From assembly GCA_963835065.1 (NCBI GenBank), contig CAWIEK010000063.1, positions 160,001 through 224,000 of the forward strand: a stretch of DNA of 64,000 nucleotides, given 5' to 3'. A model generated the notes under the pieces. It was not told the origin of the DNA and made no database searches. It saw nothing but the letters and a program-made list of their open reading frames with translations. Origin of the DNA: an uncultured Chthonomonadaceae bacterium (GTDB taxonomy: Bacteria > Armatimonadota > Chthonomonadetes > Chthonomonadales > Chthonomonadaceae). Below are positions 1-64,000 of this stretch, piece by piece (position 1 is the first letter of the stretch; every line of letters starts with the position of its first letter). The translations under genes were made by a program, and so were the position numbers.

Positions 1-2
1 AG

Positions 3-191
3 GACGCGATGGCCGCCCGCAAGGCTGACAAGGACGATGTCACGCCGGACATCCTGCTGGCGCAAGGGTATGCCGAGCTGGGATTGTTCGACAAAGCGCG
101 GGGCGCTTACGAAGCCGCCCTGAAACTGCGTCCCGATGACGCCGGCATTCAAAAAGCGCTGGAAAATTTGAACCGGCTGCTTAATCCGTGA
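3..191 (+). CDS. C-terminal fragment of a TPR-containing protein (runs off the window start)
   Basis: LAQGYAELGLFDKARGAYEAALKLRPDD fits a TPR helix pair; frame open from the window edge; co-oriented with the downstream TPR-CHAT gene. Confidence 0.7.
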   Translation, partial: DAMAARKADKDDVTPDILLAQGYAELGLFDKARGAYEAALKLRPDDAGIQKALENLNRLLNP

Positions 192-195
192 GAGT

Positions 196-300
196 AGATA
201 TAAGATATTAGATATTAGTTCGTACCTGCCTTTTACAACCTTGTACGCCGAGGTGAAGAGTCAACGATTATCTTCTACTAATATCTAATATCTTATATCT
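196..300. repeat. Heptamer-built inverted repeat (AGATATA/AGATATT units)
   Basis: 196-219 agatataagatattagatattagt is the exact reverse complement of 277-300. Confidence 0.9.
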
Positions 301-329
301 TATATCATATCTCCCTCCCCACTACCACC

Positions 330-3300
330 ATGCACACAACTCCTACACACAATCCTCGCTATAGCGCGGCGTTCCAACGGCACAGGGGCAAAGGGGAGGC
401 CGCGCGCCTGCTGTTGACGCTTTCCCTTTGCCTGCTTCCTTTCTGCGCATGGAGTCAGGCTGTTTTGCCGGATAACAGCGCGAAAAAAACAGGAAACAAG
501 CCTGCTGCCATGCCTGATGCGGTGCACATGCTGCTGGATCAGGCGGACCGTCAGCAGAAAAACGAGCAATTCGCGGACATGCTGGCTTCCGCGACGCGCG
601 CCCTGGAAATGGCGCATGCCGCAGGCGATGTCGGGAGCGAGGTAGCCGCGTTGGCAAGCAAGGCAAGCGCGCTGGCCGCGCAGGGGCGCGATGTGGAAGC
701 CGCCGCCGCCTGGCAGTCCACCGCCGCGATTTATGCGGATGCGGGTGAGGATGCGCGCCGCATGGATGCTCTGGGCAAAGCCGGGGCCTTGCTGCTGCGC
801 ATTAACCCCACCGAAGCGAAACAACTGCTGGATCAAACGCTGGCCTGGAGCGGGAAATGGCGGCGTCCGAAGGAAGCCGCGTCCGTTCTCAATTCCACCG
901 GGCTGCAGCTCCGGGACCGTAAACGCTATACGGAGGCGCAAACCTTTTTTACCGCCGCGCTCACCCTGTTTACCCAGGTGGATCCCGAGTCGGGCAATGT
1001 GGCAAGTTGCCTTAACAATCTGGGCATCGTTGCCGCCAGCCAGGAACATCTGGAACAGGCCGACGTTTATTTTCGCAAGGCGCTTGCCATCCGGCAAAAA
1101 ACTCCTTCCGACTTGCTGCCCATTGCGGATAGCTGGAACAATCTGGGCTTGAACGCCTGCCACCGGGGCGACGCTAAAGCCGCCGGGGAGTATTTCCACA
1201 AGGCGCTGGAATTGCGCCAGAAAGCCGAGCCGGACAGCCTGCCCGTAGCGGAAATCTGGAGCAATGAGGGCTATCTGCTGCGCAGTCGCGGCAGTCTGAC
1301 CAGGGCGGATCAGTATTTCCTGCGCGCGCTGACCCTCCGGCAGAAAATCGCGCCCAATTCCCTGCTCGTAGCGGAAAGCCTGAGCAGCCGGGGACAAATC
1401 GCCAAGGATCGCGGCGACCTGGCCGGCGCTGAAGATTACTACAAGCAGTCGCTGACCATCCGCGAAGCGCAGATTCCCGCATCGGGAACCCTGGTCACGC
1501 ATCTGGATGGATTGGGACAAATCGCGTATGACCGCAGCGATTACGCGGCGTCGGAAGAGTATTTCAAGCGTTCCCTGCGCTATCTATGGCCGGAGGCCGA
1601 CGCCTTCCTGCGCAGCGCGGCCAATGGCAGCGCCAATAACGGTAATCTTAATAACGCCAGGAATGACGTGAAACAAGCAAACCTGCCCCACTCGGTGGAA
1701 GTGGCAAACTGCCTGCTGAACCTGGGCCGCGCCGTTGCCAAACGGCAGGGGGTTGCGGCGGGGGAACCTTTCTTCCGCGCCGCGCTGACGATTTACGACA
1801 CCGTTGCGCCCAATTCATTGAACAAAGCCAACTGCCTGGTGGACCTGGCGGCAGTGGCGGAAGGCCGTCAGGATTATGGGGCCGCGCGCAAGTATACGGC
1901 GCAGTCCCTGCAGCTCAAGCAGAAAGACAAATTTGAAGGCTCCGACCTGCTGGAAGAATCGTACAGCCTCAGCACTATGGGCGTTGTCGCGCTGAATCAG
2001 GGCGATATAAGCGTGGCGGAAAACCATCTGCGGCAGGCGCTGGCAATCACGCGCAAAATCAATCCGCGCTCGCTGGAAACCGCCTGCAATTTAGGCTTAC
2101 TTGGATCGGCGGCGGAACAGCGCGGCGATTATCCTGCCGCCTTGAAATACGCTCAGGAAGCCTGGGACATTGTGCAAAAGCAGGCGGCGCAGGTGATTGG
2201 CGATGAGGCGCGGCAAGCCTTTCGGGAAGCCCGCGCTTCCTATGCGAACAATTTGATGCGCTACCAACTCAAACTGCATCAGCCGGAAGCCGCCCTGGTC
2301 ACGCTGGAACAGGGACGCGCCCGCGCTTTGGAGCAGATGATTTCCGAACGCCGCGTTCTGATGGGCATGGGTGGCAACGCGCAATGGGACGCTTACCAGA
2401 GCGCCAAAATTGCGCATGAGGCGGACGTGCAGACGCTGACAAAAGTTTCGACCACGCTGGCCCAGATTCAGCGCCGTATTGCCCGATTGCAGCAGGCTAA
2501 AGCGGGAGGGGCGCAGATCGCGGCGCTTCAAGAAAAATTTCGGGAAGCCGACAATCAAGTGCAGCAGGCCACGAACGACGCGATACGGAGTCGCGTGAAG
2601 ATGGAATCATGCTATGGCGACTTGCAGCGCGCCCAGGTTCGCGCCTGCCCGCCGCCCCTGTCCCCCCTCGAAGCCATGAAGTCCCTGCCTGCCGATGCCG
2701 TTTTCGCGTACTTCAGCGTGGGCGAGGAGGAAACGACCCTGTTCCTGCTGCGCAACGGCAAAACCCCGCAGGTATTTTCCATTCGCGTCAAACGCGACCA
2801 ACTACAGCAGCAGGTGCGCCAATTGCGCAGCCTGGTTTCCGTTCCCGTTTCCACAGTGGAAGAGGTCGGCGCGTCAGGCCGAAATTTATTCTCGCTCCTG
2901 TTTCCGCCCGCCGCCCGTGCCACGCTGATGGGCGCGAAACGCTGGATCGTCTCGCCAGATGATGTCTTATGGGAAGCGCCCTTTGCCGCGCTGGTCGTCA
3001 ATGCGTCCGGGCCGCCGCAATGGCTTGGCCTGGCGCATCCTCTGTCCTACTCTCCCTCGCTCACCCTTCTGGCTCTCGCCCGCGCCGACAAAACCACGCG
3101 CGCCCCACATCAGCAGCTTGCCGCAGTGGTTGTCGGCGACCCCGTATTCGACCACATGGCGGCGGGCAAGATCGAGGGCAAAACGGAGGGCAAGAATGAG
3201 CAAACGGGGGCTTCAGCGACACATCCACTGACGGCGGAAGCGGCAGGCGAGCGCGGCTACCTGTGGGAAAACGGCGCGCCGCCGGATCCCCTGCCCGGAA

Positions 3301-3917
3301 CCCGCGAAGAAGCCACGCAGATCGCCCGTCTCTATCAATCGTCCGCCTTGTTGGGAGAAGACGCGACTGAAGCCGAGGTCAGGAAGCGCATATCTCAGGC
3401 CGACATCATTCATCTGGCAACGCATGGCGTCCTGCGCCGCGACGTGCCGACGGCTTCAGGCTTGCTGTTGACCGCGCCCCTGGTAGACCCGGCTCCCTCC
3501 GACAATGATGGCGCATTTCAAGCGTGGGAAATGTTCGGGCTGAAACTGAAAGCCGAACTGGTGATTTTATCAGCCTGTGAAACGGGCAAGGGGAGCAGCC
3601 GCAAGGCCGAAGGCTTGATCGGGTTGGCGCGGGCCTTGCAGTGCGCCGGATGCCGCTCCATTGTGGCGAGCCAGTGGTCGGTATCGGATGCCAGCACGGC
3701 CACCCTGATGATCGCCCTGCACCAAAACTTGCTCAAAGGCGTCAGCAAGGACGCGGCCTTGCAGCAGGCGATGCAAACCGTAGCGGGAGATGCGGAAGGG
3801 CGCACCACGCACCCCTTCTACTGGGCCGCCTTCGCCCTGACCGGCGACCCCGACAACACGCTCCTGCGCGCGCCCGCCTCCCTCACTAAAACCGCGCCTC
3901 CAACACTTCAGCATTAG
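330..3917 (+). CDS. Secreted TPR-CHAT (caspase-like, clan CD) protease
   Basis: Signal-like LLLTLSLCLLPFCAWSQA; many TPRs (ASCLNNLG, ADSWNNLG); CHAT motifs IIHLATHG, LVILSACETG and HPFYWAAF. Confidence 0.93.
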   Translation: MHTTPTHNPRYSAAFQRHRGKGEAARLLLTLSLCLLPFCAWSQAVLPDNSAKKTGNKPAAMPDAVHMLLDQADRQQKNEQFADMLASATRALEMAHAAGDVGSEVAALASKASALAAQGRDVEAAAAWQSTAAIYADAGEDARRMDALGKAGALLLRINPTEAKQLLDQTLAWSGKWRRPKEAASVLNSTGLQLRDRKRYTEAQTFFTAALTLFTQVDPESGNVASCLNNLGIVAASQEHLEQADVYFRKALAIRQKTPSDLLPIADSWNNLGLNACHRGDAKAAGEYFHKALELRQKAEPDSLPVAEIWSNEGYLLRSRGSLTRADQYFLRALTLRQKIAPNSLLVAESLSSRGQIAKDRGDLAGAEDYYKQSLTIREAQIPASGTLVTHLDGLGQIAYDRSDYAASEEYFKRSLRYLWPEADAFLRSAANGSANNGNLNNARNDVKQANLPHSVEVANCLLNLGRAVAKRQGVAAGEPFFRAALTIYDTVAPNSLNKANCLVDLAAVAEGRQDYGAARKYTAQSLQLKQKDKFEGSDLLEESYSLSTMGVVALNQGDISVAENHLRQALAITRKINPRSLETACNLGLLGSAAEQRGDYPAALKYAQEAWDIVQKQAAQVIGDEARQAFREARASYANNLMRYQLKLHQPEAALVTLEQGRARALEQMISERRVLMGMGGNAQWDAYQSAKIAHEADVQTLTKVSTTLAQIQRRIARLQQAKAGGAQIAALQEKFREADNQVQQATNDAIRSRVKMESCYGDLQRAQVRACPPPLSPLEAMKSLPADAVFAYFSVGEEETTLFLLRNGKTPQVFSIRVKRDQLQQQVRQLRSLVSVPVSTVEEVGASGRNLFSLLFPPAARATLMGAKRWIVSPDDVLWEAPFAALVVNASGPPQWLGLAHPLSYSPSLTLLALARADKTTRAPHQQLAAVVVGDPVFDHMAAGKIEGKTEGKNEQTGASATHPLTAEAAGERGYLWENGAPPDPLPGTREEATQIARLYQSSALLGEDATEAEVRKRISQADIIHLATHGVLRRDVPTASGLLLTAPLVDPAPSDNDGAFQAWEMFGLKLKAELVILSACETGKGSSRKAEGLIGLARALQCAGCRSIVASQWSVSDASTATLMIALHQNLLKGVSKDAALQQAMQTVAGDAEGRTTHPFYWAAFALTGDPDNTLLRAPASLTKTAPPTLQH

Positions 3918-3924
3918 TCTGCTG

Positions 3925-3953
3925 TTGCGAATAATGCGGATAAGGGGTATAGT
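3925..3953 (+). promoter_or_regulatory. Sigma70-like promoter of the TA operon
   Basis: TTGCGA-17 bp-TATAGT upstream of the AGGAG RBS and ATG 3987. Confidence 0.55.
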
Positions 3954-3986
3954 GGAAGAATGTAGATATGTATCAGGAGCAAACCT

Positions 3987-4454
3987 ATGTCCACTACCAC
4001 CGAAACCATCCTGCCTACCGATCAGGATGCTAGACAAGCGCGGGAGTTCCGCGCCCTGCTTGCCCCCCTTACGTTACGGGAAGTTACCGCGCGCCTTCAG
4101 TTCAGCGGCAGCAACGCTCCCGATACAAATTTAATGCTGCCTGCTTCTGTGGTGCGCGTGTTGCTGGGCGTTCTTGAGGAAATGGGAAAAGGGAATGGCG
4201 TTTCCATCACGCCGCTTCAGAAAGAGTTCACCACGCAGCAAGCCGCGGATTTTCTGAAGGTTTCCCGGCCTTTTCTCATTGCGGAGTTGCTGGAAAAGGG
4301 CGTACTTCCCTATCGCAAGGTGGGCAATCGGCGGCGTATTCGTGTCGAAGACCTGTTGTGCTATAGGGAGACCGAGGAGAAGGAGATCGCGCGGCGCGAA
4401 ACGGTGATGCAGGAGTTGATGGCCGAAACCGAGCGGTTGGGCCTGTACAAATAA
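3987..4454 (+). CDS. Excisionase-like HTH antitoxin (VapB50-like) of an HTH-PIN TA pair
   Basis: EFTTQQAADFLKVSRPFLIAELLEKGVLPYRKVGNRRRI HTH_17-like motif; ends ERLGLYK, overlapping the PIN gene. Confidence 0.88.
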   Translation: MSTTTETILPTDQDARQAREFRALLAPLTLREVTARLQFSGSNAPDTNLMLPASVVRVLLGVLEEMGKGNGVSITPLQKEFTTQQAADFLKVSRPFLIAELLEKGVLPYRKVGNRRRIRVEDLLCYRETEEKEIARRETVMQELMAETERLGLYK

Positions 4455-5011
4455 TCGCTCTGCTCGATGCCAACGTCTTGTATCCACCCGCTTTGCGGGA
4501 CCTGCTGATGTGGCTGGCCGTCGTGGCGGCGTATGAGCCGCGCTGGACGGAGGAGATACACAGCGAATGGATGCGCAACGTCCTCAAAGACAGACCTGAA
4601 GTAACGCCCGCGCAATTAGAGCGTACGCGCAGACTGATGGATCAGGTGAACCCGAAGTGTTTGGTGAGCGGGTACGAGACGCGCATTGCCGCCCTCACGT
4701 TGCCGGACGCAAATGACCGCCACGTTCTGGCTGCCGCCCTTCATGCAGGCGCGGAAGTAATCGCTACTTTCAATCTGCGCCATTTCCCCCGGAAGACTCT
4801 GGCCCCACTTGGAGTTCGCGCGCTGGCTCCTGATATGTTTCTGGAGACCCTGTTCGTACAGAATCAGCCCCGGTTCCTGCGCGGCATACGTCAGCATCGG
4901 GCATCTCTGCACAACCCGCCCAAAACTGCCGAAGAATATCTGTTCGCGTTAACCGCTCAGGGACTAACGCGAACATCGGCGCGACTGGCAGCGCATCAAG
5001 ACGAAATCTGA
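4451..5011 (+). CDS. PIN-domain toxin (VapC50-like), probable non-canonical ATA start
   Basis: In-frame IIALLDANVLYP from 4451; LPDANDRHVLAAA and TFNLRHFP PIN motifs. Confidence 0.85.
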   Translation: MIALLDANVLYPPALRDLLMWLAVVAAYEPRWTEEIHSEWMRNVLKDRPEVTPAQLERTRRLMDQVNPKCLVSGYETRIAALTLPDANDRHVLAAALHAGAEVIATFNLRHFPRKTLAPLGVRALAPDMFLETLFVQNQPRFLRGIRQHRASLHNPPKTAEEYLFALTAQGLTRTSARLAAHQDEI

Positions 5012-5025
5012 ACCCGGAGAACCAC

Positions 5026-5313
5026 TTACAAGGCGCGTTCGGTATACTCGCCCCGTTGCTGCGCGCGCATTTCCTTCAGCATGCTGTTGCCCGACGCCAG
5101 GAAGCAGAGAACCGAGGGAATCATGCGGACAATCCAAAAGTTCAGGAAAAATGGCAGGGGCAGCCAGATAAGCGGCAGCAGCAACAGCCAAAAGCCCAGC
5201 GCGGCAAACCGCAGGGACTTTTGCGCGTTGCGCCCCTTCACTTTGCTCGACAGCCACCACGCGCCCGCCCCCACCAGAATCGGCCACAGCCACGCAATCA
5301 ACACTTCCATCAT
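5026..5313 (-). CDS. Small membrane protein
   Basis: AGGAG RBS before MMEVLIAWLWPILVG; three hydrophobic segments. Confidence 0.65.
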   Translation of the reverse strand: MMEVLIAWLWPILVGAGAWWLSSKVKGRNAQKSLRFAALGFWLLLLPLIWLPLPFFLNFWIVRMIPSVLCFLASGNSMLKEMRAQQRGEYTERAL

Positions 5314-5547
5314 TGTCTTTCTCCTGTATTCCTGCCGGTTCCCGCGCAGGGAACACACTCAGCGCCCAAGCCCAAAGGCTATGTTGTCATCACCGCTATT
5401 TTGCTGTTGGAACATGCTTCCATGACCACAACATGCGCGGCGACATTATCATTGAGGGATGACGGCGGAACTCCCCCATGCGTATTATACACGGATTCCC
5501 GCCCTGCACAAGAGTTACGAACGAACCGCCCCGTTGGTGTCACGGAA

Positions 5548-5672
5548 TAGGAAGGAAAAAGGGAAAAGGAGAAAGGAAAAAGTACATTCTATTATGGATT
5601 GTTACTTGCGCGTGTAAAGTTAGCTCCGGGCAACACGCCTTTTTCTTTCTCCTTTCTCCTTTTTCCTTCCTA
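5548..5672. repeat. Imperfect purine/pyrimidine inverted repeat (AAAGGAG-type units)
   Basis: Arms 5548-5582 and 5639-5672; the right arm includes the RbsD/FucU stop codon. Confidence 0.8.
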
Positions 5673-6089
5673 CCCCGGCATGACCACGCCAATGGTCAGC
5701 AGAATGTTGGCGTACACGCGCTGTTCCCCGGTGGCGATGACAAGGCAGGTTTGCGGCTGCGAGGCTTGCGCGTAGAAACTGAACCGCTCGACCGGCTTCA
5801 GTGTCAGGCCGGGCAGCAAGTCTCGAAACTCGCTGAAAATTCCCGGCTCCGAGCCGTCGGCGGTCTGCATCACATGCGCGGCCTCAATGGGAATCGCGCT
5901 TGTCAGGACACGCAGCACGTCGGTCGCATTCACCAACCCCGGCGCGAGATTGAGGTACACGCGGATGGTCGTTGGCGCAACGCCCGTCGAGTGTGGATAA
6001 TTGCCGTCGGAAATCAGCACCTGCGCGCCATGCCCCGCCCCGGCCAGCGCGCGTAAAATGTCCGGGTGCAGCAGCGTCCCTTTGAGCAT
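5670..6089 (-). CDS. RbsD/FucU family sugar mutarotase/pyranase
   Basis: MLKGTLLHPDILRALAGAGHGAQVLISDGNYP; ERFSFY; IATGEQRVYANILLTIGV; GGAGG RBS. Confidence 0.92.
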   Translation of the reverse strand: MLKGTLLHPDILRALAGAGHGAQVLISDGNYPHSTGVAPTTIRVYLNLAPGLVNATDVLRVLTSAIPIEAAHVMQTADGSEPGIFSEFRDLLPGLTLKPVERFSFYAQASQPQTCLVIATGEQRVYANILLTIGVVMPG

Positions 6090-6102
6090 GTCAGCCTCCA
6101 AG

Positions 6103-6222
6103 TAGTTGATAGTTGATAGTTGATAGCGCGATGTGCCGGGGAGATTGCGACATGCGCCTGCATCTGTCTGCGGGAATAGAAAACATGTAGTGGAACATCT
6201 ATCAACTATCAACTATCAACTA
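6103..6222. repeat. Heptamer inverted repeat (TAGTTGA)n / (TCAACTA)n
   Basis: Perfect 24-bp arms at 6103-6126 and 6199-6222. Confidence 0.92.
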
Positions 6223-6409
6223 AATTCTTCCTGCCCTGCCTTTCCTCCTGCCAACCAGGAAGAAAATTACAGGAAGAAAATAAACTGTTGACGCAGATTT
6301 TTCAGGAAGCGGGAAATTTTTGCAACATCGGGTTTGGCGTGGCGTCAAACCAAGCAGGTTTGTGGATAAGTTCGCCGATACGACTGTTCCAAGAGTGAAG
6401 GAAACGCGC

Positions 6410-7657
6410 ATGTCCGCCGAGTTCAATACGAGTAATAACAACAGCCGATTTTTTGTATCTTCGTCCTCCGTTCCCCAACGGAAAGATGCCGATGATCTCA
6501 TGTGGGAACTGCTCAGTCTGTATGTGGACGGCGAAGCGTCGCCCGATGAAGCCGCGCAAGTGGAACAAATGCTCCGCCACGACGCGGAATATGCCCGCGC
6601 GTACTCGTTCCTGAATCAAACGGGCCATGCGGTACGCGCCATTGTCGAGGTAGAACCGCCCGCTTTTCTGCGCGACGCGATTCTGGCGAAGACCAGCCAT
6701 CGGCTTACGTTTGCAAAGCGCCTGTCGGCGGCGATGACTACCCTGCGGGCACAGTTGGCCTTGCCTCCGATGGGCAGATTGGCGCTTGCGGGTGGCAGCC
6801 TTGCCGCCTGCGCCCTGCTGGTCGGCGTATGGACCGCGCGGTCTGCGGGCAACGGCAATTCTGCGCCCGTCATGTCCGAAGCCGCCTCCCAACCGAATAC
6901 ATCTGTTGCCGCAGCGCCCGCGCCGTTGGTTTCATCCTCTTCCGTCGCTAAAAACGTGGAAGCCCATCCTGAAACCGAAACGCCCCGTGAATCTGCTGCG
7001 GTTCCTTCCGTTCCCGACGGCAAATCGGCCATTGCCAAATTGACTCCCGCTCCGGTCAATGCGCTGCCTGCTGAAGTCAAGATTGACAAGATTGACATGA
7101 AGCAATTGCGCTCGGAACCGCCTATTGCCGCGTGGAACGTTGGGACTGCCGATAAAACTAAATCGCCTGCGACTCCGAGCGCGAAAACCAATGGCCCTGT
7201 CTTCGGCAAGCGCAGCGACAGGGTAATTGCTTCAAATGACAAGCAGTACAAAATCCCGCAGCCGCCATACAAACAAGGTGGATTCGCTGGTGACAGCAAC
7301 GTAATTACGCAAAATGTGTCGCCCATGATGGACGATAACGTACAGCATCGTCAGCCTCCTATGATGCTCGCGTCTCTGAAAACCGATGATGATCTGGATA
7401 AGAAGGACGTTGTCACAAGTAATGGCGACGGCAGCGCGTCAACAACGGTTGCTTCAACGGACACGGATACGCCGCCCAAAGGCACGATTGTCGGCAAACT
7501 GCAACTGAGTAAACTGCCGCCTGCCTCGCGCCACCTCCAAACGGCGGCGGACATTCAGCGCATTCAGGAAGCCCGCAACATGAGCTTTACGGCAACGGCC
7601 ATGGAAGGCATGCAGCGCCGTGACGCCGACTTGTCCGTAATCTCCGGCAAGTTCTAA
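6410..7657 (+). CDS. Anti-sigma-factor-like membrane protein (zf-HC2-like N-terminus lacking Zn ligands)
   Basis: ELLSLYVDGEASPDEAAQVEQML, VEPPAFLRDAIL, one TM helix, long low-complexity tail. Confidence 0.7.
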   Translation: MSAEFNTSNNNSRFFVSSSSVPQRKDADDLMWELLSLYVDGEASPDEAAQVEQMLRHDAEYARAYSFLNQTGHAVRAIVEVEPPAFLRDAILAKTSHRLTFAKRLSAAMTTLRAQLALPPMGRLALAGGSLAACALLVGVWTARSAGNGNSAPVMSEAASQPNTSVAAAPAPLVSSSSVAKNVEAHPETETPRESAAVPSVPDGKSAIAKLTPAPVNALPAEVKIDKIDMKQLRSEPPIAAWNVGTADKTKSPATPSAKTNGPVFGKRSDRVIASNDKQYKIPQPPYKQGGFAGDSNVITQNVSPMMDDNVQHRQPPMMLASLKTDDDLDKKDVVTSNGDGSASTTVASTDTDTPPKGTIVGKLQLSKLPPASRHLQTAADIQRIQEARNMSFTATAMEGMQRRDADLSVISGKF

Positions 7658-7886
7658 ATCGGTATTCGGTGTTCAGGTGTTCGGTGTTCGGGCAGATCGC
7701 TGGTGTGCATCGCCGCGCAAATGTCATACTTGAGTAGTTGAGGCCGCAAAAACACGGCGCGGCTTGTGGTTGAGATTTCAGTTTACGATTTTGAGAAATG
7801 TGGCTCCGGTTGGTCACACCAGCGGTCGGACGGAAACGGCCGACCGCTTATCTTTGACGATGTTGGTAGGTTAGGATTGGTTCGCA

Positions 7887-10800
7887 ATGGGTGTGATAAC
7901 AGCAACGCAGGCAAATCAGAAAATTAAAGGAGCGCGCGGAGGCGGGCGTTTGCGCCGGTTTTGCGCGCGTCGGCTTACGTTGCGCGTTTCAAGCGCGGTG
8001 TTGCCCCTGCTTTTCGCCGCGCCCGTTCATGCGCAAACGCCGCCCGTCACGGATGCGGGCAAGACGGCAGACAGCAAACAAAAAGCAGAAGCCGTAACGC
8101 CGCTCACAATCGTCAATCCACAATCCACAATCGTCAATTCCTCCACCGTGCCGCTGAACGTGCTGAACGTGGGCAATGCCGCCGCGTCTGCTGTCGCGTC
8201 GCCGGGCGTCGGCGCGCTGGAAACCCTGCGCGGCAACGGCGGGCAGACGGGTTATACGCTGGCGCACAACCCAATTGTGCCGACTTCGTTAAGCGTGTAT
8301 GCGAGCGGCAAGCGCCTGAAAGTAAATGAAGATTTCTGGCTGGACGCGAGTTCCGGCACGCTGTACTTCGCTTTGCCGCTCCACGCTTCCGAAAGCCTCA
8401 GCGTGGCCTATCGCTATCTGGAAGGCGACGCGGCGAAAGCATTGCAGCAGAGCGCGGCAGGCTTGCAGCTGAACTTGAGTGAGACCACCCATTTCAACGT
8501 GCTTTACGGGCTGAATTCCCTGCAGGAAAACGGCGCGAATCTGGCGCTAAACGGCCTGCGCATGGACAGCCTGTTCGGTTCGTCCGGCAAATCGCGCTAC
8601 AGCGGCCTTGTGTACCTTGCCGACCTGCATCCCTCCACCGATACTTCCGCTTCCTGGCGCGACCTCCTGAATCCTGCCAAGTCGAAGTCCTCGCCTGCGC
8701 CTTCCCTGACAGGTTCCGGCTCCGGCCATATTCTGTCGCAATCGCTGGCGGTGCAGACAAGCGGCCTGCGTCTTTCCGCCGATTTTCAGGACGTTAGCAA
8801 GCAGTTTGCCGGGTTCGCCGATCTGAAAAAGGGCGCGGCAAGCGACAAAACCGCGCTGGCGCAACTGGCGCAGATGGAAAAAGAAAAGGGGTTGCAGCGA
8901 TTGGGCTTCGGCGTGGGGTTGGGCGGACTGCAAGCCGCAAAACCGACAGACGGCCTGACAATCGAATGGAACCAGATTCAGGATAAGACCGCCAACGACG
9001 CCAAAAAACACGCGCCCGCTTCCCCCTTCGCCGTTAAGCTCGCAGGGCAGACGGACGCCCCCGGAACTTCCAAGACAGCAGATAAATCCGCGCCGGAACC
9101 TGTTCCTGCCGACACGCTGCCCGCGTCGCGGCGCCAGAGTTTGGGACTGCAAAGCGGTGGGCTGAACTTCAGCCTGACCCGGCGCGAAACCGACAAAGCC
9201 TTCAAGCGCCTGAGCGACCTGAGCGATAGTGAAAAGAACGCCCTTGCCCTCGACATTCGCCGCCAATTCGATCCGAACGCCAAATTGGAGCAGGTGACGC
9301 AGGCTGAGCGCGACCAAATCATCCACGAAGCCGGCCTGTCCCGCCAAACCATGCTCGGACGCTTCCAATTAGGCAAAACCGAACGCGACGGCGTTTTCAC
9401 CTTCGGCCAATTCTCGCTGGACGCAGAGGAAGAAAAGGAGAAAAGGAGAAAAGGAGAAAAGGAGACAGGAGAGCAGGATTCATCCTTCAGCCTTCATCCT
9501 TCATCCTTGTCTGCCCCCTCAATACTGAGTGGCATTACCCGGCAGACGTTGGGCTTTACCAACGCGCATTTGCAGTTTTCCACGCTGTCGCAGACCATTG
9601 TGAGCAATTTTGCGCGTATCGGCGACCTGTCAGACGTGGAAAAAGCGCAGTTCGGCAAGGAAACCGGCCTGAAGCGCGATCAAATGTCCCTGCTGTGGCA
9701 GCCGGACAAAACTACGAAAATCGGGCTGGACAAGCTGCGTATCGGCGGTTCGCTGGAAGCCATTCAAGCGGCGGTTGGAAAAGCAACCGACGCGGGGAAA
9801 GTGGAAGCCGCCAAAGACGCGCAGGCGAGTACGGGTGACAGCGCCGCGAATGCCGCAAGCGCCGCCAAAATTGACAAGAGCATTGTGGACGCGCGCAAAA
9901 CAGCGGAAGCCGCTACGGAGCGCGAAACGATGCGCGTGGAACTCAAAGGCTTCAAATACCTTGCCAGCCAGGCGCATACGGACAAAGAATTCGCCCGTTC
10001 CGCCGACCTTGCCCTGCCGGACGCGGACAAGCAGCAGATCGAAAAAGAGCGCGGCTATGACCGCAAAGATACCACTTTACATCTTGACGCAATCAAGGGC
10101 CTGACGCTGGACCGCTATACGTACCAGGCGGACAACAAATTGGATCGGCTGACGCATGACATTATTAAAGACAGTCTTGCATACGCGCCCTCCAAAAACT
10201 GGTCGCTGACGTATGCCGCCGACCACGACGCCACGCTTGCGCCCGATCCGAGCAGCGCGCAGGGTCAGGCTGCCCCAACCGGTACAAGCCTTGTAAGCGC
10301 AAGTGGCGACATGAAAAACGGTAACGTTCCGCTTAGTGACCGCAAGATAAGTGGAACCGCGCATACCAAGTTCGGCTTAAAGGGCGCACTTGCCCGCAAT
10401 TATGGGTTGGACTGGCAGCGCGACGAAACCAGAACGCTGGAAAACGACAAAACCAAGAATGTCACGGTCACGGATGCCCTGACGCTGGGAGCGCCCAAAG
10501 ACAAAGTCGGCGTTGGCCTGACCTACAGCGATAAACGGATCGCGTACCAAAGCAACACGATAGACAAGCTGGACGCCAAATACGACAACACATCAGAGTT
10601 CAACCTTCACGTCAAGCCGACCAAGACGCTGACGCTGCAATACGGGCAAAAGCTGCTTGACCGGCGCATAGACACCGCAGACACCAAAGCGGAAAATAAG
10701 CTGGATGGGCAAGTCACGACGGACTCGCTGGAATTGGACTGGCAGGCGGCGAAAAACTTTGATATTATTTTGGGCACGTCGCAAACCGATGCGCCGGACG

Positions 10801-11855
10801 CGCCTCGCCTTGCCGCCGACAAACTGGCCGTCACGCAAAAACTGGATGCGGCGATCAAGCAGGCGCAGGACGGCGTAGCGCAACTGGAAGCCGGCAAAAC
10901 GCTGAACGGCAAGCCGGGAGACAAGCCGACGCCCGTGAAAAAGCCCGATTTTGCCGTTCCCCTGATTACGGACAGCAACACCGTCTCACTTGGCGTGAAA
11001 TCGGAGCCGGTGAAAAACGTCGCCCTTGCCGCCAAGTTCGATACCGTGCATGAGGAAGGTCGCAACACCAAAGACGTAGCCGACTTTTCTATCGGCAACG
11101 CCAAGCCGCTGCAAGTCGGCGTCCTGAAGGATGTGACTATCAAGGCCGGGTACGCTTCGCTGAACGACAAGAGCCTGCTGCAAAACGAGACTATGACGGG
11201 CCATGCGGAATGGAAGCTGTACAAGCACGAGTTTCTGCTGGATTACGGCGGCTTTTCCAAGCTGGAAGGTCTGTCGCTGACGGAAACCATCGCCCGCACC
11301 TATTCGTTCAAGACCAATCCTGACCCGAAGCTCTGGTTTCACGGCGGCTACTATTACAAAGTGCGGACGCTGGCGGACGGCAAGGAAAAGCACATTCGCC
11401 GCTTTACAGCCGACGCCCTGCTTGCTAAAAGCACCCATTTCACCTACATGTATGGAACCCTGCCGGAAGACGATAAAGGCAACATTCAGCCCTTGGAAAC
11501 GCTGGAACTGGCGCTGTCGCATACCCTGCGCCCCAAAACCAACCTTTCCCTTTTCTACCGCCTGAACGACCAGGTAGAAAAAGGCAACTGGACGCGCGGG
11601 CTTGGCGTGAGTCTGGACGGATTTTTGGGCAGCAAAACAAAGTGGGGCGTGGCGATCAGCCGCGAAGCCACCGGCTATTACGGCATTTACAGCGACCACG
11701 CCGAACATGCGCGATTTTCAGTGGATCAGCAGCTCAATAGCGACAACTTCCTGTCGGTTTCCGCCGAATACCGCCTGCACGACGGCAAGGATGGCGACGG
11801 CAAGATCGTCAACGACGAAGTTCGCGCCACCCTCGACTTCAGCCGTAAATTCTGA
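7887..11855 (+). CDS. Large secreted, probable outer-membrane beta-rich protein
   Basis: Signal peptide ending VHAQ; N-terminal EDFWLDASSGTLYF domain; amphipathic beta-strands; terminal Phe (LDFSRKF). Confidence 0.75.
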   Translation: MGVITATQANQKIKGARGGGRLRRFCARRLTLRVSSAVLPLLFAAPVHAQTPPVTDAGKTADSKQKAEAVTPLTIVNPQSTIVNSSTVPLNVLNVGNAAASAVASPGVGALETLRGNGGQTGYTLAHNPIVPTSLSVYASGKRLKVNEDFWLDASSGTLYFALPLHASESLSVAYRYLEGDAAKALQQSAAGLQLNLSETTHFNVLYGLNSLQENGANLALNGLRMDSLFGSSGKSRYSGLVYLADLHPSTDTSASWRDLLNPAKSKSSPAPSLTGSGSGHILSQSLAVQTSGLRLSADFQDVSKQFAGFADLKKGAASDKTALAQLAQMEKEKGLQRLGFGVGLGGLQAAKPTDGLTIEWNQIQDKTANDAKKHAPASPFAVKLAGQTDAPGTSKTADKSAPEPVPADTLPASRRQSLGLQSGGLNFSLTRRETDKAFKRLSDLSDSEKNALALDIRRQFDPNAKLEQVTQAERDQIIHEAGLSRQTMLGRFQLGKTERDGVFTFGQFSLDAEEEKEKRRKGEKETGEQDSSFSLHPSSLSAPSILSGITRQTLGFTNAHLQFSTLSQTIVSNFARIGDLSDVEKAQFGKETGLKRDQMSLLWQPDKTTKIGLDKLRIGGSLEAIQAAVGKATDAGKVEAAKDAQASTGDSAANAASAAKIDKSIVDARKTAEAATERETMRVELKGFKYLASQAHTDKEFARSADLALPDADKQQIEKERGYDRKDTTLHLDAIKGLTLDRYTYQADNKLDRLTHDIIKDSLAYAPSKNWSLTYAADHDATLAPDPSSAQGQAAPTGTSLVSASGDMKNGNVPLSDRKISGTAHTKFGLKGALARNYGLDWQRDETRTLENDKTKNVTVTDALTLGAPKDKVGVGLTYSDKRIAYQSNTIDKLDAKYDNTSEFNLHVKPTKTLTLQYGQKLLDRRIDTADTKAENKLDGQVTTDSLELDWQAAKNFDIILGTSQTDAPDAPRLAADKLAVTQKLDAAIKQAQDGVAQLEAGKTLNGKPGDKPTPVKKPDFAVPLITDSNTVSLGVKSEPVKNVALAAKFDTVHEEGRNTKDVADFSIGNAKPLQVGVLKDVTIKAGYASLNDKSLLQNETMTGHAEWKLYKHEFLLDYGGFSKLEGLSLTETIARTYSFKTNPDPKLWFHGGYYYKVRTLADGKEKHIRRFTADALLAKSTHFTYMYGTLPEDDKGNIQPLETLELALSHTLRPKTNLSLFYRLNDQVEKGNWTRGLGVSLDGFLGSKTKWGVAISREATGYYGIYSDHAEHARFSVDQQLNSDNFLSVSAEYRLHDGKDGDGKIVNDEVRATLDFSRKF

Positions 11856-11876
11856 ATATGCTCGCATGCGCCGGCG

Positions 11877-12434
11877 TTAGCGGATGGTAAATAGCCGATC
11901 CACTGCAAATCGCCAATCCGCTATTACAGGTTCAGCATCCGCCGTGTCGCCGCGCCGAAAGATACAGGGAGCGTCCGGGCTGTCGGCGCGATACGCTCTG
12001 ATGACATCCATACTCAGCAAATCTACGTCCCAGACGATTTGTGTGCCCGCCGCGAAGTAATCCGTGATTTTGGCGGCGATAGCGCGTTCCGCTTTGGGGC
12101 CGTAGTCGTGTTCGCTGCGCACCTCTACGGCGAAAATGGGCGCTCCCTGCAAAAACTCCATGGTGTCCACATTGCCGATATGCCAGGCGGCATCCGGGCT
12201 GAACGATTCACGATTGGGTAAATCCACAAGGAACCCGACGTTGTCGGGAATGGCATAGCCGCCTCCCTGCTCTTCTTCATGCCTTTGCAGGCTGACGTAA
12301 ATTTTACCGCCCGCTCTGCCCGGAATACTTCCTGTGGGACACATCCGCATCAATTCTCCATTTACAAGTTCGGCTTTGCCGTGTTCCGGCACATTGTACA
12401 GGTCTTGGAGGGTGGCGTGAGACTTGGAAATCAT
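11877..12434 (-). CDS. Uma2/DUF820 family endonuclease
   Basis: KAELVNGEL, FSPDAAW, APIFAVEVRS, YFAAGTQIVWDVD. Confidence 0.92.
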   Translation of the reverse strand: MISKSHATLQDLYNVPEHGKAELVNGELMRMCPTGSIPGRAGGKIYVSLQRHEEEQGGGYAIPDNVGFLVDLPNRESFSPDAAWHIGNVDTMEFLQGAPIFAVEVRSEHDYGPKAERAIAAKITDYFAAGTQIVWDVDLLSMDVIRAYRADSPDAPCIFRRGDTADAEPVIADWRFAVDRLFTIR

Positions 12435-12701
12435 GCTAGTGTCTCCTCATATTTTCATCGCAGCGTCACGTTCAAAACAATTTGTCTGGCGCTGTACTCT
12501 ATAATACGCTTACGCGGCAAATTCTCCTGCTTGATATTCTGTCTGCGCGTTCATTCATGTCAGGTGGGTTGAAACGAAAGACACAGAAAAGAAGTTTTGC
12601 TTGTTGCTGCGTTTGCCTGGTGCTTTGCCTGGGGAACAGAACCTCCGGCGGCATCGTACTTCATACAGGAACACGCCCGAAAAATCAAGCCTTTCGAGAG
12701 A

Positions 12702-12730
12702 TTGAAAGCAAGGCGCAAATGCGGTACAAT
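12702..12730 (+). promoter_or_regulatory. Sigma70-like promoter upstream of nuoB
   Basis: TTGAAA-17 bp-TACAAT. Confidence 0.6.
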
Positions 12731-12864
12731 GTAGGTGTGAGATTGTGAAGAATAGAACAAACTTGCGTGACGTAGGGCGTGAGCCACGCTTCCGCCCTGA
12801 TGTTCGCGTACAGCAAGCCTGCGCGCGATGAAACCAGCGCTTGAAAATTGAGGAGCCAGAAACA

Positions 12865-13455
12865 ATGGCACGATCCGTAACCGAAATATCCCTGCACGAC
12901 TCCGGTACGCCCACCCCTTCCTTCGGGCCGGGCGGTTCGCCGTTCGTGCTTGCAAAACTGGATGAGTTGGTCAACTGGGCGCGGCGCAACAGCCTGTGGC
13001 CGCTCACGTTCGGGCTGGCCTGCTGCGCGATTGAGATGATGGCGACGGCGGGTTCGCGCTTCGACATCAGCCGCTTTGGAGCCGAAGTGTTCCGCGCCAC
13101 GCCGCGCCAGGCCGACGTAATGATTGTGGCAGGCCGCGTGTCCACCAAAATGGGACCCGTTCTGCGCCAGATTTACGACCAGATGCCCAACCCGAAGTGG
13201 GTCATCAGCATGGGCGCGTGCGCCAGCACGGGCGGCGTGTACAACAACTACGCCATCCTCCAGGGCGTAGACCAGATCGTTCCGGTTGACATCTACGTAC
13301 CCGGCTGCCCGCCCAGCCCCGACGCGCTGATTTACGGCATCCTGAAACTTCAGGAGAAAATCAAAGCGCAGGGTTCGGGAGCCACCATTGAGTTCAAGGA
13401 ATTGAAAAACATGTTCTCGCGCCCGGGCGGCAATCCGACGGCGGGGGGGAAGTAG
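12865..13455 (+). CDS. nuoB: NADH-quinone oxidoreductase subunit B
   Basis: [48 protein letters not shown]. Confidence 0.96.
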
Positions 13456-13528
13456 GCATTAGGCATTAGGCATTAGGCATTAGGAAATGCGAATTCCTCT
13501 AATGCCTAATGCCTAATGCCTAATGCCT
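13454..13528. repeat. Heptamer hairpin (AGGCATT)4 / (AATGCCT)4 between nuoB and nuoI
   Basis: Perfect 30-bp arms 13454-13483 and 13499-13528 with a 15-nt loop. Confidence 0.95.
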
Positions 13529-13539
13529 GGAGCGCAGTG

Positions 13540-14133
13540 ATGAGTTTTCTAGCCGATATGAACAACCGCATGAATCTGGTGAAGGCGAAGGGCGAGGAGA
13601 TCAAGATCAAGGCGCTGGAGCCGGCCAATGGAACCAAAGCGCTGGCGACGGGGTTTGGCATCACGTTCAAGCACTATCTGGAACAGCAGCTCAAGCTGAA
13701 GCCGAATACGACGGTATCGTATCCCGAACAGATACGCGAGCAGTTTCCGCGTACGCGCTGGCGTCACGCCCTGACCCGCTACGACAACGGGCTGGAAAAG
13801 TGCATCGGGTGCAGCCTGTGCGCCGGAGCCTGCCCTGCCCGGTGTATTTATGTGGAAGCGGCGGAAAACACGGACGAGGAGCGGTACTCGCCGGGTGAGC
13901 GCTACGCCACCAAGTACGAGATCAACATGCTGCGCTGCATCTTCTGCGGCTACTGCCAGGACGCCTGCCCCACCGGAGCGATTGTGCTGCGCAAGGATTT
14001 TGAACTGTCCACCTACAACCGCGCCGACAACCTGTACACCAAAGAAATGCTGCTCGAACCCGCGCCCCTCACGTCGGCCACCATTCCGATTTCGGAAGTG
14101 ACCGTTGTAGACCGCGAGGCAAGCACCCATTAA
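13540..14133 (+). CDS. nuoI: NADH-quinone oxidoreductase subunit I
   Basis: Two 4Fe-4S motifs CIGCSLCAGACP and CIFCGYCQDACP; YEINMLRC. Confidence 0.95.
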   Translation: MSFLADMNNRMNLVKAKGEEIKIKALEPANGTKALATGFGITFKHYLEQQLKLKPNTTVSYPEQIREQFPRTRWRHALTRYDNGLEKCIGCSLCAGACPARCIYVEAAENTDEERYSPGERYATKYEINMLRCIFCGYCQDACPTGAIVLRKDFELSTYNRADNLYTKEMLLEPAPLTSATIPISEVTVVDREASTH

Positions 14134-14788
14134 TCTTAGGGCCGGGGTCTCTAAACTGGAAAAGAAAAAGAGTATGTAGAGACAGCGTCGAAATCTTGGC
14201 AATGCAGCGCTTCCAGCACAGTGTCTCGTTGTGTCAGATTGTAGTGGAGAGGCGTCGTGACCTCGTGAGCGTCAGGGCGAACGGGGAGAGTGACCAGGCA
14301 TCTTCCAGCACCTCCCTTCCAGGTTAGATTGTTGAGCGTTGCTAGGGACTAGGAACTTTCAACGGCCCGCCACCTGGCTCGTTAGCGTCTCTATTTAGTA
14401 GACGTGTATGTGTACTTAGACGAGTTGGAGGCAGAGAAGGTTCGTTGTTTGTGCTGTTTATGTAGATATTTTTCTACTTTCTTGCACATTCTTTTTGTCT
14501 TGGTCAACCCGGAGGAGGCAGCAGACACAGCACAGGGGCGAATGACCTACGAGGGGATAAGTGTTGAGCATTTTAGATGCGCTAGCCTGCCTTTAATCTA
14601 ATGTTGAATTCCTACAAGAAATGCCGGTGTGACTGCTGTAAAGTATGTTCACATCGGCTTTGTTTTACGGCCATACTTCGGAAGGGCTGGCTCAAACGCG
14701 CTCAACACCTTTTTCCGTATAGCGAAGCCTTTCCCTGTTGTCAACATTACTGGCAGGCTGCTGTACGCCATAATGCAGCAAATCCTTA

Positions 14789-15673
14789 TCACGCGGGCGG
14801 CGTATCGTCGGCTTGCGTAGGGCGGAGGAGTTCGGCAGGAGGAATGGAAGATAGGGAAGCGGCGGGACGGAGCAGGGTATCGGGCGTACCGGCGTGGCGG
14901 GTGGAAGCGCGGAGCAGGGTTTGCGTGGAAGCCACTTCGCCGCTATTGGCGCGGAGCAGGGGCAGGCACTCCGCCGCCGCTTTCTGTATTTCGCGCTGCC
15001 GGGTGTTGCGCGGGCGGCAGTTAGCGAGACGTACCACAACCGGAACCGCTTTGGCATCCCCGACCTGCTCATACGCTTTCAGGACTGCAAGCGCGAAAGC
15101 GTGATCTACGCCGCCCAATTTTGACGGCAGCAGGCTGGAACCGATCAGAACATTGAGTGTATGACGATTGCTTGGCGTCAGCAGGTTGGCGTCGGAAGCC
15201 TTCAGTTGCGGCAGCAGTGTCGTCAAAGCGCGCATCACGCTCTTGCGGTGTCCCACGCTGGAACTGATATTAAATGCATCGAGCAGGGTAGAAATCGCGC
15301 GCAGGCCACCCTCCCGCTCTAAACTCTGGATATCTAAGGAAACAGGCTTGTACATTATAATTAGCATAATCAGCACTGCTGCCAAATAACACACAAACAG
15401 CGAACCCTCGGTATTCGGTGACCGCATCATAAGACCACAAAAAGCCGCTGTCAGGCATAGCCCAAATCCGGCTAAATAGGACTGTCGGCGACGGTGTATT
15501 TTATGCTGCGCGCGGTTGAGCAGATTCGTGACCGCCTGTGTTGACGCGGCTGTCTGCAATTCTTCCGCAGCCGTTACTCCCTCAGCCGTTTCTTCCGCCG
15601 GGTTAAGTGTCGGAACAACGTAGGGAGTAACTTCTGCGGACATTTCGGAAATTACCAACTGGTTTTGCATCAT
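14789..15673 (-). CDS. Hypothetical membrane protein with HEAT-like helical C-terminal region
   Basis: 294-aa ORF with two TM helices; VLKAYEQVGDAKAVPVV; repeated LLRA/LLRP tail. Confidence 0.7.
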   Translation of the reverse strand: MMQNQLVISEMSAEVTPYVVPTLNPAEETAEGVTAAEELQTAASTQAVTNLLNRAQHKIHRRRQSYLAGFGLCLTAAFCGLMMRSPNTEGSLFVCYLAAVLIMLIIMYKPVSLDIQSLEREGGLRAISTLLDAFNISSSVGHRKSVMRALTTLLPQLKASDANLLTPSNRHTLNVLIGSSLLPSKLGGVDHAFALAVLKAYEQVGDAKAVPVVVRLANCRPRNTRQREIQKAAAECLPLLRANSGEVASTQTLLRASTRHAGTPDTLLRPAASLSSIPPAELLRPTQADDTPPA

Positions 15674-15719
15674 ATTAAAATATGTAAATTTGCAGCAGTA
15701 GGAGTAAGTTGAAGGTTTC

Positions 15720-17351
15720 CTACTTCACTAAAGCTGTGTCGTGTCCCTGCGCATCGGCGGGCGGCAGCAGGGTGCGGCTTTCGGCGGCAATCAGGCGCGC
15801 GTACCGCTCCTTTAATCCCGCTTCATTGCTTTCCTGCAACCTGTGCGCCAGGATCACGCTTTTTGCCAGGCGCACAAACCGGATGATTTGTGAGCCGGCG
15901 ATTTCCTGTGCCTCCATGTCCCGCTCCGCTTTGTCTACGGCTGCGTCCGCGTCCAGCAGGTCTTTCCATTTATTCTGATCGGCTTCCCGGGTCAATTGCG
16001 CAATCGCGGCCTGACGCGCTTCCCGGCGGGCGGCAGGGTCGGAAAGTTTCAGGTTGGGGAACTGGCGCAGCAGCATGGATTTGCTGTCGCCTTGTATGGC
16101 GCGGAAGCGTTCGCGCGCTGTTCGGTACTCGCCCATCTGCCGCCGGTTCGGACCGGCCATGTTGAGCGCCGCCCCGAACTGCGCATACGCCGCACTCAAC
16201 CGGCTGTTGCCGCCGAGTTTCAGCTTGTCGGAAAGCGCGTCCAAAGCCGCCCGCTGCGCCACGCTCGCCCATTGCCGTACCTCTTTATAAGAGGTTTGGA
16301 ACAGTTCCCGATCTTCGGCAGGCTTGACGAACCGGCGCAGAAATACGTCCGAAGTGCAGACGGGCGCGTCAATGCTGTCGTCGTAAATCAGCGTATAGCA
16401 GTACGCCTCGTCCATACCCACGCGCCCGTCGCCATTGTAGTCCGCCCCGGTCACGCGCCGCCCGACACGATCCCGTCCCGTCAGCGCGGCAAAAAAGAAA
16501 CTGGTAAAATCCCGGTATTCGGCTTCATTCACCGCCGAAGTACAGCCTGCCGCTACCCGGTTACTGACCGTCGCGTAAAATCCACAAATGTCTCGCTTTG
16601 CCAGATCGCCGTTCGGGTCGCCGTTCTCGAATATCAAATTTGCGAACGCGCCCGAATAGCACTGCACCATGACTACGGTGACGGGCACATCGTTGGGCAG
16701 GCGGGCAATCTGGCGGGACAGATCGCGTACGGTCAGCGCGGCGCGCTCGTTCTGCTGCGCGTTGCGTCCCTCTTCCCACAGGTCGTACATGTTGTTGTCG
16801 AAGTTCTGGCGGCTTGGACTGCCATGCCCCGTAAAATACAGCAGCAGTTGATGCGCGCCCGGATCGGCGCTTTCCGCCTGCGTCAGTTGCCCGAACACGC
16901 GGTTAATATCGTCCTGTCGGGACGCGCCATCCAGTTTCACGCCCAGGTTCGGCTTGCGGAAATGCAGGCTGCTTTCATCCTCGCCGTTCGGATTGATGAG
17001 GTTGAGCAACTGTTCGCCAATGGGCTGCGCGCGCAGATCATCGTCGTACAGCACAGTGGCATGGTTGGCGTTGCCGTCCGCGAACAGCGTGGTGCGCGGC
17101 GTAGTAGGCGGCAGCAATTTTTCCACATAGCGCACGTTGCTTTCAATCGCCACCTGATTGTTTATCAGGTTCGGCCCGCCGCCCACAATCAGGACGCGCA
17201 GCGGCAATTCGGCGGCAGGCGCATGGGCGCGCGTGGCAAGCGGCAGCCACAACAGCGCCCCCACACCCACGAGCGCGGATGAACGAGCGGAGCGACGCGC
17301 GCGCGGACGATGCAGCCGCGCCATACAACGCGAAACCAAAGACAGCGACAT
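15720..17351 (-). CDS. Secreted caspase/legumain-like (clan CD) protease
   Basis: Signal-like N-terminus; LLLYFTGHG and VVMVQCYSG His/Cys dyad motifs; ADYNGDGRVG motif. Confidence 0.75.
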   Translation of the reverse strand: MSLSLVSRCMARLHRPRARRSARSSALVGVGALLWLPLATRAHAPAAELPLRVLIVGGGPNLINNQVAIESNVRYVEKLLPPTTPRTTLFADGNANHATVLYDDDLRAQPIGEQLLNLINPNGEDESSLHFRKPNLGVKLDGASRQDDINRVFGQLTQAESADPGAHQLLLYFTGHGSPSRQNFDNNMYDLWEEGRNAQQNERAALTVRDLSRQIARLPNDVPVTVVMVQCYSGAFANLIFENGDPNGDLAKRDICGFYATVSNRVAAGCTSAVNEAEYRDFTSFFFAALTGRDRVGRRVTGADYNGDGRVGMDEAYCYTLIYDDSIDAPVCTSDVFLRRFVKPAEDRELFQTSYKEVRQWASVAQRAALDALSDKLKLGGNSRLSAAYAQFGAALNMAGPNRRQMGEYRTARERFRAIQGDSKSMLLRQFPNLKLSDPAARREARQAAIAQLTREADQNKWKDLLDADAAVDKAERDMEAQEIAGSQIIRFVRLAKSVILAHRLQESNEAGLKERYARLIAAESRTLLPPADAQGHDTALVK

Positions 17352-17524
17352 AAAGCAAGCCTTTCCTAACCGGTTTTCTGTTGTTAAGCTATCAGCCGCG
17401 AATGAACGGAAAGAAGGAATAAACTAAACAAATGAGGAATACGGATATAGACGCATTCACCGGGGATTTGTTGTCAACAAGTGGTTAAGCGTTGAGGGTA
17501 AAGAACCTCCCTGTCCTGAAAATA

Positions 17525-17571
17525 CCTCACCCCAACCCTCCTGGCCGCTCGTTCCTCGCTAAGAGAGGGGC
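17525..17571. repeat. CCCTCACCCCAACCCTC...GAGAGGGG palindromic repeat (second copy at 40610-40649)
   Basis: Shared ends between the two copies; the 40610 copy supplies the last codons and stop of the RNase Z-like gene. Confidence 0.7.
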
Positions 17572-17749
17572 TTTTCATGCTCAAAGGTGTGCGCAGCGCA
17601 TGGAGACTATCCTGTATTTTCAAACACCAGAAAGGTCACGGTACATATACTCTAAAAAAGCTTAGACAGATCTGCTTATCTAAGCATATAAGTAGTATGA
17701 GGCGCTTGAGTAGTTTCCTATTCCTGAGTTGTTCAGATTGGAGGAGCAA

Positions 17750-18007
17750 ATGGTTAAGAGCAGGTTGCGCAGATCACTTGCATTGTCTCGGCGAGAGGTC
17801 AGTGTACTATTGGAGGCTCTGTGCCTTAGTAACTCTGAGAGATCGACGACAACAACGCTGTTGCTCCGCGTCGCTGACCTCTACTATCAAATGCACGGGG
17901 TGGACATAGCTGTTGCTCCTCATACGCGCCTTTTCTCGTGCAGCACGGCTTCGGGTGCAGGTGGAGCGAAGAAGAAACGGATGGCCTCTGCCTTGCCGAC
18001 CCGTTAG
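17750..18007 (+). CDS. Small hypothetical protein
   Basis: GGAGGAG RBS before ATG 17750; helical LSRREVSVLLEALCLS segment. Confidence 0.55.
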   Translation: MVKSRLRRSLALSRREVSVLLEALCLSNSERSTTTTLLLRVADLYYQMHGVDIAVAPHTRLFSCSTASGAGGAKKKRMASALPTR

Positions 18008-18159
18008 AATAGAAAGGAGACCATAGGCACATTTACAGCCTTGCAAGCTGACGCGAACAGTCGCGGAAGTTGGTTTTATCAAATTGCTAACGTTTCAGTT
18101 AATGTGCTGTCCCTCCACTACACAATAGGAGGACAGCGAACACCAAAAGGACAAAGAAA

Positions 18160-18453
18160 ATGAAGTACGCTTTTTTGTTGTTTGCATTGGCCTCTGTGAT
18201 CAGCGTGAGCGCCACGCTTCTGTTCCACTTCGCCGTCATGCCGACGCGCGTTCAATTGTCCAATCTGTCTACCAAGCCTCCTATGACCGCTAAGGCGATG
18301 GACAATGAGGCGGTTCCCGTCGTGAAAGGGGTCACTCTCATCTCCGGCACTGAAGCCGCTTCTACTCGCGGGCAGGGCTTCTTCAGTAGCCTGTGGAAGG
18401 CGATTGTTAATTGGTTTGTTGGCTACGTCACCGACGCCGCTGTCAGTATGTGA
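18160..18453 (+). CDS. Small secreted or membrane hypothetical protein
   Basis: AAGGA RBS; hydrophobic N-terminus; amphipathic C-terminal helix GFFSSLWKAIVNWF. Confidence 0.55.
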   Translation: MKYAFLLFALASVISVSATLLFHFAVMPTRVQLSNLSTKPPMTAKAMDNEAVPVVKGVTLISGTEAASTRGQGFFSSLWKAIVNWFVGYVTDAAVSM

Positions 18454-18865
18454 CTCAGAAAAGACGGAGATGTAACTGGCAGAGACGAAGGTGTGACCAG
18501 TCAAGCCGGCTGCGGCTACGCCACTGGCAGCCACGGAAAGATGGAAGCATACTAAATGCCATGCGGAGACACTTCGTAAATTCTACATCTTGGAAACCAC
18601 GAAGTTTCTCTGCGGGGTTGCTTAACCGGCGCGGGGCGAATGGAAACAATAAACATCTCCATTCGCCTGCGCCACAAGGAATACTGCGATGCGTCAAAAC
18701 ACCCGAACAAGACTCACTTTATTATCGCTGCTTGGTTTGCTGACGTGGATGCTGCTGCGCGTCATTGTTCCGACATCAATGCGGACTATGCGTTTTTGCA
18801 AAGCCGTGCAGATTATGCGGCGGCTGCTGCGCACGTTGCTCAACTCTATGAACGCAGCGAAGCGG

Positions 18866-19506
18866 AAAGAAGGAGTGGAGGGGGGGGGGGGGGAGAAAGC
18901 GGGGGAGCGCAGAGAAGCACGCAGACGGGCGCGCGGGCAACGGACCACGCTATCTCGCTGACCCGCGGAAGCGAGCGGAGAAGGCGAAGGGGGCGGGAGC
19001 GACGGCAGCGCGGGGCGGAAGGGGGACGGCGCGCTTTTGGAAAAGGATGAAGATTAGGAAACAGGAAGGAAGAGGGGAGGGGAGAAAAGGGGAGGGAGGA
19101 AAGGAAAGGGGGGGAGGGAGGAGAGAGAGAAGAGAAGAGGGAGGGGGGGGAGGGGAGAGGGGAGAGGGAGAGAAGAGAAAGAGGGAGAAAGGAAGAAGAG
19201 GAGGAGGAGGAGAGGAGAAGGGAGGGGAAGAGGAAAGAAAAAAGAGAAAAAGGGAGAGAGAAAAGAAGAAAGAAAAGGAAAGAAAGGAGAAGGAAGGAGG
19301 AGGGAGAAAGGAGGAGAGAAAGGGGAGAGGAAGGGGGAAGAGGAGGAGAGGAGAGGGAAGGAGAGAGGAGGGGGGAAGGAGGAGGGGAAGAGAAAAAGGG
19401 GAAGAAGGGAGAAAAGAAACAGGAAACAGGGAACAGAAGAGAAGACAGGAACGATAGAAGATAGAAGAGAATGATCCTCAAAGATAGGAAGATAGAAGAG
19501 AAAGAG
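18866..19506. other. Low-complexity polypurine tract, probable sequencing/assembly artefact
   Basis: About 19070-19415 is essentially only A and G with no periodicity; the ORFs across it are compositionally implausible. Confidence 0.7.
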
Positions 19507-19768
19507 TTCGCTGACTTGCTGCAGGAGCTAAAATTGCACGCCGCTGCTATAAATCGGAAGCGTTGCTGACTGATCGCGATAAATCAATACGCCTGGCGCG
19601 GCGGAAATGTGGGCGCACTCACTGGCTGTGACCACTGCGCGGTACAATTTGCCGCCTTGTCGAAAGTTTAACAGATGGGAGGCAAACCCAGCTTTGCCTA
19701 CCGTTGGCGATACGCTTTGCGTGTCTGCCGCATGTCTGGTGAACGCTTACTTCGCCGAATTGCTCGGC

Positions 19769-21125
19769 ATGAACCGGTATCAATGGACGGTCTTGTTCGC
19801 GGCCTGGCTGGGTTGGGGCTTCGACATGTTTGACGCGACGCTGTTTACCCAAGTGGCGGATAAGTGCGTCCCAACCCTGCTGCATGTACCTTCGGCTCTT
19901 CGCAGGTTTCCCTGTGGATGGGCATACTGACATCGGCGCTGCTGCTCAGTTGGGCGGCGGGCGGTGTGTTATTCGGGTGGGTGGCGGATCGGATCGGACG
20001 CGCTCGTACCCTAATGCTGACCATACTCCTATACGCCATCGGCACAGCCTGCTGCGCGTTTGCGCCCAACGTCTGGGTGCTGCTGCTGTTTCGCGTGATT
20101 TCGGGGATGGGCATTGGGGGCGAATGGGCGGCAGGCGCGAGTATCGTGGCCGAGACGGTTCCCGAAGAGCGGCGTGTGCAAGCGGGCACACTGTTGTATA
20201 CCGCCGCGCCAGTCGGCCTGTTTCTCGCCACATTCGCCAATGCGCAGATCGCGGGCAATCTCCTCAAAGGGCACCCGGATGTATCCTGGCGCTATGTGTT
20301 CCTGTGCGGCCTGATCCCTGCCGCCTTTGCCCTTCTGGTGCGCAGATGCGTGAAGGAGCCTGAGGGTTGGACAACTGCGACAACGACAGCGTCTCACAAG
20401 CCGCGTTTGCGCGAGATGTTTGCGGACGTGCGCGAACTGTTTAAGCCCGAAAACATCCGATCCACCCGAAGCGGTCTGATCACGTCCCTGATGGCTTTGA
20501 CTGCCTGGTGGAGCTGCTATGCTTTCATCCCGGAAGTAGCCAGAAACCTGGCGATAAAGAGCGTGGGTGAGCGTCATTTTGACCACCTTAAGATGATGAT
20601 CTGGCCGAACAATACAAGGCGCTGGCAGCCAATAGCTTCCACTGGGGCGGATTGTTAGGAATTTTGCTCATGATGGTTGCCGCCAAATACATGAGACGGC
20701 GCAACATGTTCAACGTATACTTTCTGTGTTCCGCCGCCGCCCTGTTCGCCACGTTCGGGCTGGACCTACAGGCCGAAACGCTCCTGCGCATGTATTTCTT
20801 GCTCGGCGTGACCGTATTCGGCGTGTTCAGCAGTTTCACCTACTATTTGCCGGAACTGTTTCCCACGCGGCTGCGCGCGACTGGATCGGGCTTCTGTTAC
20901 AATATCGGGCGCATTATCGCCGCCTTCGGAACGTTTTGGGTCGGGCACGTGGCTGCCGGCGGCCTTGAAGCCGTGCTGCGCGCGCTGTACTGCATCGGGT
21001 TTGTGCTGCTCTTTGGCCTGCTGTTCGTGCCCGGGATCGTCGAGACGTACAAACTGAATCTGGGTCATGGAGACCTGGCACCAGGTGTTGGCATGGGACC
21101 AGCCCTCCCACAAGGTGGAACGTAG
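19769..21125 (+). CDS. MFS transporter, split by two frameshifts (~19890 and ~20600-20650); start uncertain
   Basis: QWTVLFAAWLGWGFDMFD; GWVADRIGRAR; GMGIGGEWAAG; PELFPTRLRATGSGFCYNIGR across three consecutive frames. Confidence 0.88.
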
Positions 21126-21287
21126 ATGATCATGAAACATACATTACGGAGAAACACAGTGGATATGTGTAGAATCTATATCGCGCAGGCACAAACGTTA
21201 CAATGGGAGAAGGCCGCTTGCCCGATGAGAACACTGCCTTTCGAATTCTGCTCTTTGCAGCATCAAGCGGTATCAACTATCATACTA

Positions 21288-22451
21288 TCACACATCCTTC
21301 ATCCTTTCGGCACTCGCATCATGCGCGGCAAGCGTCAAATCCGCGCCGGAATGGGAGCGGTCTTCCGCTGCCTGCCGTCCATGCCGCATGAACTCGTAAT
21401 CAGCGGCGATTTCCGCGCCGAGCAGCAAAATCGCCATTGAGTAGTACATCCACACAACCAAAATCACGATGCTGCTCAGGGAGCCGTACAAAATCGCGTA
21501 GCCCTGCGAATGGAGCAGGTAGTAGCCGAAGCCGAACTTGGTAATCTGCCAGAACAGCGCGGCGACGCCCGCGCCCAAAAACGCGGACTTCCAGGGCACG
21601 TGCCGGTTGGGGAGAATCTGGTACAAGACGGCAAATAAAATGGTGGTAATCAGCAGGGGAAGCAGGCCCGTCGCGGCTTTCAGCAGCGTGGACTGCACCG
21701 CGCTGTTAAACCAGTGCCCGCTGTAATTGGCAACGTAAGTGACAAGGGCGGAAGCGGCCATATCTGCCGAAAGAAGTACCAGGGTGAAAAAGGTGGCTCC
21801 AAGCGCAATCATGCGCTGCCGGAACCAGTGGCGCGTTTCCGGCACGACCCAGATGATGTTCATGCCCGGCTGCATGGCGAGAAACGTCTGGTGCGCCCCG
21901 TAAATCAGAAACGTCAGGCCGAACAGCCCGGTTACGCGCCGATTTGCAAGTACAGCCGTAAGCTGGTCACGCACAAAATCGAACTTTACAGGAATATAAG
22001 ACTGAATGGCATAAATGGTTTCTCGCAGCGCGGCTTCGCGCCCGCTGAGGAAAAATCCCAATATGGCGACGCCGACAATCAGCAGGGGAACGAGGGACAG
22101 AACCGCGCAGTACGCGCACGAACAGGCCATCAAACTGCATTGGTGCGTGGCGTAAGCGTCGGAAAGGCGGCGAACATAGCGCACAGCGCGCAGACCCTGC
22201 TGACGCGGCTTGGCGTTCACCGGATCGGTATGCTCGATAAACTTGCGGACATGGTGAAACAGCCGGGGCGTAGAAGAATCTACCGGCGCAAGTTCTGTCT
22301 GCGGCAGTTTTTGGATTGGCTGCGCCCCGACTTGCATCGGCGGCATATCGGCTTGGTCGGCGGCATCGGCGGCGTCTTCTGCCCCGACGGCAGGCGTTTC
22401 CACAGCAACAGGTTGTTCAGGCGGTGTTATTTTCATCGGCGCGGGCGGCAA
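21288..22451 (-). CDS. YihY/virulence factor BrkB family membrane protein
   Basis: AYCAVLSLVPLL; LYQILPNRHVPWK; LYGSLSSIVILVVWMYYS...LLGAE. Confidence 0.9.
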   Translation of the reverse strand: MPPAPMKITPPEQPVAVETPAVGAEDAADAADQADMPPMQVGAQPIQKLPQTELAPVDSSTPRLFHHVRKFIEHTDPVNAKPRQQGLRAVRYVRRLSDAYATHQCSLMACSCAYCAVLSLVPLLIVGVAILGFFLSGREAALRETIYAIQSYIPVKFDFVRDQLTAVLANRRVTGLFGLTFLIYGAHQTFLAMQPGMNIIWVVPETRHWFRQRMIALGATFFTLVLLSADMAASALVTYVANYSGHWFNSAVQSTLLKAATGLLPLLITTILFAVLYQILPNRHVPWKSAFLGAGVAALFWQITKFGFGYYLLHSQGYAILYGSLSSIVILVVWMYYSMAILLLGAEIAADYEFMRHGRQAAEDRSHSGADLTLAAHDASAERMKDV

Positions 22452-22506
22452 GTGCTTTAGCGTAACGACGAATCAAACCGCCGGTTAGTGCCGGGAATAT
22501 TGGAGA

Positions 22507-22618
22507 GGGAACAGGGAACAGGGAACAGGGAACAAAGAAAAGAAGACAGAAGACAGAAGAAGAGGATGCACTATCAACTATCAACTGTTTTTCATCCTTC
22601 ATCCTTCATCCTTCATCC
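22507..22618. repeat. Concatemer of four heptamer families: (GGGAACA)4, AGAAGAC, CTATCAA, (TTCATCC)4
   Basis: Read directly; the last block abuts the SDR stop codon at 22619. Confidence 0.92.
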
Positions 22619-23377
22619 TTACCCCCGCATATCCACGCCGCCGTCTACCGTGACCGTTGTGCCCGTGATGAAGCCGGACAAGTCACTGAGCAGAAACACG
22701 GTGGGGCCGGCTACGTCGTCGGGCAGGCCGATGCGTCCGAGCGGGAAATTACGCGCCACTTCTTCGCGGCCTGCGGCATCCAGACTCGGCGCGGCCATAT
22801 CCGTGTCCGTCCATGCGGGCGCGATGCAGTTGACGCGGATGTTGTCGGGAGCCAGTTCCTTCGCCATCGAGCGCATGAACATAATCTGCGCGCCTTTGGA
22901 GGTTGCATACGCGGAGTATACGTTGGAACCGCGCTGCCCCGCCGTTGACGTGTAGATGACGATACTGCCGCCATGCCCGCCCTGCCGCATCAGACGCGCC
23001 GCTGCCCGCACGGTCAGAAATGTGCCGCGCAGGTTGATCGCCATCGTGCGCTCCCAGAATTCCAGCGACATTTCTTCAATCGGGCAGCCCTCGAAAATGC
23101 CGGCGGAAACCACCAGCCCGCGCAAGGGTCCTAACTTTTCTACCGCCGCGTCCATCGCGTTTTCGGTGGCGGATTCGTCGGAAATGTCGGCCTGCACCGC
23201 AAACGCGCGCCGTCCCACCCTTTCCACATCGGACACAACGGCGTTGGCCGCGTTCGCATTGCGCAGGTAGTTGACCGACACATCCGCGCCGCACCGCGCC
23301 GACATCCGCGCCGCAGCGGCTCCGATGCCCCGGCTGCCGCCCGCAATAAAAATATGCCTGCCTGTCAAATCAATCAT
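22619..23377 (-). CDS. SDR family oxidoreductase (FabG-like)
   Basis: GGSRGIG, YATSK, NIRVNCIAP, TVDGG. Confidence 0.95.
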   Translation of the reverse strand: MIDLTGRHIFIAGGSRGIGAAAARMSARCGADVSVNYLRNANAANAVVSDVERVGRRAFAVQADISDESATENAMDAAVEKLGPLRGLVVSAGIFEGCPIEEMSLEFWERTMAINLRGTFLTVRAAARLMRQGGHGGSIVIYTSTAGQRGSNVYSAYATSKGAQIMFMRSMAKELAPDNIRVNCIAPAWTDTDMAAPSLDAAGREEVARNFPLGRIGLPDDVAGPTVFLLSDLSGFITGTTVTVDGGVDMRG

Positions 23378-23515
23378 AATCTGCTCCGATTATTCTGCGA
23401 CGTAAGTCTTCGCCAGTACCCGGCATATACCATCTAAATCTCTTTGCCGGTTGTTAGACCTGCGGCCAATCGTCCTGCGGACGAGGGATTGTGCTGTGTT
23501 TAAGTGGCTTGCCTA

Positions 23516-24607
23516 TCAGGGATGCGTGGCGGGTAAGGGTTTGGCGAGCGCGTTCAGGTCGCCGAAGTTTTTCTTTACATAAGCCGCGTACCATTTGGCT
23601 TCCTCGCCTTGATTGGTTTCACGCGGGTAAATCGCGTCTACGGTGGCTTTGGTGATTTGTTCCGTGCCGACATCCACCCAGCCTTTGGGCAGGGGCGTTT
23701 TGTCGCGCAAATGGCGCACCATAGCGAGAACCGGCAGATAGCCTTGCAGGTACGGATGCTGTCCCAAACTGATCTGCGTGGTTCCCGCCTTAATGGAGTC
23801 CAGCGTTTCCGTGTTCAGGTCGTAGCCGCCGATGAGCCATTTGCCATTGGTGCGCGTTTTCAATTTGGCGAGGTTGGGAATGTCCATCGAACAGAGGCCG
23901 ACAGTGGCGACGGCATCGGGGTTCGCGGTCGCCTGATTTTCCCATGCGGAATAATTGGCCGTGTTTTCCGTGCCCACGTCTTTGGGGTCGGTGACGGTGT
24001 ACGCGCTGCCTTCCAGTCCCTTCTTGAACCCCTTGTAACGCTCTTCCAGCACGGCAACGCCCGGTTTGCAAATCCCTGCGAGGATTTTGCCGCTTTTCTT
24101 GCCGTCCGCTTCCAGCATTTTGCGCAATTCTGTCGCCAAAATCACGCCGCTCTGGTACTCGTCCTGCCCGAACCACGAGGCCGCGCCCGACTCCGCGCTC
24201 GTAATGTTGGAGGTGACGACAGGAACGCCCGCATCCGTCGCTTCCTTGATAGGCTTGACCCACACTTCACCCGGCATCGGAACCACGACCATGCCGTCCA
24301 ATTTCTTCTGCACCATGCCCTCGAACATGCCGATGGCTTCCGTCGCCTCAAAACTCGACGGCCCCTGTACCTCCACATCCACGTCCAAATCGCGCCCCGC
24401 CTGCTCCGCGCCCCGCTTGATAACAGCGGTAAAGTCGTTCAAGCCATGCAGCACGTAGCCGATTTTAAGCCGTTTCTGCTCCTTGCCATTCGCGGCAGGC
24501 TTTGACGTACCCATATCGCCGGCAGTCGCGGGCGTGTCGGCAGGCCGGTTGCACGAGGCCAAAAGCAGAAAGGGAAGCGCAGTCCACAGTGAGCGCAAGC
24601 ATTTCAT
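23516..24607 (-). CDS. Sugar ABC transporter substrate-binding lipoprotein
   Basis: Lipobox LLASC; RbsB-like fold motifs; GQHPYLQGY. Confidence 0.92.
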   Translation of the reverse strand: MKCLRSLWTALPFLLLASCNRPADTPATAGDMGTSKPAANGKEQKRLKIGYVLHGLNDFTAVIKRGAEQAGRDLDVDVEVQGPSSFEATEAIGMFEGMVQKKLDGMVVVPMPGEVWVKPIKEATDAGVPVVTSNITSAESGAASWFGQDEYQSGVILATELRKMLEADGKKSGKILAGICKPGVAVLEERYKGFKKGLEGSAYTVTDPKDVGTENTANYSAWENQATANPDAVATVGLCSMDIPNLAKLKTRTNGKWLIGGYDLNTETLDSIKAGTTQISLGQHPYLQGYLPVLAMVRHLRDKTPLPKGWVDVGTEQITKATVDAIYPRETNQGEEAKWYAAYVKKNFGDLNALAKPLPATHP

Positions 24608-24627
24608 ATAGGGTTCCTTTTTAGGAG

Positions 24628-24749
24628 GGTGTTCAGGTGTTCAGGTGTTCGGGTATTCAGGTGTTCGGATAATACTCTTGCTGCGCTAAAGTAAACTTCG
24701 ATACTTTTGCATTGACCTGAATACCCGAACACCTGAACACCTGAACACC
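24628..24749. repeat. Octamer inverted repeat (GGTGTTCA)n / (TGAACACC)n; related copies at 7661-7692 and 26018-26050
   Basis: Arms about 24628-24668 and 24717-24749; abuts the permease stop codon. Confidence 0.9.
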
Positions 24750-25738
24750 TACTTCGTCCGTCTTCGCACGAACGAGTCAATGGCGACGGCGACGATGATG
24801 GCGGCTCCGGTCACGGCGACATCGGTATTGGGTGGAGCGCCGAGCAGGATGAGGCCGTTGCGAATCACATAGATAATCAATGCGCCCAGAATGGCTCCGG
24901 GAACCGAACCCCTGCCGCCGCTCAGGGCCGTGCCGCCGATAATCACGCTGGCAATCACCCACAGTTCATAGCTTGGGCCGGTGCTGGGGTCGGCAGACTG
25001 CAAGAATGCAAGCGCGGCAATCCCGGCAAGCGCGGCAATCATGCCGTTCATGGTCATCACGGCGATGCGAACATGATCCAGGGCAAGCCCGGACAGGCGA
25101 GCGGCAGTCGGGTTGCCGCCAATGGCTTCGATACGCCGTCCCGCAACCGTGCGCGTCAACACCAGCCAGCCAAGCGCAGCGGCGATAATCATGACAATGG
25201 CGCTCGTGGGCATGCCGAAGATCGCGCCGCCGCCAACCGTAAAGAACCATTGGTTTTTGGGAAACCGGCTGACGGGCGCGTTGCTGCACAATATCAGCGC
25301 GATGCCGCGATAAATGCTCAACGTTCCCAATGTGACGATAATCATCGGAATGCGCAGCAGCACGGCTACAACGCCATTGAACAATCCGCAAACCGCGCCC
25401 GTTCCCAATCCAATCAGCAGCGCAAGGGGAACCGGCAAGCCTTTTTGCAGGGCAAGCGCGGTGACAACATTGGTCAGCGTGAGTATGGAGCCGACGGACA
25501 AATCAATGTCGCCCATCGTCACGACAAACACCATGCCGACTGCCATGATGCCGATATAGGACGATTGCCGCGCCACTTTCAGCAGGTTCAGCGCAGTAGG
25601 GAATGTGGGCGTCGCAATCGTAAGCGCCACACAAAGCGCCACGAGGGCAATCAAAACGCCGAGTTCCTGTAACGCCCGCAAGCGTTGATACGCGCGCCTT
25701 GCGCTTCCCGCCGCGCCGGGAACCTGATTGTCACTCAT
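24749..25738 (-). CDS. Sugar ABC transporter permease (RbsC-like)
   Basis: GDIDLSVGS; AIGGNPTAARLSG; VIASVIIGGTALSGGRG. Confidence 0.95.
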   Translation of the reverse strand: MSDNQVPGAAGSARRAYQRLRALQELGVLIALVALCVALTIATPTFPTALNLLKVARQSSYIGIMAVGMVFVVTMGDIDLSVGSILTLTNVVTALALQKGLPVPLALLIGLGTGAVCGLFNGVVAVLLRIPMIIVTLGTLSIYRGIALILCSNAPVSRFPKNQWFFTVGGGAIFGMPTSAIVMIIAAALGWLVLTRTVAGRRIEAIGGNPTAARLSGLALDHVRIAVMTMNGMIAALAGIAALAFLQSADPSTGPSYELWVIASVIIGGTALSGGRGSVPGAILGALIIYVIRNGLILLGAPPNTDVAVTGAAIIVAVAIDSFVRRRTK

Positions 25739-25778
25739 AACAGTGCCGTCCGTGCAATAACATTTCAAATAAGAATCC

Positions 25779-25945
25779 GTAGGGACACAACATGTTGTGT
25801 CCGCCCGCTGCGGCACATCCTCTTCCTATAATGTAGAGTGCGGACACAACATATAGAGCGCGGACACAACATATAGAGCGCGGACACAACGTATGGAGCG
25901 CGGACACAACGTATGGAGCGCGGACACAACATGTTGTGTCCCTAC
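25779..25945. repeat. GTAG-type REP doublet (REPIN-like) enclosing a 20-bp tandem array
   Basis: Perfect 26-bp inverted ends gtagggacacaacatgttgtgtccgc; five ~20-bp units at 25831-25930. Confidence 0.88.
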
Positions 25946-26058
25946 CGCCTTGTTTTTGCGGGAAAGGTGTTTTATTTTAACGGCTTTGTCCATAATACCG
26001 TTTGAAATGCGTATTTCCCGAACACCCGAATACCTGAATACCTGAACACCGCTCGTAA

Positions 26059-26961
26059 TTATTGTTCATCCAGCACATGCGCCATCGTTACCAGATGCGA
26101 CATTGTGTGATCGGCAAACGTCCAGACAACTTTCTTATCCCGCGTGACCTCGAAGAAGTGAACGCCCGTGCCTTCCTTGCCCTGCAAGAAGTTGGCGACG
26201 ACCAGATTGCCGTTTTTCAAGCGCTGGATTCCTGTAATCCAATACAGGCCGAGAGTGGGCGCGTCCTTGGGGCCGAATTCCCACACGATTTCGCCTTTGG
26301 GCGTGATTTCCATCACCTTCGCGGTTTTGCCGCCACCCACAAGCGTGTTGCCGTTAGGCAGGCGCGCGGCCTCGAACACGCTGTCCACGCCGGGGTACTC
26401 CCACGTTATTTTTCCCGCAGGATCGTACTCGCGGATCACGCCGTCCCCCTCATGGCAGGCGAGAATGTTGCCGTTTTTGAGTTTGTGCAGAGAGCGCAAT
26501 TGGCGATGCGCCCCTTTTTCGTTCGTCGTCAGGGGCGTGATATGCGCTTCCTCGCCTTTGCGGTTCACTTCCACCGCCTGACACGGCCCCTCTTCCCCAA
26601 CCAGAACATTGCCGTTCGGCAGGCGGCTGAAACCCAATACTTGCTCACATTTCGCCGTGTAATTCCACACGATATGATGCTGCCGATCCACTTCCTGAAC
26701 GCCCGTCGGGTTGCCGCCGTAAGCGTACATCACATTGCCGTTTTTCAAAACCTCGAACATCACGGCCAGACTCGGCACGGGATGCTCCCACAACACTTGC
26801 CCGTCTTCCGACAGTTCAATCAACTTATTTCCCGGCGAGTATTGCATGAACATAAAATGGTGACGTTTGGGCGGAGGCGTGTCGGCGCGTGGCGCGTTCA
26901 CCGCAGCGGTAAGCGCAAGCAGCGTCAGCGCAGGCAACAGGATGTGAGCAGCAAATCGCAT
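26059..26961 (-). CDS. Secreted beta-propeller repeat protein
   Basis: Signal peptide; repeated L(P/K)NGNxL...ExxxxGxxxWxY blades. Confidence 0.82.
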   Translation of the reverse strand: MRFAAHILLPALTLLALTAAVNAPRADTPPPKRHHFMFMQYSPGNKLIELSEDGQVLWEHPVPSLAVMFEVLKNGNVMYAYGGNPTGVQEVDRQHHIVWNYTAKCEQVLGFSRLPNGNVLVGEEGPCQAVEVNRKGEEAHITPLTTNEKGAHRQLRSLHKLKNGNILACHEGDGVIREYDPAGKITWEYPGVDSVFEAARLPNGNTLVGGGKTAKVMEITPKGEIVWEFGPKDAPTLGLYWITGIQRLKNGNLVVANFLQGKEGTGVHFFEVTRDKKVVWTFADHTMSHLVTMAHVLDEQ

Positions 26962-27082
26962 ACAGCGTATCTCCAGAACTCGGAACCAGCCTTGTATTCC
27001 GAACAGCAGCCTTGCAGCGGAGGAACGAGCAGACATTCGCCGTTCTTACGGGAATATCCTGCTGAAAGTTGAAAAAAGAAAT

Positions 27083-27160
27083 TAGCCGCGAATGAACGCG
27101 AATAAACGCGAATGTAAGTTCACCACAGAGACACAGAGACACAGAGGGGTCACAGAGAGA
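27083..27160. repeat. Short-unit repeats (ACGCGAAT-type and CACAGAGA-type); related copy at 33066-33096
   Basis: tagccgcgaatgaacgcgaataaacgcgaat followed by cacagagacacagagacacagag. Confidence 0.8.
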
Positions 27161-27199
27161 TAAGGGTTGACAGGCGTTTTCAACCACCGGCTCAAACGG

Positions 27200-29314
27200 C
27201 TACTTCTTCGCCACCGTCAGCGCAATGGCGGGAACGAGAATGACGGAATTGCCGATGTGCGCCTGTACGATGATGTTGGCGAAGTCGGCGGGGGCGTCGG
27301 GCGCGGCGGTGAGCGTGATTTTGCCGTCCGTTTGCCCGTCCGGGATGGCTGTTGCGGTCAGCGTTACTTTGGCAGGCAGGTTACGCGCGTCCAGTTTGAT
27401 TTCGCCTTTAGCGTTCGGTTCGCGGAGGATGTGAATTGGAATTTCTGCCGTTACGCCCTGCGTCAGTTTTAGATTGGAAACGGGCGTTGTCACGGTGATA
27501 GCGTTGGTACGCTCCGTTGTGGCGAGTACCAGCATATCCCACAGATGATGCGGGCGCGTGTAGCTGAACTCGACGGACAGCAGCAGGTCAATGGAGCGGT
27601 GTTCGTACTGTTCCCACGCGGGCGCTTCCTGCACAACGGTTTTGCCGCCAACGGTGGCTTCGCCCCGAATGTGAACGTCGCTTGCGGCAAAGGGCGTGTT
27701 GGGCGCAGCCGTCAGGGTCAGTTCGGTTGTGTTTTTGCCCGCCGCGATTGTGCCGCCCGCGCAGGTAACGCCGGGGAGCAGATTGGCGACATTCACCATC
27801 ACCGCGCCGTTGAAACCGCCCAATCGTTCCAGCGTTACGGGCAGCGCAATCGTTCCGCCAACGGGCACGGCCAACTTGTCCACGCCAATCGCCAGCCGAA
27901 AATCCGGCACAACGGGGCGAACGGCAAGCCGATAGCCGCAATCCGGGCCGACAACTTCCTCGACGTTGCTGATTTCAACCGTGTAAGTGCCTTCTGCGGG
28001 CGCGGCAAATTCCAGTTGCGCGTCCTTGCCCAATCCCGGCGCGTCGTCATTGGCGGCGAGTTCCTTGCCTGCCGCGTCCAGTATGCGGATCGCGCCATCA
28101 ATGCGCGACCCGATGCGCCGCCCGAACAAATCAAACATAATTCGCGTTTTAGGCGTGGCGTGGAACGCGAAGCGGGCGCGGGGCGAACGGGCAAACACGC
28201 CGTCAAGGTTTGCAGGCAAGGGCGGCAGCGACTGCAAACTTTCCACGCTCCCGACATTCTGCGCCGTTGCCAAATCCACCATTAGCGGCACAAGCAGCAC
28301 ATTCGAGCCGTCGGAAGTACCGGAAATACCGGTACTACCCGGCGAACCTGCCTTGCCAACCGCAACATCGGCCCAATACACGCCGGAAGCAACATCGGAA
28401 GGAAGCGTAACCGGTATGGTTGTGGCAGCAAGGTTCGCGCCCTGTAAGGTCAATTCAACGGTTTTGCCTGGCTGTCCGCCATGCGGCAGCAGCGTAGAAA
28501 TCAATCCCGCGCGCCCGGCAAGCAGACGATAGGTGTAATTCGGACCGCCGTTGTACTCCGAGTCGCGCACGGTCAGGAAATAGCGTCCGGGTTTGGCAAA
28601 CGTATACCCGAAGCGCGGGTCGCTTTCCCATGTAGACTGCGCCAGCTTCAAACTCACGCCCTTCGCGTCCGTAATCTCCAACACGGGATCGAAGCGGGAA
28701 CGGATACGGTCGGCAAAGCAATCGAACGTCCACGTTTCGCCCTGCATCGCGGTAAACGCGAATCTGTCCCGCCCCGCCCGCGCTGCAATCCGTCCGTTAA
28801 TCACCGCGTTGGCTTTGCCGTCCAATTCAATCGGCACTGCGCTTTCCGCCAATGTCTGCTCCAGTACCTGATTGCCGCGCACATCCACCCAGAAGCGCAG
28901 CCCGCCGGAAACCCCTTTCGGCGTGGTCACGCGCACCTCATGCGGCCCTAACCGCGCCCCCGTCCCCACTTCCAATTCCGCCGTCAGCCCGTTCCCATCC
29001 GCCGGCGCCTGCACCGACTTGACAGCAATCCCGCCCCCACTCACCTGTAAGCGACTGCCCGCCAAATTCTTGCCGTCAATTCTAATGCGCGTCGTCTGCC
29101 CGCGCGGCCCGCCGGAAGGCAGCATCCCGCCCACGTCTGGAGCCTGCGCCCACGCAGAAGAAAGTGAACCACCCGCTAACGCTAGAGACACAGAGACACA
29201 GAGGAAAAGCCGATGCGAGGAGAATAAGAGAGGACGAAGGAAACCTCTAAACATGCCTGCCTTCGTTCCATTTGATTGGCAACTCTCCTCTCTTATCTTC
29301 TTTTTTTCTCGCAT
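27200..29314 (-). CDS. PPC (pre-peptidase C-terminal) domain protein, Planctomycete-type; start uncertain
   Basis: PSGGPRGQT; ADRIRSRFDPVLEI; GRRIGSRIDGAIRILDAAGKELAANDD; GTYTVEI. Confidence 0.85.
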   Translation of the reverse strand: MREKKKIREESCQSNGTKAGMFRGFLRPLLFSSHRLFLCVSVSLALAGGSLSSAWAQAPDVGGMLPSGGPRGQTTRIRIDGKNLAGSRLQVSGGGIAVKSVQAPADGNGLTAELEVGTGARLGPHEVRVTTPKGVSGGLRFWVDVRGNQVLEQTLAESAVPIELDGKANAVINGRIAARAGRDRFAFTAMQGETWTFDCFADRIRSRFDPVLEITDAKGVSLKLAQSTWESDPRFGYTFAKPGRYFLTVRDSEYNGGPNYTYRLLAGRAGLISTLLPHGGQPGKTVELTLQGANLAATTIPVTLPSDVASGVYWADVAVGKAGSPGSTGISGTSDGSNVLLVPLMVDLATAQNVGSVESLQSLPPLPANLDGVFARSPRARFAFHATPKTRIMFDLFGRRIGSRIDGAIRILDAAGKELAANDDAPGLGKDAQLEFAAPAEGTYTVEISNVEEVVGPDCGYRLAVRPVVPDFRLAIGVDKLAVPVGGTIALPVTLERLGGFNGAVMVNVANLLPGVTCAGGTIAAGKNTTELTLTAAPNTPFAASDVHIRGEATVGGKTVVQEAPAWEQYEHRSIDLLLSVEFSYTRPHHLWDMLVLATTERTNAITVTTPVSNLKLTQGVTAEIPIHILREPNAKGEIKLDARNLPAKVTLTATAIPDGQTDGKITLTAAPDAPADFANIIVQAHIGNSVILVPAIALTVAKK

Positions 29315-29359
29315 TGCTTTTCCTCTGTGTCTCTGTGTCTCTAGCGTTAGCGGGTGGTT
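29167..29359. repeat. Perfect 44-bp inverted repeat spanning the PPC gene start
   Basis: 29167-29210 is the exact reverse complement of 29316-29359. Confidence 0.95.
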
Positions 29360-29379
29360 AGTTTTCCTCCCTGTCTCCT

Positions 29380-30723
29380 TTACGAGAACAGGCCGGGGAT
29401 GCCGGGGGAATCGCGGACGATGCGGGCTTCGCGCAGGCGGGCGGACACGTCCATGTTGAGCAGTTTGGCGACGCTCATATACGTGTCTTCGGGCGTGACG
29501 GGCAGTTCGGCGGGGTATTTGGCCTGCGCGTCGCTGGAACCGATCACGCGCCCGCCGGGGATGCCCGCGCCCGTAATCAGGAACGAGTACACGAACGGCC
29601 AGTGGTCGCGGCCCGCCGAGCCGTTGACAGTGGTGCGCCCGAACTCGCCCGTCACTAAGACAAGCGTTTTTTTGTTCAGGCCGCGCTGGTACACGTCTTC
29701 GATCAGGGCGGATACGGTTTTGTCCATTTCGGGCAGTTGGCGCTTGCAGCGGTTGAAGTTGTCGCCGTGATTGTCGAAGCCCATTTTATCCACATCATCG
29801 TTGATGGGATGCGCCCGCCAGTTCACCTGCACGAAGCGGACGCCCGATTCGATCAGCCGCCGCGCCATCAAACAGCCCTGCCCGAACTGCGTCATGCCGT
29901 AGCGTTCGCGGGTCTGAACCGTTTCTTTGGTCAGGTCGAACGCTTTTTTGGATTGGGGCGACGTGACAAGCGTAAACGCCTTTTCATACGCGGCGTCGTG
30001 AACGCGGGTGTCGCCGGATTCGATGTGGCGCTGGAAACTGTCTACCTGCTTGTACAATTCGTGGCGCAGGTTCAGGCGGTCGCCGGTCATGCCGGTCGGC
30101 GGGGTCAAAGCGGCCAGTTTGTCAACAGGCTGCATTGAATCGAGGACGCGGAAGGGTGAACTGGCGTTGCCTAAAAAGCCGCCGTCCTGTCCGAGGGGGC
30201 CGTTTCCCGCTGTGTCGTACATGCGCGGCCCGATGTGGATCGCGGAGGGGAGGGCGTTGCGCTGCGGCATGAATTTGGAGATCACGGAGCCGATGTTGGG
30301 AGCCTCGCGTCCCGGAGCCACTTTGTTGCCCGTGAGCGTATAATGCGCGGCCTGCGCATGAACCGACTGGTCGTGCGTGGCGGAGCGAATAATGGTGTAC
30401 TTGTCGGCCATACGCGCCATCAGGGGCAGATGTTCGCAGATTTGGATGCCGGGCACGTTGGTCGGGATCGGCTTGAAGATGCCGCGCACCGCTTCGGGCG
30501 CGTCGGGCTTCATATCGAACGTGTCCTGATGCGGCGGCCCGCCCCACAAAAACACGAGGATGACGGACATCTCGTTGTCAACATTGCTGTCCGCGCCCGC
30601 TTTTTGCGCCGCCAGCAGGCCGGGCAGCGTCAGGCCAAGAAAGCCCGCCGACCCGATCTGCAAAAATTCGCGCCGGGTAGGTCCATCGCACGTATTAACC
30701 GTCTCGTGTCCAAATTCAATCAT
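29380..30723 (-). CDS. DUF1501 domain protein (Tat-like TRREFL)
   Basis: FLWGGPPHQDTFDMKP; CLMARRLIESGVRFV; GEFGRT; GRDHWP. Confidence 0.93.
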   Translation of the reverse strand: MIEFGHETVNTCDGPTRREFLQIGSAGFLGLTLPGLLAAQKAGADSNVDNEMSVILVFLWGGPPHQDTFDMKPDAPEAVRGIFKPIPTNVPGIQICEHLPLMARMADKYTIIRSATHDQSVHAQAAHYTLTGNKVAPGREAPNIGSVISKFMPQRNALPSAIHIGPRMYDTAGNGPLGQDGGFLGNASSPFRVLDSMQPVDKLAALTPPTGMTGDRLNLRHELYKQVDSFQRHIESGDTRVHDAAYEKAFTLVTSPQSKKAFDLTKETVQTRERYGMTQFGQGCLMARRLIESGVRFVQVNWRAHPINDDVDKMGFDNHGDNFNRCKRQLPEMDKTVSALIEDVYQRGLNKKTLVLVTGEFGRTTVNGSAGRDHWPFVYSFLITGAGIPGGRVIGSSDAQAKYPAELPVTPEDTYMSVAKLLNMDVSARLREARIVRDSPGIPGLFS

Positions 30724-30755
30724 GGTCGATTCCTTTCCGTAATCGTTGTGTCGTT

Positions 30756-33045
30756 TTAATGGTTAAACAGGAACTCTTTGCTGTTCACCAGCACCCACAG
30801 CATATCCTCTAAGCGCATGGCGTCTTGCGGTGTTGTCTTTTGGCGCGGAAGCAATCACGCGTTCGCAGAGTGGCTTGCAGGTTGGCAGGCTTCGTTCCGG
30901 TCGGCGGAGGGAGAACGCCCGAAGGTTGTCCAGTACAATTCGTTGAGAATGTCGGCGTCGTTTTTGCCGGCTTTGAGCAGGCGGTTCACCAGTCCGGTGT
31001 CCGCCGTCACTTTGCGGTTGAGCAGGTCGCCGTTGATGAACAGGAGCGCCTGCGCCATGTTGGGTTCCTGGCTGCGCTCGCACTCGCACGTAATCACGCG
31101 GGCGGGACGGCCCAGCGCGTCCATAAAGTCGGATTTGACGTGCGTATCGGGCAACTGCACGGCGCGAAGTCCGGGCGGCATGTTGGGAAACTCTTCCGGA
31201 TTGGCCGGATACCTGACTCAGCGCGTCCAGCAGCTCTTCGGCCGTCATGCGGCGCACCATGAAGTGGCTGAAGTAGCGGTCGTCTTTGCTGTTTTGGGGC
31301 GTGGACGCGGACGAAAGCTGATACGTTCGGGACGTCACGATTTGCCGAATTAGATGCTGCAGGTCAAACTTATGTTTCACGAAGTCGGCAGCAAGGGCGT
31401 CGAACAATTCCGGGTTGGTGGCGGGGTTGGTTTCGCGCAGGTCGTCTACGGGTTCTACCAAGCCCCGGCCCATGAAGTGCGCCCACACGCGGTTGACAAG
31501 CGAATGGGAGAAATACCAGTTGTCGGGGCGCGTCAGCCATTTGGCGAAAAAGGCGCGGCGCTCTTCGGGCGCGTCAAGGGCAAGCATCGGCCCGCCGAGC
31601 GGCTTGGGCGGCACGGGTTTGCCCAATCGCGGCTGTATCACATCGCCGGAAGGGGCGTTATAAACGGTCATTTCGTCATTGACGTAAATGCCCAAGTCGG
31701 CCTTGAACTTCACGCGGGCGAACAGATTCGCCATGCCATAATATTCGTTCTGCGTCCACTTTTCCAGCGGGTGGTTGTGGCACTTGGCGCACTGTACCCG
31801 GATGCCCATAAAGCCCTGCGTGATGTTTTCGGCCAGTTCTTCGGGTTTCAGGGCGGTGCGGAAATAGTTGGCGGGGCCGTCCAGAAACGTGTTGCCCCGC
31901 GCCGTCAGAATCTCGCGCGCCATCACGTCCCAGCCCTTGTTGTCGCGCACGGCGTCATGGATGTAGCTGTAGTACGCCCACATGCCCTTGTCTTTGAGCG
32001 TACCCCGATTCACGCGCAGCAGGTCGCTCCACTTGTACGCCCAAAAATCAATGAAGGCGGGCCGGGACATCAGCGCATCGGCAAGTTTGGCGCGTTTTTG
32101 CGGGTCGGTATCGGCGGCAAAGGCGCGGGCTTCGTCCGGCGTGGGCAGCGCCGCCCGTCAGATCCAGCGTGACGCGCCGAACGTATTCCAGATCGTTCGC
32201 TTGCTGGCTCAGGGGCAGACGCAGGCCGGCAAGTTTGGCAAGAACCAGATCGTCAATGTAGTTGGCGCGGGGCGCGGCAGCCAGCGTTTGCGCCGTCACC
32301 TTGTTCGGGAACGGAACCATCACGCGGGCAACCGCAACCCGGTCCTGATAGCCGACCATAATCGCCGTTTGTCCAACTCCGGCAATGGAAACCAGGCCGT
32401 CCGGCACAACCGTTGCCACGTTTTCATCATTGGTGGCAAACCGCGCCCAATGGGTCACATCGCGCTTGCTGCCATCCGAGAAAACCGCCTGTACATGCAA
32501 TTGCGTCTGCGCTTTGGGCGCAAGGGACTGCACGGGTGGCGTCACCTGCAAGCCGGTCACATGCGGGTCGCGCATATCGGGCCAGCCGCGCCCTGCCGCA
32601 GCCAATTCGACAGAATGGCGTAATCCGGGCTGTTGCGGGTCAGGGCTTTGCCGCCCAGATGCGGCGTTTCCAGCAGGGGCTTGCGCAGCAGCAGGCTTTG
32701 CGCGGGCAGGGCAAGGTCAACGCGCCGCCCCCGTGACTGCCGGCAAATGGCAGAATAGTCCAGTTCGGGCGCAAAGCCGCGCAGACTCAACTTGAAGCCG
32801 TTTTTGCCCGCCGCCGCGCCGTGACACGTCCCGGAATTGCAGCCGTTGCGCGTCAGCACGGGAATCACGTCGTTAATAAAACTGACGGGTTTAATGACAT
32901 GAGCAGGCGCAATGGCATGAGCATGAGCCGCAGCGCGTTTGTATTGCGCCGACCCGCGCAGCGCCAACAGCGCCAACAGCGCCGCCGTCATGCCGAGCAT
33001 ACGCCGACCTGATTGAAAGCCGGATGGAAGGGAAAATTGAAGCAT
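30756..33045 (-). CDS. DUF1549/DUF1553 protein with Ig-like domain, split by several frameshifts
   Basis: SFINDVIPVLTRNGCNSGTCHG; YIDDLVLAKL; QCAKCHNHP; VNRVWAHFMGRGLVEPVDD; ends EDMLWVLVNSKEFLFNH* at 30756. Confidence 0.88.
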
Positions 33046-33354
33046 AAACTCCCGGAGGTTTCCTTTAGCCGCGAATACACGCGAATGAACGCAAATAGGC
33101 AAAGACAAGAATAGAATGGTTGCGTAAAGGCTTGTGCCACAGAGAACGCTACATACAAATGCAGCACGACGCATAGCGCATTTTACCCGCGCGCTTGAAG
33201 GATTAGACACAACAAGGCCGCGCTTGTGGCAAAAAGGTGCTGCAAATTGTTCCCACTTGCGTGAAATAACTTCGATATTCCGCCCAAGCGCAGGATTTTG
33301 TCCCGCCTTTGCACAACAGCATACCGCAATACTGACACGCGGGGGATAAAAGGA

Positions 33355-33801
33355 ATGGAAATTGCAGATTTAGCGGAAATCGAGGGGCGCGCGTACCCGG
33401 CGCGGCGGCGAACGCAAAATCTGGTCGGCGGCGCGTCTCCGCTTCAGGCTGCCGCGTTCAGCATGGGCTACGTCACGCTGGAACCCAACGGCGGGCAGGT
33501 TCCGTGGCACAATCAGGAGCAGGAAGAAGTGTACTTCGTGCTGGAAGGAACCGGGGAAATGTGCCTGGGCGCAGAGCGGCAAGTCATGACGAGCGGGCAG
33601 GCCGTGTACATTCCGTCCGGCGTGTTTCATCAAATGACCAACCTGGGCGATACGCCCCTGAAAATGCTCTACTGCTACGGCCCCGCCGGCGAAGTCGCGC
33701 ACTGGAAGCAGGAACTCGACGGCACACTGCCCAAAGCCGGGCAGGACGCGCCGCCCTTGCCGGAGGGGGCGCAGCCGCAGCATACCAATGATGAGCGATG
33801 A
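33355..33801 (+). CDS. Cupin domain protein
   Basis: PWHNQEQEEVYFVLEG; YIPSGVFHQ; AAGGA RBS. Confidence 0.92.
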   Translation: MEIADLAEIEGRAYPARRRTQNLVGGASPLQAAAFSMGYVTLEPNGGQVPWHNQEQEEVYFVLEGTGEMCLGAERQVMTSGQAVYIPSGVFHQMTNLGDTPLKMLYCYGPAGEVAHWKQELDGTLPKAGQDAPPLPEGAQPQHTNDER

Positions 33802-33855
33802 ATGATGAGTGATGAATATGAGTTTGTTCATCACTCATCACTCATCATTCATCAC
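33787..33855. repeat. Heptamer inverted repeat (TGATGAG/TGATGAA versus CTCATCA/TTCATCA)
   Basis: Read directly; contains the cupin stop codon. Confidence 0.85.
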
Positions 33856-33868
33856 TTTGCCTAACACC

Positions 33869-35026
33869 ATGACTACAACCCACCACATCGGCATCCTTAT
33901 GAACGGCGTCACGGGGCGCATGGGAACCAATCAGCACTTGATGCGTTCCCTGGTCGCTATACGGGAACAGGGCGGCATCCCGCTTCCCAACGGCGATACC
34001 ATTCTGCCTGAACCTGTTCTGGTCGGGCGCAATGCGGCGAAACTGGAAAAACTGGCGCAGCAGGCGGGCGGGGTACGCTGGACAACCGATCTGGATACGG
34101 CCCTTGCCGACCCGAACAACCAAATCTATTTTGACGCGCAGTTGACGCAGTTACGCGCGTCCGCCACGCAAAAAGCGATTGCGGCGGGCAAGCACATTTA
34201 TTGCGAAAAGCCTACGGGTGTCAGCGTCCACGAAGCTTATGGCCTGTATCTCGCGGCGAAAAACGCGGGCGTCAAGCATGGCGTGGTGCAGGACAAATTG
34301 TTTCTGCCCGGCCTGCTTAAACTGAAATGGCTGATTGACAGCGGCTTTTTCGGGCGTATTCTATCGGTGCGGGGAGAATTCGGCTACTGGGTGTTTACGG
34401 GCGAGGATCAAATTGCGCCACAACGCCCCTCGTGGAACTACCGGCAGGAAGATGGCGGCGGCATCATCGTGGATATGCTCTGCCACTGGCGTTATGTGCT
34501 GGACAATCTGTTCGGCAGGGTGCAAAGCGTGTCGTGTTTGGGAGCCACGCACGTTGCAAGCCGCGTGGATGAGCAGGGGAAGCCGTATGCCTGCACCGCA
34601 GACGACAGCGCGTATGCTACATTTCAATTGGAAGGCGGCATTATCGCGCACTTCAATTCCTCGTGGTGCGTTCGGGTGCGGCGCGACGACCTGCTCACGC
34701 TGCAAGTGGACGGCACGAAGGGCAGCGCGGTTGCCGGACTGCGCGATTGCGTGATGCAGCCTTACAACGGTACGCCGCGTCCCGTCTGGAACCCCGACAT
34801 AGCCAGCCCCATCCATTTTGCCGAGAGTTGGATGCCCGTTCCCGCCAACCAAACCTTCGATAACGGCTTCAAAGCGCAATGGGAACTGTTTCTCAAGCAT
34901 GTGGTTCTGGATACGCCCTTCCCCTACGACCTGCGCGAGGGCGCAAAAGGCGTCCAATTAGCCGAAGCCGGAATCGAGTCATGGCATAAGCGCTGTTGGG
35001 TAGATTTGACGGAGTTACAGGTGTAA
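33869..35026 (+). CDS. Gfo/Idh/MocA family oxidoreductase
   Basis: NGVTGRMG; GKHIYCEKP; GGGIIVDMLCH. Confidence 0.93.
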   Translation: MTTTHHIGILMNGVTGRMGTNQHLMRSLVAIREQGGIPLPNGDTILPEPVLVGRNAAKLEKLAQQAGGVRWTTDLDTALADPNNQIYFDAQLTQLRASATQKAIAAGKHIYCEKPTGVSVHEAYGLYLAAKNAGVKHGVVQDKLFLPGLLKLKWLIDSGFFGRILSVRGEFGYWVFTGEDQIAPQRPSWNYRQEDGGGIIVDMLCHWRYVLDNLFGRVQSVSCLGATHVASRVDEQGKPYACTADDSAYATFQLEGGIIAHFNSSWCVRVRRDDLLTLQVDGTKGSAVAGLRDCVMQPYNGTPRPVWNPDIASPIHFAESWMPVPANQTFDNGFKAQWELFLKHVVLDTPFPYDLREGAKGVQLAEAGIESWHKRCWVDLTELQV

Positions 35027-35068
35027 GGGATAAGTGGCAAGGGATAAGTCATATAAGGAAAAGCGGTT

Positions 35069-36011
35069 ATGAATTTAACGGAAGTCCATGCGCGGCGCAA
35101 ATTGGGACGCAAAATAACGGGTATGGCGGCTATGCTGCTGCCTTTTGACGCCAACGGCGACATTGCTGAAGACGCTTATGCGGCCTGTTTGCGCGACACC
35201 GTTGCGGCGGGCTTGACTCCGGCGGTCAATATGGATACGGGCTATGTCAACTTATTGACCGATGAGGAAAAAGAGCGCGTTCTAAAACTGGCGCGGCGGG
35301 CGTTGGGCAATGCGCCGTTTGTGGCGGGCGCGTATATCGAGGGGCAGGATGGCGATGTGGCGGACTTGTACCGGCGCGAAATCGCCCGCATTGCCAAGTA
35401 TGGGGGTACGCCCATTTTGTTCCAAACCTCGCGCCTGCACGATAAGCCGGTCAAAGAGGTAGTGGACGCTTACGCCCGCGCCGTTCAGGATGTGCCGACG
35501 GCTTACGGGTTTGAACTCGGACGCATGTTCGCGCCCAACGGTGAAATCTGGACAGCCGAAATCGCCGAAGGGATTATGTCCATCCCGCAATTCAAAGGCA
35601 TGAAACACTCCAGCCTGGACAGAGTGATTGAACTGGAACGCCTTGCCCTGCGAGATCGCATACGTCCCGATTTTCAGATATTCACCGGCAACGATTTAGG
35701 AATTGATATGATCGAATACGGCAGCGATTATCTGCTTGGATTGGCCGCGTTTTCACCTTCAACGTTTGCCGAACGCGACCGCTTGTGGCAGCAACAGGAC
35801 ACGGGTTACTTCGCCATTGCCGACGCCTTGCAACTGCTCGGCAACATCGCGTTCCGTCCGCCCGTTCCCGCCTACAAACATTCCGCCGCCATTTTCCTGC
35901 ACCTGTTGGGCAAAATTCCCCACGAGCAAAACGCACCCCCGCAGCCCGGAACGCCCGCATTGGGAACACGCTATGCTCACGGATTGCGCCAAACGCCTGA
36001 ATTTGCTTTAA
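35069..36011 (+). CDS. Dihydrodipicolinate synthase (DapA)-family aldolase; frameshift near 35920
   Basis: AVNMDTG; GMKHSSL Schiff-base Lys; FTGND; a plausible C-terminus continues in another frame to 36011. Confidence 0.82.
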
Positions 36012-36156
36012 GGATTAAGTCCCTTAAACACGGCACAATCTGGTGGCCCCAGGACAATCGGCGGCAGGCTTAACAATCAGTATTTCATATCTCATCGTTA
36101 AGGCTGGTTTACGATGAGGCCGGTTTATGATGTGGCCGGTTTCCAGAAGAACACGG

Positions 36157-39100
36157 CTAATCCACGTACACAAACTCATTGGCGCAGAGGAGTATCTGGC
36201 AATACTGCTCCCATGCGGCAGAGTCTTTCGCCGTCGCGCGGGCGCGCTGCAAGAAGGATTGGGCAATGCGGGTTTCGTCCTCACCGGCGGGGCGTCCGTA
36301 CAGCAACAGGTACGCGCGCTGGATGCGGGCAATGGCGCTGTTCGGGCCGTCGGGGATTTCCGTCGCCAATCGCTGCGCAAGGGCGCGGGTCTGGTCGAGG
36401 ACGAATGGGTTGTTGAGCAGGTACAGGGATTGCGGCGCCACTGTGGAGACGGTACGCCGATCCACGCAGGCCGTCGAATCCGCGCCATCGAACAGGGGCG
36501 CGAACCCGGCGCGATCCGAGCGAATGGTCATGTAATACAGCGTCCGGCGCGGAACGGTGAAATCCCGGTACGCCACGCCGCCCATCGTCTTGTCCAATTT
36601 CCCGGACGCGGCCAGCAAACTGTCGCGCACGGCCTCGGCTTCCAATCGCTGCCGCATCATGCGCCCCACAAGCCGATTGTCCGGGTCGGCCTTCACGGTT
36701 TCCGCTCGCCCCTCGCTCGCCTGCTGATACGTCGCCGACAGCAGTATCAGCCTGTGCAGCTTTTTGGTAGACCAGGAGCAGGCGAAGGTGTCAGGTTTCA
36801 GGTTCCAGGTATCAGGGCTTGCAGATTGAAAGGTCTTTCCTGAAACCTGAGACCTGAAACCTGACACCTGTGTGTCCTTCCCTGACCCCTGACCCCTGAC
36901 CCCTGACCCCTCCACGAAGTGGCTTGCCAGCCAGTCCAGCAGTTCGGGATGCGTGGGTTTTTCGCCGAGGAAGCCAAAGTTGCTGGGTGTGCCGACGATT
37001 CCCTTGCCGAAGTGGTGCTGCCAGACGCGGTTGACCCACACGCGGCCTGTCAGTGGGTGCGTGTCGGATGCCAGCCATTCCGCGAGTTGGAGGCGTCCGC
37101 TGCCCTGCGTGATGGGCGGCTGGTTTTCGCCCGCGATGACAACCGGGAAATGGCGCGGAACCATGTCGCCCAATCGGGCGTAACTGCCCCGGATGTGAAC
37201 GCGCACGTCATGGACGCCCGCGTGGGGGCTTTCGGGACAGCCTCCCTCCTGCGCAGCGTTGGCAAACGCGATGGGCGGAGGCGGGCTTTTGCGCAGGGCG
37301 TCCAGCTGCGTCTGCGCTTTTGCGATGGCGGCGCGGGCTTCGGGCGACAGTTGGCTTTCTTCCGCCGGGTTTTGTATCCAGAACGGGCTGCTTGCGTCCG
37401 CAGCGGTAAACGAATGGGCAAACTGCTGAATGGCCTGCTGCGCGTTGGCGGGAATTGCGGCTGCGGTTCCGCTTCCATCCGCAACGGCTTGCCGAACCAG
37501 CGCCAGGTCGGGATTGAACACCGCGTCGGGCGTGGCGTTGCGATGCCGGTCCGCCATGTCTTCAAAGCGCCACACGCCCGCGTTGCCGTAGCTGTCCGTA
37601 TGCGGGTTGCCCTTGCCGCCTTGCAGGGGATCGGCCATCAGATCACGGGCCAGATTCCAGGCGCGCATAGCCTTCACGCCCGATTGTGACAGAGAGTTGA
37701 TATTTGCCAGAACCGTTCCTGATGCAGTCGGGGATGTGCTGTTGGCAGCGCCGACTTCCGTAATGGTCAGGTCTACAACCGTCGTGTCGAAGCCGTAGTT
37801 TTCTTTGGGCAGGACGGCCAATTCGATCTGGTCGCCCTGCCGCACGGACACGGTTTTCAGATTGGCGGCAGTATGTCCCTGCGCAAAGTCCTGCTTGCCG
37901 CCATTGGGAAACTCGCCCGTCGCCAGTTCCCGCGCTCCTCCCGCGCTGCGCTGATCGAGCGCCCAGGCAATGCCGTCGCCCCCGTTGGGGTCGGCATCCG
38001 CCACGCCCCCCGTAATCTGCACGGTTCCTGTAATCGGGCTTTGCCACGCGACGACAACGCCGTTCGTCGGGCCGGGATGGACGCACACGGAACGGGGCGG
38101 GAGGGTCAGGGAACTAAGCGGACGGGGCGTGTCATTGGTGTTAATAAGCGCATTGGGGCAGTCTGCCGCGCCACGCCACGCGCTTACGCCCTTAATACCC
38201 GAAGCGTCCGCCTGTGACTGCAGCATCAGCGGGTAATCGCCCGTTTTCAAAAAATCGTTCCACTGCCGGAACGCCCAGAGTTGTAAGTTTTGCGACGCGG
38301 CAAAGGCTTCGGGTGTCTGCGTTGCCTGCCCAATCGGGCGATGCGCGTACAGCCATGTGGCCTGCGCATACCGCTCGGTTTGGGGCAGCAGGCTGCGGGC
38401 ATGGTCGCGCAGGACGTTGTCGCGCATCTGTTTCACTTGCGCCGCGCTGCTCGCCAGTTCCTGTTGATACGCTTCCCGCCGCGCTTTGGCCTGCGGCGTG
38501 TCCAGCGAAACGCGCAGGATGGACTCGCCCGCCCCTTTGGGCGACAGCTTTGGCAGGATGTGCGTGCTAAAGAAAATCCCCGCAAGCCCATAATAATCTT
38601 TGGTGGAAATAGGATCGAATTTATGATCGTGGCAACGGGCGCAGGCAACCGTCAGCCCCATCATGCCCCGGCTGATAACATCCACCTGATCGTCGGCAAT
38701 GTCGGTCAGGATTTTATCTTTGTCCGCATCCCCATTGCCCCAGTTGCCGATAGCCAGCAAGCCGGTGGCGATAATGCCATCGGGGTTAATGGTGATTGGT
38801 GGTTGGTGGTTGGTGGTTGGGCTATTCTGTTCCCTGTTTCCTGTTCCCTGTTCGCTCCCTGACCACTCTGGAAGCAAATCTCCCGCAATCTGATACTTGA
38901 GGAACCAGTTGTAGGGCAGGTCGCGGTTGAAGGCGTTGACGATCCAGTCGCGGTAGCGCCAGGCTTCGCTGATGTCGCCGTCACTGCCCGATCCCCGCGC
39001 ATCCAGGCTGTCGGCGTAGCGTACCAAATCCAGCCAGTGCCGCCCCCAACGCTCGCCATAGGCGGGGGAGTCAAGCAGGCGATTGACGACCTTTTCCCAA

Positions 39101-39564
39101 GCGTCCGGCGATTTATCTTTGACGAACGCTTCTACGTCTTCGGGGGTTGGCGGCAGACCCGTCAGGTCGAACGAGGCGCGGCGAATCAGCGTCCGGCGAT
39201 CCGCCGGGGCAGCCGGTTTCAAGCCTTTAGCTTCCAGTCCCGCCAGAATAAAGCGGTCAATCGGGTTCTTGCACCACGCCACGTTCTTCACTGCGGGTAG
39301 AGCCGGGTTCTTCACCGATTGAAACGACCAGAAGGAGGTTCGATTTTGGATTTTCGATTTTGGATTTTCGATTGCCGATTGTGAATTGGCGATTGGCGAC
39401 TGCTTGCCTACTGTTCCCTGTTCCCTGTTCCCTGTTCCCTGTCCTTTCGTCTTCTGCCCCTGTGCCAATACCGCGCAGGCGGTCAGCAGGCATAGGGACG
39501 CGCCCGCAAGCAGACCTGCAAACGGCGCTTGCTTGAAACATTGGGAAGGATGGGGAGTTGCCAT
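36157..39564 (-). CDS. DUF1549/DUF1553 (PSCyt2/PSD1) protein with three in-frame repeat insertions
   Basis: NPIDRFI; DLTGLPPT; YGERWGRHWLD; CARCHDHKFDP; HPELLDWLA; ends NEFVYVD. Confidence 0.94.
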   Translation of the reverse strand: MATPHPSQCFKQAPFAGLLAGASLCLLTACAVLAQGQKTKGQGTGNREQGTVGKQSPIANSQSAIENPKSKIQNRTSFWSFQSVKNPALPAVKNVAWCKNPIDRFILAGLEAKGLKPAAPADRRTLIRRASFDLTGLPPTPEDVEAFVKDKSPDAWEKVVNRLLDSPAYGERWGRHWLDLVRYADSLDARGSGSDGDISEAWRYRDWIVNAFNRDLPYNWFLKYQIAGDLLPEWSGSEQGTGNREQNSPTTNHQPPITINPDGIIATGLLAIGNWGNGDADKDKILTDIADDQVDVISRGMMGLTVACARCHDHKFDPISTKDYYGLAGIFFSTHILPKLSPKGAGESILRVSLDTPQAKARREAYQQELASSAAQVKQMRDNVLRDHARSLLPQTERYAQATWLYAHRPIGQATQTPEAFAASQNLQLWAFRQWNDFLKTGDYPLMLQSQADASGIKGVSAWRGAADCPNALINTNDTPRPLSSLTLPPRSVCVHPGPTNGVVVAWQSPITGTVQITGGVADADPNGGDGIAWALDQRSAGGARELATGEFPNGGKQDFAQGHTAANLKTVSVRQGDQIELAVLPKENYGFDTTVVDLTITEVGAANSTSPTASGTVLANINSLSQSGVKAMRAWNLARDLMADPLQGGKGNPHTDSYGNAGVWRFEDMADRHRNATPDAVFNPDLALVRQAVADGSGTAAAIPANAQQAIQQFAHSFTAADASSPFWIQNPAEESQLSPEARAAIAKAQTQLDALRKSPPPPIAFANAAQEGGCPESPHAGVHDVRVHIRGSYARLGDMVPRHFPVVIAGENQPPITQGSGRLQLAEWLASDTHPLTGRVWVNRVWQHHFGKGIVGTPSNFGFLGEKPTHPELLDWLASHFVEGSGVRGQGSGKDTQVSGFRSQVSGKTFQSASPDTWNLKPDTFACSWSTKKLHRLILLSATYQQASEGRAETVKADPDNRLVGRMMRQRLEAEAVRDSLLAASGKLDKTMGGVAYRDFTVPRRTLYYMTIRSDRAGFAPLFDGADSTACVDRRTVSTVAPQSLYLLNNPFVLDQTRALAQRLATEIPDGPNSAIARIQRAYLLLYGRPAGEDETRIAQSFLQRARATAKDSAAWEQYCQILLCANEFVYVD

Positions 39565-39687
39565 GCGCTTTTCCTCTGGATTGATTTGCGGCCTGGATAG
39601 TTTTCCGCACAAGACATTCGTGGTACAATACACACATCAACATAAACCTGAACACTCAACGCTCAACGCTTAACAGAGACGCACCGC

Positions 39688-40641
39688 ATGGACCCGCCTC
39701 GCTGCATCGTATTTTCCACGCCATTGATTTCCACCTGGGTACTCGATGAAACCCACCGCGTTCTCTTCGACGCGGGGGATGGCTGCGCCGCCCTGCTGGA
39801 AGGCAAAATTCATAAAGCGAACTACGTGGCGCTGACTCACGCGCACCGGGACCATATCGCGGGCCTGCCGCAGCTGCTCAACCTGCGCGGCGCGGTTGCG
39901 TTCGGCGCGGGTACGCCCCTGCAAGTGCTGCATCCCGAAGGCAGCGGCTCTTTAGTGGCGTTCGGGCGGTTTTTGGCGCAGTTCGATCATGTCACGGCGG
40001 GGCAGGCGCACTGGCATTCCCTGAAACCGGGCGAACAGCGCGAGATTGGCGACGACCGTTTTCTGCGCGCGTTTTCCACACACCATATTCCCGACCCTGA
40101 CCCCACGCATCATCGCAGTTTGGGCTACCACATCGGGCGCATGGTGGATCGGCTGAAACCGGAACTGCGCGGCAAGTCCCAGGCGGAAATAGACCGTTTT
40201 CGCGCCGAACACGGACGTGACGCGCTGACCCACCGCGAGGAAGAAATTCTATTCAGCGTGTCGGGCGATACGCGCCCCCTGTCGCCGGAAACCTACGCGC
40301 AAAGCCGGTTTCTGCTGCACGAATGTACGTTTTTGGACACGGATGAAAGCGACCAGGCCGAAGCCTGCGAACGCGGCCACGCCCATTCCTGTTTGGGCGA
40401 AGTGCTGGATATGGCGCAGGCCGCGAATGTGCAGCACCTGGGATTGTACCACATCTCCAAGCGGTATACCGAAGAAGAAATCGTCCGTACCGTGCGCGCC
40501 GCCTGCGCCCGCCGCGACCTCAAAGCCAAAGTGAGCATCGCCCTGCCCGGACGCATCCACTACGACCTGTTTTCCCAAACCGTCTGGCCCTCAAAAGTGG
40601 TTGAACCGGCCCTCACCCCAACCCCTCTCCCAACTTTGTGA
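39688..40641 (+). CDS. rnz: MBL-fold hydrolase, RNase Z-like (Thermotoga-type)
   Basis: LFDAGDG; THAHRDH; SGDT; HECTFL; LYHISKRY. Confidence 0.8.
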   Translation: MDPPRCIVFSTPLISTWVLDETHRVLFDAGDGCAALLEGKIHKANYVALTHAHRDHIAGLPQLLNLRGAVAFGAGTPLQVLHPEGSGSLVAFGRFLAQFDHVTAGQAHWHSLKPGEQREIGDDRFLRAFSTHHIPDPDPTHHRSLGYHIGRMVDRLKPELRGKSQAEIDRFRAEHGRDALTHREEEILFSVSGDTRPLSPETYAQSRFLLHECTFLDTDESDQAEACERGHAHSCLGEVLDMAQAANVQHLGLYHISKRYTEEEIVRTVRAACARRDLKAKVSIALPGRIHYDLFSQTVWPSKVVEPALTPTPLPTL

Positions 40642-40737
40642 GAGGGGCTATTCTCGAATTTTAAGGGGGACTGAATAGTTCACCAAAACAGAATTTTCCG
40701 TCCGGGACGATTGGCCGCAGGCCTGATAACCGGCTTT

Positions 40738-41700
40738 TTATAAGCCGGAATTCCCCCCGCCTTGCCGCGTGTGCCGAACGGCGCGGCGACGCAGCAGGAC
40801 GCGCAACAGCAGCGCGATGGGCAGCCAGAAAATGCCCCAGATGCCGAGCCAGATGACAGCCGACCACAGCGATTGGCCGAACTCCACCACCGAACGCGCC
40901 GCATCCGAAGCCACCTTGCCGCTGCTGAACGTTTGCGGCGGCACGATGGCCTGCGGCCTGGGCGTTTCCTGAATGGTCATATTGAACGTGGAATACGCCA
41001 CGCGGTGCGCCAGAAACTTCAAGCGGCCTTCGATTTGCTCCACTTCCTGCCGTACCCGCGTCAATTCTTTTTCAATCAGCAGGGTGTCGCTGAGTTTGCC
41101 CGTTTTGGTGAGATGATCCAGCAGGCGCATTTCGGCGCTTTTCAGATTGCGCAGCCGCGCCGATGAATCCACAAACTCTTCAGTGACATCTTCGGTATTC
41201 ACCTGTTTGTCGAGAATTTTGCCCAGCGTTTCCATTTGCTGCATCGAAACGTCGAACTGTGAGGCGGGAACCCGCACCTGTAAGGTAATGGAGCGCGTTC
41301 CCAAGCTGTCTACCGTTTCATGCGAGTCGGAAACGTAGCCATGTGCGCCCCGCGCAAACGCGATCATTTGCTCGGCGACTTTGCGCGCGTCCGGGGCTTC
41401 GATACGGACAGTGGCGTTTTTAATCAGGTAACGATCCGGCTGCGCGTCCGTCAGCGAAACCAGTTTTAGGGTTCCGTCCGTATCGGTTTTGCCGGCGGGG
41501 GATTTCCCCTCGATCTCTCCTGCGGTGGCAGCGTCTTGCGCTAATCTCGGGGCAGGCATTGGAGCCGCCTTTGGAACTTCCGCTGTACCGCTCGCCTCGG
41601 TTTTATACGCTGATATAGCCTCATGGCTCCCACAGCCTGCCAGCGTCAGCCATCCCAACAGCAGCGCCCCGCCCAATTGCCAGTGTTGCTTTCGTCGCAT
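40738..41700 (-). CDS. DUF4349 lipoprotein
   Basis: Lipobox LAGC; VRVPASQF; EDVTEEFVD; EIEQ-like VRQEVEQIEGRLKFL; C-terminal TM helix. Confidence 0.9.
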   Translation of the reverse strand: MRRKQHWQLGGALLLGWLTLAGCGSHEAISAYKTEASGTAEVPKAAPMPAPRLAQDAATAGEIEGKSPAGKTDTDGTLKLVSLTDAQPDRYLIKNATVRIEAPDARKVAEQMIAFARGAHGYVSDSHETVDSLGTRSITLQVRVPASQFDVSMQQMETLGKILDKQVNTEDVTEEFVDSSARLRNLKSAEMRLLDHLTKTGKLSDTLLIEKELTRVRQEVEQIEGRLKFLAHRVAYSTFNMTIQETPRPQAIVPPQTFSSGKVASDAARSVVEFGQSLWSAVIWLGIWGIFWLPIALLLRVLLRRRAVRHTRQGGGNSGL

Positions 41701-41784
41701 GATTTCACCCTCCCGTTGCCTGCGCCCAATTTTTTGCGTCAACGGTTTAGTTCCATGCGACGCGGCAAAGGTTCAAATGTTGCA

Positions 41785-42516
41785 TTACGGCGCGACAAAT
41801 ACTTCCAAATGGCAGAAGCGTTCGCGCAGTAGTCCGGCCAGGGCGCGCAATCCCCATTGTTCGCTGCGCCGATGCCCCACAGCAATCACGCCTATTCCCA
41901 ACGCGCGCGCTGCCGAACGCGCCGGGACGCGGAATTGTCCGGTGAGATACGCCTGCGCGCCCCGTTCCCCCGCTTCCCGTACCAGGGCTTCCGTCATCGC
42001 GCCGACAACGGCAATTCGCGTTACCCTTACCCCGCCGTTCGCAACGGCGTCTTCATGCCCGCCGAAAATCGTATCAACGGTTGCCAGAACATCCGCAAAC
42101 GGCTGCGGCTTAATGTCGCCGATCATGCCAAGCGGGCGTCCGTCCTTTGCGCCGAAAACCTCCGTGCCGCTCAGGAGCAGGGCATCGGCCAGACGCGGGC
42201 TGTCACCGGGCGTCAGATACTCATCGAACGGCAAATGATAAAACAAGACGCCTGTATTTTCCAACAGGGATTGGCGCCGGTGTTCTCCATTCTGTATAAC
42301 GCTTTGAAGCAGCGCGTCGAATTTCCACGGGCGATGCAAAAATAGAGCATCTATTTGTTCCGCTTCCATCCACGCCGGCAGATCGGGCCAGGGTTCAAGC
42401 GCAAGCCCAATGCGGCGAATAGGGCGTTCGGAGGCGTGATAAATGCCACTTCCCTCCGCGCCGTAGTCCTCAATGGCAAAGTAAGCGTTCAAAAAGGCGG
42501 CTATGTCGTACAGCAT
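41785..42516 (-). CDS. Nif3-like (DUF34) dinuclear metal protein
   Basis: LFLHRP; YHLPFD; YLTGQ; AVGHRRSEQWG. Confidence 0.85.
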   Translation of the reverse strand: MLYDIAAFLNAYFAIEDYGAEGSGIYHASERPIRRIGLALEPWPDLPAWMEAEQIDALFLHRPWKFDALLQSVIQNGEHRRQSLLENTGVLFYHLPFDEYLTPGDSPRLADALLLSGTEVFGAKDGRPLGMIGDIKPQPFADVLATVDTIFGGHEDAVANGGVRVTRIAVVGAMTEALVREAGERGAQAYLTGQFRVPARSAARALGIGVIAVGHRRSEQWGLRALAGLLRERFCHLEVFVAP

Positions 42517-42677
42517 AAGCGGTGGAGTCCCACATTGCCGGGGATTTTCAATTCCCGGCACATTAGAATGTCCTGAATTTCAAACACGCCTGCGAATTTG
42601 CCCGATAGATTGCGGCGGCAATTACGAACTTAACTCATGCCACACGTTTCTTCTTCATCTTCCGGCAGGAGATTTCT

Positions 42678-45077
42678 TTGAACAGATTGATGCTGACACG
42701 ATCCCCGGCGCGGCTGCTTACAGATAAGGTCCGAGTAGAAGCGGTTTCCGCTTGCGCCCCGATGCTGACCGCCGCGCAACTGCACGAATGTTATCTGGAA
42801 GCGGTGTACGGCTATGTGGCGCGGCGCGTGGCGCTCCGTCAGGAAGCCGAGGATATTACGGCGGAAGTGTTTGCCGCCGCCTTTGCCGGCCTGCCCGGTT
42901 TTCGGGGCGAGTTTCCCCTGGCCTGGCTGCTGGGGATTGCGCGGCGCAAAATCGCGGATGGGAGGCGCAGCCGGGAAAAGCGACGCGAAACGCTTGCCTC
43001 GGAAATGGCCTTGACGCCGGAAGAAACAAGCGCGTTACTGGAAAATTTGGGAGCCGCAGCGCCCACCCCGGAACAAGCGCTGCATCAGCAGGAAGCGCGG
43101 CAACATATCCGCGCGCTCGTGGACAATCTGCGTCCCGATCAGCGCGAAGCCCTTCTCCTGCAATACGTGGAAGAGTTGTCCATTGTGGAAATCGCGGCAG
43201 TGATGCAGCGCTCGCCCCACGCCGTCAACAGCCTGCTGCAGCGCGCCCGCGCCAACATTTTCCGCGAAGGTCGCGCGTACTTCCTGCCGGATACCACTGC
43301 GTCGGATACTACTTCTGACGAATCCCGCAACCGCCGCGAAAGGCATGGTAAAACCATGAACATTTTCGAGAACATTTTTACTCGTTTCTCGCGCCGCCTG
43401 TTTGCAGCGCCTGCGCCGTCTGTCCATTCTTCTGCGCCGGACACGGATGCAGGGCGCGAAACGACGCTGCGCGAAGTTTTGCAACAGTCGTATGCCGCCC
43501 CGGATGTGCCGAACACCCTGCGGCAGCGCGTTGCCGAATTGGCCGTTTTGAACCATCAGCGGCAGGTGATGCAGCCCATCATTCGGGCGCACTGGCCGCG
43601 CATTGCGCTTGGCGTCACGCTTTGCAGCCTGATGACCGTTGGCGCAGTGGCGTGGCCGCGCCTTCACGCCGTCCTGCTGCTGCGCCAGATGCGATTTGCA
43701 ATGCAGAACGCGCAAACGGCGCATATCGTTACCTGGCAAATGTGGTCCGATGATTGTACGCGCCACAAGCAGATCGAAGCGTTTTACAATAATGGGCAGT
43801 GGCATATCGAAAAATCGTACGGCAACTGGATACACGAACTTCACGAAAGCCTGCGCGCCCCGGATCACTCGACTGCGGTGGAAGAGGTGTTTCGCCCGCC
43901 GAATTTCAACCCTATGAAGATGCCTTCTGTGATCGCCCTGCCGGAAGAATTGATGTTTGTCGGCCTGCAATCGCGCGTGGCGACAGGAAACAAAACCATC
44001 ATACAGGGCAAATCCTGTACGGTCTATATCTGGACAATGGATAACTTGCCCCGTGAAAGTCAGGATATCACGCTGGAAGACAAAACAGGGCTGCCGGTCG
44101 AAAGCGTGTGGCGGCATCAGGATGAAAACGATGTGTGGCAGACCACCGCTATTGTGGAGTACGAGTTCAATGTTTCAAGCGCGCAATTTCCCACAGGCAT
44201 GTCCCTATCCCCTCCTCGGCGTGAAGGCATTGGAGCGACTCGAGATGAATGGGAAAACAGGCTGCAAACGCCCCGAGCCTATATGCAACGCGGCAAAACC
44301 ATTATTGCCATTCGGGATTTGCGCGTCAACAGCGATGGCGACGTGTTTGTGCTGTACACGGCGGGCCACAAGCCCGGCTGGTATCCAGAGTGGGACATTA
44401 CCGCCACCGATGATCAGGGCAACACCTATTTGTACAGCATGCGCTCACCGTTTCATCCAACCATTATGGAACACAATCGTGTGAAAGGCTTCACGTTCAA
44501 CGGCGAAGCGCTGGATGCTGCGCACCTGACGCCGCTGTATCCTTTGAAAGACACCGGAACCGCATGGAAGCCGCGTCACCTGACTATCGCATTGTATCCC
44601 CGTAACGCGGACGCCGCGCTCGCTTATGTGAATGATGGCAAACGCGACAAGTACATGCCGCTGAAGTTTACCCTGTTCGTGGAGCAAGCGGACACGCGGC
44701 GCGTTCCAGGCTACATGCCCTACATGGCGATGTCTCCCTGCGGACTCTACCCGGAGTACGGACTGCAAAGCGAGGCGGCTTGGACGCGCGCTTGCTACTG
44801 GCGGAACGTGAAACACGATCTGGCACAAGCCCTGACATGGTTCCAGCGCATGGAAAGTATTGATAATGCGGAATCACGCCTCCATCACTGGCAGATAAAC
44901 AACGTGTTCGATCTGCTGGAAGAGGCTAAACTGCAAACCTTGCTCGGCCGCCATGCAGAAGCGCGTCAAACCTTACGCCGCGCTGATGCCCGCCGCGCTT
45001 ATGCGGACGCTGCTTCTGTTCGTGAACTAGACGCCGCTTTGCGGAAGGAATCAGGCGCTAAGAGCCTATCCCAATAG
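42678..45077 (+). CDS. ECF sigma factor joined in frame to an anti-sigma-like membrane protein (probably two genes, second start at 43356)
   Basis: Region 2 EAEDITAEVF and region 4 DQREALLLQYVEELSIVEIA; then PDVPNTLRQRV, a TM helix and a large extracytoplasmic domain. Confidence 0.8.
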   Translation: MNRLMLTRSPARLLTDKVRVEAVSACAPMLTAAQLHECYLEAVYGYVARRVALRQEAEDITAEVFAAAFAGLPGFRGEFPLAWLLGIARRKIADGRRSREKRRETLASEMALTPEETSALLENLGAAAPTPEQALHQQEARQHIRALVDNLRPDQREALLLQYVEELSIVEIAAVMQRSPHAVNSLLQRARANIFREGRAYFLPDTTASDTTSDESRNRRERHGKTMNIFENIFTRFSRRLFAAPAPSVHSSAPDTDAGRETTLREVLQQSYAAPDVPNTLRQRVAELAVLNHQRQVMQPIIRAHWPRIALGVTLCSLMTVGAVAWPRLHAVLLLRQMRFAMQNAQTAHIVTWQMWSDDCTRHKQIEAFYNNGQWHIEKSYGNWIHELHESLRAPDHSTAVEEVFRPPNFNPMKMPSVIALPEELMFVGLQSRVATGNKTIIQGKSCTVYIWTMDNLPRESQDITLEDKTGLPVESVWRHQDENDVWQTTAIVEYEFNVSSAQFPTGMSLSPPRREGIGATRDEWENRLQTPRAYMQRGKTIIAIRDLRVNSDGDVFVLYTAGHKPGWYPEWDITATDDQGNTYLYSMRSPFHPTIMEHNRVKGFTFNGEALDAAHLTPLYPLKDTGTAWKPRHLTIALYPRNADAALAYVNDGKRDKYMPLKFTLFVEQADTRRVPGYMPYMAMSPCGLYPEYGLQSEAAWTRACYWRNVKHDLAQALTWFQRMESIDNAESRLHHWQINNVFDLLEEAKLQTLLGRHAEARQTLRRADARRAYADAASVRELDAALRKESGAKSLSQ

Positions 45078-45157
45078 GCGCGGTATTTGCGTCTGAGGGA
45101 CGCTTGATTTTTCCTGCCGGGTATTTTCAATGCCCGGCCTATTGGGATCAGGCGCTA
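45050..45157. mobile_element. Putative MITE or IS scar
   Basis: 12-bp inverted repeats at 45068-45079/45137-45148 and 11-bp direct repeats atcaggcgcta at 45050-45060/45147-45157. Confidence 0.45.
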
Positions 45158-45246
45158 TGTAGGCCGTTGTCGTAAGTTGGTAGTTTTCTCATGCGCCCGT
45201 TGCCCGCAAAGCCACAAAGTAAGCAGGAGCCTTCCGCCTTCGCGTT

Positions 45247-45277
45247 CAAACCCCGGCCTGGTTCTGCCGGGGTTTGC
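45247..45277 (-). terminator. GC-rich hairpin downstream of the terminase gene
   Basis: caaaccccggc...gccggggtttg stem; U-tract weak. Confidence 0.45.
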
Positions 45278-45309
45278 CATTTCTGAATACGCGCGCAGAT
45301 TGGAAGTTT

Positions 45310-46816
45310 CTACCACAACTCTATCTTCTCCAAAGACGCAGTTGCAAGCACAGACGTAGCCGCCACCGCTTCCTGCCAATCCCCGCCCGCATAAAACGCC
45401 AGGTTCAGCGCGTCCATATCGTCCGGCGAACGGCCCAACCGCTTTTTTGTGTCCGCTTTCGGTTCCACGACCCGCCGCCCCTGCGCATCCACCTTCCACG
45501 TCGGAGCCATCGCCTGCGCCCGCAGCAGATTGCGCGACGCTTCGCTCAGGCGCGACAAATCCAGCCGTCCTTCCGCCGCCCGCCCGCTTGCGGCAAACCA
45601 CAATTCCGTGCGCGTGTTCGGAAAACGCTCCTCTTCCAAGGCCCGGCTGCTGCTGTTCACGCCCACAAACGTAAACCCTTCCGCAAGGTCAACCACCGCG
45701 CCCTGCACGTCGTCAATACGGCACGTCACGGTTTGCGGGTCTTCCTGCGGCAGCGCGTACGTTCGGCACAACTGCTTCAAGCGCCCCGCAATCTGCCTGT
45801 TGTCCCAGCCGTTATGCGTTTCGTGCCACAGCGCGCAATTGCCCCGCCGCGCCACGATGCTCGTAAAATCATCCCCGAACCGCGCCTTATCGCACCCGAT
45901 TTGCAGCCGTTCGCCCTCCATCACCTTCTGCGGTTCCAGACATGCCAGCCACAATCCTTCCGTCCACACGCTCACGCTCCCCTGCGTGGGCCACAATCCC
46001 AGCACCCGGCTTTCAAACAGCGGGCCGGGACGATGCCATTTCCCGCTCCCGCTCGGAAACTCGAAATCCTGCGCCTGACGGTCTTCTGTCAATACAGCCG
46101 TACACCATTCCGCGATCCGCCCCTGCACCCATTCCAGCCGAACGGCGCGGGGAAACGGCGCAGGCTTGCCTTCCAGCTCCGCCGCGATATTCGGATGCTC
46201 CAAAGCCGAAATCTCCATCACATGCCACTTCTGCGTGTTCTGGCACTCCTCATACGCGCGGCTCGCCGCGTCCGTCGGGTTCAAAATCACCAGCCAGTAG
46301 CACTCCACACCCGTCATCATGCCTTCCGCCGCATCCCAGAACGCGCTGTCTACGCCCGTCGCCTCATCAAACACGATCAGCACATGCTCCGCATGGCAGC
46401 CCTGAAAGCCGCTGTCATCCCGCGCCGTATACCCGATGGCGAAATGTTCCGGGCTTGTCTCCATCCGGCAGGCGCGCGGCAGCAAAACGCCCCGCTGTGA
46501 TGCGGGGCGCTGGGAGCGTATCTCCTTCCACAAAATATCCTGCACCTGCCGCGCTGTCGGCGCAGTGGTAATGCACAAGCCCGGATCAAAGCAGTCAAAA
46601 AACCAGTTGACCAGTCCACCCGCCAGAAACGATTTTCCGACGCTGTGACTGGCCTTCACGAACACCCGCTTATGCTGCATCAGCGCCCGCGCCACCTCCA
46701 CCTGCTTGTCCCACCACCTGTACGCCCAGCACCTCCTGCGCGTACCTCACAGGATCATTGCGATACCGCGCCAATGCCGCGCTGTCCTTCCCCGTTGCTT
46801 TCTCACCACCCTTCAT
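45310..46816 (-). CDS. terL: Phage terminase large subunit (frameshift near 46715)
   Basis: N-terminus RYRNDPVRYAQEVLGV from ATG 46816; Walker A KASHSVGKS; Walker B LIVFDEA; ILNP; nuclease IGCDKARFGDD and SPDDMDAL. Confidence 0.85.
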
Positions 46817-47103
46817 TTCCTCACCTCAATCAGTAATCGGCAATCAATTCCTTGTGAGCAGAATACCGCGCGCCCACACGGTACATTCTCGTTTGTCTGC
46901 TGTTTTAGAAGGTCGGGTTGGAGAAATTTGGAAGTTTTTTGAAACTATTTTTGAGGTAGCCTTTGCCGGAGATTTTCTCCTTGGTAAGACAACGCAAGGC
47001 CGGGTGTTTTCAACACCCGGTAGGAAAAAACAAGCGTCTTGCAGACACGGGATTGTGCAATGTTCAAGTGGGCTGTCTATAGTATGACGAGGGGTGGAGT
47101 AGT

Positions 47104-47343
47104 TTACGGCAAGCCAAGCAACTCCGTCCAGCTTTCCACATCTATAATGCGGTCTGCGAGATCTTCGAGCGTTTCCAGCGTCGTGATTCCCGCCAGGGTT
47201 GATTGCACCGCTTCGGAAGGCGGCCCAAAGCGTTTGCCGCCCTGTCGCAGCAGCAGGCGGCGCGCTTCTTCTGCGCGTCCTTCCTGCCGTCCTTCCTGCC
47301 GTCCTTCTTCCACGATTGCTTGATACGTGACAGATTCTTTCAT
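47104..47343 (-). CDS. Predicted internally translated small antitoxin (RpnS-like, 79 aa)
   Basis: In-frame AAGGAG-8 nt-ATG (MKESVTY...) inside the Rpn gene. Confidence 0.6.
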   Translation of the reverse strand: MKESVTYQAIVEEGRQEGRQEGRAEEARRLLLRQGGKRFGPPSEAVQSTLAGITTLETLEDLADRIIDVESWTELLGLP

Positions 47344-47967
47344 GTTCATTACTCCTTGTAACAGTTGCTGCGTGAACGCGGCCTCATAGCGCAAGCCCAT
47401 CAGCACATTTGTTGCTGTCCACAACTTGCCCGCTTGTTCGGGCGTGGCCTCGGCATCTATGCGCGTCTTCATCCGCTCAATAACAGCAGGCAGCTCTTCC
47501 TCCGTAACATTGGAAAGCGGCGCAAGCGGCAATGTTCCCAACCCGCCTGCCAAAACCTCTTCTACCGGCTTTTCCCACACGCGCACCACCTGATACCGGA
47601 ACTCCAGGTACACGCCCGTATCCGGCAAGCGGTACTGCAATATGCCTGTGATACTGCTTCTGTCCGCGTCCTCACTCAGCAGCAAAACCGCACTCCGAAC
47701 CGGCAGTTTATGGCGGACATGCAGCACCACGCTGTAGTGCAAAGTACGTTCCGGCAAGGTGGGATCGTGCCGGCTTTGAAACTCTATATGCAGCAGCGAA
47801 GGCGCAGCGCCCATGATGCGCAGAACCTTGTCGGCTGCCAGCGAGATTGTAGACAGTTCCGCTTCCACAACCTCCACTTCCTCCAGCGGCAGGCCAATAT
47901 ACGGCAGCCAATCCGAAGGACGCAGTTGCACAAGGTCTTTCGTCGTCGCATCGTACTTTTTCGTCAT
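47104..47967 (-). CDS. Rpn-family PD-(D/E)xK nuclease with DUF4351-like C-terminus
   Basis: YDATTKDL; ADKV; LHIEFQ; LLPLAPL-like TLPLAPL; MKESVTYQAI; EGRQEGRQEG. Confidence 0.88.
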   Translation of the reverse strand: MTKKYDATTKDLVQLRPSDWLPYIGLPLEEVEVVEAELSTISLAADKVLRIMGAAPSLLHIEFQSRHDPTLPERTLHYSVVLHVRHKLPVRSAVLLLSEDADRSSITGILQYRLPDTGVYLEFRYQVVRVWEKPVEEVLAGGLGTLPLAPLSNVTEEELPAVIERMKTRIDAEATPEQAGKLWTATNVLMGLRYEAAFTQQLLQGVMNMKESVTYQAIVEEGRQEGRQEGRAEEARRLLLRQGGKRFGPPSEAVQSTLAGITTLETLEDLADRIIDVESWTELLGLP

Positions 47968-48055
47968 ATATCCTTTTGCCTTTCGAGGGAACCACGTACA
48001 GTCTAAACACGCGAACACATCGTAGAGGTTCTGCTTGCTGAACCCACCTTAAAAC

Positions 48056-48100
48056 GGGCGCAAGCAGCGCAAATCAAGGCGCAGCAAGCAGCGCCCCTAC
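48056..48100 (-). repeat. GTAG-type REP-like palindrome
   Basis: Minus strand gtaggggcgctgcttgctgcgcc plus a partial second copy. Confidence 0.65.
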
Positions 48101-48124
48101 ATAAAGGCTTTATCTTGACAGGTA

Positions 48125-49108
48125 TCAGTCTTTAGCCCAGAACATCGCGCCGGGTTTTTCCTTGACGACGGCGATTTCCAGCGTTTGCAGGGCTTTGGTC
48201 AGGCCCTCTTTGGTACTCATCATGCCGTCTTCATGCTCGATGGACAGCACCCAATCGTAGCCGGTCATTTTCAGCGTGGTCACGAAATCGTTCCACCATT
48301 CCTGCGAATGTCCGTAGCCGACCGAGCGGAACACCCAACTCCGCTCCGCAATCGCGCCGTAGCTTTTCACGTCCAGGTTGCCGTTGATGCCCGAATTGAT
48401 GGTGTCAATGCGCGTGTCTTTGGCGTGTACGTGGAAAATCGCGTTTTTGGAGCCGAGGTAGCGGATGGCGGCAAGCGGGTCAATGCCCTGCCACCAGAAG
48501 TGCGACGGGTCGAAGTTGCAGCCGATGTTTTCGCCCGCCGCTTCCCGCAATTTAATCACCGTTTCCGGGTTGTAGACGACAAAGCCGGGATGCGCTTCAA
48601 TGGCGAATTTGACCTTATGCTCCTGCAAAAACTTGTTCTGCTCCGTCCAGTAGGGAATGGCGACCTCGTTCCACTGGTATTCCAGAATGTCGCGGAACTC
48701 GTCAGGCCAGGGGCAAGTCACCCAGTTCGGGTTTTGCCCGCCCGGGCCGGAAGGACAGCCGCTGAAGCCGTTGACCACGCCGATGCCCAGTTTTTCCGCC
48801 AGCAGCACCGCGTTGCGAAACGCCGTGTGGTGTTCCTGCGCAATGGTTTTGTTCGGGTGGATGGGGTTGCCATGCACGGAAATAGCCGTCAGTTCCAGCC
48901 CCCGGCTGTCGAGCATCTGCTGAAGCTGCTTGCGCTTGCCCTCGTCGTTGATCAGGGCTTCCGGCCCGCCCACATCCTGCAAGTGCTTATCGCCGGGATA
49001 CGCGCCCCCGCCGAACTCGACGGCCTGAATGCCCGCGCCCGCAATGTAGTCCAGCGCCTCTTCGATAGGCCGGTCATGGAACAAAGCCGTAAAAATACCG
49101 ATTTTCAT
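48125..49108 (-). CDS. Sugar phosphate isomerase/epimerase (AP_endonuc_2 TIM barrel)
   Basis: AIEAHPG; NFDPSH; HVHAKD; SIEHED; AAGGAG RBS. Confidence 0.92.
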   Translation of the reverse strand: MKIGIFTALFHDRPIEEALDYIAGAGIQAVEFGGGAYPGDKHLQDVGGPEALINDEGKRKQLQQMLDSRGLELTAISVHGNPIHPNKTIAQEHHTAFRNAVLLAEKLGIGVVNGFSGCPSGPGGQNPNWVTCPWPDEFRDILEYQWNEVAIPYWTEQNKFLQEHKVKFAIEAHPGFVVYNPETVIKLREAAGENIGCNFDPSHFWWQGIDPLAAIRYLGSKNAIFHVHAKDTRIDTINSGINGNLDVKSYGAIAERSWVFRSVGYGHSQEWWNDFVTTLKMTGYDWVLSIEHEDGMMSTKEGLTKALQTLEIAVVKEKPGAMFWAKD

Positions 49109-49125
49109 CAATGTCTCCTTTGTCA

Positions 49126-50514
49126 TTACTTCGTCGCCACTTTCGGCGGCGCTTTTTTCGCCAGCGCCGCTTCCGTGTACTTGCAGCCGGCGTTCCACAG
49201 CAGAAACTCGTGGATGCCGAGTTCATGGAGCGCCTTGATTTGCGCTTTCACTTCCGTTGGGCCGTAGTGGGGCGGGCCGAGCGTGAAGTCCTGTATCCAA
49301 GGACGCAGTTTGCAGGTCGGTACGCTGCCAATCAGGTCTTTGGCGTCACCGACAGATTTGAGGATGATTTTGTAGGGTTCCGCGTTGGGGTTGGCGATGC
49401 CGAATTCGCCGTGCGCGTAGTGCGAGGGGTACGTCATGGGGCACATATAATCCACATGGGTCGCCATCTGGCTGAACAGCTGGCCGATGCCCATGTCTTT
49501 GGCAATCTTATCATCCTTGACACTCTTGCCTGCCATGCTCTTGCTCGTGGCGGATGCGGCAGTCAGCGTAGTTTTGCCGTTTGCAGGCTGCCCCGCCGGT
49601 TTCGGCGTTGACATCCCTGACGCGCCCGGCGCAGCATTGCCCATCTTTGCGCTTGCCCCATTCGCGTTTGCCGTTTGCGGCGTGTCTTCGCCGTGCAGGC
49701 GTCGGAAGCGGCGTTCCACTGTCGGGGTCAGGCCGAACACGTCGGCGGAGAAATACGCGCCATGCGCCCGTATCTTCTCCCCCGCGTATTTCAGGAAAGC
49801 GTTGATCTGGTCAATGCGCAGCGAACCGGGAGGCTTGCCGGGATATTGCAGCGTGGAGATTTTGCCCTCGCTTGGAAACCGGACGTAATCGAACTGTATC
49901 TCCTTGAAGCCGTGCTTGATGGCGTCCAGCGCCACATCCACGTTGTAATCCCATACCTCCTTTTTATAAGGGTTCAGCCAGTAGTGGCGTGAGCGGTCGT
50001 GCCATACCTGGCCGTCCGGCCCATGCACCGCCAGGTCCGGGTGGGATTTGGCAAGCGGCGTGTCGCGCATACAGGCAATACGGGCAATCGGCCAGATGTG
50101 GTGCTGATTGAGTGTGGCAATTACCGTATCCACTTTGTACATTCTGCGGGACGCATGGGAGGATATGGCAAGCGGAACATCCGCGTCGTAACTGAGTTCG
50201 CCGTCATCCTTGACATCAATGACCATCGCGTTGAGTTCCGTCCGATCCACCATGCCGCACAGCGCATTAAGACGGTTGTGCAGTCCCGCCGTCCAGCCGG
50301 TCAGATAAATGCCGCGAACGCCGCCTTCGGGCAGGGGCGGGAGCGGAATCGCGGCAGGGGCAGCGGCAGCCATTTTCCCGGCAGGTTTCTGCGCGGCAGG
50401 CGTGGTAGCAGCCGTGTTGCTAGTGGAACGGTGACAGCCGCTCGACAGCAGCATCGCGCCCAGCAAAGCAAAAGTGCGGCTTAACAGAAGGGAGTTCGGC
50501 AGCGCGCCGCTCAT
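49126..50514 (-). CDS. Putative glycoside hydrolase DUF4015 lipoprotein
   Basis: LSSGC lipobox; NAMVIDVKDD; EIQFDYVRFP; PMTYPSHY; RPWIQDF. Confidence 0.88.
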   Translation of the reverse strand: MSGALPNSLLLSRTFALLGAMLLSSGCHRSTSNTAATTPAAQKPAGKMAAAAPAAIPLPPLPEGGVRGIYLTGWTAGLHNRLNALCGMVDRTELNAMVIDVKDDGELSYDADVPLAISSHASRRMYKVDTVIATLNQHHIWPIARIACMRDTPLAKSHPDLAVHGPDGQVWHDRSRHYWLNPYKKEVWDYNVDVALDAIKHGFKEIQFDYVRFPSEGKISTLQYPGKPPGSLRIDQINAFLKYAGEKIRAHGAYFSADVFGLTPTVERRFRRLHGEDTPQTANANGASAKMGNAAPGASGMSTPKPAGQPANGKTTLTAASATSKSMAGKSVKDDKIAKDMGIGQLFSQMATHVDYMCPMTYPSHYAHGEFGIANPNAEPYKIILKSVGDAKDLIGSVPTCKLRPWIQDFTLGPPHYGPTEVKAQIKALHELGIHEFLLWNAGCKYTEAALAKKAPPKVATK

Positions 50515-50875
50515 TGGGCTGCGTCGCTGAAAAGTACGTCGCTGAAAAGAAGGCACATATTTCGGCATGGTTTGATTACAAACTTTCTGCGCCCGGATTG
50601 CGTCAAGAGCGCATCAATAGGAGTGAAAAGGGCGGATTGCGCGGCGCGGGGGAACACGTCAGACATAGAAACCCCTGCGCCTTTGCGGTATATTTCGGGG
50701 AAAGCCGCGCATATTCCTTTGCTTTTATGGAGGATACGTTTTCGAATTTAAGGCAGTCGCCTGAGCCGGAAATTGAAATCAACATAAGCGAACAGTGAAA
50801 ATTCATTTTTTATGACAGTCAGAGAGCAAGCAGAAACGGCGGCAAAAATAATTTTGTAAATGGGACAAAAATGGC

Positions 50876-50904
50876 TTGACAGAATCAGCAAGGTATGTTA
50901 TTGT
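50876..50904 (+). promoter_or_regulatory. Sigma70-like promoter for the Rhs operon
   Basis: TTGACA-17 bp-TATTGT with an extended TGn element. Confidence 0.6.
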
Positions 50905-50963
50905 GTAGAAGCCTGCTGGAAATACCGTATACTTTGTTCCTATTCTCAAGAGGACACACTCTG

Positions 50964-53900
50964 ATGCCGGACAACTCTTCGCGTGATCGCTCTGCCGGTA
51001 CTGGTTCTGCTAAACACGTAGACAAAAGTACCCCCCCCGAATTTTCTTCTCCTGCGGACGCCGCTTCGGGAACGGCTGACAACCCGGAAGTTAACGCTTC
51101 GCGCCGCTCGTTCCTGAAAGGGCTGGCGTCGCTTGGAACCGGCTTGGCTGCTTCCACACTGCTGCCCGCTTCTTCCGACGCGCAGTTTGGCGGCGGCGGG
51201 GGAGGAGGCGTACCCGTTGCGCCGGGTTCTCCTAAATCGTGGCAGGCGAGTGTGGGTCTCTATGGCGGCAACTTCTGCCTGAGCGCCGGCAACACGCAGT
51301 TGAGTTTGCCTGTGTGCGGCTGGGGCGGACTTGGGCGGCGGCATTTCCTTTGCCCTGACCTTCAACAGCCAGAGCAGCCGAACCAGCACCGTCGGACCCA
51401 AGTGGACGCACAGCTACAACATGTTTCTCACCGGCACATCTCCTGTTGTGCTTGTCGAGGGGGATGGAACCGAAACCGCGTATGCGGTGAGCGGAACCAC
51501 GTATACGCCGCCTGCCGGGTGCTATGACAGCCTTGTTCAGAACGGTAACGGAAGCTGGACGCTGACGCGCAAGGGTGGCGTAAAGCTCAACTTCACGGCT
51601 GCGGGCGTATTGAGCAGCATTGTGGACACCAACGGCCTGACGACTACTTTGACGTACACGGGTGGACTGTTGACAACCGTGACCGACCCTGCCAGCCGAA
51701 CCCTGACGCTTGGGTATACGAGCGGACAGTTGACAACCGTGACGGACTGCCAGAGCAAGACCTACACGCTCGGCTACACAAGCGGCAAACTGACCAGTCT
51801 GACCACACCGCCTTTGTCCGGGCAAACGTACAATCAACAGATGACCTACGACAGCAACAACAACGTCGCCTCGCTTTCAGATCGTCTTAGGCCGCACATG
51901 GGGCTATGCGTACTCCGGCAACGTCCTGAGCAGCACCACGCTGCCCGGCGGCGGCGGCGGCGGCTACATGCACATCGTTTCCGGCACGTTCGGTGGCTCC
52001 CCCTGGCCTGCCACTGCCACCAACTTCAGCCACTGGCACGACGCCAACGGCAACATCACGCAGTACGGCATGGACAACTTAGGGCGCATCGTGGGCGTCG
52101 TGGACGCCAACAGCAACATGAGCGTGTTCACGTATGACAACAGCCACAACCGCACGGCAACCCAACTCCCCTCCGGCAAAACGTTCAACTCCACCTTCGA
52201 CACGCTATGGCAATGAACTGGTGTCACAAGACCCGCTCGGACACCAGACGGTCAAGACAGTAGACGGGCCAAGCGGCAGATTGCTCACCAGTACGGACGC
52301 ATTGAGCCATGTGACGAACTATGGCTACGACACGCATGGCAACCTGACCAGTGTTCAGGACGGAAACGGACATACCACAAGCTACGGCGTCAACACGCTT
52401 GGACAGCAAACGAGTTTGACGGATGGGGAAAGCCGAACGTGGCTGACGGGCTACGATGCCAATGGCTTTCCCAACAGCTCTACGGATCCCCTCAGCCATG
52501 TGACCTCGTGGGTCAACAACAGCCTGGGACAGCAGACACAGCGAACCGATCCCCTGAGCCGCGTCACCAACTACACCCTTGATGATTGGGGCAGAACAAC
52601 GGCAGTAGCGTACCCCACGAGCGGCAACACGGGACTTGGCTTCGTGTACAATGCAGCCGGGCAGTTGACGCAAAGCAGCGATGTGACGGGTATTCGCAAC
52701 TACGGCTACAACACGCTCGGCCAGCGAACGAGCATGACCGATCCACGCGGCAACACAGCAGCCACGTATGACCCGCTTGGCAACCTACTGACACAAACCG
52801 ATGTGAGCAGCAGGCAGGTGAGCAACACCCTCAACAGCCTCTACCAACTCGCCTCCGTGTTGGACGGCAACGACAGCGCCCATGCTGACTACGCCTACAA
52901 CGTGGATGGGCTTGTCAGCACAATAACCTACCCCAACGGCACACAAACCACGTATGGCTACGATGGCGCAAACCGCCTCACCAGCCTCAGCCACAAAGTG
53001 GTGGCAACGAACACGGTTCTGGTCAGCTATGCCGCCACGTATGATGCTGCCAACCGGCTGACGAGCATCACGGAGCAGCCAAGCGGGGACGTAACCACGT
53101 TCAGCTATGACAATGCCAACAACCTTCCTTAGCGAAGTCAGGACAGGCACAAAGCCCTACAGTGGCACGTACACGTATGACAACAGCAACCGGCGCAAGA
53201 CGGCTCTTGTCGTCACCAACGGAGTAACCACGCACAACGGCGCGTACACCTACGACGGAGCCGGAAGGTTGACGCAGGTGGTGGACAGCGCCACCAGCCT
53301 GACAGAGTTGTACACGTGGAACAACGACGGAACGCTGGCAAGCGCGCCGGGAAGCGGGTACACGAAGCTGTTCCAGTATGATGAAGAGCAGCATCTCACC
53401 CGCATCCAGCACAACACCGGCAGGAACCATCACAACCGCTTACGACTACGGCTATGCGGCGGATGGCGGCAGGCGATGGAGGAAAGACTATGCCAACAAC
53501 GTGTGGACATGGTATCCCTGTGGCGTGGCCTGCAACGCGGGAGAACTCGTGGAGCAAACAAGCGACCTGACAGGCGCAACGTGGACAACAAGCGCCCTGT
53601 ACTTGAAGGCGGGAAGTGGATGCGGCACAGGCATTGTTCGCCGCAACAGTGAATACCATCACGCAGGCATTGGCGGCAACATCAATCTGGTGAGCGGAGC
53701 CGGCGCGGCTGTGCTTGCCACGCGCATTTCCAACGCTTTTGGCGTACAGCAGTATGCCAGTGGCAGCGCGCAGACACCCTGGATTACCAACGCGGTTTCT
53801 GCGGACGCAGAGGGACTGCAACTGCGCGCAAACTGCCTGCTGGTTGCGGAACGCGCTCTCAGTGTTTCTGCTGTTTGCCAGGTAGTTACTCCCGTTATAC

Positions 53901-54163
53901 CGGAAGAGGACAAAACCTGTGAGCAATTGGGCTTGCCCGAAGGCACTGGTTACAAAAAGTGGCGAGACTGTACGGGAAAACGACTGACAGATTGCGAGGG
54001 ACCTTGTGGCATTGCAGGAGGAAAAGTAAAAAAATGCTGTGAGGTTCAGACTGCCCCGATTCATGGGACAGATAAAACTATCCATCAGTCGCATTGTGAA
54101 TGTGAAGGTGTGCCAGTTCGCATTCCCGGCCAACCTACGCCCACGCCTGTTGCAGCTGTCTGA
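50964..54163 (+). CDS. Tat-signal Rhs/YD-repeat protein with Cys-rich C-terminal tip (about five frameshifts)
   Basis: SRRSFLK signal ending SDAQ; GPKWTHSY; many YD/DPxG shell repeats continuing across frames at ~51335, 51890, 52210, 53125 and 53420. Confidence 0.88.
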
Positions 54164-54174
54164 GGAGAATCATC

Positions 54175-55368
54175 ATGGTCAAACAAGGCCTAGCAGCGCT
54201 TTGCCTGTTGCTTCTGGCAGTAGCATGGTGTCAGGCAGAAGCGCAGGCAGATACCAGCCATCAGCGAAATATTCCCCTGCACAACGTGCTGGCAACCGCG
54301 AAGTCCCTAGCGTTCACCGCCAAGCTGACGTATAGCAGTTATGGAGCGCCTTCAAACGTACGCAAACAGGGGCCAACCTTCCTGGTCAAAGTCCGCAAGC
54401 CCGACTGCCTGCGCATAGAGGAGCGTCTGGAGGACCTTCGCCACGCAAAGGGCAACTTTATTGTTGTTCCTTACGACGCTCTGATCACAAATGGCAAGTC
54501 GCAAATTGATCAGAACTTAACCTCAAAGAAGTACACACTACGCCCACCAGCCAGATCATTGGCTGAGGTGCAAAGTGAAGAAGGCATTGATTCCCTCGTC
54601 TGCTGTAGCCTTCTGTTCGCGCCTGACATGCTGCGCACTACCAGTGCGAAATATGAAGGAGAGGAGGTAATTGAGGGACAGAAAGTGGCCGTATACCGCG
54701 CGCCGCCCCCACAGATCGGCCACGCGCAGTATGTACTTTACCTCGATCCCGAAAGCGGCTTGCCGCGCCGCATCTCACTGTTCGACAAAGACGCAGACGG
54801 GCATATCTTCGAGTGGGAGCGCACAGACTTTAGTGACTGGCAGCTCAATCCAAACCTGCCGGACGCCTTGTTCGACACCACGCCGCCCGCTGACTTCCAC
54901 TTGGATCCACCGGATGAACCCGCCTATGATGCCAAGTGGAAAGCGGGCATGATGCCTACACCCTTACGCGCTTCCACTTTAGGGGGCAAGCCGCTGACGT
55001 TGGACACGTACAAGGGCAAAGTGCTGCTGGTGGACTATTGGGCGTCGTGGTGCGGGCCGTGTCTTGGGGAAATACCCGATGTATTGGCGATGTACCTGAA
55101 ACTGCACAAGCAAGGCTTCGACATCATCGGCATCTCACTTGACAAACCAGACCAACGCGCCCAACTGCACGAGTACCTCAATCGAAAACAACTGCCCTGG
55201 CCGCAGGTCTGCGACTATAAAGGCTTTAACAGTCCGCTTGCCGCTGCGTATCAGGTAAACGCCATTCCGTTCAACGTGCTGATTGGGCGCGACGGCAAGA
55301 TTGCGGGCATCAACCTGCATGGCGACGAACTCAAGCAGGCCGTGCAGAAAGCGTTAGGCAGCAAATAG
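54175..55368 (+). CDS. Secreted LolA-like (DUF2092-like) plus TlpA thioredoxin-fold protein
   Basis: Signal peptide; LYLDPESGLPRRI...DWQLNPNLPDALF; KVLLVDYWASWCGPC; GAGGAG RBS directly after the Rhs stop. Confidence 0.9.
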   Translation: MVKQGLAALCLLLLAVAWCQAEAQADTSHQRNIPLHNVLATAKSLAFTAKLTYSSYGAPSNVRKQGPTFLVKVRKPDCLRIEERLEDLRHAKGNFIVVPYDALITNGKSQIDQNLTSKKYTLRPPARSLAEVQSEEGIDSLVCCSLLFAPDMLRTTSAKYEGEEVIEGQKVAVYRAPPPQIGHAQYVLYLDPESGLPRRISLFDKDADGHIFEWERTDFSDWQLNPNLPDALFDTTPPADFHLDPPDEPAYDAKWKAGMMPTPLRASTLGGKPLTLDTYKGKVLLVDYWASWCGPCLGEIPDVLAMYLKLHKQGFDIIGISLDKPDQRAQLHEYLNRKQLPWPQVCDYKGFNSPLAAAYQVNAIPFNVLIGRDGKIAGINLHGDELKQAVQKALGSK

Positions 55369-55467
55369 ACATACATCCCTGCGGCTCGGCTCTTTGAAAC
55401 AAAAGTACGGGACGCAGGGATGTTGTTTTACACCGCCCCAAATTGTGAGTCGAATGACGTATCTTGT

Positions 55468-55912
55468 CTAACCCGTAAGAGGGCCGTAGTACAGGCCGCG
55501 CGCCTGCGCCAATTCCTTGCCCTTGTCCAGCAGGGCGAGGCGTTCCGCGCTCGAAAGCGGCTTGTAACTGCGCGCTACTTTGACGGCCTGCCGCACCTCG
55601 TCCGCGCTGCTGAAGCCCACTACCGCGCAGCACACGCCCTTTACGCCCAGCGAATAGCGAATGGCCTGCGCGTGGTACGCGGCCAGCGTTGCCGGGATTT
55701 TGCCGTCGTACTTCCAGCCCATGCCCCGCCCAGCACCTTCATCGCTACAACCGCCGTGCCGTGCTTTTGCGCGGCGGGCAGCGCCAATCCCTCGAAATCA
55801 TACGTGTGCCGATCCGCGAAGTTGAGCGCGTTCATCGTCGGGTCAATGTGGCCGGTTTCAATTGCCTGCGCGAACCGGGGCGGGTGCATGTGCCCGCTGG
55901 TTCCGCTGGTTC
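55468..55912 (-). pseudogene. 5'-truncated aldo/keto reductase (C-terminal half only)
   Basis: GTSGHMHP...VVAMKVLGG...AIRYSL...PLSSAER; there is no room for the N-terminal half before the neighbouring gene's stop at 55945. Confidence 0.72.
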
Positions 55913-55944
55913 ATGCAAGACACGATGTTTACAAACTGCTGCGC

Positions 55945-58884
55945 CTACTTGATGATGGCAATCGGGAAATCCGGTACGGAGGGGGGCTTGGTGGTGGTTG
56001 GGTGCTGGCCGCCGCCGGTCAGTTCCTTGACGCGCTCGGACAGGAAATAGTCCAGACTTGTCACCGTGACGCGCCCGTCGCCCTTCAGGTCAGCCTTGCC
56101 GCTCAAGCCTTCCAGCAGGGCTTTGGTGAACGCGCCGTGTCCCCATTTAGCGTCTTCCAGCGCATACTCCTTGCCGGTTGAGGCGGCAAATACGACCGCG
56201 CCATTTGGGGCGTCCGCCAGTTCGTTGACGATTTTCACGATGTCCGATTCCAGCCCGCGCGTTTTGCCGCCCGCGCCGCCCGAATGACAAGTATCCACAA
56301 AGAACAGCACCTTACCCGCAATGTCTTTGACGGTCTTTTCCACCTCGTAAAACAACACGCCCGTACTGCGCTTGTGTTCCATGTCGAAGTTATAGGGCGC
56401 GTAATAGTAGTCGCCGTTGCTGTCGTTAACGCCATGCCCGGACAGGAAAATCATGGCAATATCCCGCGAGGTGGTCTGCTTTTGTATCCATTCCAGCCCG
56501 TCCAGAATGGAGTCCTTGCCTGCGCCGTCGTCCGTGAGCAGTTTTACTTCCACGTCCCGGTACAGTTTGCCGCCCTGCTGTTTCAGCGCGTCTGCAAAGT
56601 CTGTCGCGTCTTTGGCAGCGTAATTAAGCGTGTAATCGGGGTTTTTGTATTTGCTGACGCCACACGCCAGAATGTAGAGTTTGGGTTTGGTAATGTCAAC
56701 CGGAGCCTTGCCCTTCCAGCGCAGGCGAACGGTTGCGGGCTGGCCCGCGCCGTGTTTGTTTTCCGCGATAATGGACAATTCGCAGTCGTGGTCAGGAAGG
56801 GTCACATCCAGCGTTTGCGTGGACTCGGCGCTCGGCTTGTCGGCCACCTCCTGTATGCGCCGCGCATTGCTCATTGGACGCCCATCTATGAGGGCGCGAA
56901 CGCCCGTGATGGGCGCGTCGGCAGGCGAGCGAACCGTAAACTGAACCTTCACGCTGGCATCGGCCTGTTCGGTATTGTTTTGCGGCGAAACAATGGCGAC
57001 AACGGGCGGCAGGGTTTTATTGACATCCGCCACATTGGTTTTGCGGCCCCGCGCCGCATCCGCCTGTTTCAAGGCCGCGTCTTCATCCCCGGTTTTGAGC
57101 ATCCGCTCCACAACATCCGGGCGATAGTACGTATCGCGGAACCGGGACGCGGGGAAAAAGTCCGCCGACTGGGCCTTACCCCGATTGATGTGCCAGCCAA
57201 TCAGGTCTTCACTGCCGACTGCCGCGTCGTAATAGCCGCTCGCGGTCCAGGCGATCCACTGTTTCTGGTCTATGTGCGGAAACACCGATAGCAGCAGAGT
57301 GGGTTCCTTGATATGAATCCAGCGAATCGTTCCATCGTTAATCAGCAGCACGGCGGTTTCGCCGTCTTTGCTGACATTGATCTGCCAGGCAACGCCGGGT
57401 GTGGCAAGCGCCCACTCCTCTTTGCCGTTCGCGTCCAGCAGGCGCAGCGCGAAATCGCCGCCGAGCAGAAATCGCTTATGATCGGGCAGAATTGCCAGGC
57501 TGCGGGCCGCTTCGTTCATGCTCAGTTCGATGGGCTTACCGTTCACTTTGGGGTGCATGCCGTTTTCCCAATCCGTGATTTTCAGTCCGGGTACGCCCAC
57601 AATAGCATCATGCAGTCCGGCTTTTTCTCCCGCCGCAAGCGCGTCCCTGGGATTGTCGGCAATGCCGGTTTCCATTTTGCGCTGTGAAGCGTGGAAGCGG
57701 ACGGTTGCTTTGTCGTTGGGCAGCGTGGAAAACTGAACGGTTTCGGCATCATCGGAAATCAAAAACGTGGTGCGCTGCATGTCAACGGTGGGGGATTCAA
57801 ACAGGCGGGCTTTATCGCCCTCCAGAACGCCCCACAGCGGATCGCCTGCCGCGTAAAGCATCGGCCCGATTTTGAGGGGACGCAGAGCCGTGATCGTCTG
57901 GCTGGATGCGGCTATGTCCACGAACTTGCCTTTACCGCCCTGATCGTAACGGCGAATGATCCGAACGGCGGTGTTGTTTTGAACCACAGCCGTTCGACCT
58001 GCCGCAAACAACGATTTGCCGTCGGCAGACCACGCCACCTCATCAAAGGCGGAACCGGGCAGTTTGACATCCTCGGTTGCGGGCGCGTACAGCAGGGACA
58101 GGTCTTTGACGGCAAGCACGTTGATGTTTTTGGTGTCGCCGAATCCGACCGCGAGTTTGTCGCCTTCGGGCGAAAACGCGACCGCATGGGGGTGTGTGCC
58201 GCCGGACGCTTTCTGGCGAATGGCGAGTTTGTAATCCGGCGTGTAGACGCGAATAAAGCCGTCTATGGCGGCAACGGCCAGCACGCCATCGGATCGGAAA
58301 TCCATCCCTACACAGTCCCCGGCATACTCTTTGTCCTCCAGAACCGTGCCGCCATCCGATACGCGCAAGACGCGCAGCCCCTGCTTGCCGGCCAGCCCCG
58401 CCGCAATGGTTTTGCCGTCGGGCGCATAGCGCAACACCTGCACGGCTTCCGGCAGGCCGGTCAGGCGGCGCGTGAGTTCGCCCGTCGTTCGGTCGAACAG
58501 GTAGATGCTGATGGCCTTATCCCACGCATAGCCCGTGATGCCGCTGCACGCGATCTGTTTGCCATCGGGCGAAATCGCAACGGAATACAACTGCCCGTCG
58601 CCGCTCCCGAAGGGAACATGAACCGTTCGCTGCAATTCGCCCGAAGCCAGGTCCCAGATACGGAGTGTGCCGTCCAGCGAACACGTTGCGAAGAACGTTT
58701 CTTTTGCGTCTACCGCCAAATCTTTAATCACGCCCGTATGGGTTTTGGTTTCCACCCGCAGCATGGGCTTTGTCGGCGGCTCGTCCGCGTATCCGCGCGT
58801 TCCGATTGCGCCGAACAGCAGGGCCAATCCCGCCAGCAGCGAACCTTTATTTACGACGCGACGCGCGTTTGTGATGCCCAACAT
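55945..58884 (-). CDS. Secreted WD40 beta-propeller plus caspase (peptidase C14) protein
   Basis: Signal peptide; HTGVI...DGTLRIWD; WTASGYYDA; IFLSGHG and FVDTCHSG dyad; AAGGAG RBS. Confidence 0.93.
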   Translation of the reverse strand: MLGITNARRVVNKGSLLAGLALLFGAIGTRGYADEPPTKPMLRVETKTHTGVIKDLAVDAKETFFATCSLDGTLRIWDLASGELQRTVHVPFGSGDGQLYSVAISPDGKQIACSGITGYAWDKAISIYLFDRTTGELTRRLTGLPEAVQVLRYAPDGKTIAAGLAGKQGLRVLRVSDGGTVLEDKEYAGDCVGMDFRSDGVLAVAAIDGFIRVYTPDYKLAIRQKASGGTHPHAVAFSPEGDKLAVGFGDTKNINVLAVKDLSLLYAPATEDVKLPGSAFDEVAWSADGKSLFAAGRTAVVQNNTAVRIIRRYDQGGKGKFVDIAASSQTITALRPLKIGPMLYAAGDPLWGVLEGDKARLFESPTVDMQRTTFLISDDAETVQFSTLPNDKATVRFHASQRKMETGIADNPRDALAAGEKAGLHDAIVGVPGLKITDWENGMHPKVNGKPIELSMNEAARSLAILPDHKRFLLGGDFALRLLDANGKEEWALATPGVAWQINVSKDGETAVLLINDGTIRWIHIKEPTLLLSVFPHIDQKQWIAWTASGYYDAAVGSEDLIGWHINRGKAQSADFFPASRFRDTYYRPDVVERMLKTGDEDAALKQADAARGRKTNVADVNKTLPPVVAIVSPQNNTEQADASVKVQFTVRSPADAPITGVRALIDGRPMSNARRIQEVADKPSAESTQTLDVTLPDHDCELSIIAENKHGAGQPATVRLRWKGKAPVDITKPKLYILACGVSKYKNPDYTLNYAAKDATDFADALKQQGGKLYRDVEVKLLTDDGAGKDSILDGLEWIQKQTTSRDIAMIFLSGHGVNDSNGDYYYAPYNFDMEHKRSTGVLFYEVEKTVKDIAGKVLFFVDTCHSGGAGGKTRGLESDIVKIVNELADAPNGAVVFAASTGKEYALEDAKWGHGAFTKALLEGLSGKADLKGDGRVTVTSLDYFLSERVKELTGGGQHPTTTKPPSVPDFPIAIIK

Positions 58885-58894
58885 GGCGAACTCC

Positions 58895-60112
58895 TTATTT
58901 TGGCGTGGTAATGCGCAGTTTCTGAACGCGCCAGCCTTCGGGCGCATGGGAAATCTCATCCAGCAGTTGTTTCAAAGCGGAGGCAGGTTCGGAACGGTTT
59001 TCCTGATTGCCGACGCCATTGAGCATCTGAACGGACGCTTCATTCTGCTCCTGGAGGCATACACGCAGGGAATAAGCCGGCGCGCTCTGTAGCGACGGAA
59101 TAAATTTCTTCGCTATGCGCCTGCGGCGGAGTGTCCGAAGGACACAAGCGTCTGCCGTAAGGGAGTTCCGTCCGAAGGATGATTTGGCGGAACGCCGCGC
59201 AGCAAGGAAATGAATTTCCTTGCCCGCATTTAGTCGCTTGCCGGGGGCGCGAACTACATTGAAAATGTTACTTCCCGGCTTTGATGGCCCGCAGAATACA
59301 ATCCACGCCTCCCCCGAACCCTCCGGCAACAAAACCGCCTTTGATAAGGATGTTTGTCCCTTGCGAACCGTCCAACATTCGCCCGCTTCGGATAGACGCG
59401 CCAGATGAAGGCCATTGGCGGAATCACTCAGGAGCAGGTAGGCGCGGCAGGAAACATTCCGGCGGGAGCGCAGGCGGAACGAATGGCCTGCTGTAATCTG
59501 GCGCAGGGGGCGCGCTTCATCATCCGCGCTGACGATTTCCCAGAGCGCGTTTTGCGTCGTCAATTGGGACAAGAGGCGCGTCCATTGCGCCGGGACAGCG
59601 ACCGCATCGGCGTTTAAGCAGGCGACAATCCGGCTTCCCGTTTCGCCCACCAATCCCAGCGCGTGAACGCGCGGGTCGCGGCGGAGATTGACGGTCAGGC
59701 TGCGCAGGGAATCGGCGGTTCCCGCCCATTGCCCGACCAGAGCGTGGGGCGCGGACTCTCGAAACAGGCGCGTGACCAGCAGAAAACGCGCGTTTGTTTC
59801 GTCCGCGCCACCGGTAAAACTCAACTCCCCCTCCACAGTATAGCGCAGGGAAGAGGAGATTTGCTGTGAGGGCGGGCTGCCTTCCACCCCAACCTGAACT
59901 GTTTTCGGGGCGTGATCGGTCAGGAAGCGGGCAAGCGCGGTTGTCAGGCGCGCGTTCAGGCCGCGTTCCAATCCGCCGCCGTCGCGCAGGGGGCGGATGG
60001 TCAGCGTCGTTGCTTGCGCGTGTGTCCGCGTCAGGCAGGTACACGCCAACATCAGCGCCATCAGAGTTGCGCCTGCGCGTTGTATCAACACACACACGAA
60101 GCCTCGCATCAT
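58895..60112 (-). CDS. Secreted hypothetical protein, possible DUF4384-like domain
   Basis: Signal ending THAQ; ATGA overlap with the upstream caspase gene; AGHSFRL...AYLL segment. Confidence 0.6.
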   Translation of the reverse strand: MMRGFVCVLIQRAGATLMALMLACTCLTRTHAQATTLTIRPLRDGGGLERGLNARLTTALARFLTDHAPKTVQVGVEGSPPSQQISSSLRYTVEGELSFTGGADETNARFLLVTRLFRESAPHALVGQWAGTADSLRSLTVNLRRDPRVHALGLVGETGSRIVACLNADAVAVPAQWTRLLSQLTTQNALWEIVSADDEARPLRQITAGHSFRLRSRRNVSCRAYLLLSDSANGLHLARLSEAGECWTVRKGQTSLSKAVLLPEGSGEAWIVFCGPSKPGSNIFNVVRAPGKRLNAGKEIHFLAARRSAKSSFGRNSLTADACVLRTLRRRRIAKKFIPSLQSAPAYSLRVCLQEQNEASVQMLNGVGNQENRSEPASALKQLLDEISHAPEGWRVQKLRITTPK

Positions 60113-61485
60113 TCCACTCCGAACGTCAGGCCGAACGTGTAGTAGGGCTGGCGCTGCGTTTCCGTTTCTATGATACGCTTCATTTTGCGCGGTTCCGCCC
60201 CGTCCTGCGGAAACGCCTTGATTAAGGCGGCGGCATTAGCTTCGTCGGTAAACAGCAGGGCTTTCACGCGCTCCACGCCCGGAGTGTCGGCGGCATACGA
60301 GCGGCCTGAAGCGATGGGCAGGCGAACCACGCTGTTGGCCGAAACCCGCGCCGCGTCCATGCTGCGATTGGCAGGAAACAGCAGGTACACTTTGCCATCG
60401 GTATCTTTTTCCAGCAAAACCAGCCAGCCACTTTGCGCGCCGATTTTGGCTTCAAAAGTAAACGTCTGTTTTACCTTGACCGTGTTCAATCCCGGCGTCA
60501 TGGTCAGCGCGAACAGCGCAGTATCGGTATGGTCCTGGTTGAAATCGTCCCATGCGGTGCGCTTCGGCTCCGGTTTGGGGGACGGGTCGGGTGGGGGCGC
60601 GGGCGTATCCTTGCCGTCAAAGACAGGGCGCGTGGCATAATCGGTCGGGCTGAGTTTGGGCGTTTGCGTCTGCTCCATGTAATCGGCCACTTCGCCGGTC
60701 ACGTCCTTTTGCACCTCGTTCCACAGCGTTTGCGGCGTTGTTTTTTGCAGGCGGGCTGTCAGAAAATGCGTAAACACGCCGCCGCGCTGTCCATCAAAAT
60801 CGTCCTCGCCCGAAGTCTGATTGGCAAGCGAGGCCGTGAAATACACGATTTCCGCGCCTTTTGAGATGTGGTCGTTGCTGTCGCTCTGCACTTCAAGAAT
60901 GGCGCGGCGTCCGTCATTGCCGCCATTGTTTCCGCCGTTGCCGCTTCCATTTGCCGCAGTCCCGCGCTTGTAAAAGCGAGTTTTTTTAACCTGATGTCCT
61001 AACGCGCGCCGACTTAGCCCGCCCGAAAAGCACGAGTCGAGCAGCACGGTTCGGCTGCGGGCGGGAACCGCCATCAGCGCGTTGTACAGTTCATCGCGCA
61101 GCAGGTCGCTGGCTTCTGTCTTTTCGCTGGCATCGCCTGGCAACAGGGCGGACGCGCCATCCGACCCCACGACGCCATGACCGGCAAAGTAGAATACGAA
61201 CCGCTCGTCACTCCGAACCTCGGTTTTCATTTGGGCAAGCGCGTCCAGAATGGCGCGTTTGGACGCCTGCTCGTTTACCAGCGTTTTAACGGTAAAGCCC
61301 CTTCCGGTCAGCGTCTTTTCCATGTTGCGCGTGTCGTTGACGCAGCCCTCCAGATTGCTGCCCCGCGTCAGTTTCGGGTACTCGTTGACGCCGACAAGCA
61401 GCGCCTTATCGGCCCGCGCGTTCGCCCCCACGCCCATCAATCCGCTCACCGCCGCTAACGCAAATAAACCATGCAAACATTTCAT
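60109..61485 (-). CDS. Secreted caspase (peptidase C14) plus DUF4384 protein
   Basis: ALLVGVNEY; LEGCVND; FYFAGHG; LLDSCFSG; GKVYLLFPAN...PGVERVKAL. Confidence 0.92.
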   Translation of the reverse strand: MKCLHGLFALAAVSGLMGVGANARADKALLVGVNEYPKLTRGSNLEGCVNDTRNMEKTLTGRGFTVKTLVNEQASKRAILDALAQMKTEVRSDERFVFYFAGHGVVGSDGASALLPGDASEKTEASDLLRDELYNALMAVPARSRTVLLDSCFSGGLSRRALGHQVKKTRFYKRGTAANGSGNGGNNGGNDGRRAILEVQSDSNDHISKGAEIVYFTASLANQTSGEDDFDGQRGGVFTHFLTARLQKTTPQTLWNEVQKDVTGEVADYMEQTQTPKLSPTDYATRPVFDGKDTPAPPPDPSPKPEPKRTAWDDFNQDHTDTALFALTMTPGLNTVKVKQTFTFEAKIGAQSGWLVLLEKDTDGKVYLLFPANRSMDAARVSANSVVRLPIASGRSYAADTPGVERVKALLFTDEANAAALIKAFPQDGAEPRKMKRIIETETQRQPYYTFGLTFGVE

Positions 61486-61487
61486 TC

Positions 61488-62474
61488 TTATTTCTCCGCA
61501 GGCTCTAAAATGATACTGGCCGTCAGTTGCACGGGTTTTGTCGAGCGGGCAATTGGTCCGCCTGGGCGCTGGCCCCAGCCCTCGATGGCCTGATTGGCGA
61601 CAAAATCCTCATCCAGCCAGACGAATCCCTTGTTGGCCCATTTGTCCGACCACGAATTGACCATCAAAAAGGCGTGTTTGTCTTCGTCGTAGCCCACGAT
61701 GCACACGGCGTGAAGTCCGGCCAGTTCGCCCTTTTTCTCCGTTGGTTTGTACACGAAATCAGGGTCATGGGGAACGCCGAAAAACTCCTGGTAAACAGGG
61801 ATGCCAATGACGAACGGCTGGCGGGTTTCCCACAGCCAATTACGCAGTTTGTCCGCGTCCCCGGCCTCGCCCGCAACGCTGCCTTTGAACAGGCTAACGG
61901 TTTGCCGCGCTTTGTAGCGCGCGGCCCGCGATTTGATTGCATCCGAGGGCTGGCTGTCCGGGTCGGATTCTTTCCAGGGCATGTCGGCAAGCGTGGCGCA
62001 GCCCTGTTTGGCAAGGATGTCGAATGCCTGATAGATGTGCATCCCTTTTTTGGGGTTGCCCGCATTAAACTGATGCCAGATGAACGCGGGGCTGAACTGA
62101 AAACGCGCGTCCTTGCGCTCTTCGGGCGATAATTTGCGCTGTCGCGCAATGGACGTGGAGTAGCAGTAGTACGCCGTTGACCAGCCTACGCACGACCCGG
62201 TTTCGCCCTGATTCGCCACGTCGGGCAAGTCGGCGGCAAGGCTGAATTGTTTGGGACGATCCGCGCTCCGCGTGGCGGCGATACGCGCATGGGGATGACT
62301 GGCGAACGCCTCAGCAGGGGAAGCCACGCAGCCCATTCCCTGCGCGTTACTCCGTGAAGCCAACCCCGCCATGCCCACGAACAGAAGCGCGGAAACTCGA
62401 AAATACCGCGCCACTCTGCGCGAACGTTGTGTATTATGCGAGGCGCTGCGGAAATAGGGTTTGAGTAGAGCCAT
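61488..62474 (-). CDS. Secreted papain-like cysteine protease (C1A)
   Basis: NQGETGSCVGWS; LHAVCIVGY; VNSWSDKWANKG. Confidence 0.93.
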   Translation of the reverse strand: MALLKPYFRSASHNTQRSRRVARYFRVSALLFVGMAGLASRSNAQGMGCVASPAEAFASHPHARIAATRSADRPKQFSLAADLPDVANQGETGSCVGWSTAYYCYSTSIARQRKLSPEERKDARFQFSPAFIWHQFNAGNPKKGMHIYQAFDILAKQGCATLADMPWKESDPDSQPSDAIKSRAARYKARQTVSLFKGSVAGEAGDADKLRNWLWETRQPFVIGIPVYQEFFGVPHDPDFVYKPTEKKGELAGLHAVCIVGYDEDKHAFLMVNSWSDKWANKGFVWLDEDFVANQAIEGWGQRPGGPIARSTKPVQLTASIILEPAEK

Positions 62475-62760
62475 AGATATTCCCCTCGAAAAACTATGAT
62501 ATGTCGGATTTAAAGCGTGATGGTACCCAGCCAAAAATTAGGATGGCAAACGTTAGCAGCGGCGACAAAGGTTTCGGGAGCGTCATACGCGCGGCGGTAG
62601 TCGTGCCTTTACTCGCCGCCCGGTTCGCAGGCGCCGGCACAGCAAAGAATAGCCCGCTTGTATTTATTACCCTGCGTGACAAGTGACCTAGCAGGTTAAA
62701 AAAGAAGGGGATCGAAATCCGGGCGTGTTACAAAATTGATTTGGCGTAAAGCCGAGGGAC

Positions 62761-63613
62761 TCACCGGGCGGAAGCGACGTGGGTTTGATCGTTCAATTCG
62801 TTCAATTCGATGGTGGCGGCGGCGCGGCGCGTGTCTTTGCCGTTGCTCAGTTCCATGTAGATGGTCTGCTTGCCGGTGGTGGCATCCAGTTTCCAGGAGC
62901 GCTTCGCCTGAAACGGTTCCCATTCGGTCCAGTGAATGCCGTCGCTGCTGTAACGCGCCTGCTGCGCCCATTTCTCGCCATGCGCGTAAATCTGCACGTC
63001 CGGGGATTTGGTCTGCGGCACATCGTTGTTAATGATCAGCGGGAAAACGTCACGGCGCGTGCCGAAGTCCTGTACCCAATAATCCTGCAAGTCGCTGTTC
63101 GGCGCGTGGACATAAGCCACGCCGATCTCGCGGAAGTCGGGGTTCAGCAAATTGGCGCGGTGACCGGGGCTGCGCATCCATTCGACGACAACCTGCTCCG
63201 GCGATTGCTGTCCGCCCGCGATGTTTTCGCCGATCATGGCATAGCCCTTATAACCGAAGTCCGGCAGGCGCGGCTCGATGTGCCGTCCCTGACGATCCTC
63301 GTGCGCAAAATAATTATTGGTCGCCATGTCGTCGGCCATCCAATGCGCGGCGCGGGTCAGGCTGTCTTCGCGCTTGACCGGAGCGACGCCGGCTTTGGCG
63401 CGCTCCACATTGGTCAGTTCGATCACGCGGTCAATAAAGCGCGAAGCGCGGGCTTCTGCCGCCGCCGAGAGAAACCACCAGGGAAGGACGCGCTGTTTTC
63501 TGCGCCATCGCCGCCATTCCACAGCACAACAGACCGATTGCCATCAGAAGAGAGAAAGTCAGAAAAGAAACATTCCGAAAAGAAAAAGTCCGAACTCGCA
63601 TTGCACGTTTCAC
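62761..63613 (-). CDS. CAP/SCP domain secreted protein (frameshift near 63460)
   Basis: LTNVERAKAG; GENIA; WMRSPGHRANLL; YWVQDFG; signal peptide encoded in the adjacent frame (63431-63613). Confidence 0.88.
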
Positions 63614-64000
63614 CTTTCAGCGCGCAGCATCAAGCCGTTTGAAATGTCGGCGGCTGCTCCCATGATCTCACAGTGTGAGTTTCACGGGAACAAGGATAAC
63701 CGCAATGCTTTTCCGTCGCCGTTACTCACGTTACATTATCAGTGTGAGACGCGGCAATCTTCAGGCATAAATGCGCGAAAAGGACGTAAAAGTATCGAGG
63801 CGCGGCCATTCCAAACCATTCAGACCCAAATGTGGCGCTGGCTGTAATAACAACGGGAAAACAAAATACAGGCGGAAAATGGAAAACGGCAGGGTGTTCC
63901 AGACAGAAGCATCGAGGCTGCTGCGTTGCGGAGCGTCAATACGGCAACGCGGCAATGACTGTATTATAACGTATAAAAGCGCGAATATGACGCGCGGAAA

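Follow-up and report, generated by a model that had tools for sequence, protein, structure and literature searches.

We found that, judged by its sequences, the core of an Rhs family in Armatimonadota is cut short before the aspartyl-autoprotease motif, which was the main point beyond an earlier note on this DNA. The family was present in 31 of 401 Armatimonadota genomes. One member lay in our window, the whole stretch of 64,000 nucleotides that was analysed from an uncultured Chthonomonadaceae bacterium. It was probable that this locus encoded a polymorphic toxin together with its immunity protein: an uncleaved Cys-rich tip would be carried by an Rhs shell with a Tat signal and neutralised by the LolA-like domain of the next gene product. 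The analysis established the Tat motif, the shell fold (from a model), the family-wide loss of the Arg/Asp/Asp motif and the hypervariable Cys-rich tips, as well as orphan tip/partner arrays and the matching of partners to tips. The features of the locus were as follows.

50876-50904, forward strand: sigma-70-type promoter-like site TTGACA-17-TATTGT with TG (10 of 12 matches, a consensus match only)
50964-54163, forward strand: Rhs gene split into six frame pieces (about 1062 aa together), with breaks near 51333, 51889, 52203, 53125 and 53421
50964-51182, forward strand: Tat signal peptide, RR at 51102-51107 and predicted cut after SDA (TIGR01409 and a motif common to relatives)
51343-51483, forward strand: N-terminal plug DUF6531 (29 bits, cut-off 24.1)
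51484-53518, forward strand: YD-repeat shell (PF05593 in four pieces; the model of the relative P0007 matches solved Rhs shells)
53519-53533, forward strand: family motif CGVAC (CxxxC) within the shell, with the two Cys unchanged in all 25 rows of 25
53657-53860, forward strand: shortened Rhs core end without catalytic Arg, DP or DPxG motif
53867-54160, forward strand: Cys-rich tip of 98 aa with 9 Cys, with four significant relatives (P0132, P0069, P0076 and P0018)
53957-54106, forward strand: tip core, predicted beta-alpha-beta-beta, the helix bearing CxxxC and the last strand CxC
54175-55368, forward strand: partner gene (gene 2) with signal peptide, DUF2092/LolA-like domain and TlpA/ResA-like redoxin
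54283-54894, forward strand: DUF2092/LolA-like domain of gene 2 (38.3 bits, cut-off 21.2)
54970-55329, forward strand: TlpA/ResA-like redoxin of gene 2, WCGPC at 55048-55062
55369-55430, forward strand: terminator-like hairpin with a T run behind it, closing the two-gene unit

The unit ran from a promoter through the Tat leader, YD shell, Cys-rich tip and DUF2092-TlpA gene to a terminator. The promoter proposed in the earlier note was recovered by consensus match as the top of 7 sites in 50400-55600 (shuffles gave a mean of 2.0), and the Rhs gene started with the ATG at 50964. Gene 2 began 11 bp past the Rhs stop, and its signal peptide, LolA-like domain and WCGPC were all found as described there. 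Two features were absent from that note, namely the core without the autoprotease motif and the hairpin at 55369-55426 that ended the unit (-29.8 kcal/mol, z -6.2, 0 of 200 shuffles as good). This hairpin (55369-55430 with its T run) was overlooked in a simple terminator scan because its loop was long.

The Rhs gene had been read as carrying a twin-arginine leader, and this was borne out by SRRSFLK at residues 46-52, the SDA|Q site at 71-74 and a TIGR01409 score of 20.2 bits (cut-off 16.7). The Pfam TAT_signal score was 17.2, below its cut-off of 22.7; signal-peptide assignments were based on HMMs and motifs. The features of a Tat substrate, an S-R-R-x-F-L-K motif, a hydrophobic stretch, an AxA cut site and a TatC gene in the genome, were all present, and export by this route was predicted from them. 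The motif was kept among relatives, in 13 of 29 rows of a quick tree and in two supported clades, and six sequences exceeded the TIGR01409 cut-off. Domain profiles found no PAAR/VgrG domain in the Rhs gene, as had been claimed, and a search for TssC in the 92% complete genome found none, while VgrG-like and PAAR genes were present on other contigs. The Rhs gene therefore differed from a T6SS effector, which combines a PAAR/VgrG N-terminus with a genomic T6SS, and the predicted T6SS-independent export was upheld. Besides TatC, the genome had four secretin matches, VKOR and DsbD.

RHS repeats and DUF6531 were detected in the Rhs gene by profile search. Its six frame pieces mapped in order onto one intact relative, P0007 (1076 aa), and read through with X they gave 1062 aa with no stop. 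Thus, the YD repeats of the earlier note stood, and their length of about 1000 aa was corrected to a shell of about 890 aa. The fold was taken from P0007, whose model had the Rhs shell fold with a DUF6531 plug and YD repeats and matched 8qja_A (VIA Z 30.6, rmsd 3.8, 722 aligned). The CxxxC motif was missing from the three tipless shells seen.

The five frame breaks were most likely sequencing errors. One could read them as decay, the window copy being a pseudogene and gene 2 a member of an expanded DUF2092 family that lies next to it by chance, given five breaks in the 3.2 kb Rhs gene versus two frame changes in 31 other genes of the assembly (13,065 aa). Moreover, a search of two genomes of the same genus did not find the locus, and DUF2092 occurred in 11 copies in this genome, 9 of them without Rhs upstream, which also counted against our preferred explanation. 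However, all five breaks were single-base, not found in the paralog of the same genome and limited to the repeated part, with the tip and gene 2 intact. The core of this paralog was 87% identical to that of the window copy, and it differed in its tip and in its DUF2092 partner; both family copies in this genome preceded a DUF2092 gene. Mismatches between window and paralog were 8/4/25% by codon position, with 191 synonymous versus 72 non-synonymous codons and no stops in 844 codons. One independent DNA run, covering short pieces only, provided a contig (one, depth 3) without the break near 51889, and the core-end junction 53624-53896 was also present in an independent contig with 1 mismatch and 0 gaps. 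Decay was thus very unlikely.

Canonical Rhs cores end in a catalytic Arg and a DPxG-x18-DPxG aspartyl autoprotease, and the family lacked both. TIGR03696 matched 0 of 26 long family members versus 3 of 3 canonical Rhs proteins from the same genome (49-78 bits). Among 133 members, 51 significantly matched a canonical core-end profile, and all of these matches ended by position 70 of 106; the two-Asp pattern occurred in none of the 133 and a lone DPxG in one. The window core end had no R...DP...DPxG motif, and P0007 carried Cys at the Arg position of the profile. According to the available part of PMC10684867, a Tse5 Asp mutant cannot kill, so a toxin without the protease would need another release route, which counted against the toxin reading.

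The tips at the end of this core were hypervariable, with 113 clusters among 170, and 161 of the 170 had at least six Cys (109 had an even count) compared with none of the 11 tips on canonical Rhs proteins from this genome. Tips therefore varied while staying Cys-rich, as the earlier note had anticipated. Its ten-Cys tip held when counted from NCLL at the core end; beyond NCLL there were nine. Six tips contained the motif CCxxHDxC of phospholipase A2 (Pfam E 0.006, below cut-off), and the two phospholipase A2 tips with context had a PD40 partner in common across families.

The AF2 model of the window tip had a helix at 38-49 and strands at 53-61 and 73-80 (pLDDT 83-84 over residues 31-60). In sequence and model, a predicted CxxxC helix and CxC sheet agreed with the CS-alpha-beta arrangement of a helix packed on a sheet, and a defensin-like beta-alpha-beta-beta fold was predicted, the fold match being weak. 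Foldseek returned nothing at E 0.001. The best VIA Z was 3.5, and the defensin-type rows, all below any reliable threshold, were AtLURE1.2 (Z 2.9, rmsd 2.3, 36 of 39 aligned) and mytilin (Z 2.5, rmsd 1.7, 33 of 34). The net charge of the window tip was -1, in contrast to cationic defensins and to most tips of the family (median +4), a point against the preferred explanation. A word-indexed search with the window tip found only the tip itself, the ESM Atlas gave no usable match to it or to the precursor at locus L140, and the 401 genomes gave three weak matches (E 0.004-0.01). Two low-complexity metagenome loci and a single PDB sequence match to the tip-class alignment were judged chance.

The next ORF started at most 285 nt beyond the tip in 80 of 82 cases. 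Gene 2 sat in the ordinary immunity slot, and the suggestion that it replaced an immunity gene was not sustained. Similar partners went with similar tips, in 8 of 47 tip-similar pairs versus 6 of 3113 others (the pairs were not independent); the remaining 39 of 47 had no detectably similar partner, which weighed against the toxin and immunity reading. Orphan tip/partner arrays were found in relatives, for example five cassettes in 7.2 kb of one locus (L003), and none at the window locus. A hydrophobic segment at the N-terminus, or several, was seen in 61 of 80 partners. An exported or membrane partner was rejected as a family hallmark, since 7 of 8 canonical Rhs ends of this genome with a called next gene had hydrophobic partners too.

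The earlier note had proposed that the product of gene 2, by means of its CxxC, either folds the disulfide-rich tip or neutralises it by reducing it. The C-terminal domain combined a thioredoxin fold, CxxC and an export signal, as in TlpA/ResA proteins, and thiol-disulfide oxidoreductase activity was predicted from sequence (ResA model E 1.7e-17, below cut-off). WCGPC and the IPF loop were intact in gene 2 and were shared by P0161 and P0162, and DsbD was a possible electron donor. P0132 matched the window tip at 66% and P0162 the LolA part of gene 2 at 82%; each was on one Logan contig of 2741 bp, likely the identical contig, and this record likely repeated the pair of a tip of this class and a CxxC fusion. 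A second redoxin fusion (G024) stood behind a tip of similar spacing. However, redoxin was absent from 78 of 80 downstream genes, despite almost all tips being Cys-rich, and the second of the two with redoxin, that of G024, had CxxS and no signal peptide, so the expectation that a thioredoxin-fold gene always follows failed. G400 and G007 had the LolA domain alone, G003 was a CxxC fusion with no Rhs within the visible 3.7-4.1 kb, and LolA-redoxin fusions without Rhs also occurred elsewhere in this genome. Accounting for the pair by redox chemistry was accordingly quite unlikely. The TlpA domain was probably an accessory, which may have a local redox role at the window tip, and not the immunity principle of the family.

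The recurring part of the partner was the LolA-like domain, which was also seen, with no redoxin attached, after tips whose cysteines were similarly spaced. Among the closest LolA-domain relatives of gene 2 were two redoxin-free genes in arrays, and also two redoxin fusions that had no Rhs in the visible sequence; of the six other closest, three were in arrays behind C-x7/8-CxxxC tips, two of these three being redoxin-free. Against our reading, the tips of G024, G400 and G007 were tied to the window tip by a pattern drawn up after viewing them; an HMM of the window tip class did not recover them, and L047 fitted this pattern yet had another partner. In G007 two ORFs separated the tip from the LolA gene, and the partners of all three seemingly lacked a signal peptide and so fitted periplasmic immunity poorly; both points likewise spoke against it. 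With an enlarged DUF2092 profile, 5 of the 80 partners matched at E below 0.001, and those of L002 and L040, LolA-like by eye, did not receive confirmation.

A non-toxic role was also considered, in which the uncleaved tip would be displayed as in teneurins, as an identity or signal ligand, and the next gene would encode its receptor. Metazoan teneurins offer a parallel to the lost autoprotease, since their C-terminus stays uncleaved and exits through the shell wall (PMC13018210, in its available part), the nearest small folds included the pollen-tube attractant AtLURE1.2, and many partners were hydrophobic. As to the path of the C-terminus, the last aligned pairs in structural alignment were 988 to Tse5 1156 and 990 to BiTLP 2125, between the two catalytic Asp positions, with the P0007 model resolved only to residue 981, a limit that also weighed against placing the tip inside the shell. 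Against this, phospholipase A2 is a known toxin class and the orphan arrays resemble rhs-CT/rhsI modules (available parts of PMC3482391 and PMC3150448), hydrophobic partners were no mark of the family, and the Rhs gene had no FN-plug or NHL domain. We considered this role unlikely.

In the toxin and immunity reading, the shell would fold in the cytoplasm around the reduced tip and leave folded via Tat. Once beyond the cytoplasm, the tip would become oxidised, perhaps by way of the invariant shell CxxxC or by a bond to it. A secretin system would take it across the outer membrane, or it would remain in the envelope. Shell opening or an outside protease would expose it in place of self-cleavage. 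The shell would bring the still-attached tip to the envelope of competing cells, and immunity would fall to the LolA-like domain of gene 2, which would neutralise the tip by binding it. A broader scenario was more doubtful, and we offer it tentatively. Armatimonadota may have rebuilt the Rhs shell as a Tat-exported container for disulfide-rich peptides, with the autoprotease gone, the shell CxxxC oxidising or tethering the cargo, and more than 100 kinds of Cys-rich tip, including defensin-fold and phospholipase A2 ones, every one of them having an immunity protein of its own. In a single derived branch, a shell that has lost tip and CxxxC would instead ship a separately encoded Cys/Thr-rich precursor, which a neighbouring lanthipeptide synthetase makes.

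DPxG aspartyl self-cleavage has been treated as defining Rhs toxins, and killing by Tse5 depends on it. A diversified family with all other toxin-immunity marks and no DPxG motif therefore suggested a second way to release or display a tip, and placed the family beside the uncleaved teneurins as a bacterial counterpart. The usual TIGR03696/DPxG screens are blind to it. It is a source of 170 different Cys-rich peptide domains from bacteria, the majority accompanied by a candidate immunity gene, and if the shell is exported folded by Tat, it would bear on the cargo size limit of this pathway.

Similar to canonical Rhs toxins, the family had a DUF6531 plug, a YD shell, a hypervariable tip on a conserved core, a tight cognate downstream gene and orphan cassettes. 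In comparison to them, it had a Tat or Sec leader instead of a PAAR/VgrG linkage, a core that stopped before the Arg and both autoprotease Asp, an invariant shell CxxxC and nearly always Cys-rich tips, and the window shell was about 890 aa versus about 1020-1085 in solved Rhs shells. WapA-type Rhs toxins share signal-peptide export without a T6SS, and some of their tips act from the periplasm only; however, they are Sec-exported unfolded and have wall-binding regions and autocleavage, whereas the family had no such regions or autoprotease motif (PMC12704120, available part). Teneurins and bacterial teneurin-like proteins (TLPs) have the YD shell in common with the family, TAT/SPI is among the predicted TLP signal classes according to a figure legend, and in BiTLP a disulfide joins tip and shell. 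TLPs retain the DPxG pair, FN-plug and NHL domains, all absent here, where the shell directly followed the signal peptide (available part of PMC13018210 for TLPs). Gene 2 differed from TlpA/ResA/DsbE proteins in that its redoxin stood behind DUF2092 and, in the nearest relatives linked to Rhs, was either absent or carried CxxS, and resembled them in its exported thioredoxin fold, WCxxC and IPF loop. Unlike the cis-defensins, including bacterial actifensins, the window tip was joined to an Rhs shell and did not come from a short precursor, with 9 Cys and a charge of -1, and its predicted likeness to them was the CxxxC helix and CxC sheet (as far as described in the available parts of PMC6989792 and PMC11561630).

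A promoter followed by a two-gene unit, proposed earlier from the sequence, was borne out in the window:
50876-50904: promoter-like site
50964, (+): ATG start codon of gene 1

Gene 1 carried the claimed twin-arginine leader (SRRSFLK...SDAQ), which scored above the TIGR01409 cut-off, and a DUF6531 domain followed by RHS repeats; no PAAR or VgrG domain was found in it. Gene 2 began 11 bp past the gene 1 stop and encoded a signal peptide, DUF2092 and a redoxin domain with WCGPC, also as described. A strong hairpin with a T run closed the unit, and its sequence relatives were titled Chthonomonadaceae, Fimbriimonas and other Armatimonadota. Elsewhere in the window we noted:
55468-55889, (-): a pair of short ORFs (84 and 82 aa) that overlap and converge on the terminator, with no Pfam match, resembling an aldo-keto reductase tail in two parts
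55945-62534, (-): clustered WD40-caspase protein, caspase-DUF4384 protein and papain-family protease
42678-45077, (+): one 799-aa ORF combining an ECF sigma factor with an anti-sigma-like region, either a genuine fusion or two genes run together
45310-46701, (-): 463-aa ORF with no Pfam match at E 0.05, resembling a phage terminase large subunit
19001-20000: strong skew in one kilobase (GC 0.47, AT 0.39), from which the rest of the window differed

The six frame pieces of gene 1 aligned in order with an intact relative of 1076 aa (P0007). All five breaks were single-base changes in the repeated part, while the tip and gene 2 were uninterrupted. The same genome, G000 (8.0 Mb, 92% complete), in which the window spans C63:160001-224000, encoded a paralog:
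G000:C53:544734-540729, (-): paralog of gene 1 (L084)

Gene 1 and this paralog had the same Tat leader and 87% identical cores; the paralog's tip was helical and Cys-rich, and its partner carried DUF2092 only. The paralog was likewise interrupted by single-base indels, none of the window breaks being common to both, and the break near 51889 was absent from one independent contig. The two copies differed by 8/4/25% across codon positions, with 191 synonymous against 72 non-synonymous codons and no stops in 844 codons. Real breaks were favoured by the rarity of frame changes elsewhere in this assembly, 2 in 31 other genes; the excess in gene 1 would be accounted for by repeats having been poorly polished. 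We held sequencing error to be very probable, and a dead locus with gene 2 as a chance neighbour to be improbable.

A profile of the core end (25 rows) was searched against 401 phylum genomes. Members occurred in 31 of them, from at least 8 families. The profile also found at least 115 representatives with E values no higher than 1e-30, the best 150 matches being covered. The hallmark was WYPCGVACxAGEL, both Cys being invariant in 25/25 rows. A sister clade (P0142, P0143, P0149, P0154-P0156, L150, L151) had YVCRIGC in place of PCGVAC. Since P0149 of this clade shared its tip type with L002, L003 and L040, tips moved between distant cores.

According to the available portions of PMC10684867, PMC13018210 and PMC12704120, the Rhs core terminates in DPxG-x18-DPxG, close to an essential Arg, and Tse5 with a mutated Asp loses both cleavage and killing. 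TIGR03696, which all three canonical Rhs controls of the genome matched (49-78 bits), had no match in 26 long family members (11 + 15, some cores near-identical) or in the last gene 1 piece of the window. A canonical core-end profile was matched significantly by 51 of 133 members, all ending by position 70 of 106, before both Asp; P0007 had Cys at the position of the catalytic Arg. The two-Asp pattern occurred in none of the 133 members and a lone DPxG in one. The core/tip junction of the window was present, gap-free, in an independent contig. Canonical Rhs genes of this genome (L085, L086, L087, L088 and L089, on C53, C41, C49 and C1) had the autoprotease motif and Cys-poor tips and, like the family, carried the N-terminal plug motif.

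The AF2 model of P0007 was confident at residues 96-981 and resembled solved Rhs shells (VIA Z 30.6, rmsd 3.8, 722 aligned), the tip lying outside the confident part. In alignments to Tse5 and BiTLP, its last paired residues fell, at low confidence, between the positions of their two Asp; thus the modelled chain probably takes the inner plug path, which would place the start of the tip inside the shell.

That tips of homologous loci vary while staying Cys-rich was confirmed: 170 distinct tips fell into 113 clusters, and 161 had at least six Cys (even count in 109). Among representatives, 97/104 tips had at least six Cys (9.1% Cys), against 0/11 canonical tips of this genome (0.4%). A strongly hydrophobic stretch was found in 43/170 tips, and the phospholipase A2 motif CCxxHDxC in six (L008:3-1082, L130:1069-3486, P0051, P0066, P0128, P0136); the two with known context, from different families, were both followed by related PD40 propeller genes. 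A non-toxic recognition system appeared unlikely as a reading of the locus. The window tip had four significant relatives and a beta-alpha-beta-beta model in which the helix carried CxxxC and the final strand CxC, as in cysteine-stabilised alpha-beta defensins. Foldseek with this model returned no match, and VIA gave weak ones: the APP copper-binding region (best Z, 3.5), AtLURE1.2 (Z 2.9) and mytilin (Z 2.5, lowest rmsd, 1.7). We describe the tip as defensin-like and not as a defensin.

In the fetched loci, an ORF followed 80 of 82 tips (median gap 36 nt). A Pfam scan of all 80 partners gave ankyrin, HEAT, PD40 and small membrane proteins, mostly with no known domain. The claim that a thioredoxin-fold gene always follows failed, a redoxin being present in 2/80 partners. 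Partner similarity went with tip similarity (8/47 tip-similar pairs against 6/3113 others, kin not being independent), while 39 of the 47 lacked a similar partner. P0132 and P0162, each on one 2741-bp contig, likely represent the same contig, which would repeat the window's tip and gene 2 pair. Six other close relatives of the gene 2 LolA domain were found in the 401 genomes:
G024:C528: behind a family tip; CxxS
G400:C250: behind a family tip; without redoxin; 24% identity
G007:C184: family tip about 960 bp upstream; without redoxin
G295:C30: among ankyrin and Rhs-fragment genes; without redoxin
G024:C170: CxxS; no Rhs in view
G003:C395: CxxC; no Rhs in view

Because the domain also stood behind family tips without a redoxin, the recurring part of gene 2 was the LolA-like domain, and the redoxin would be dispensable. 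Gene 2 as a redox partner of the tip, as its WCGPC might suggest, was unlikely. The three tip-linked relatives (G024:C528, G400:C250, G007:C184) followed tips with window-like C-x7/8-CxxxC spacing, a pattern made after the fact that L047 also matched with a different partner; HMM did not connect these tips to that of the window. These three apparently lacked a signal peptide, which might mean that they act as chaperones in the cytoplasm or are exported together with the shell. Gene-2-like LolA proteins apparently without one were at L173:425-1726, L177:1030-2208, L176:1492-2208 and L027:2276-2956, two with a CxxS redoxin.

Conservation of the twin-arginine motif held in part. It was common (window, paralog, L076, L078, L079, L080, L083, L138, L140, P0005, P0007, P0074, P0123, P0137) and marked 13 of 29 rows of a quick tree in two supported clades, where unlabelled rows had no resolved N-terminus; it was not universal, other clades having Sec-like or unresolved leaders (L038, P0009, P0055, P0090). 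The window's genome encoded TatC, VKOR and DsbD and had four secretin matches; TssC was not found in this 92% complete genome. Two secretin matches (C32:24850-25344 and C63:9062-9556) agreed in score and in the length of the ORF and may mark a stretch duplicated in the assembly. PAAR and VgrG/GPD-like genes lay on contigs other than the window's (C44:86546-90595 and C65:20654-20857) and, TssC not being found, possibly belong to an extracellular contractile injection system.

We favoured, with moderate confidence, a polymorphic toxin-immunity pair with a Tat-exported, uncleaved tip that gene 2 would bind via its LolA-like domain. The shell would fold around the tip and leave by Tat. The tip would be oxidised outside the cytoplasm and may act on a neighbour's envelope without self-cleavage, its release and toxicity being putative; the LolA-like domain would bind it.

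Some Tat shells (L140, P0123, P0137) terminated at the core end, without tip or shell CxxxC:
L140:1-6642, (-), G230:C1; also L156:9365-16642: locus with a tipless Tat Rhs shell of 963 aa and the ORFs behind it

These three formed one clade nested among tip-bearing shells, therefore a single event; the joint loss gives a hint on the role of CxxxC. P0165 was, like P0123 and P0137, a tipless shell similar to that of L140. In L140, the next ORF began 38 bp behind the shell, was rich in Cys and Thr and encoded about 215 aa; it was followed by a 410-aa ORF with no Pfam match, presumably HopA1-like, and an 845-aa kinase and LanC-like gene. The locus looks like a lanthipeptide cluster for which the shell might be the carrier, a combination seen in 1/401 genomes.

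In the literature covered, chiefly the main texts of openly accessible papers, no description of the family was found, so members may yet figure in large surveys. In the available portions of the sources, Tat-type signals are listed for some bacterial teneurin-like proteins and animal teneurins have uncleaved C-termini (PMC13018210), and phospholipase A2 tips (PMC3482391) and bacterial cis-defensins (PMC6989792, PMC11561630) are known. Tip and partner alternated in cassette arrays of the family, resembling the rhs-CT/rhsI orphans in the accessible part of PMC3150448. A long orphan array also accompanied canonical Rhs at G000 C53:452000-471900. The family would work as a canonical Rhs toxin system does; however, its core end lacked the autoprotease motif, and therefore we did not file it as canonical Rhs.
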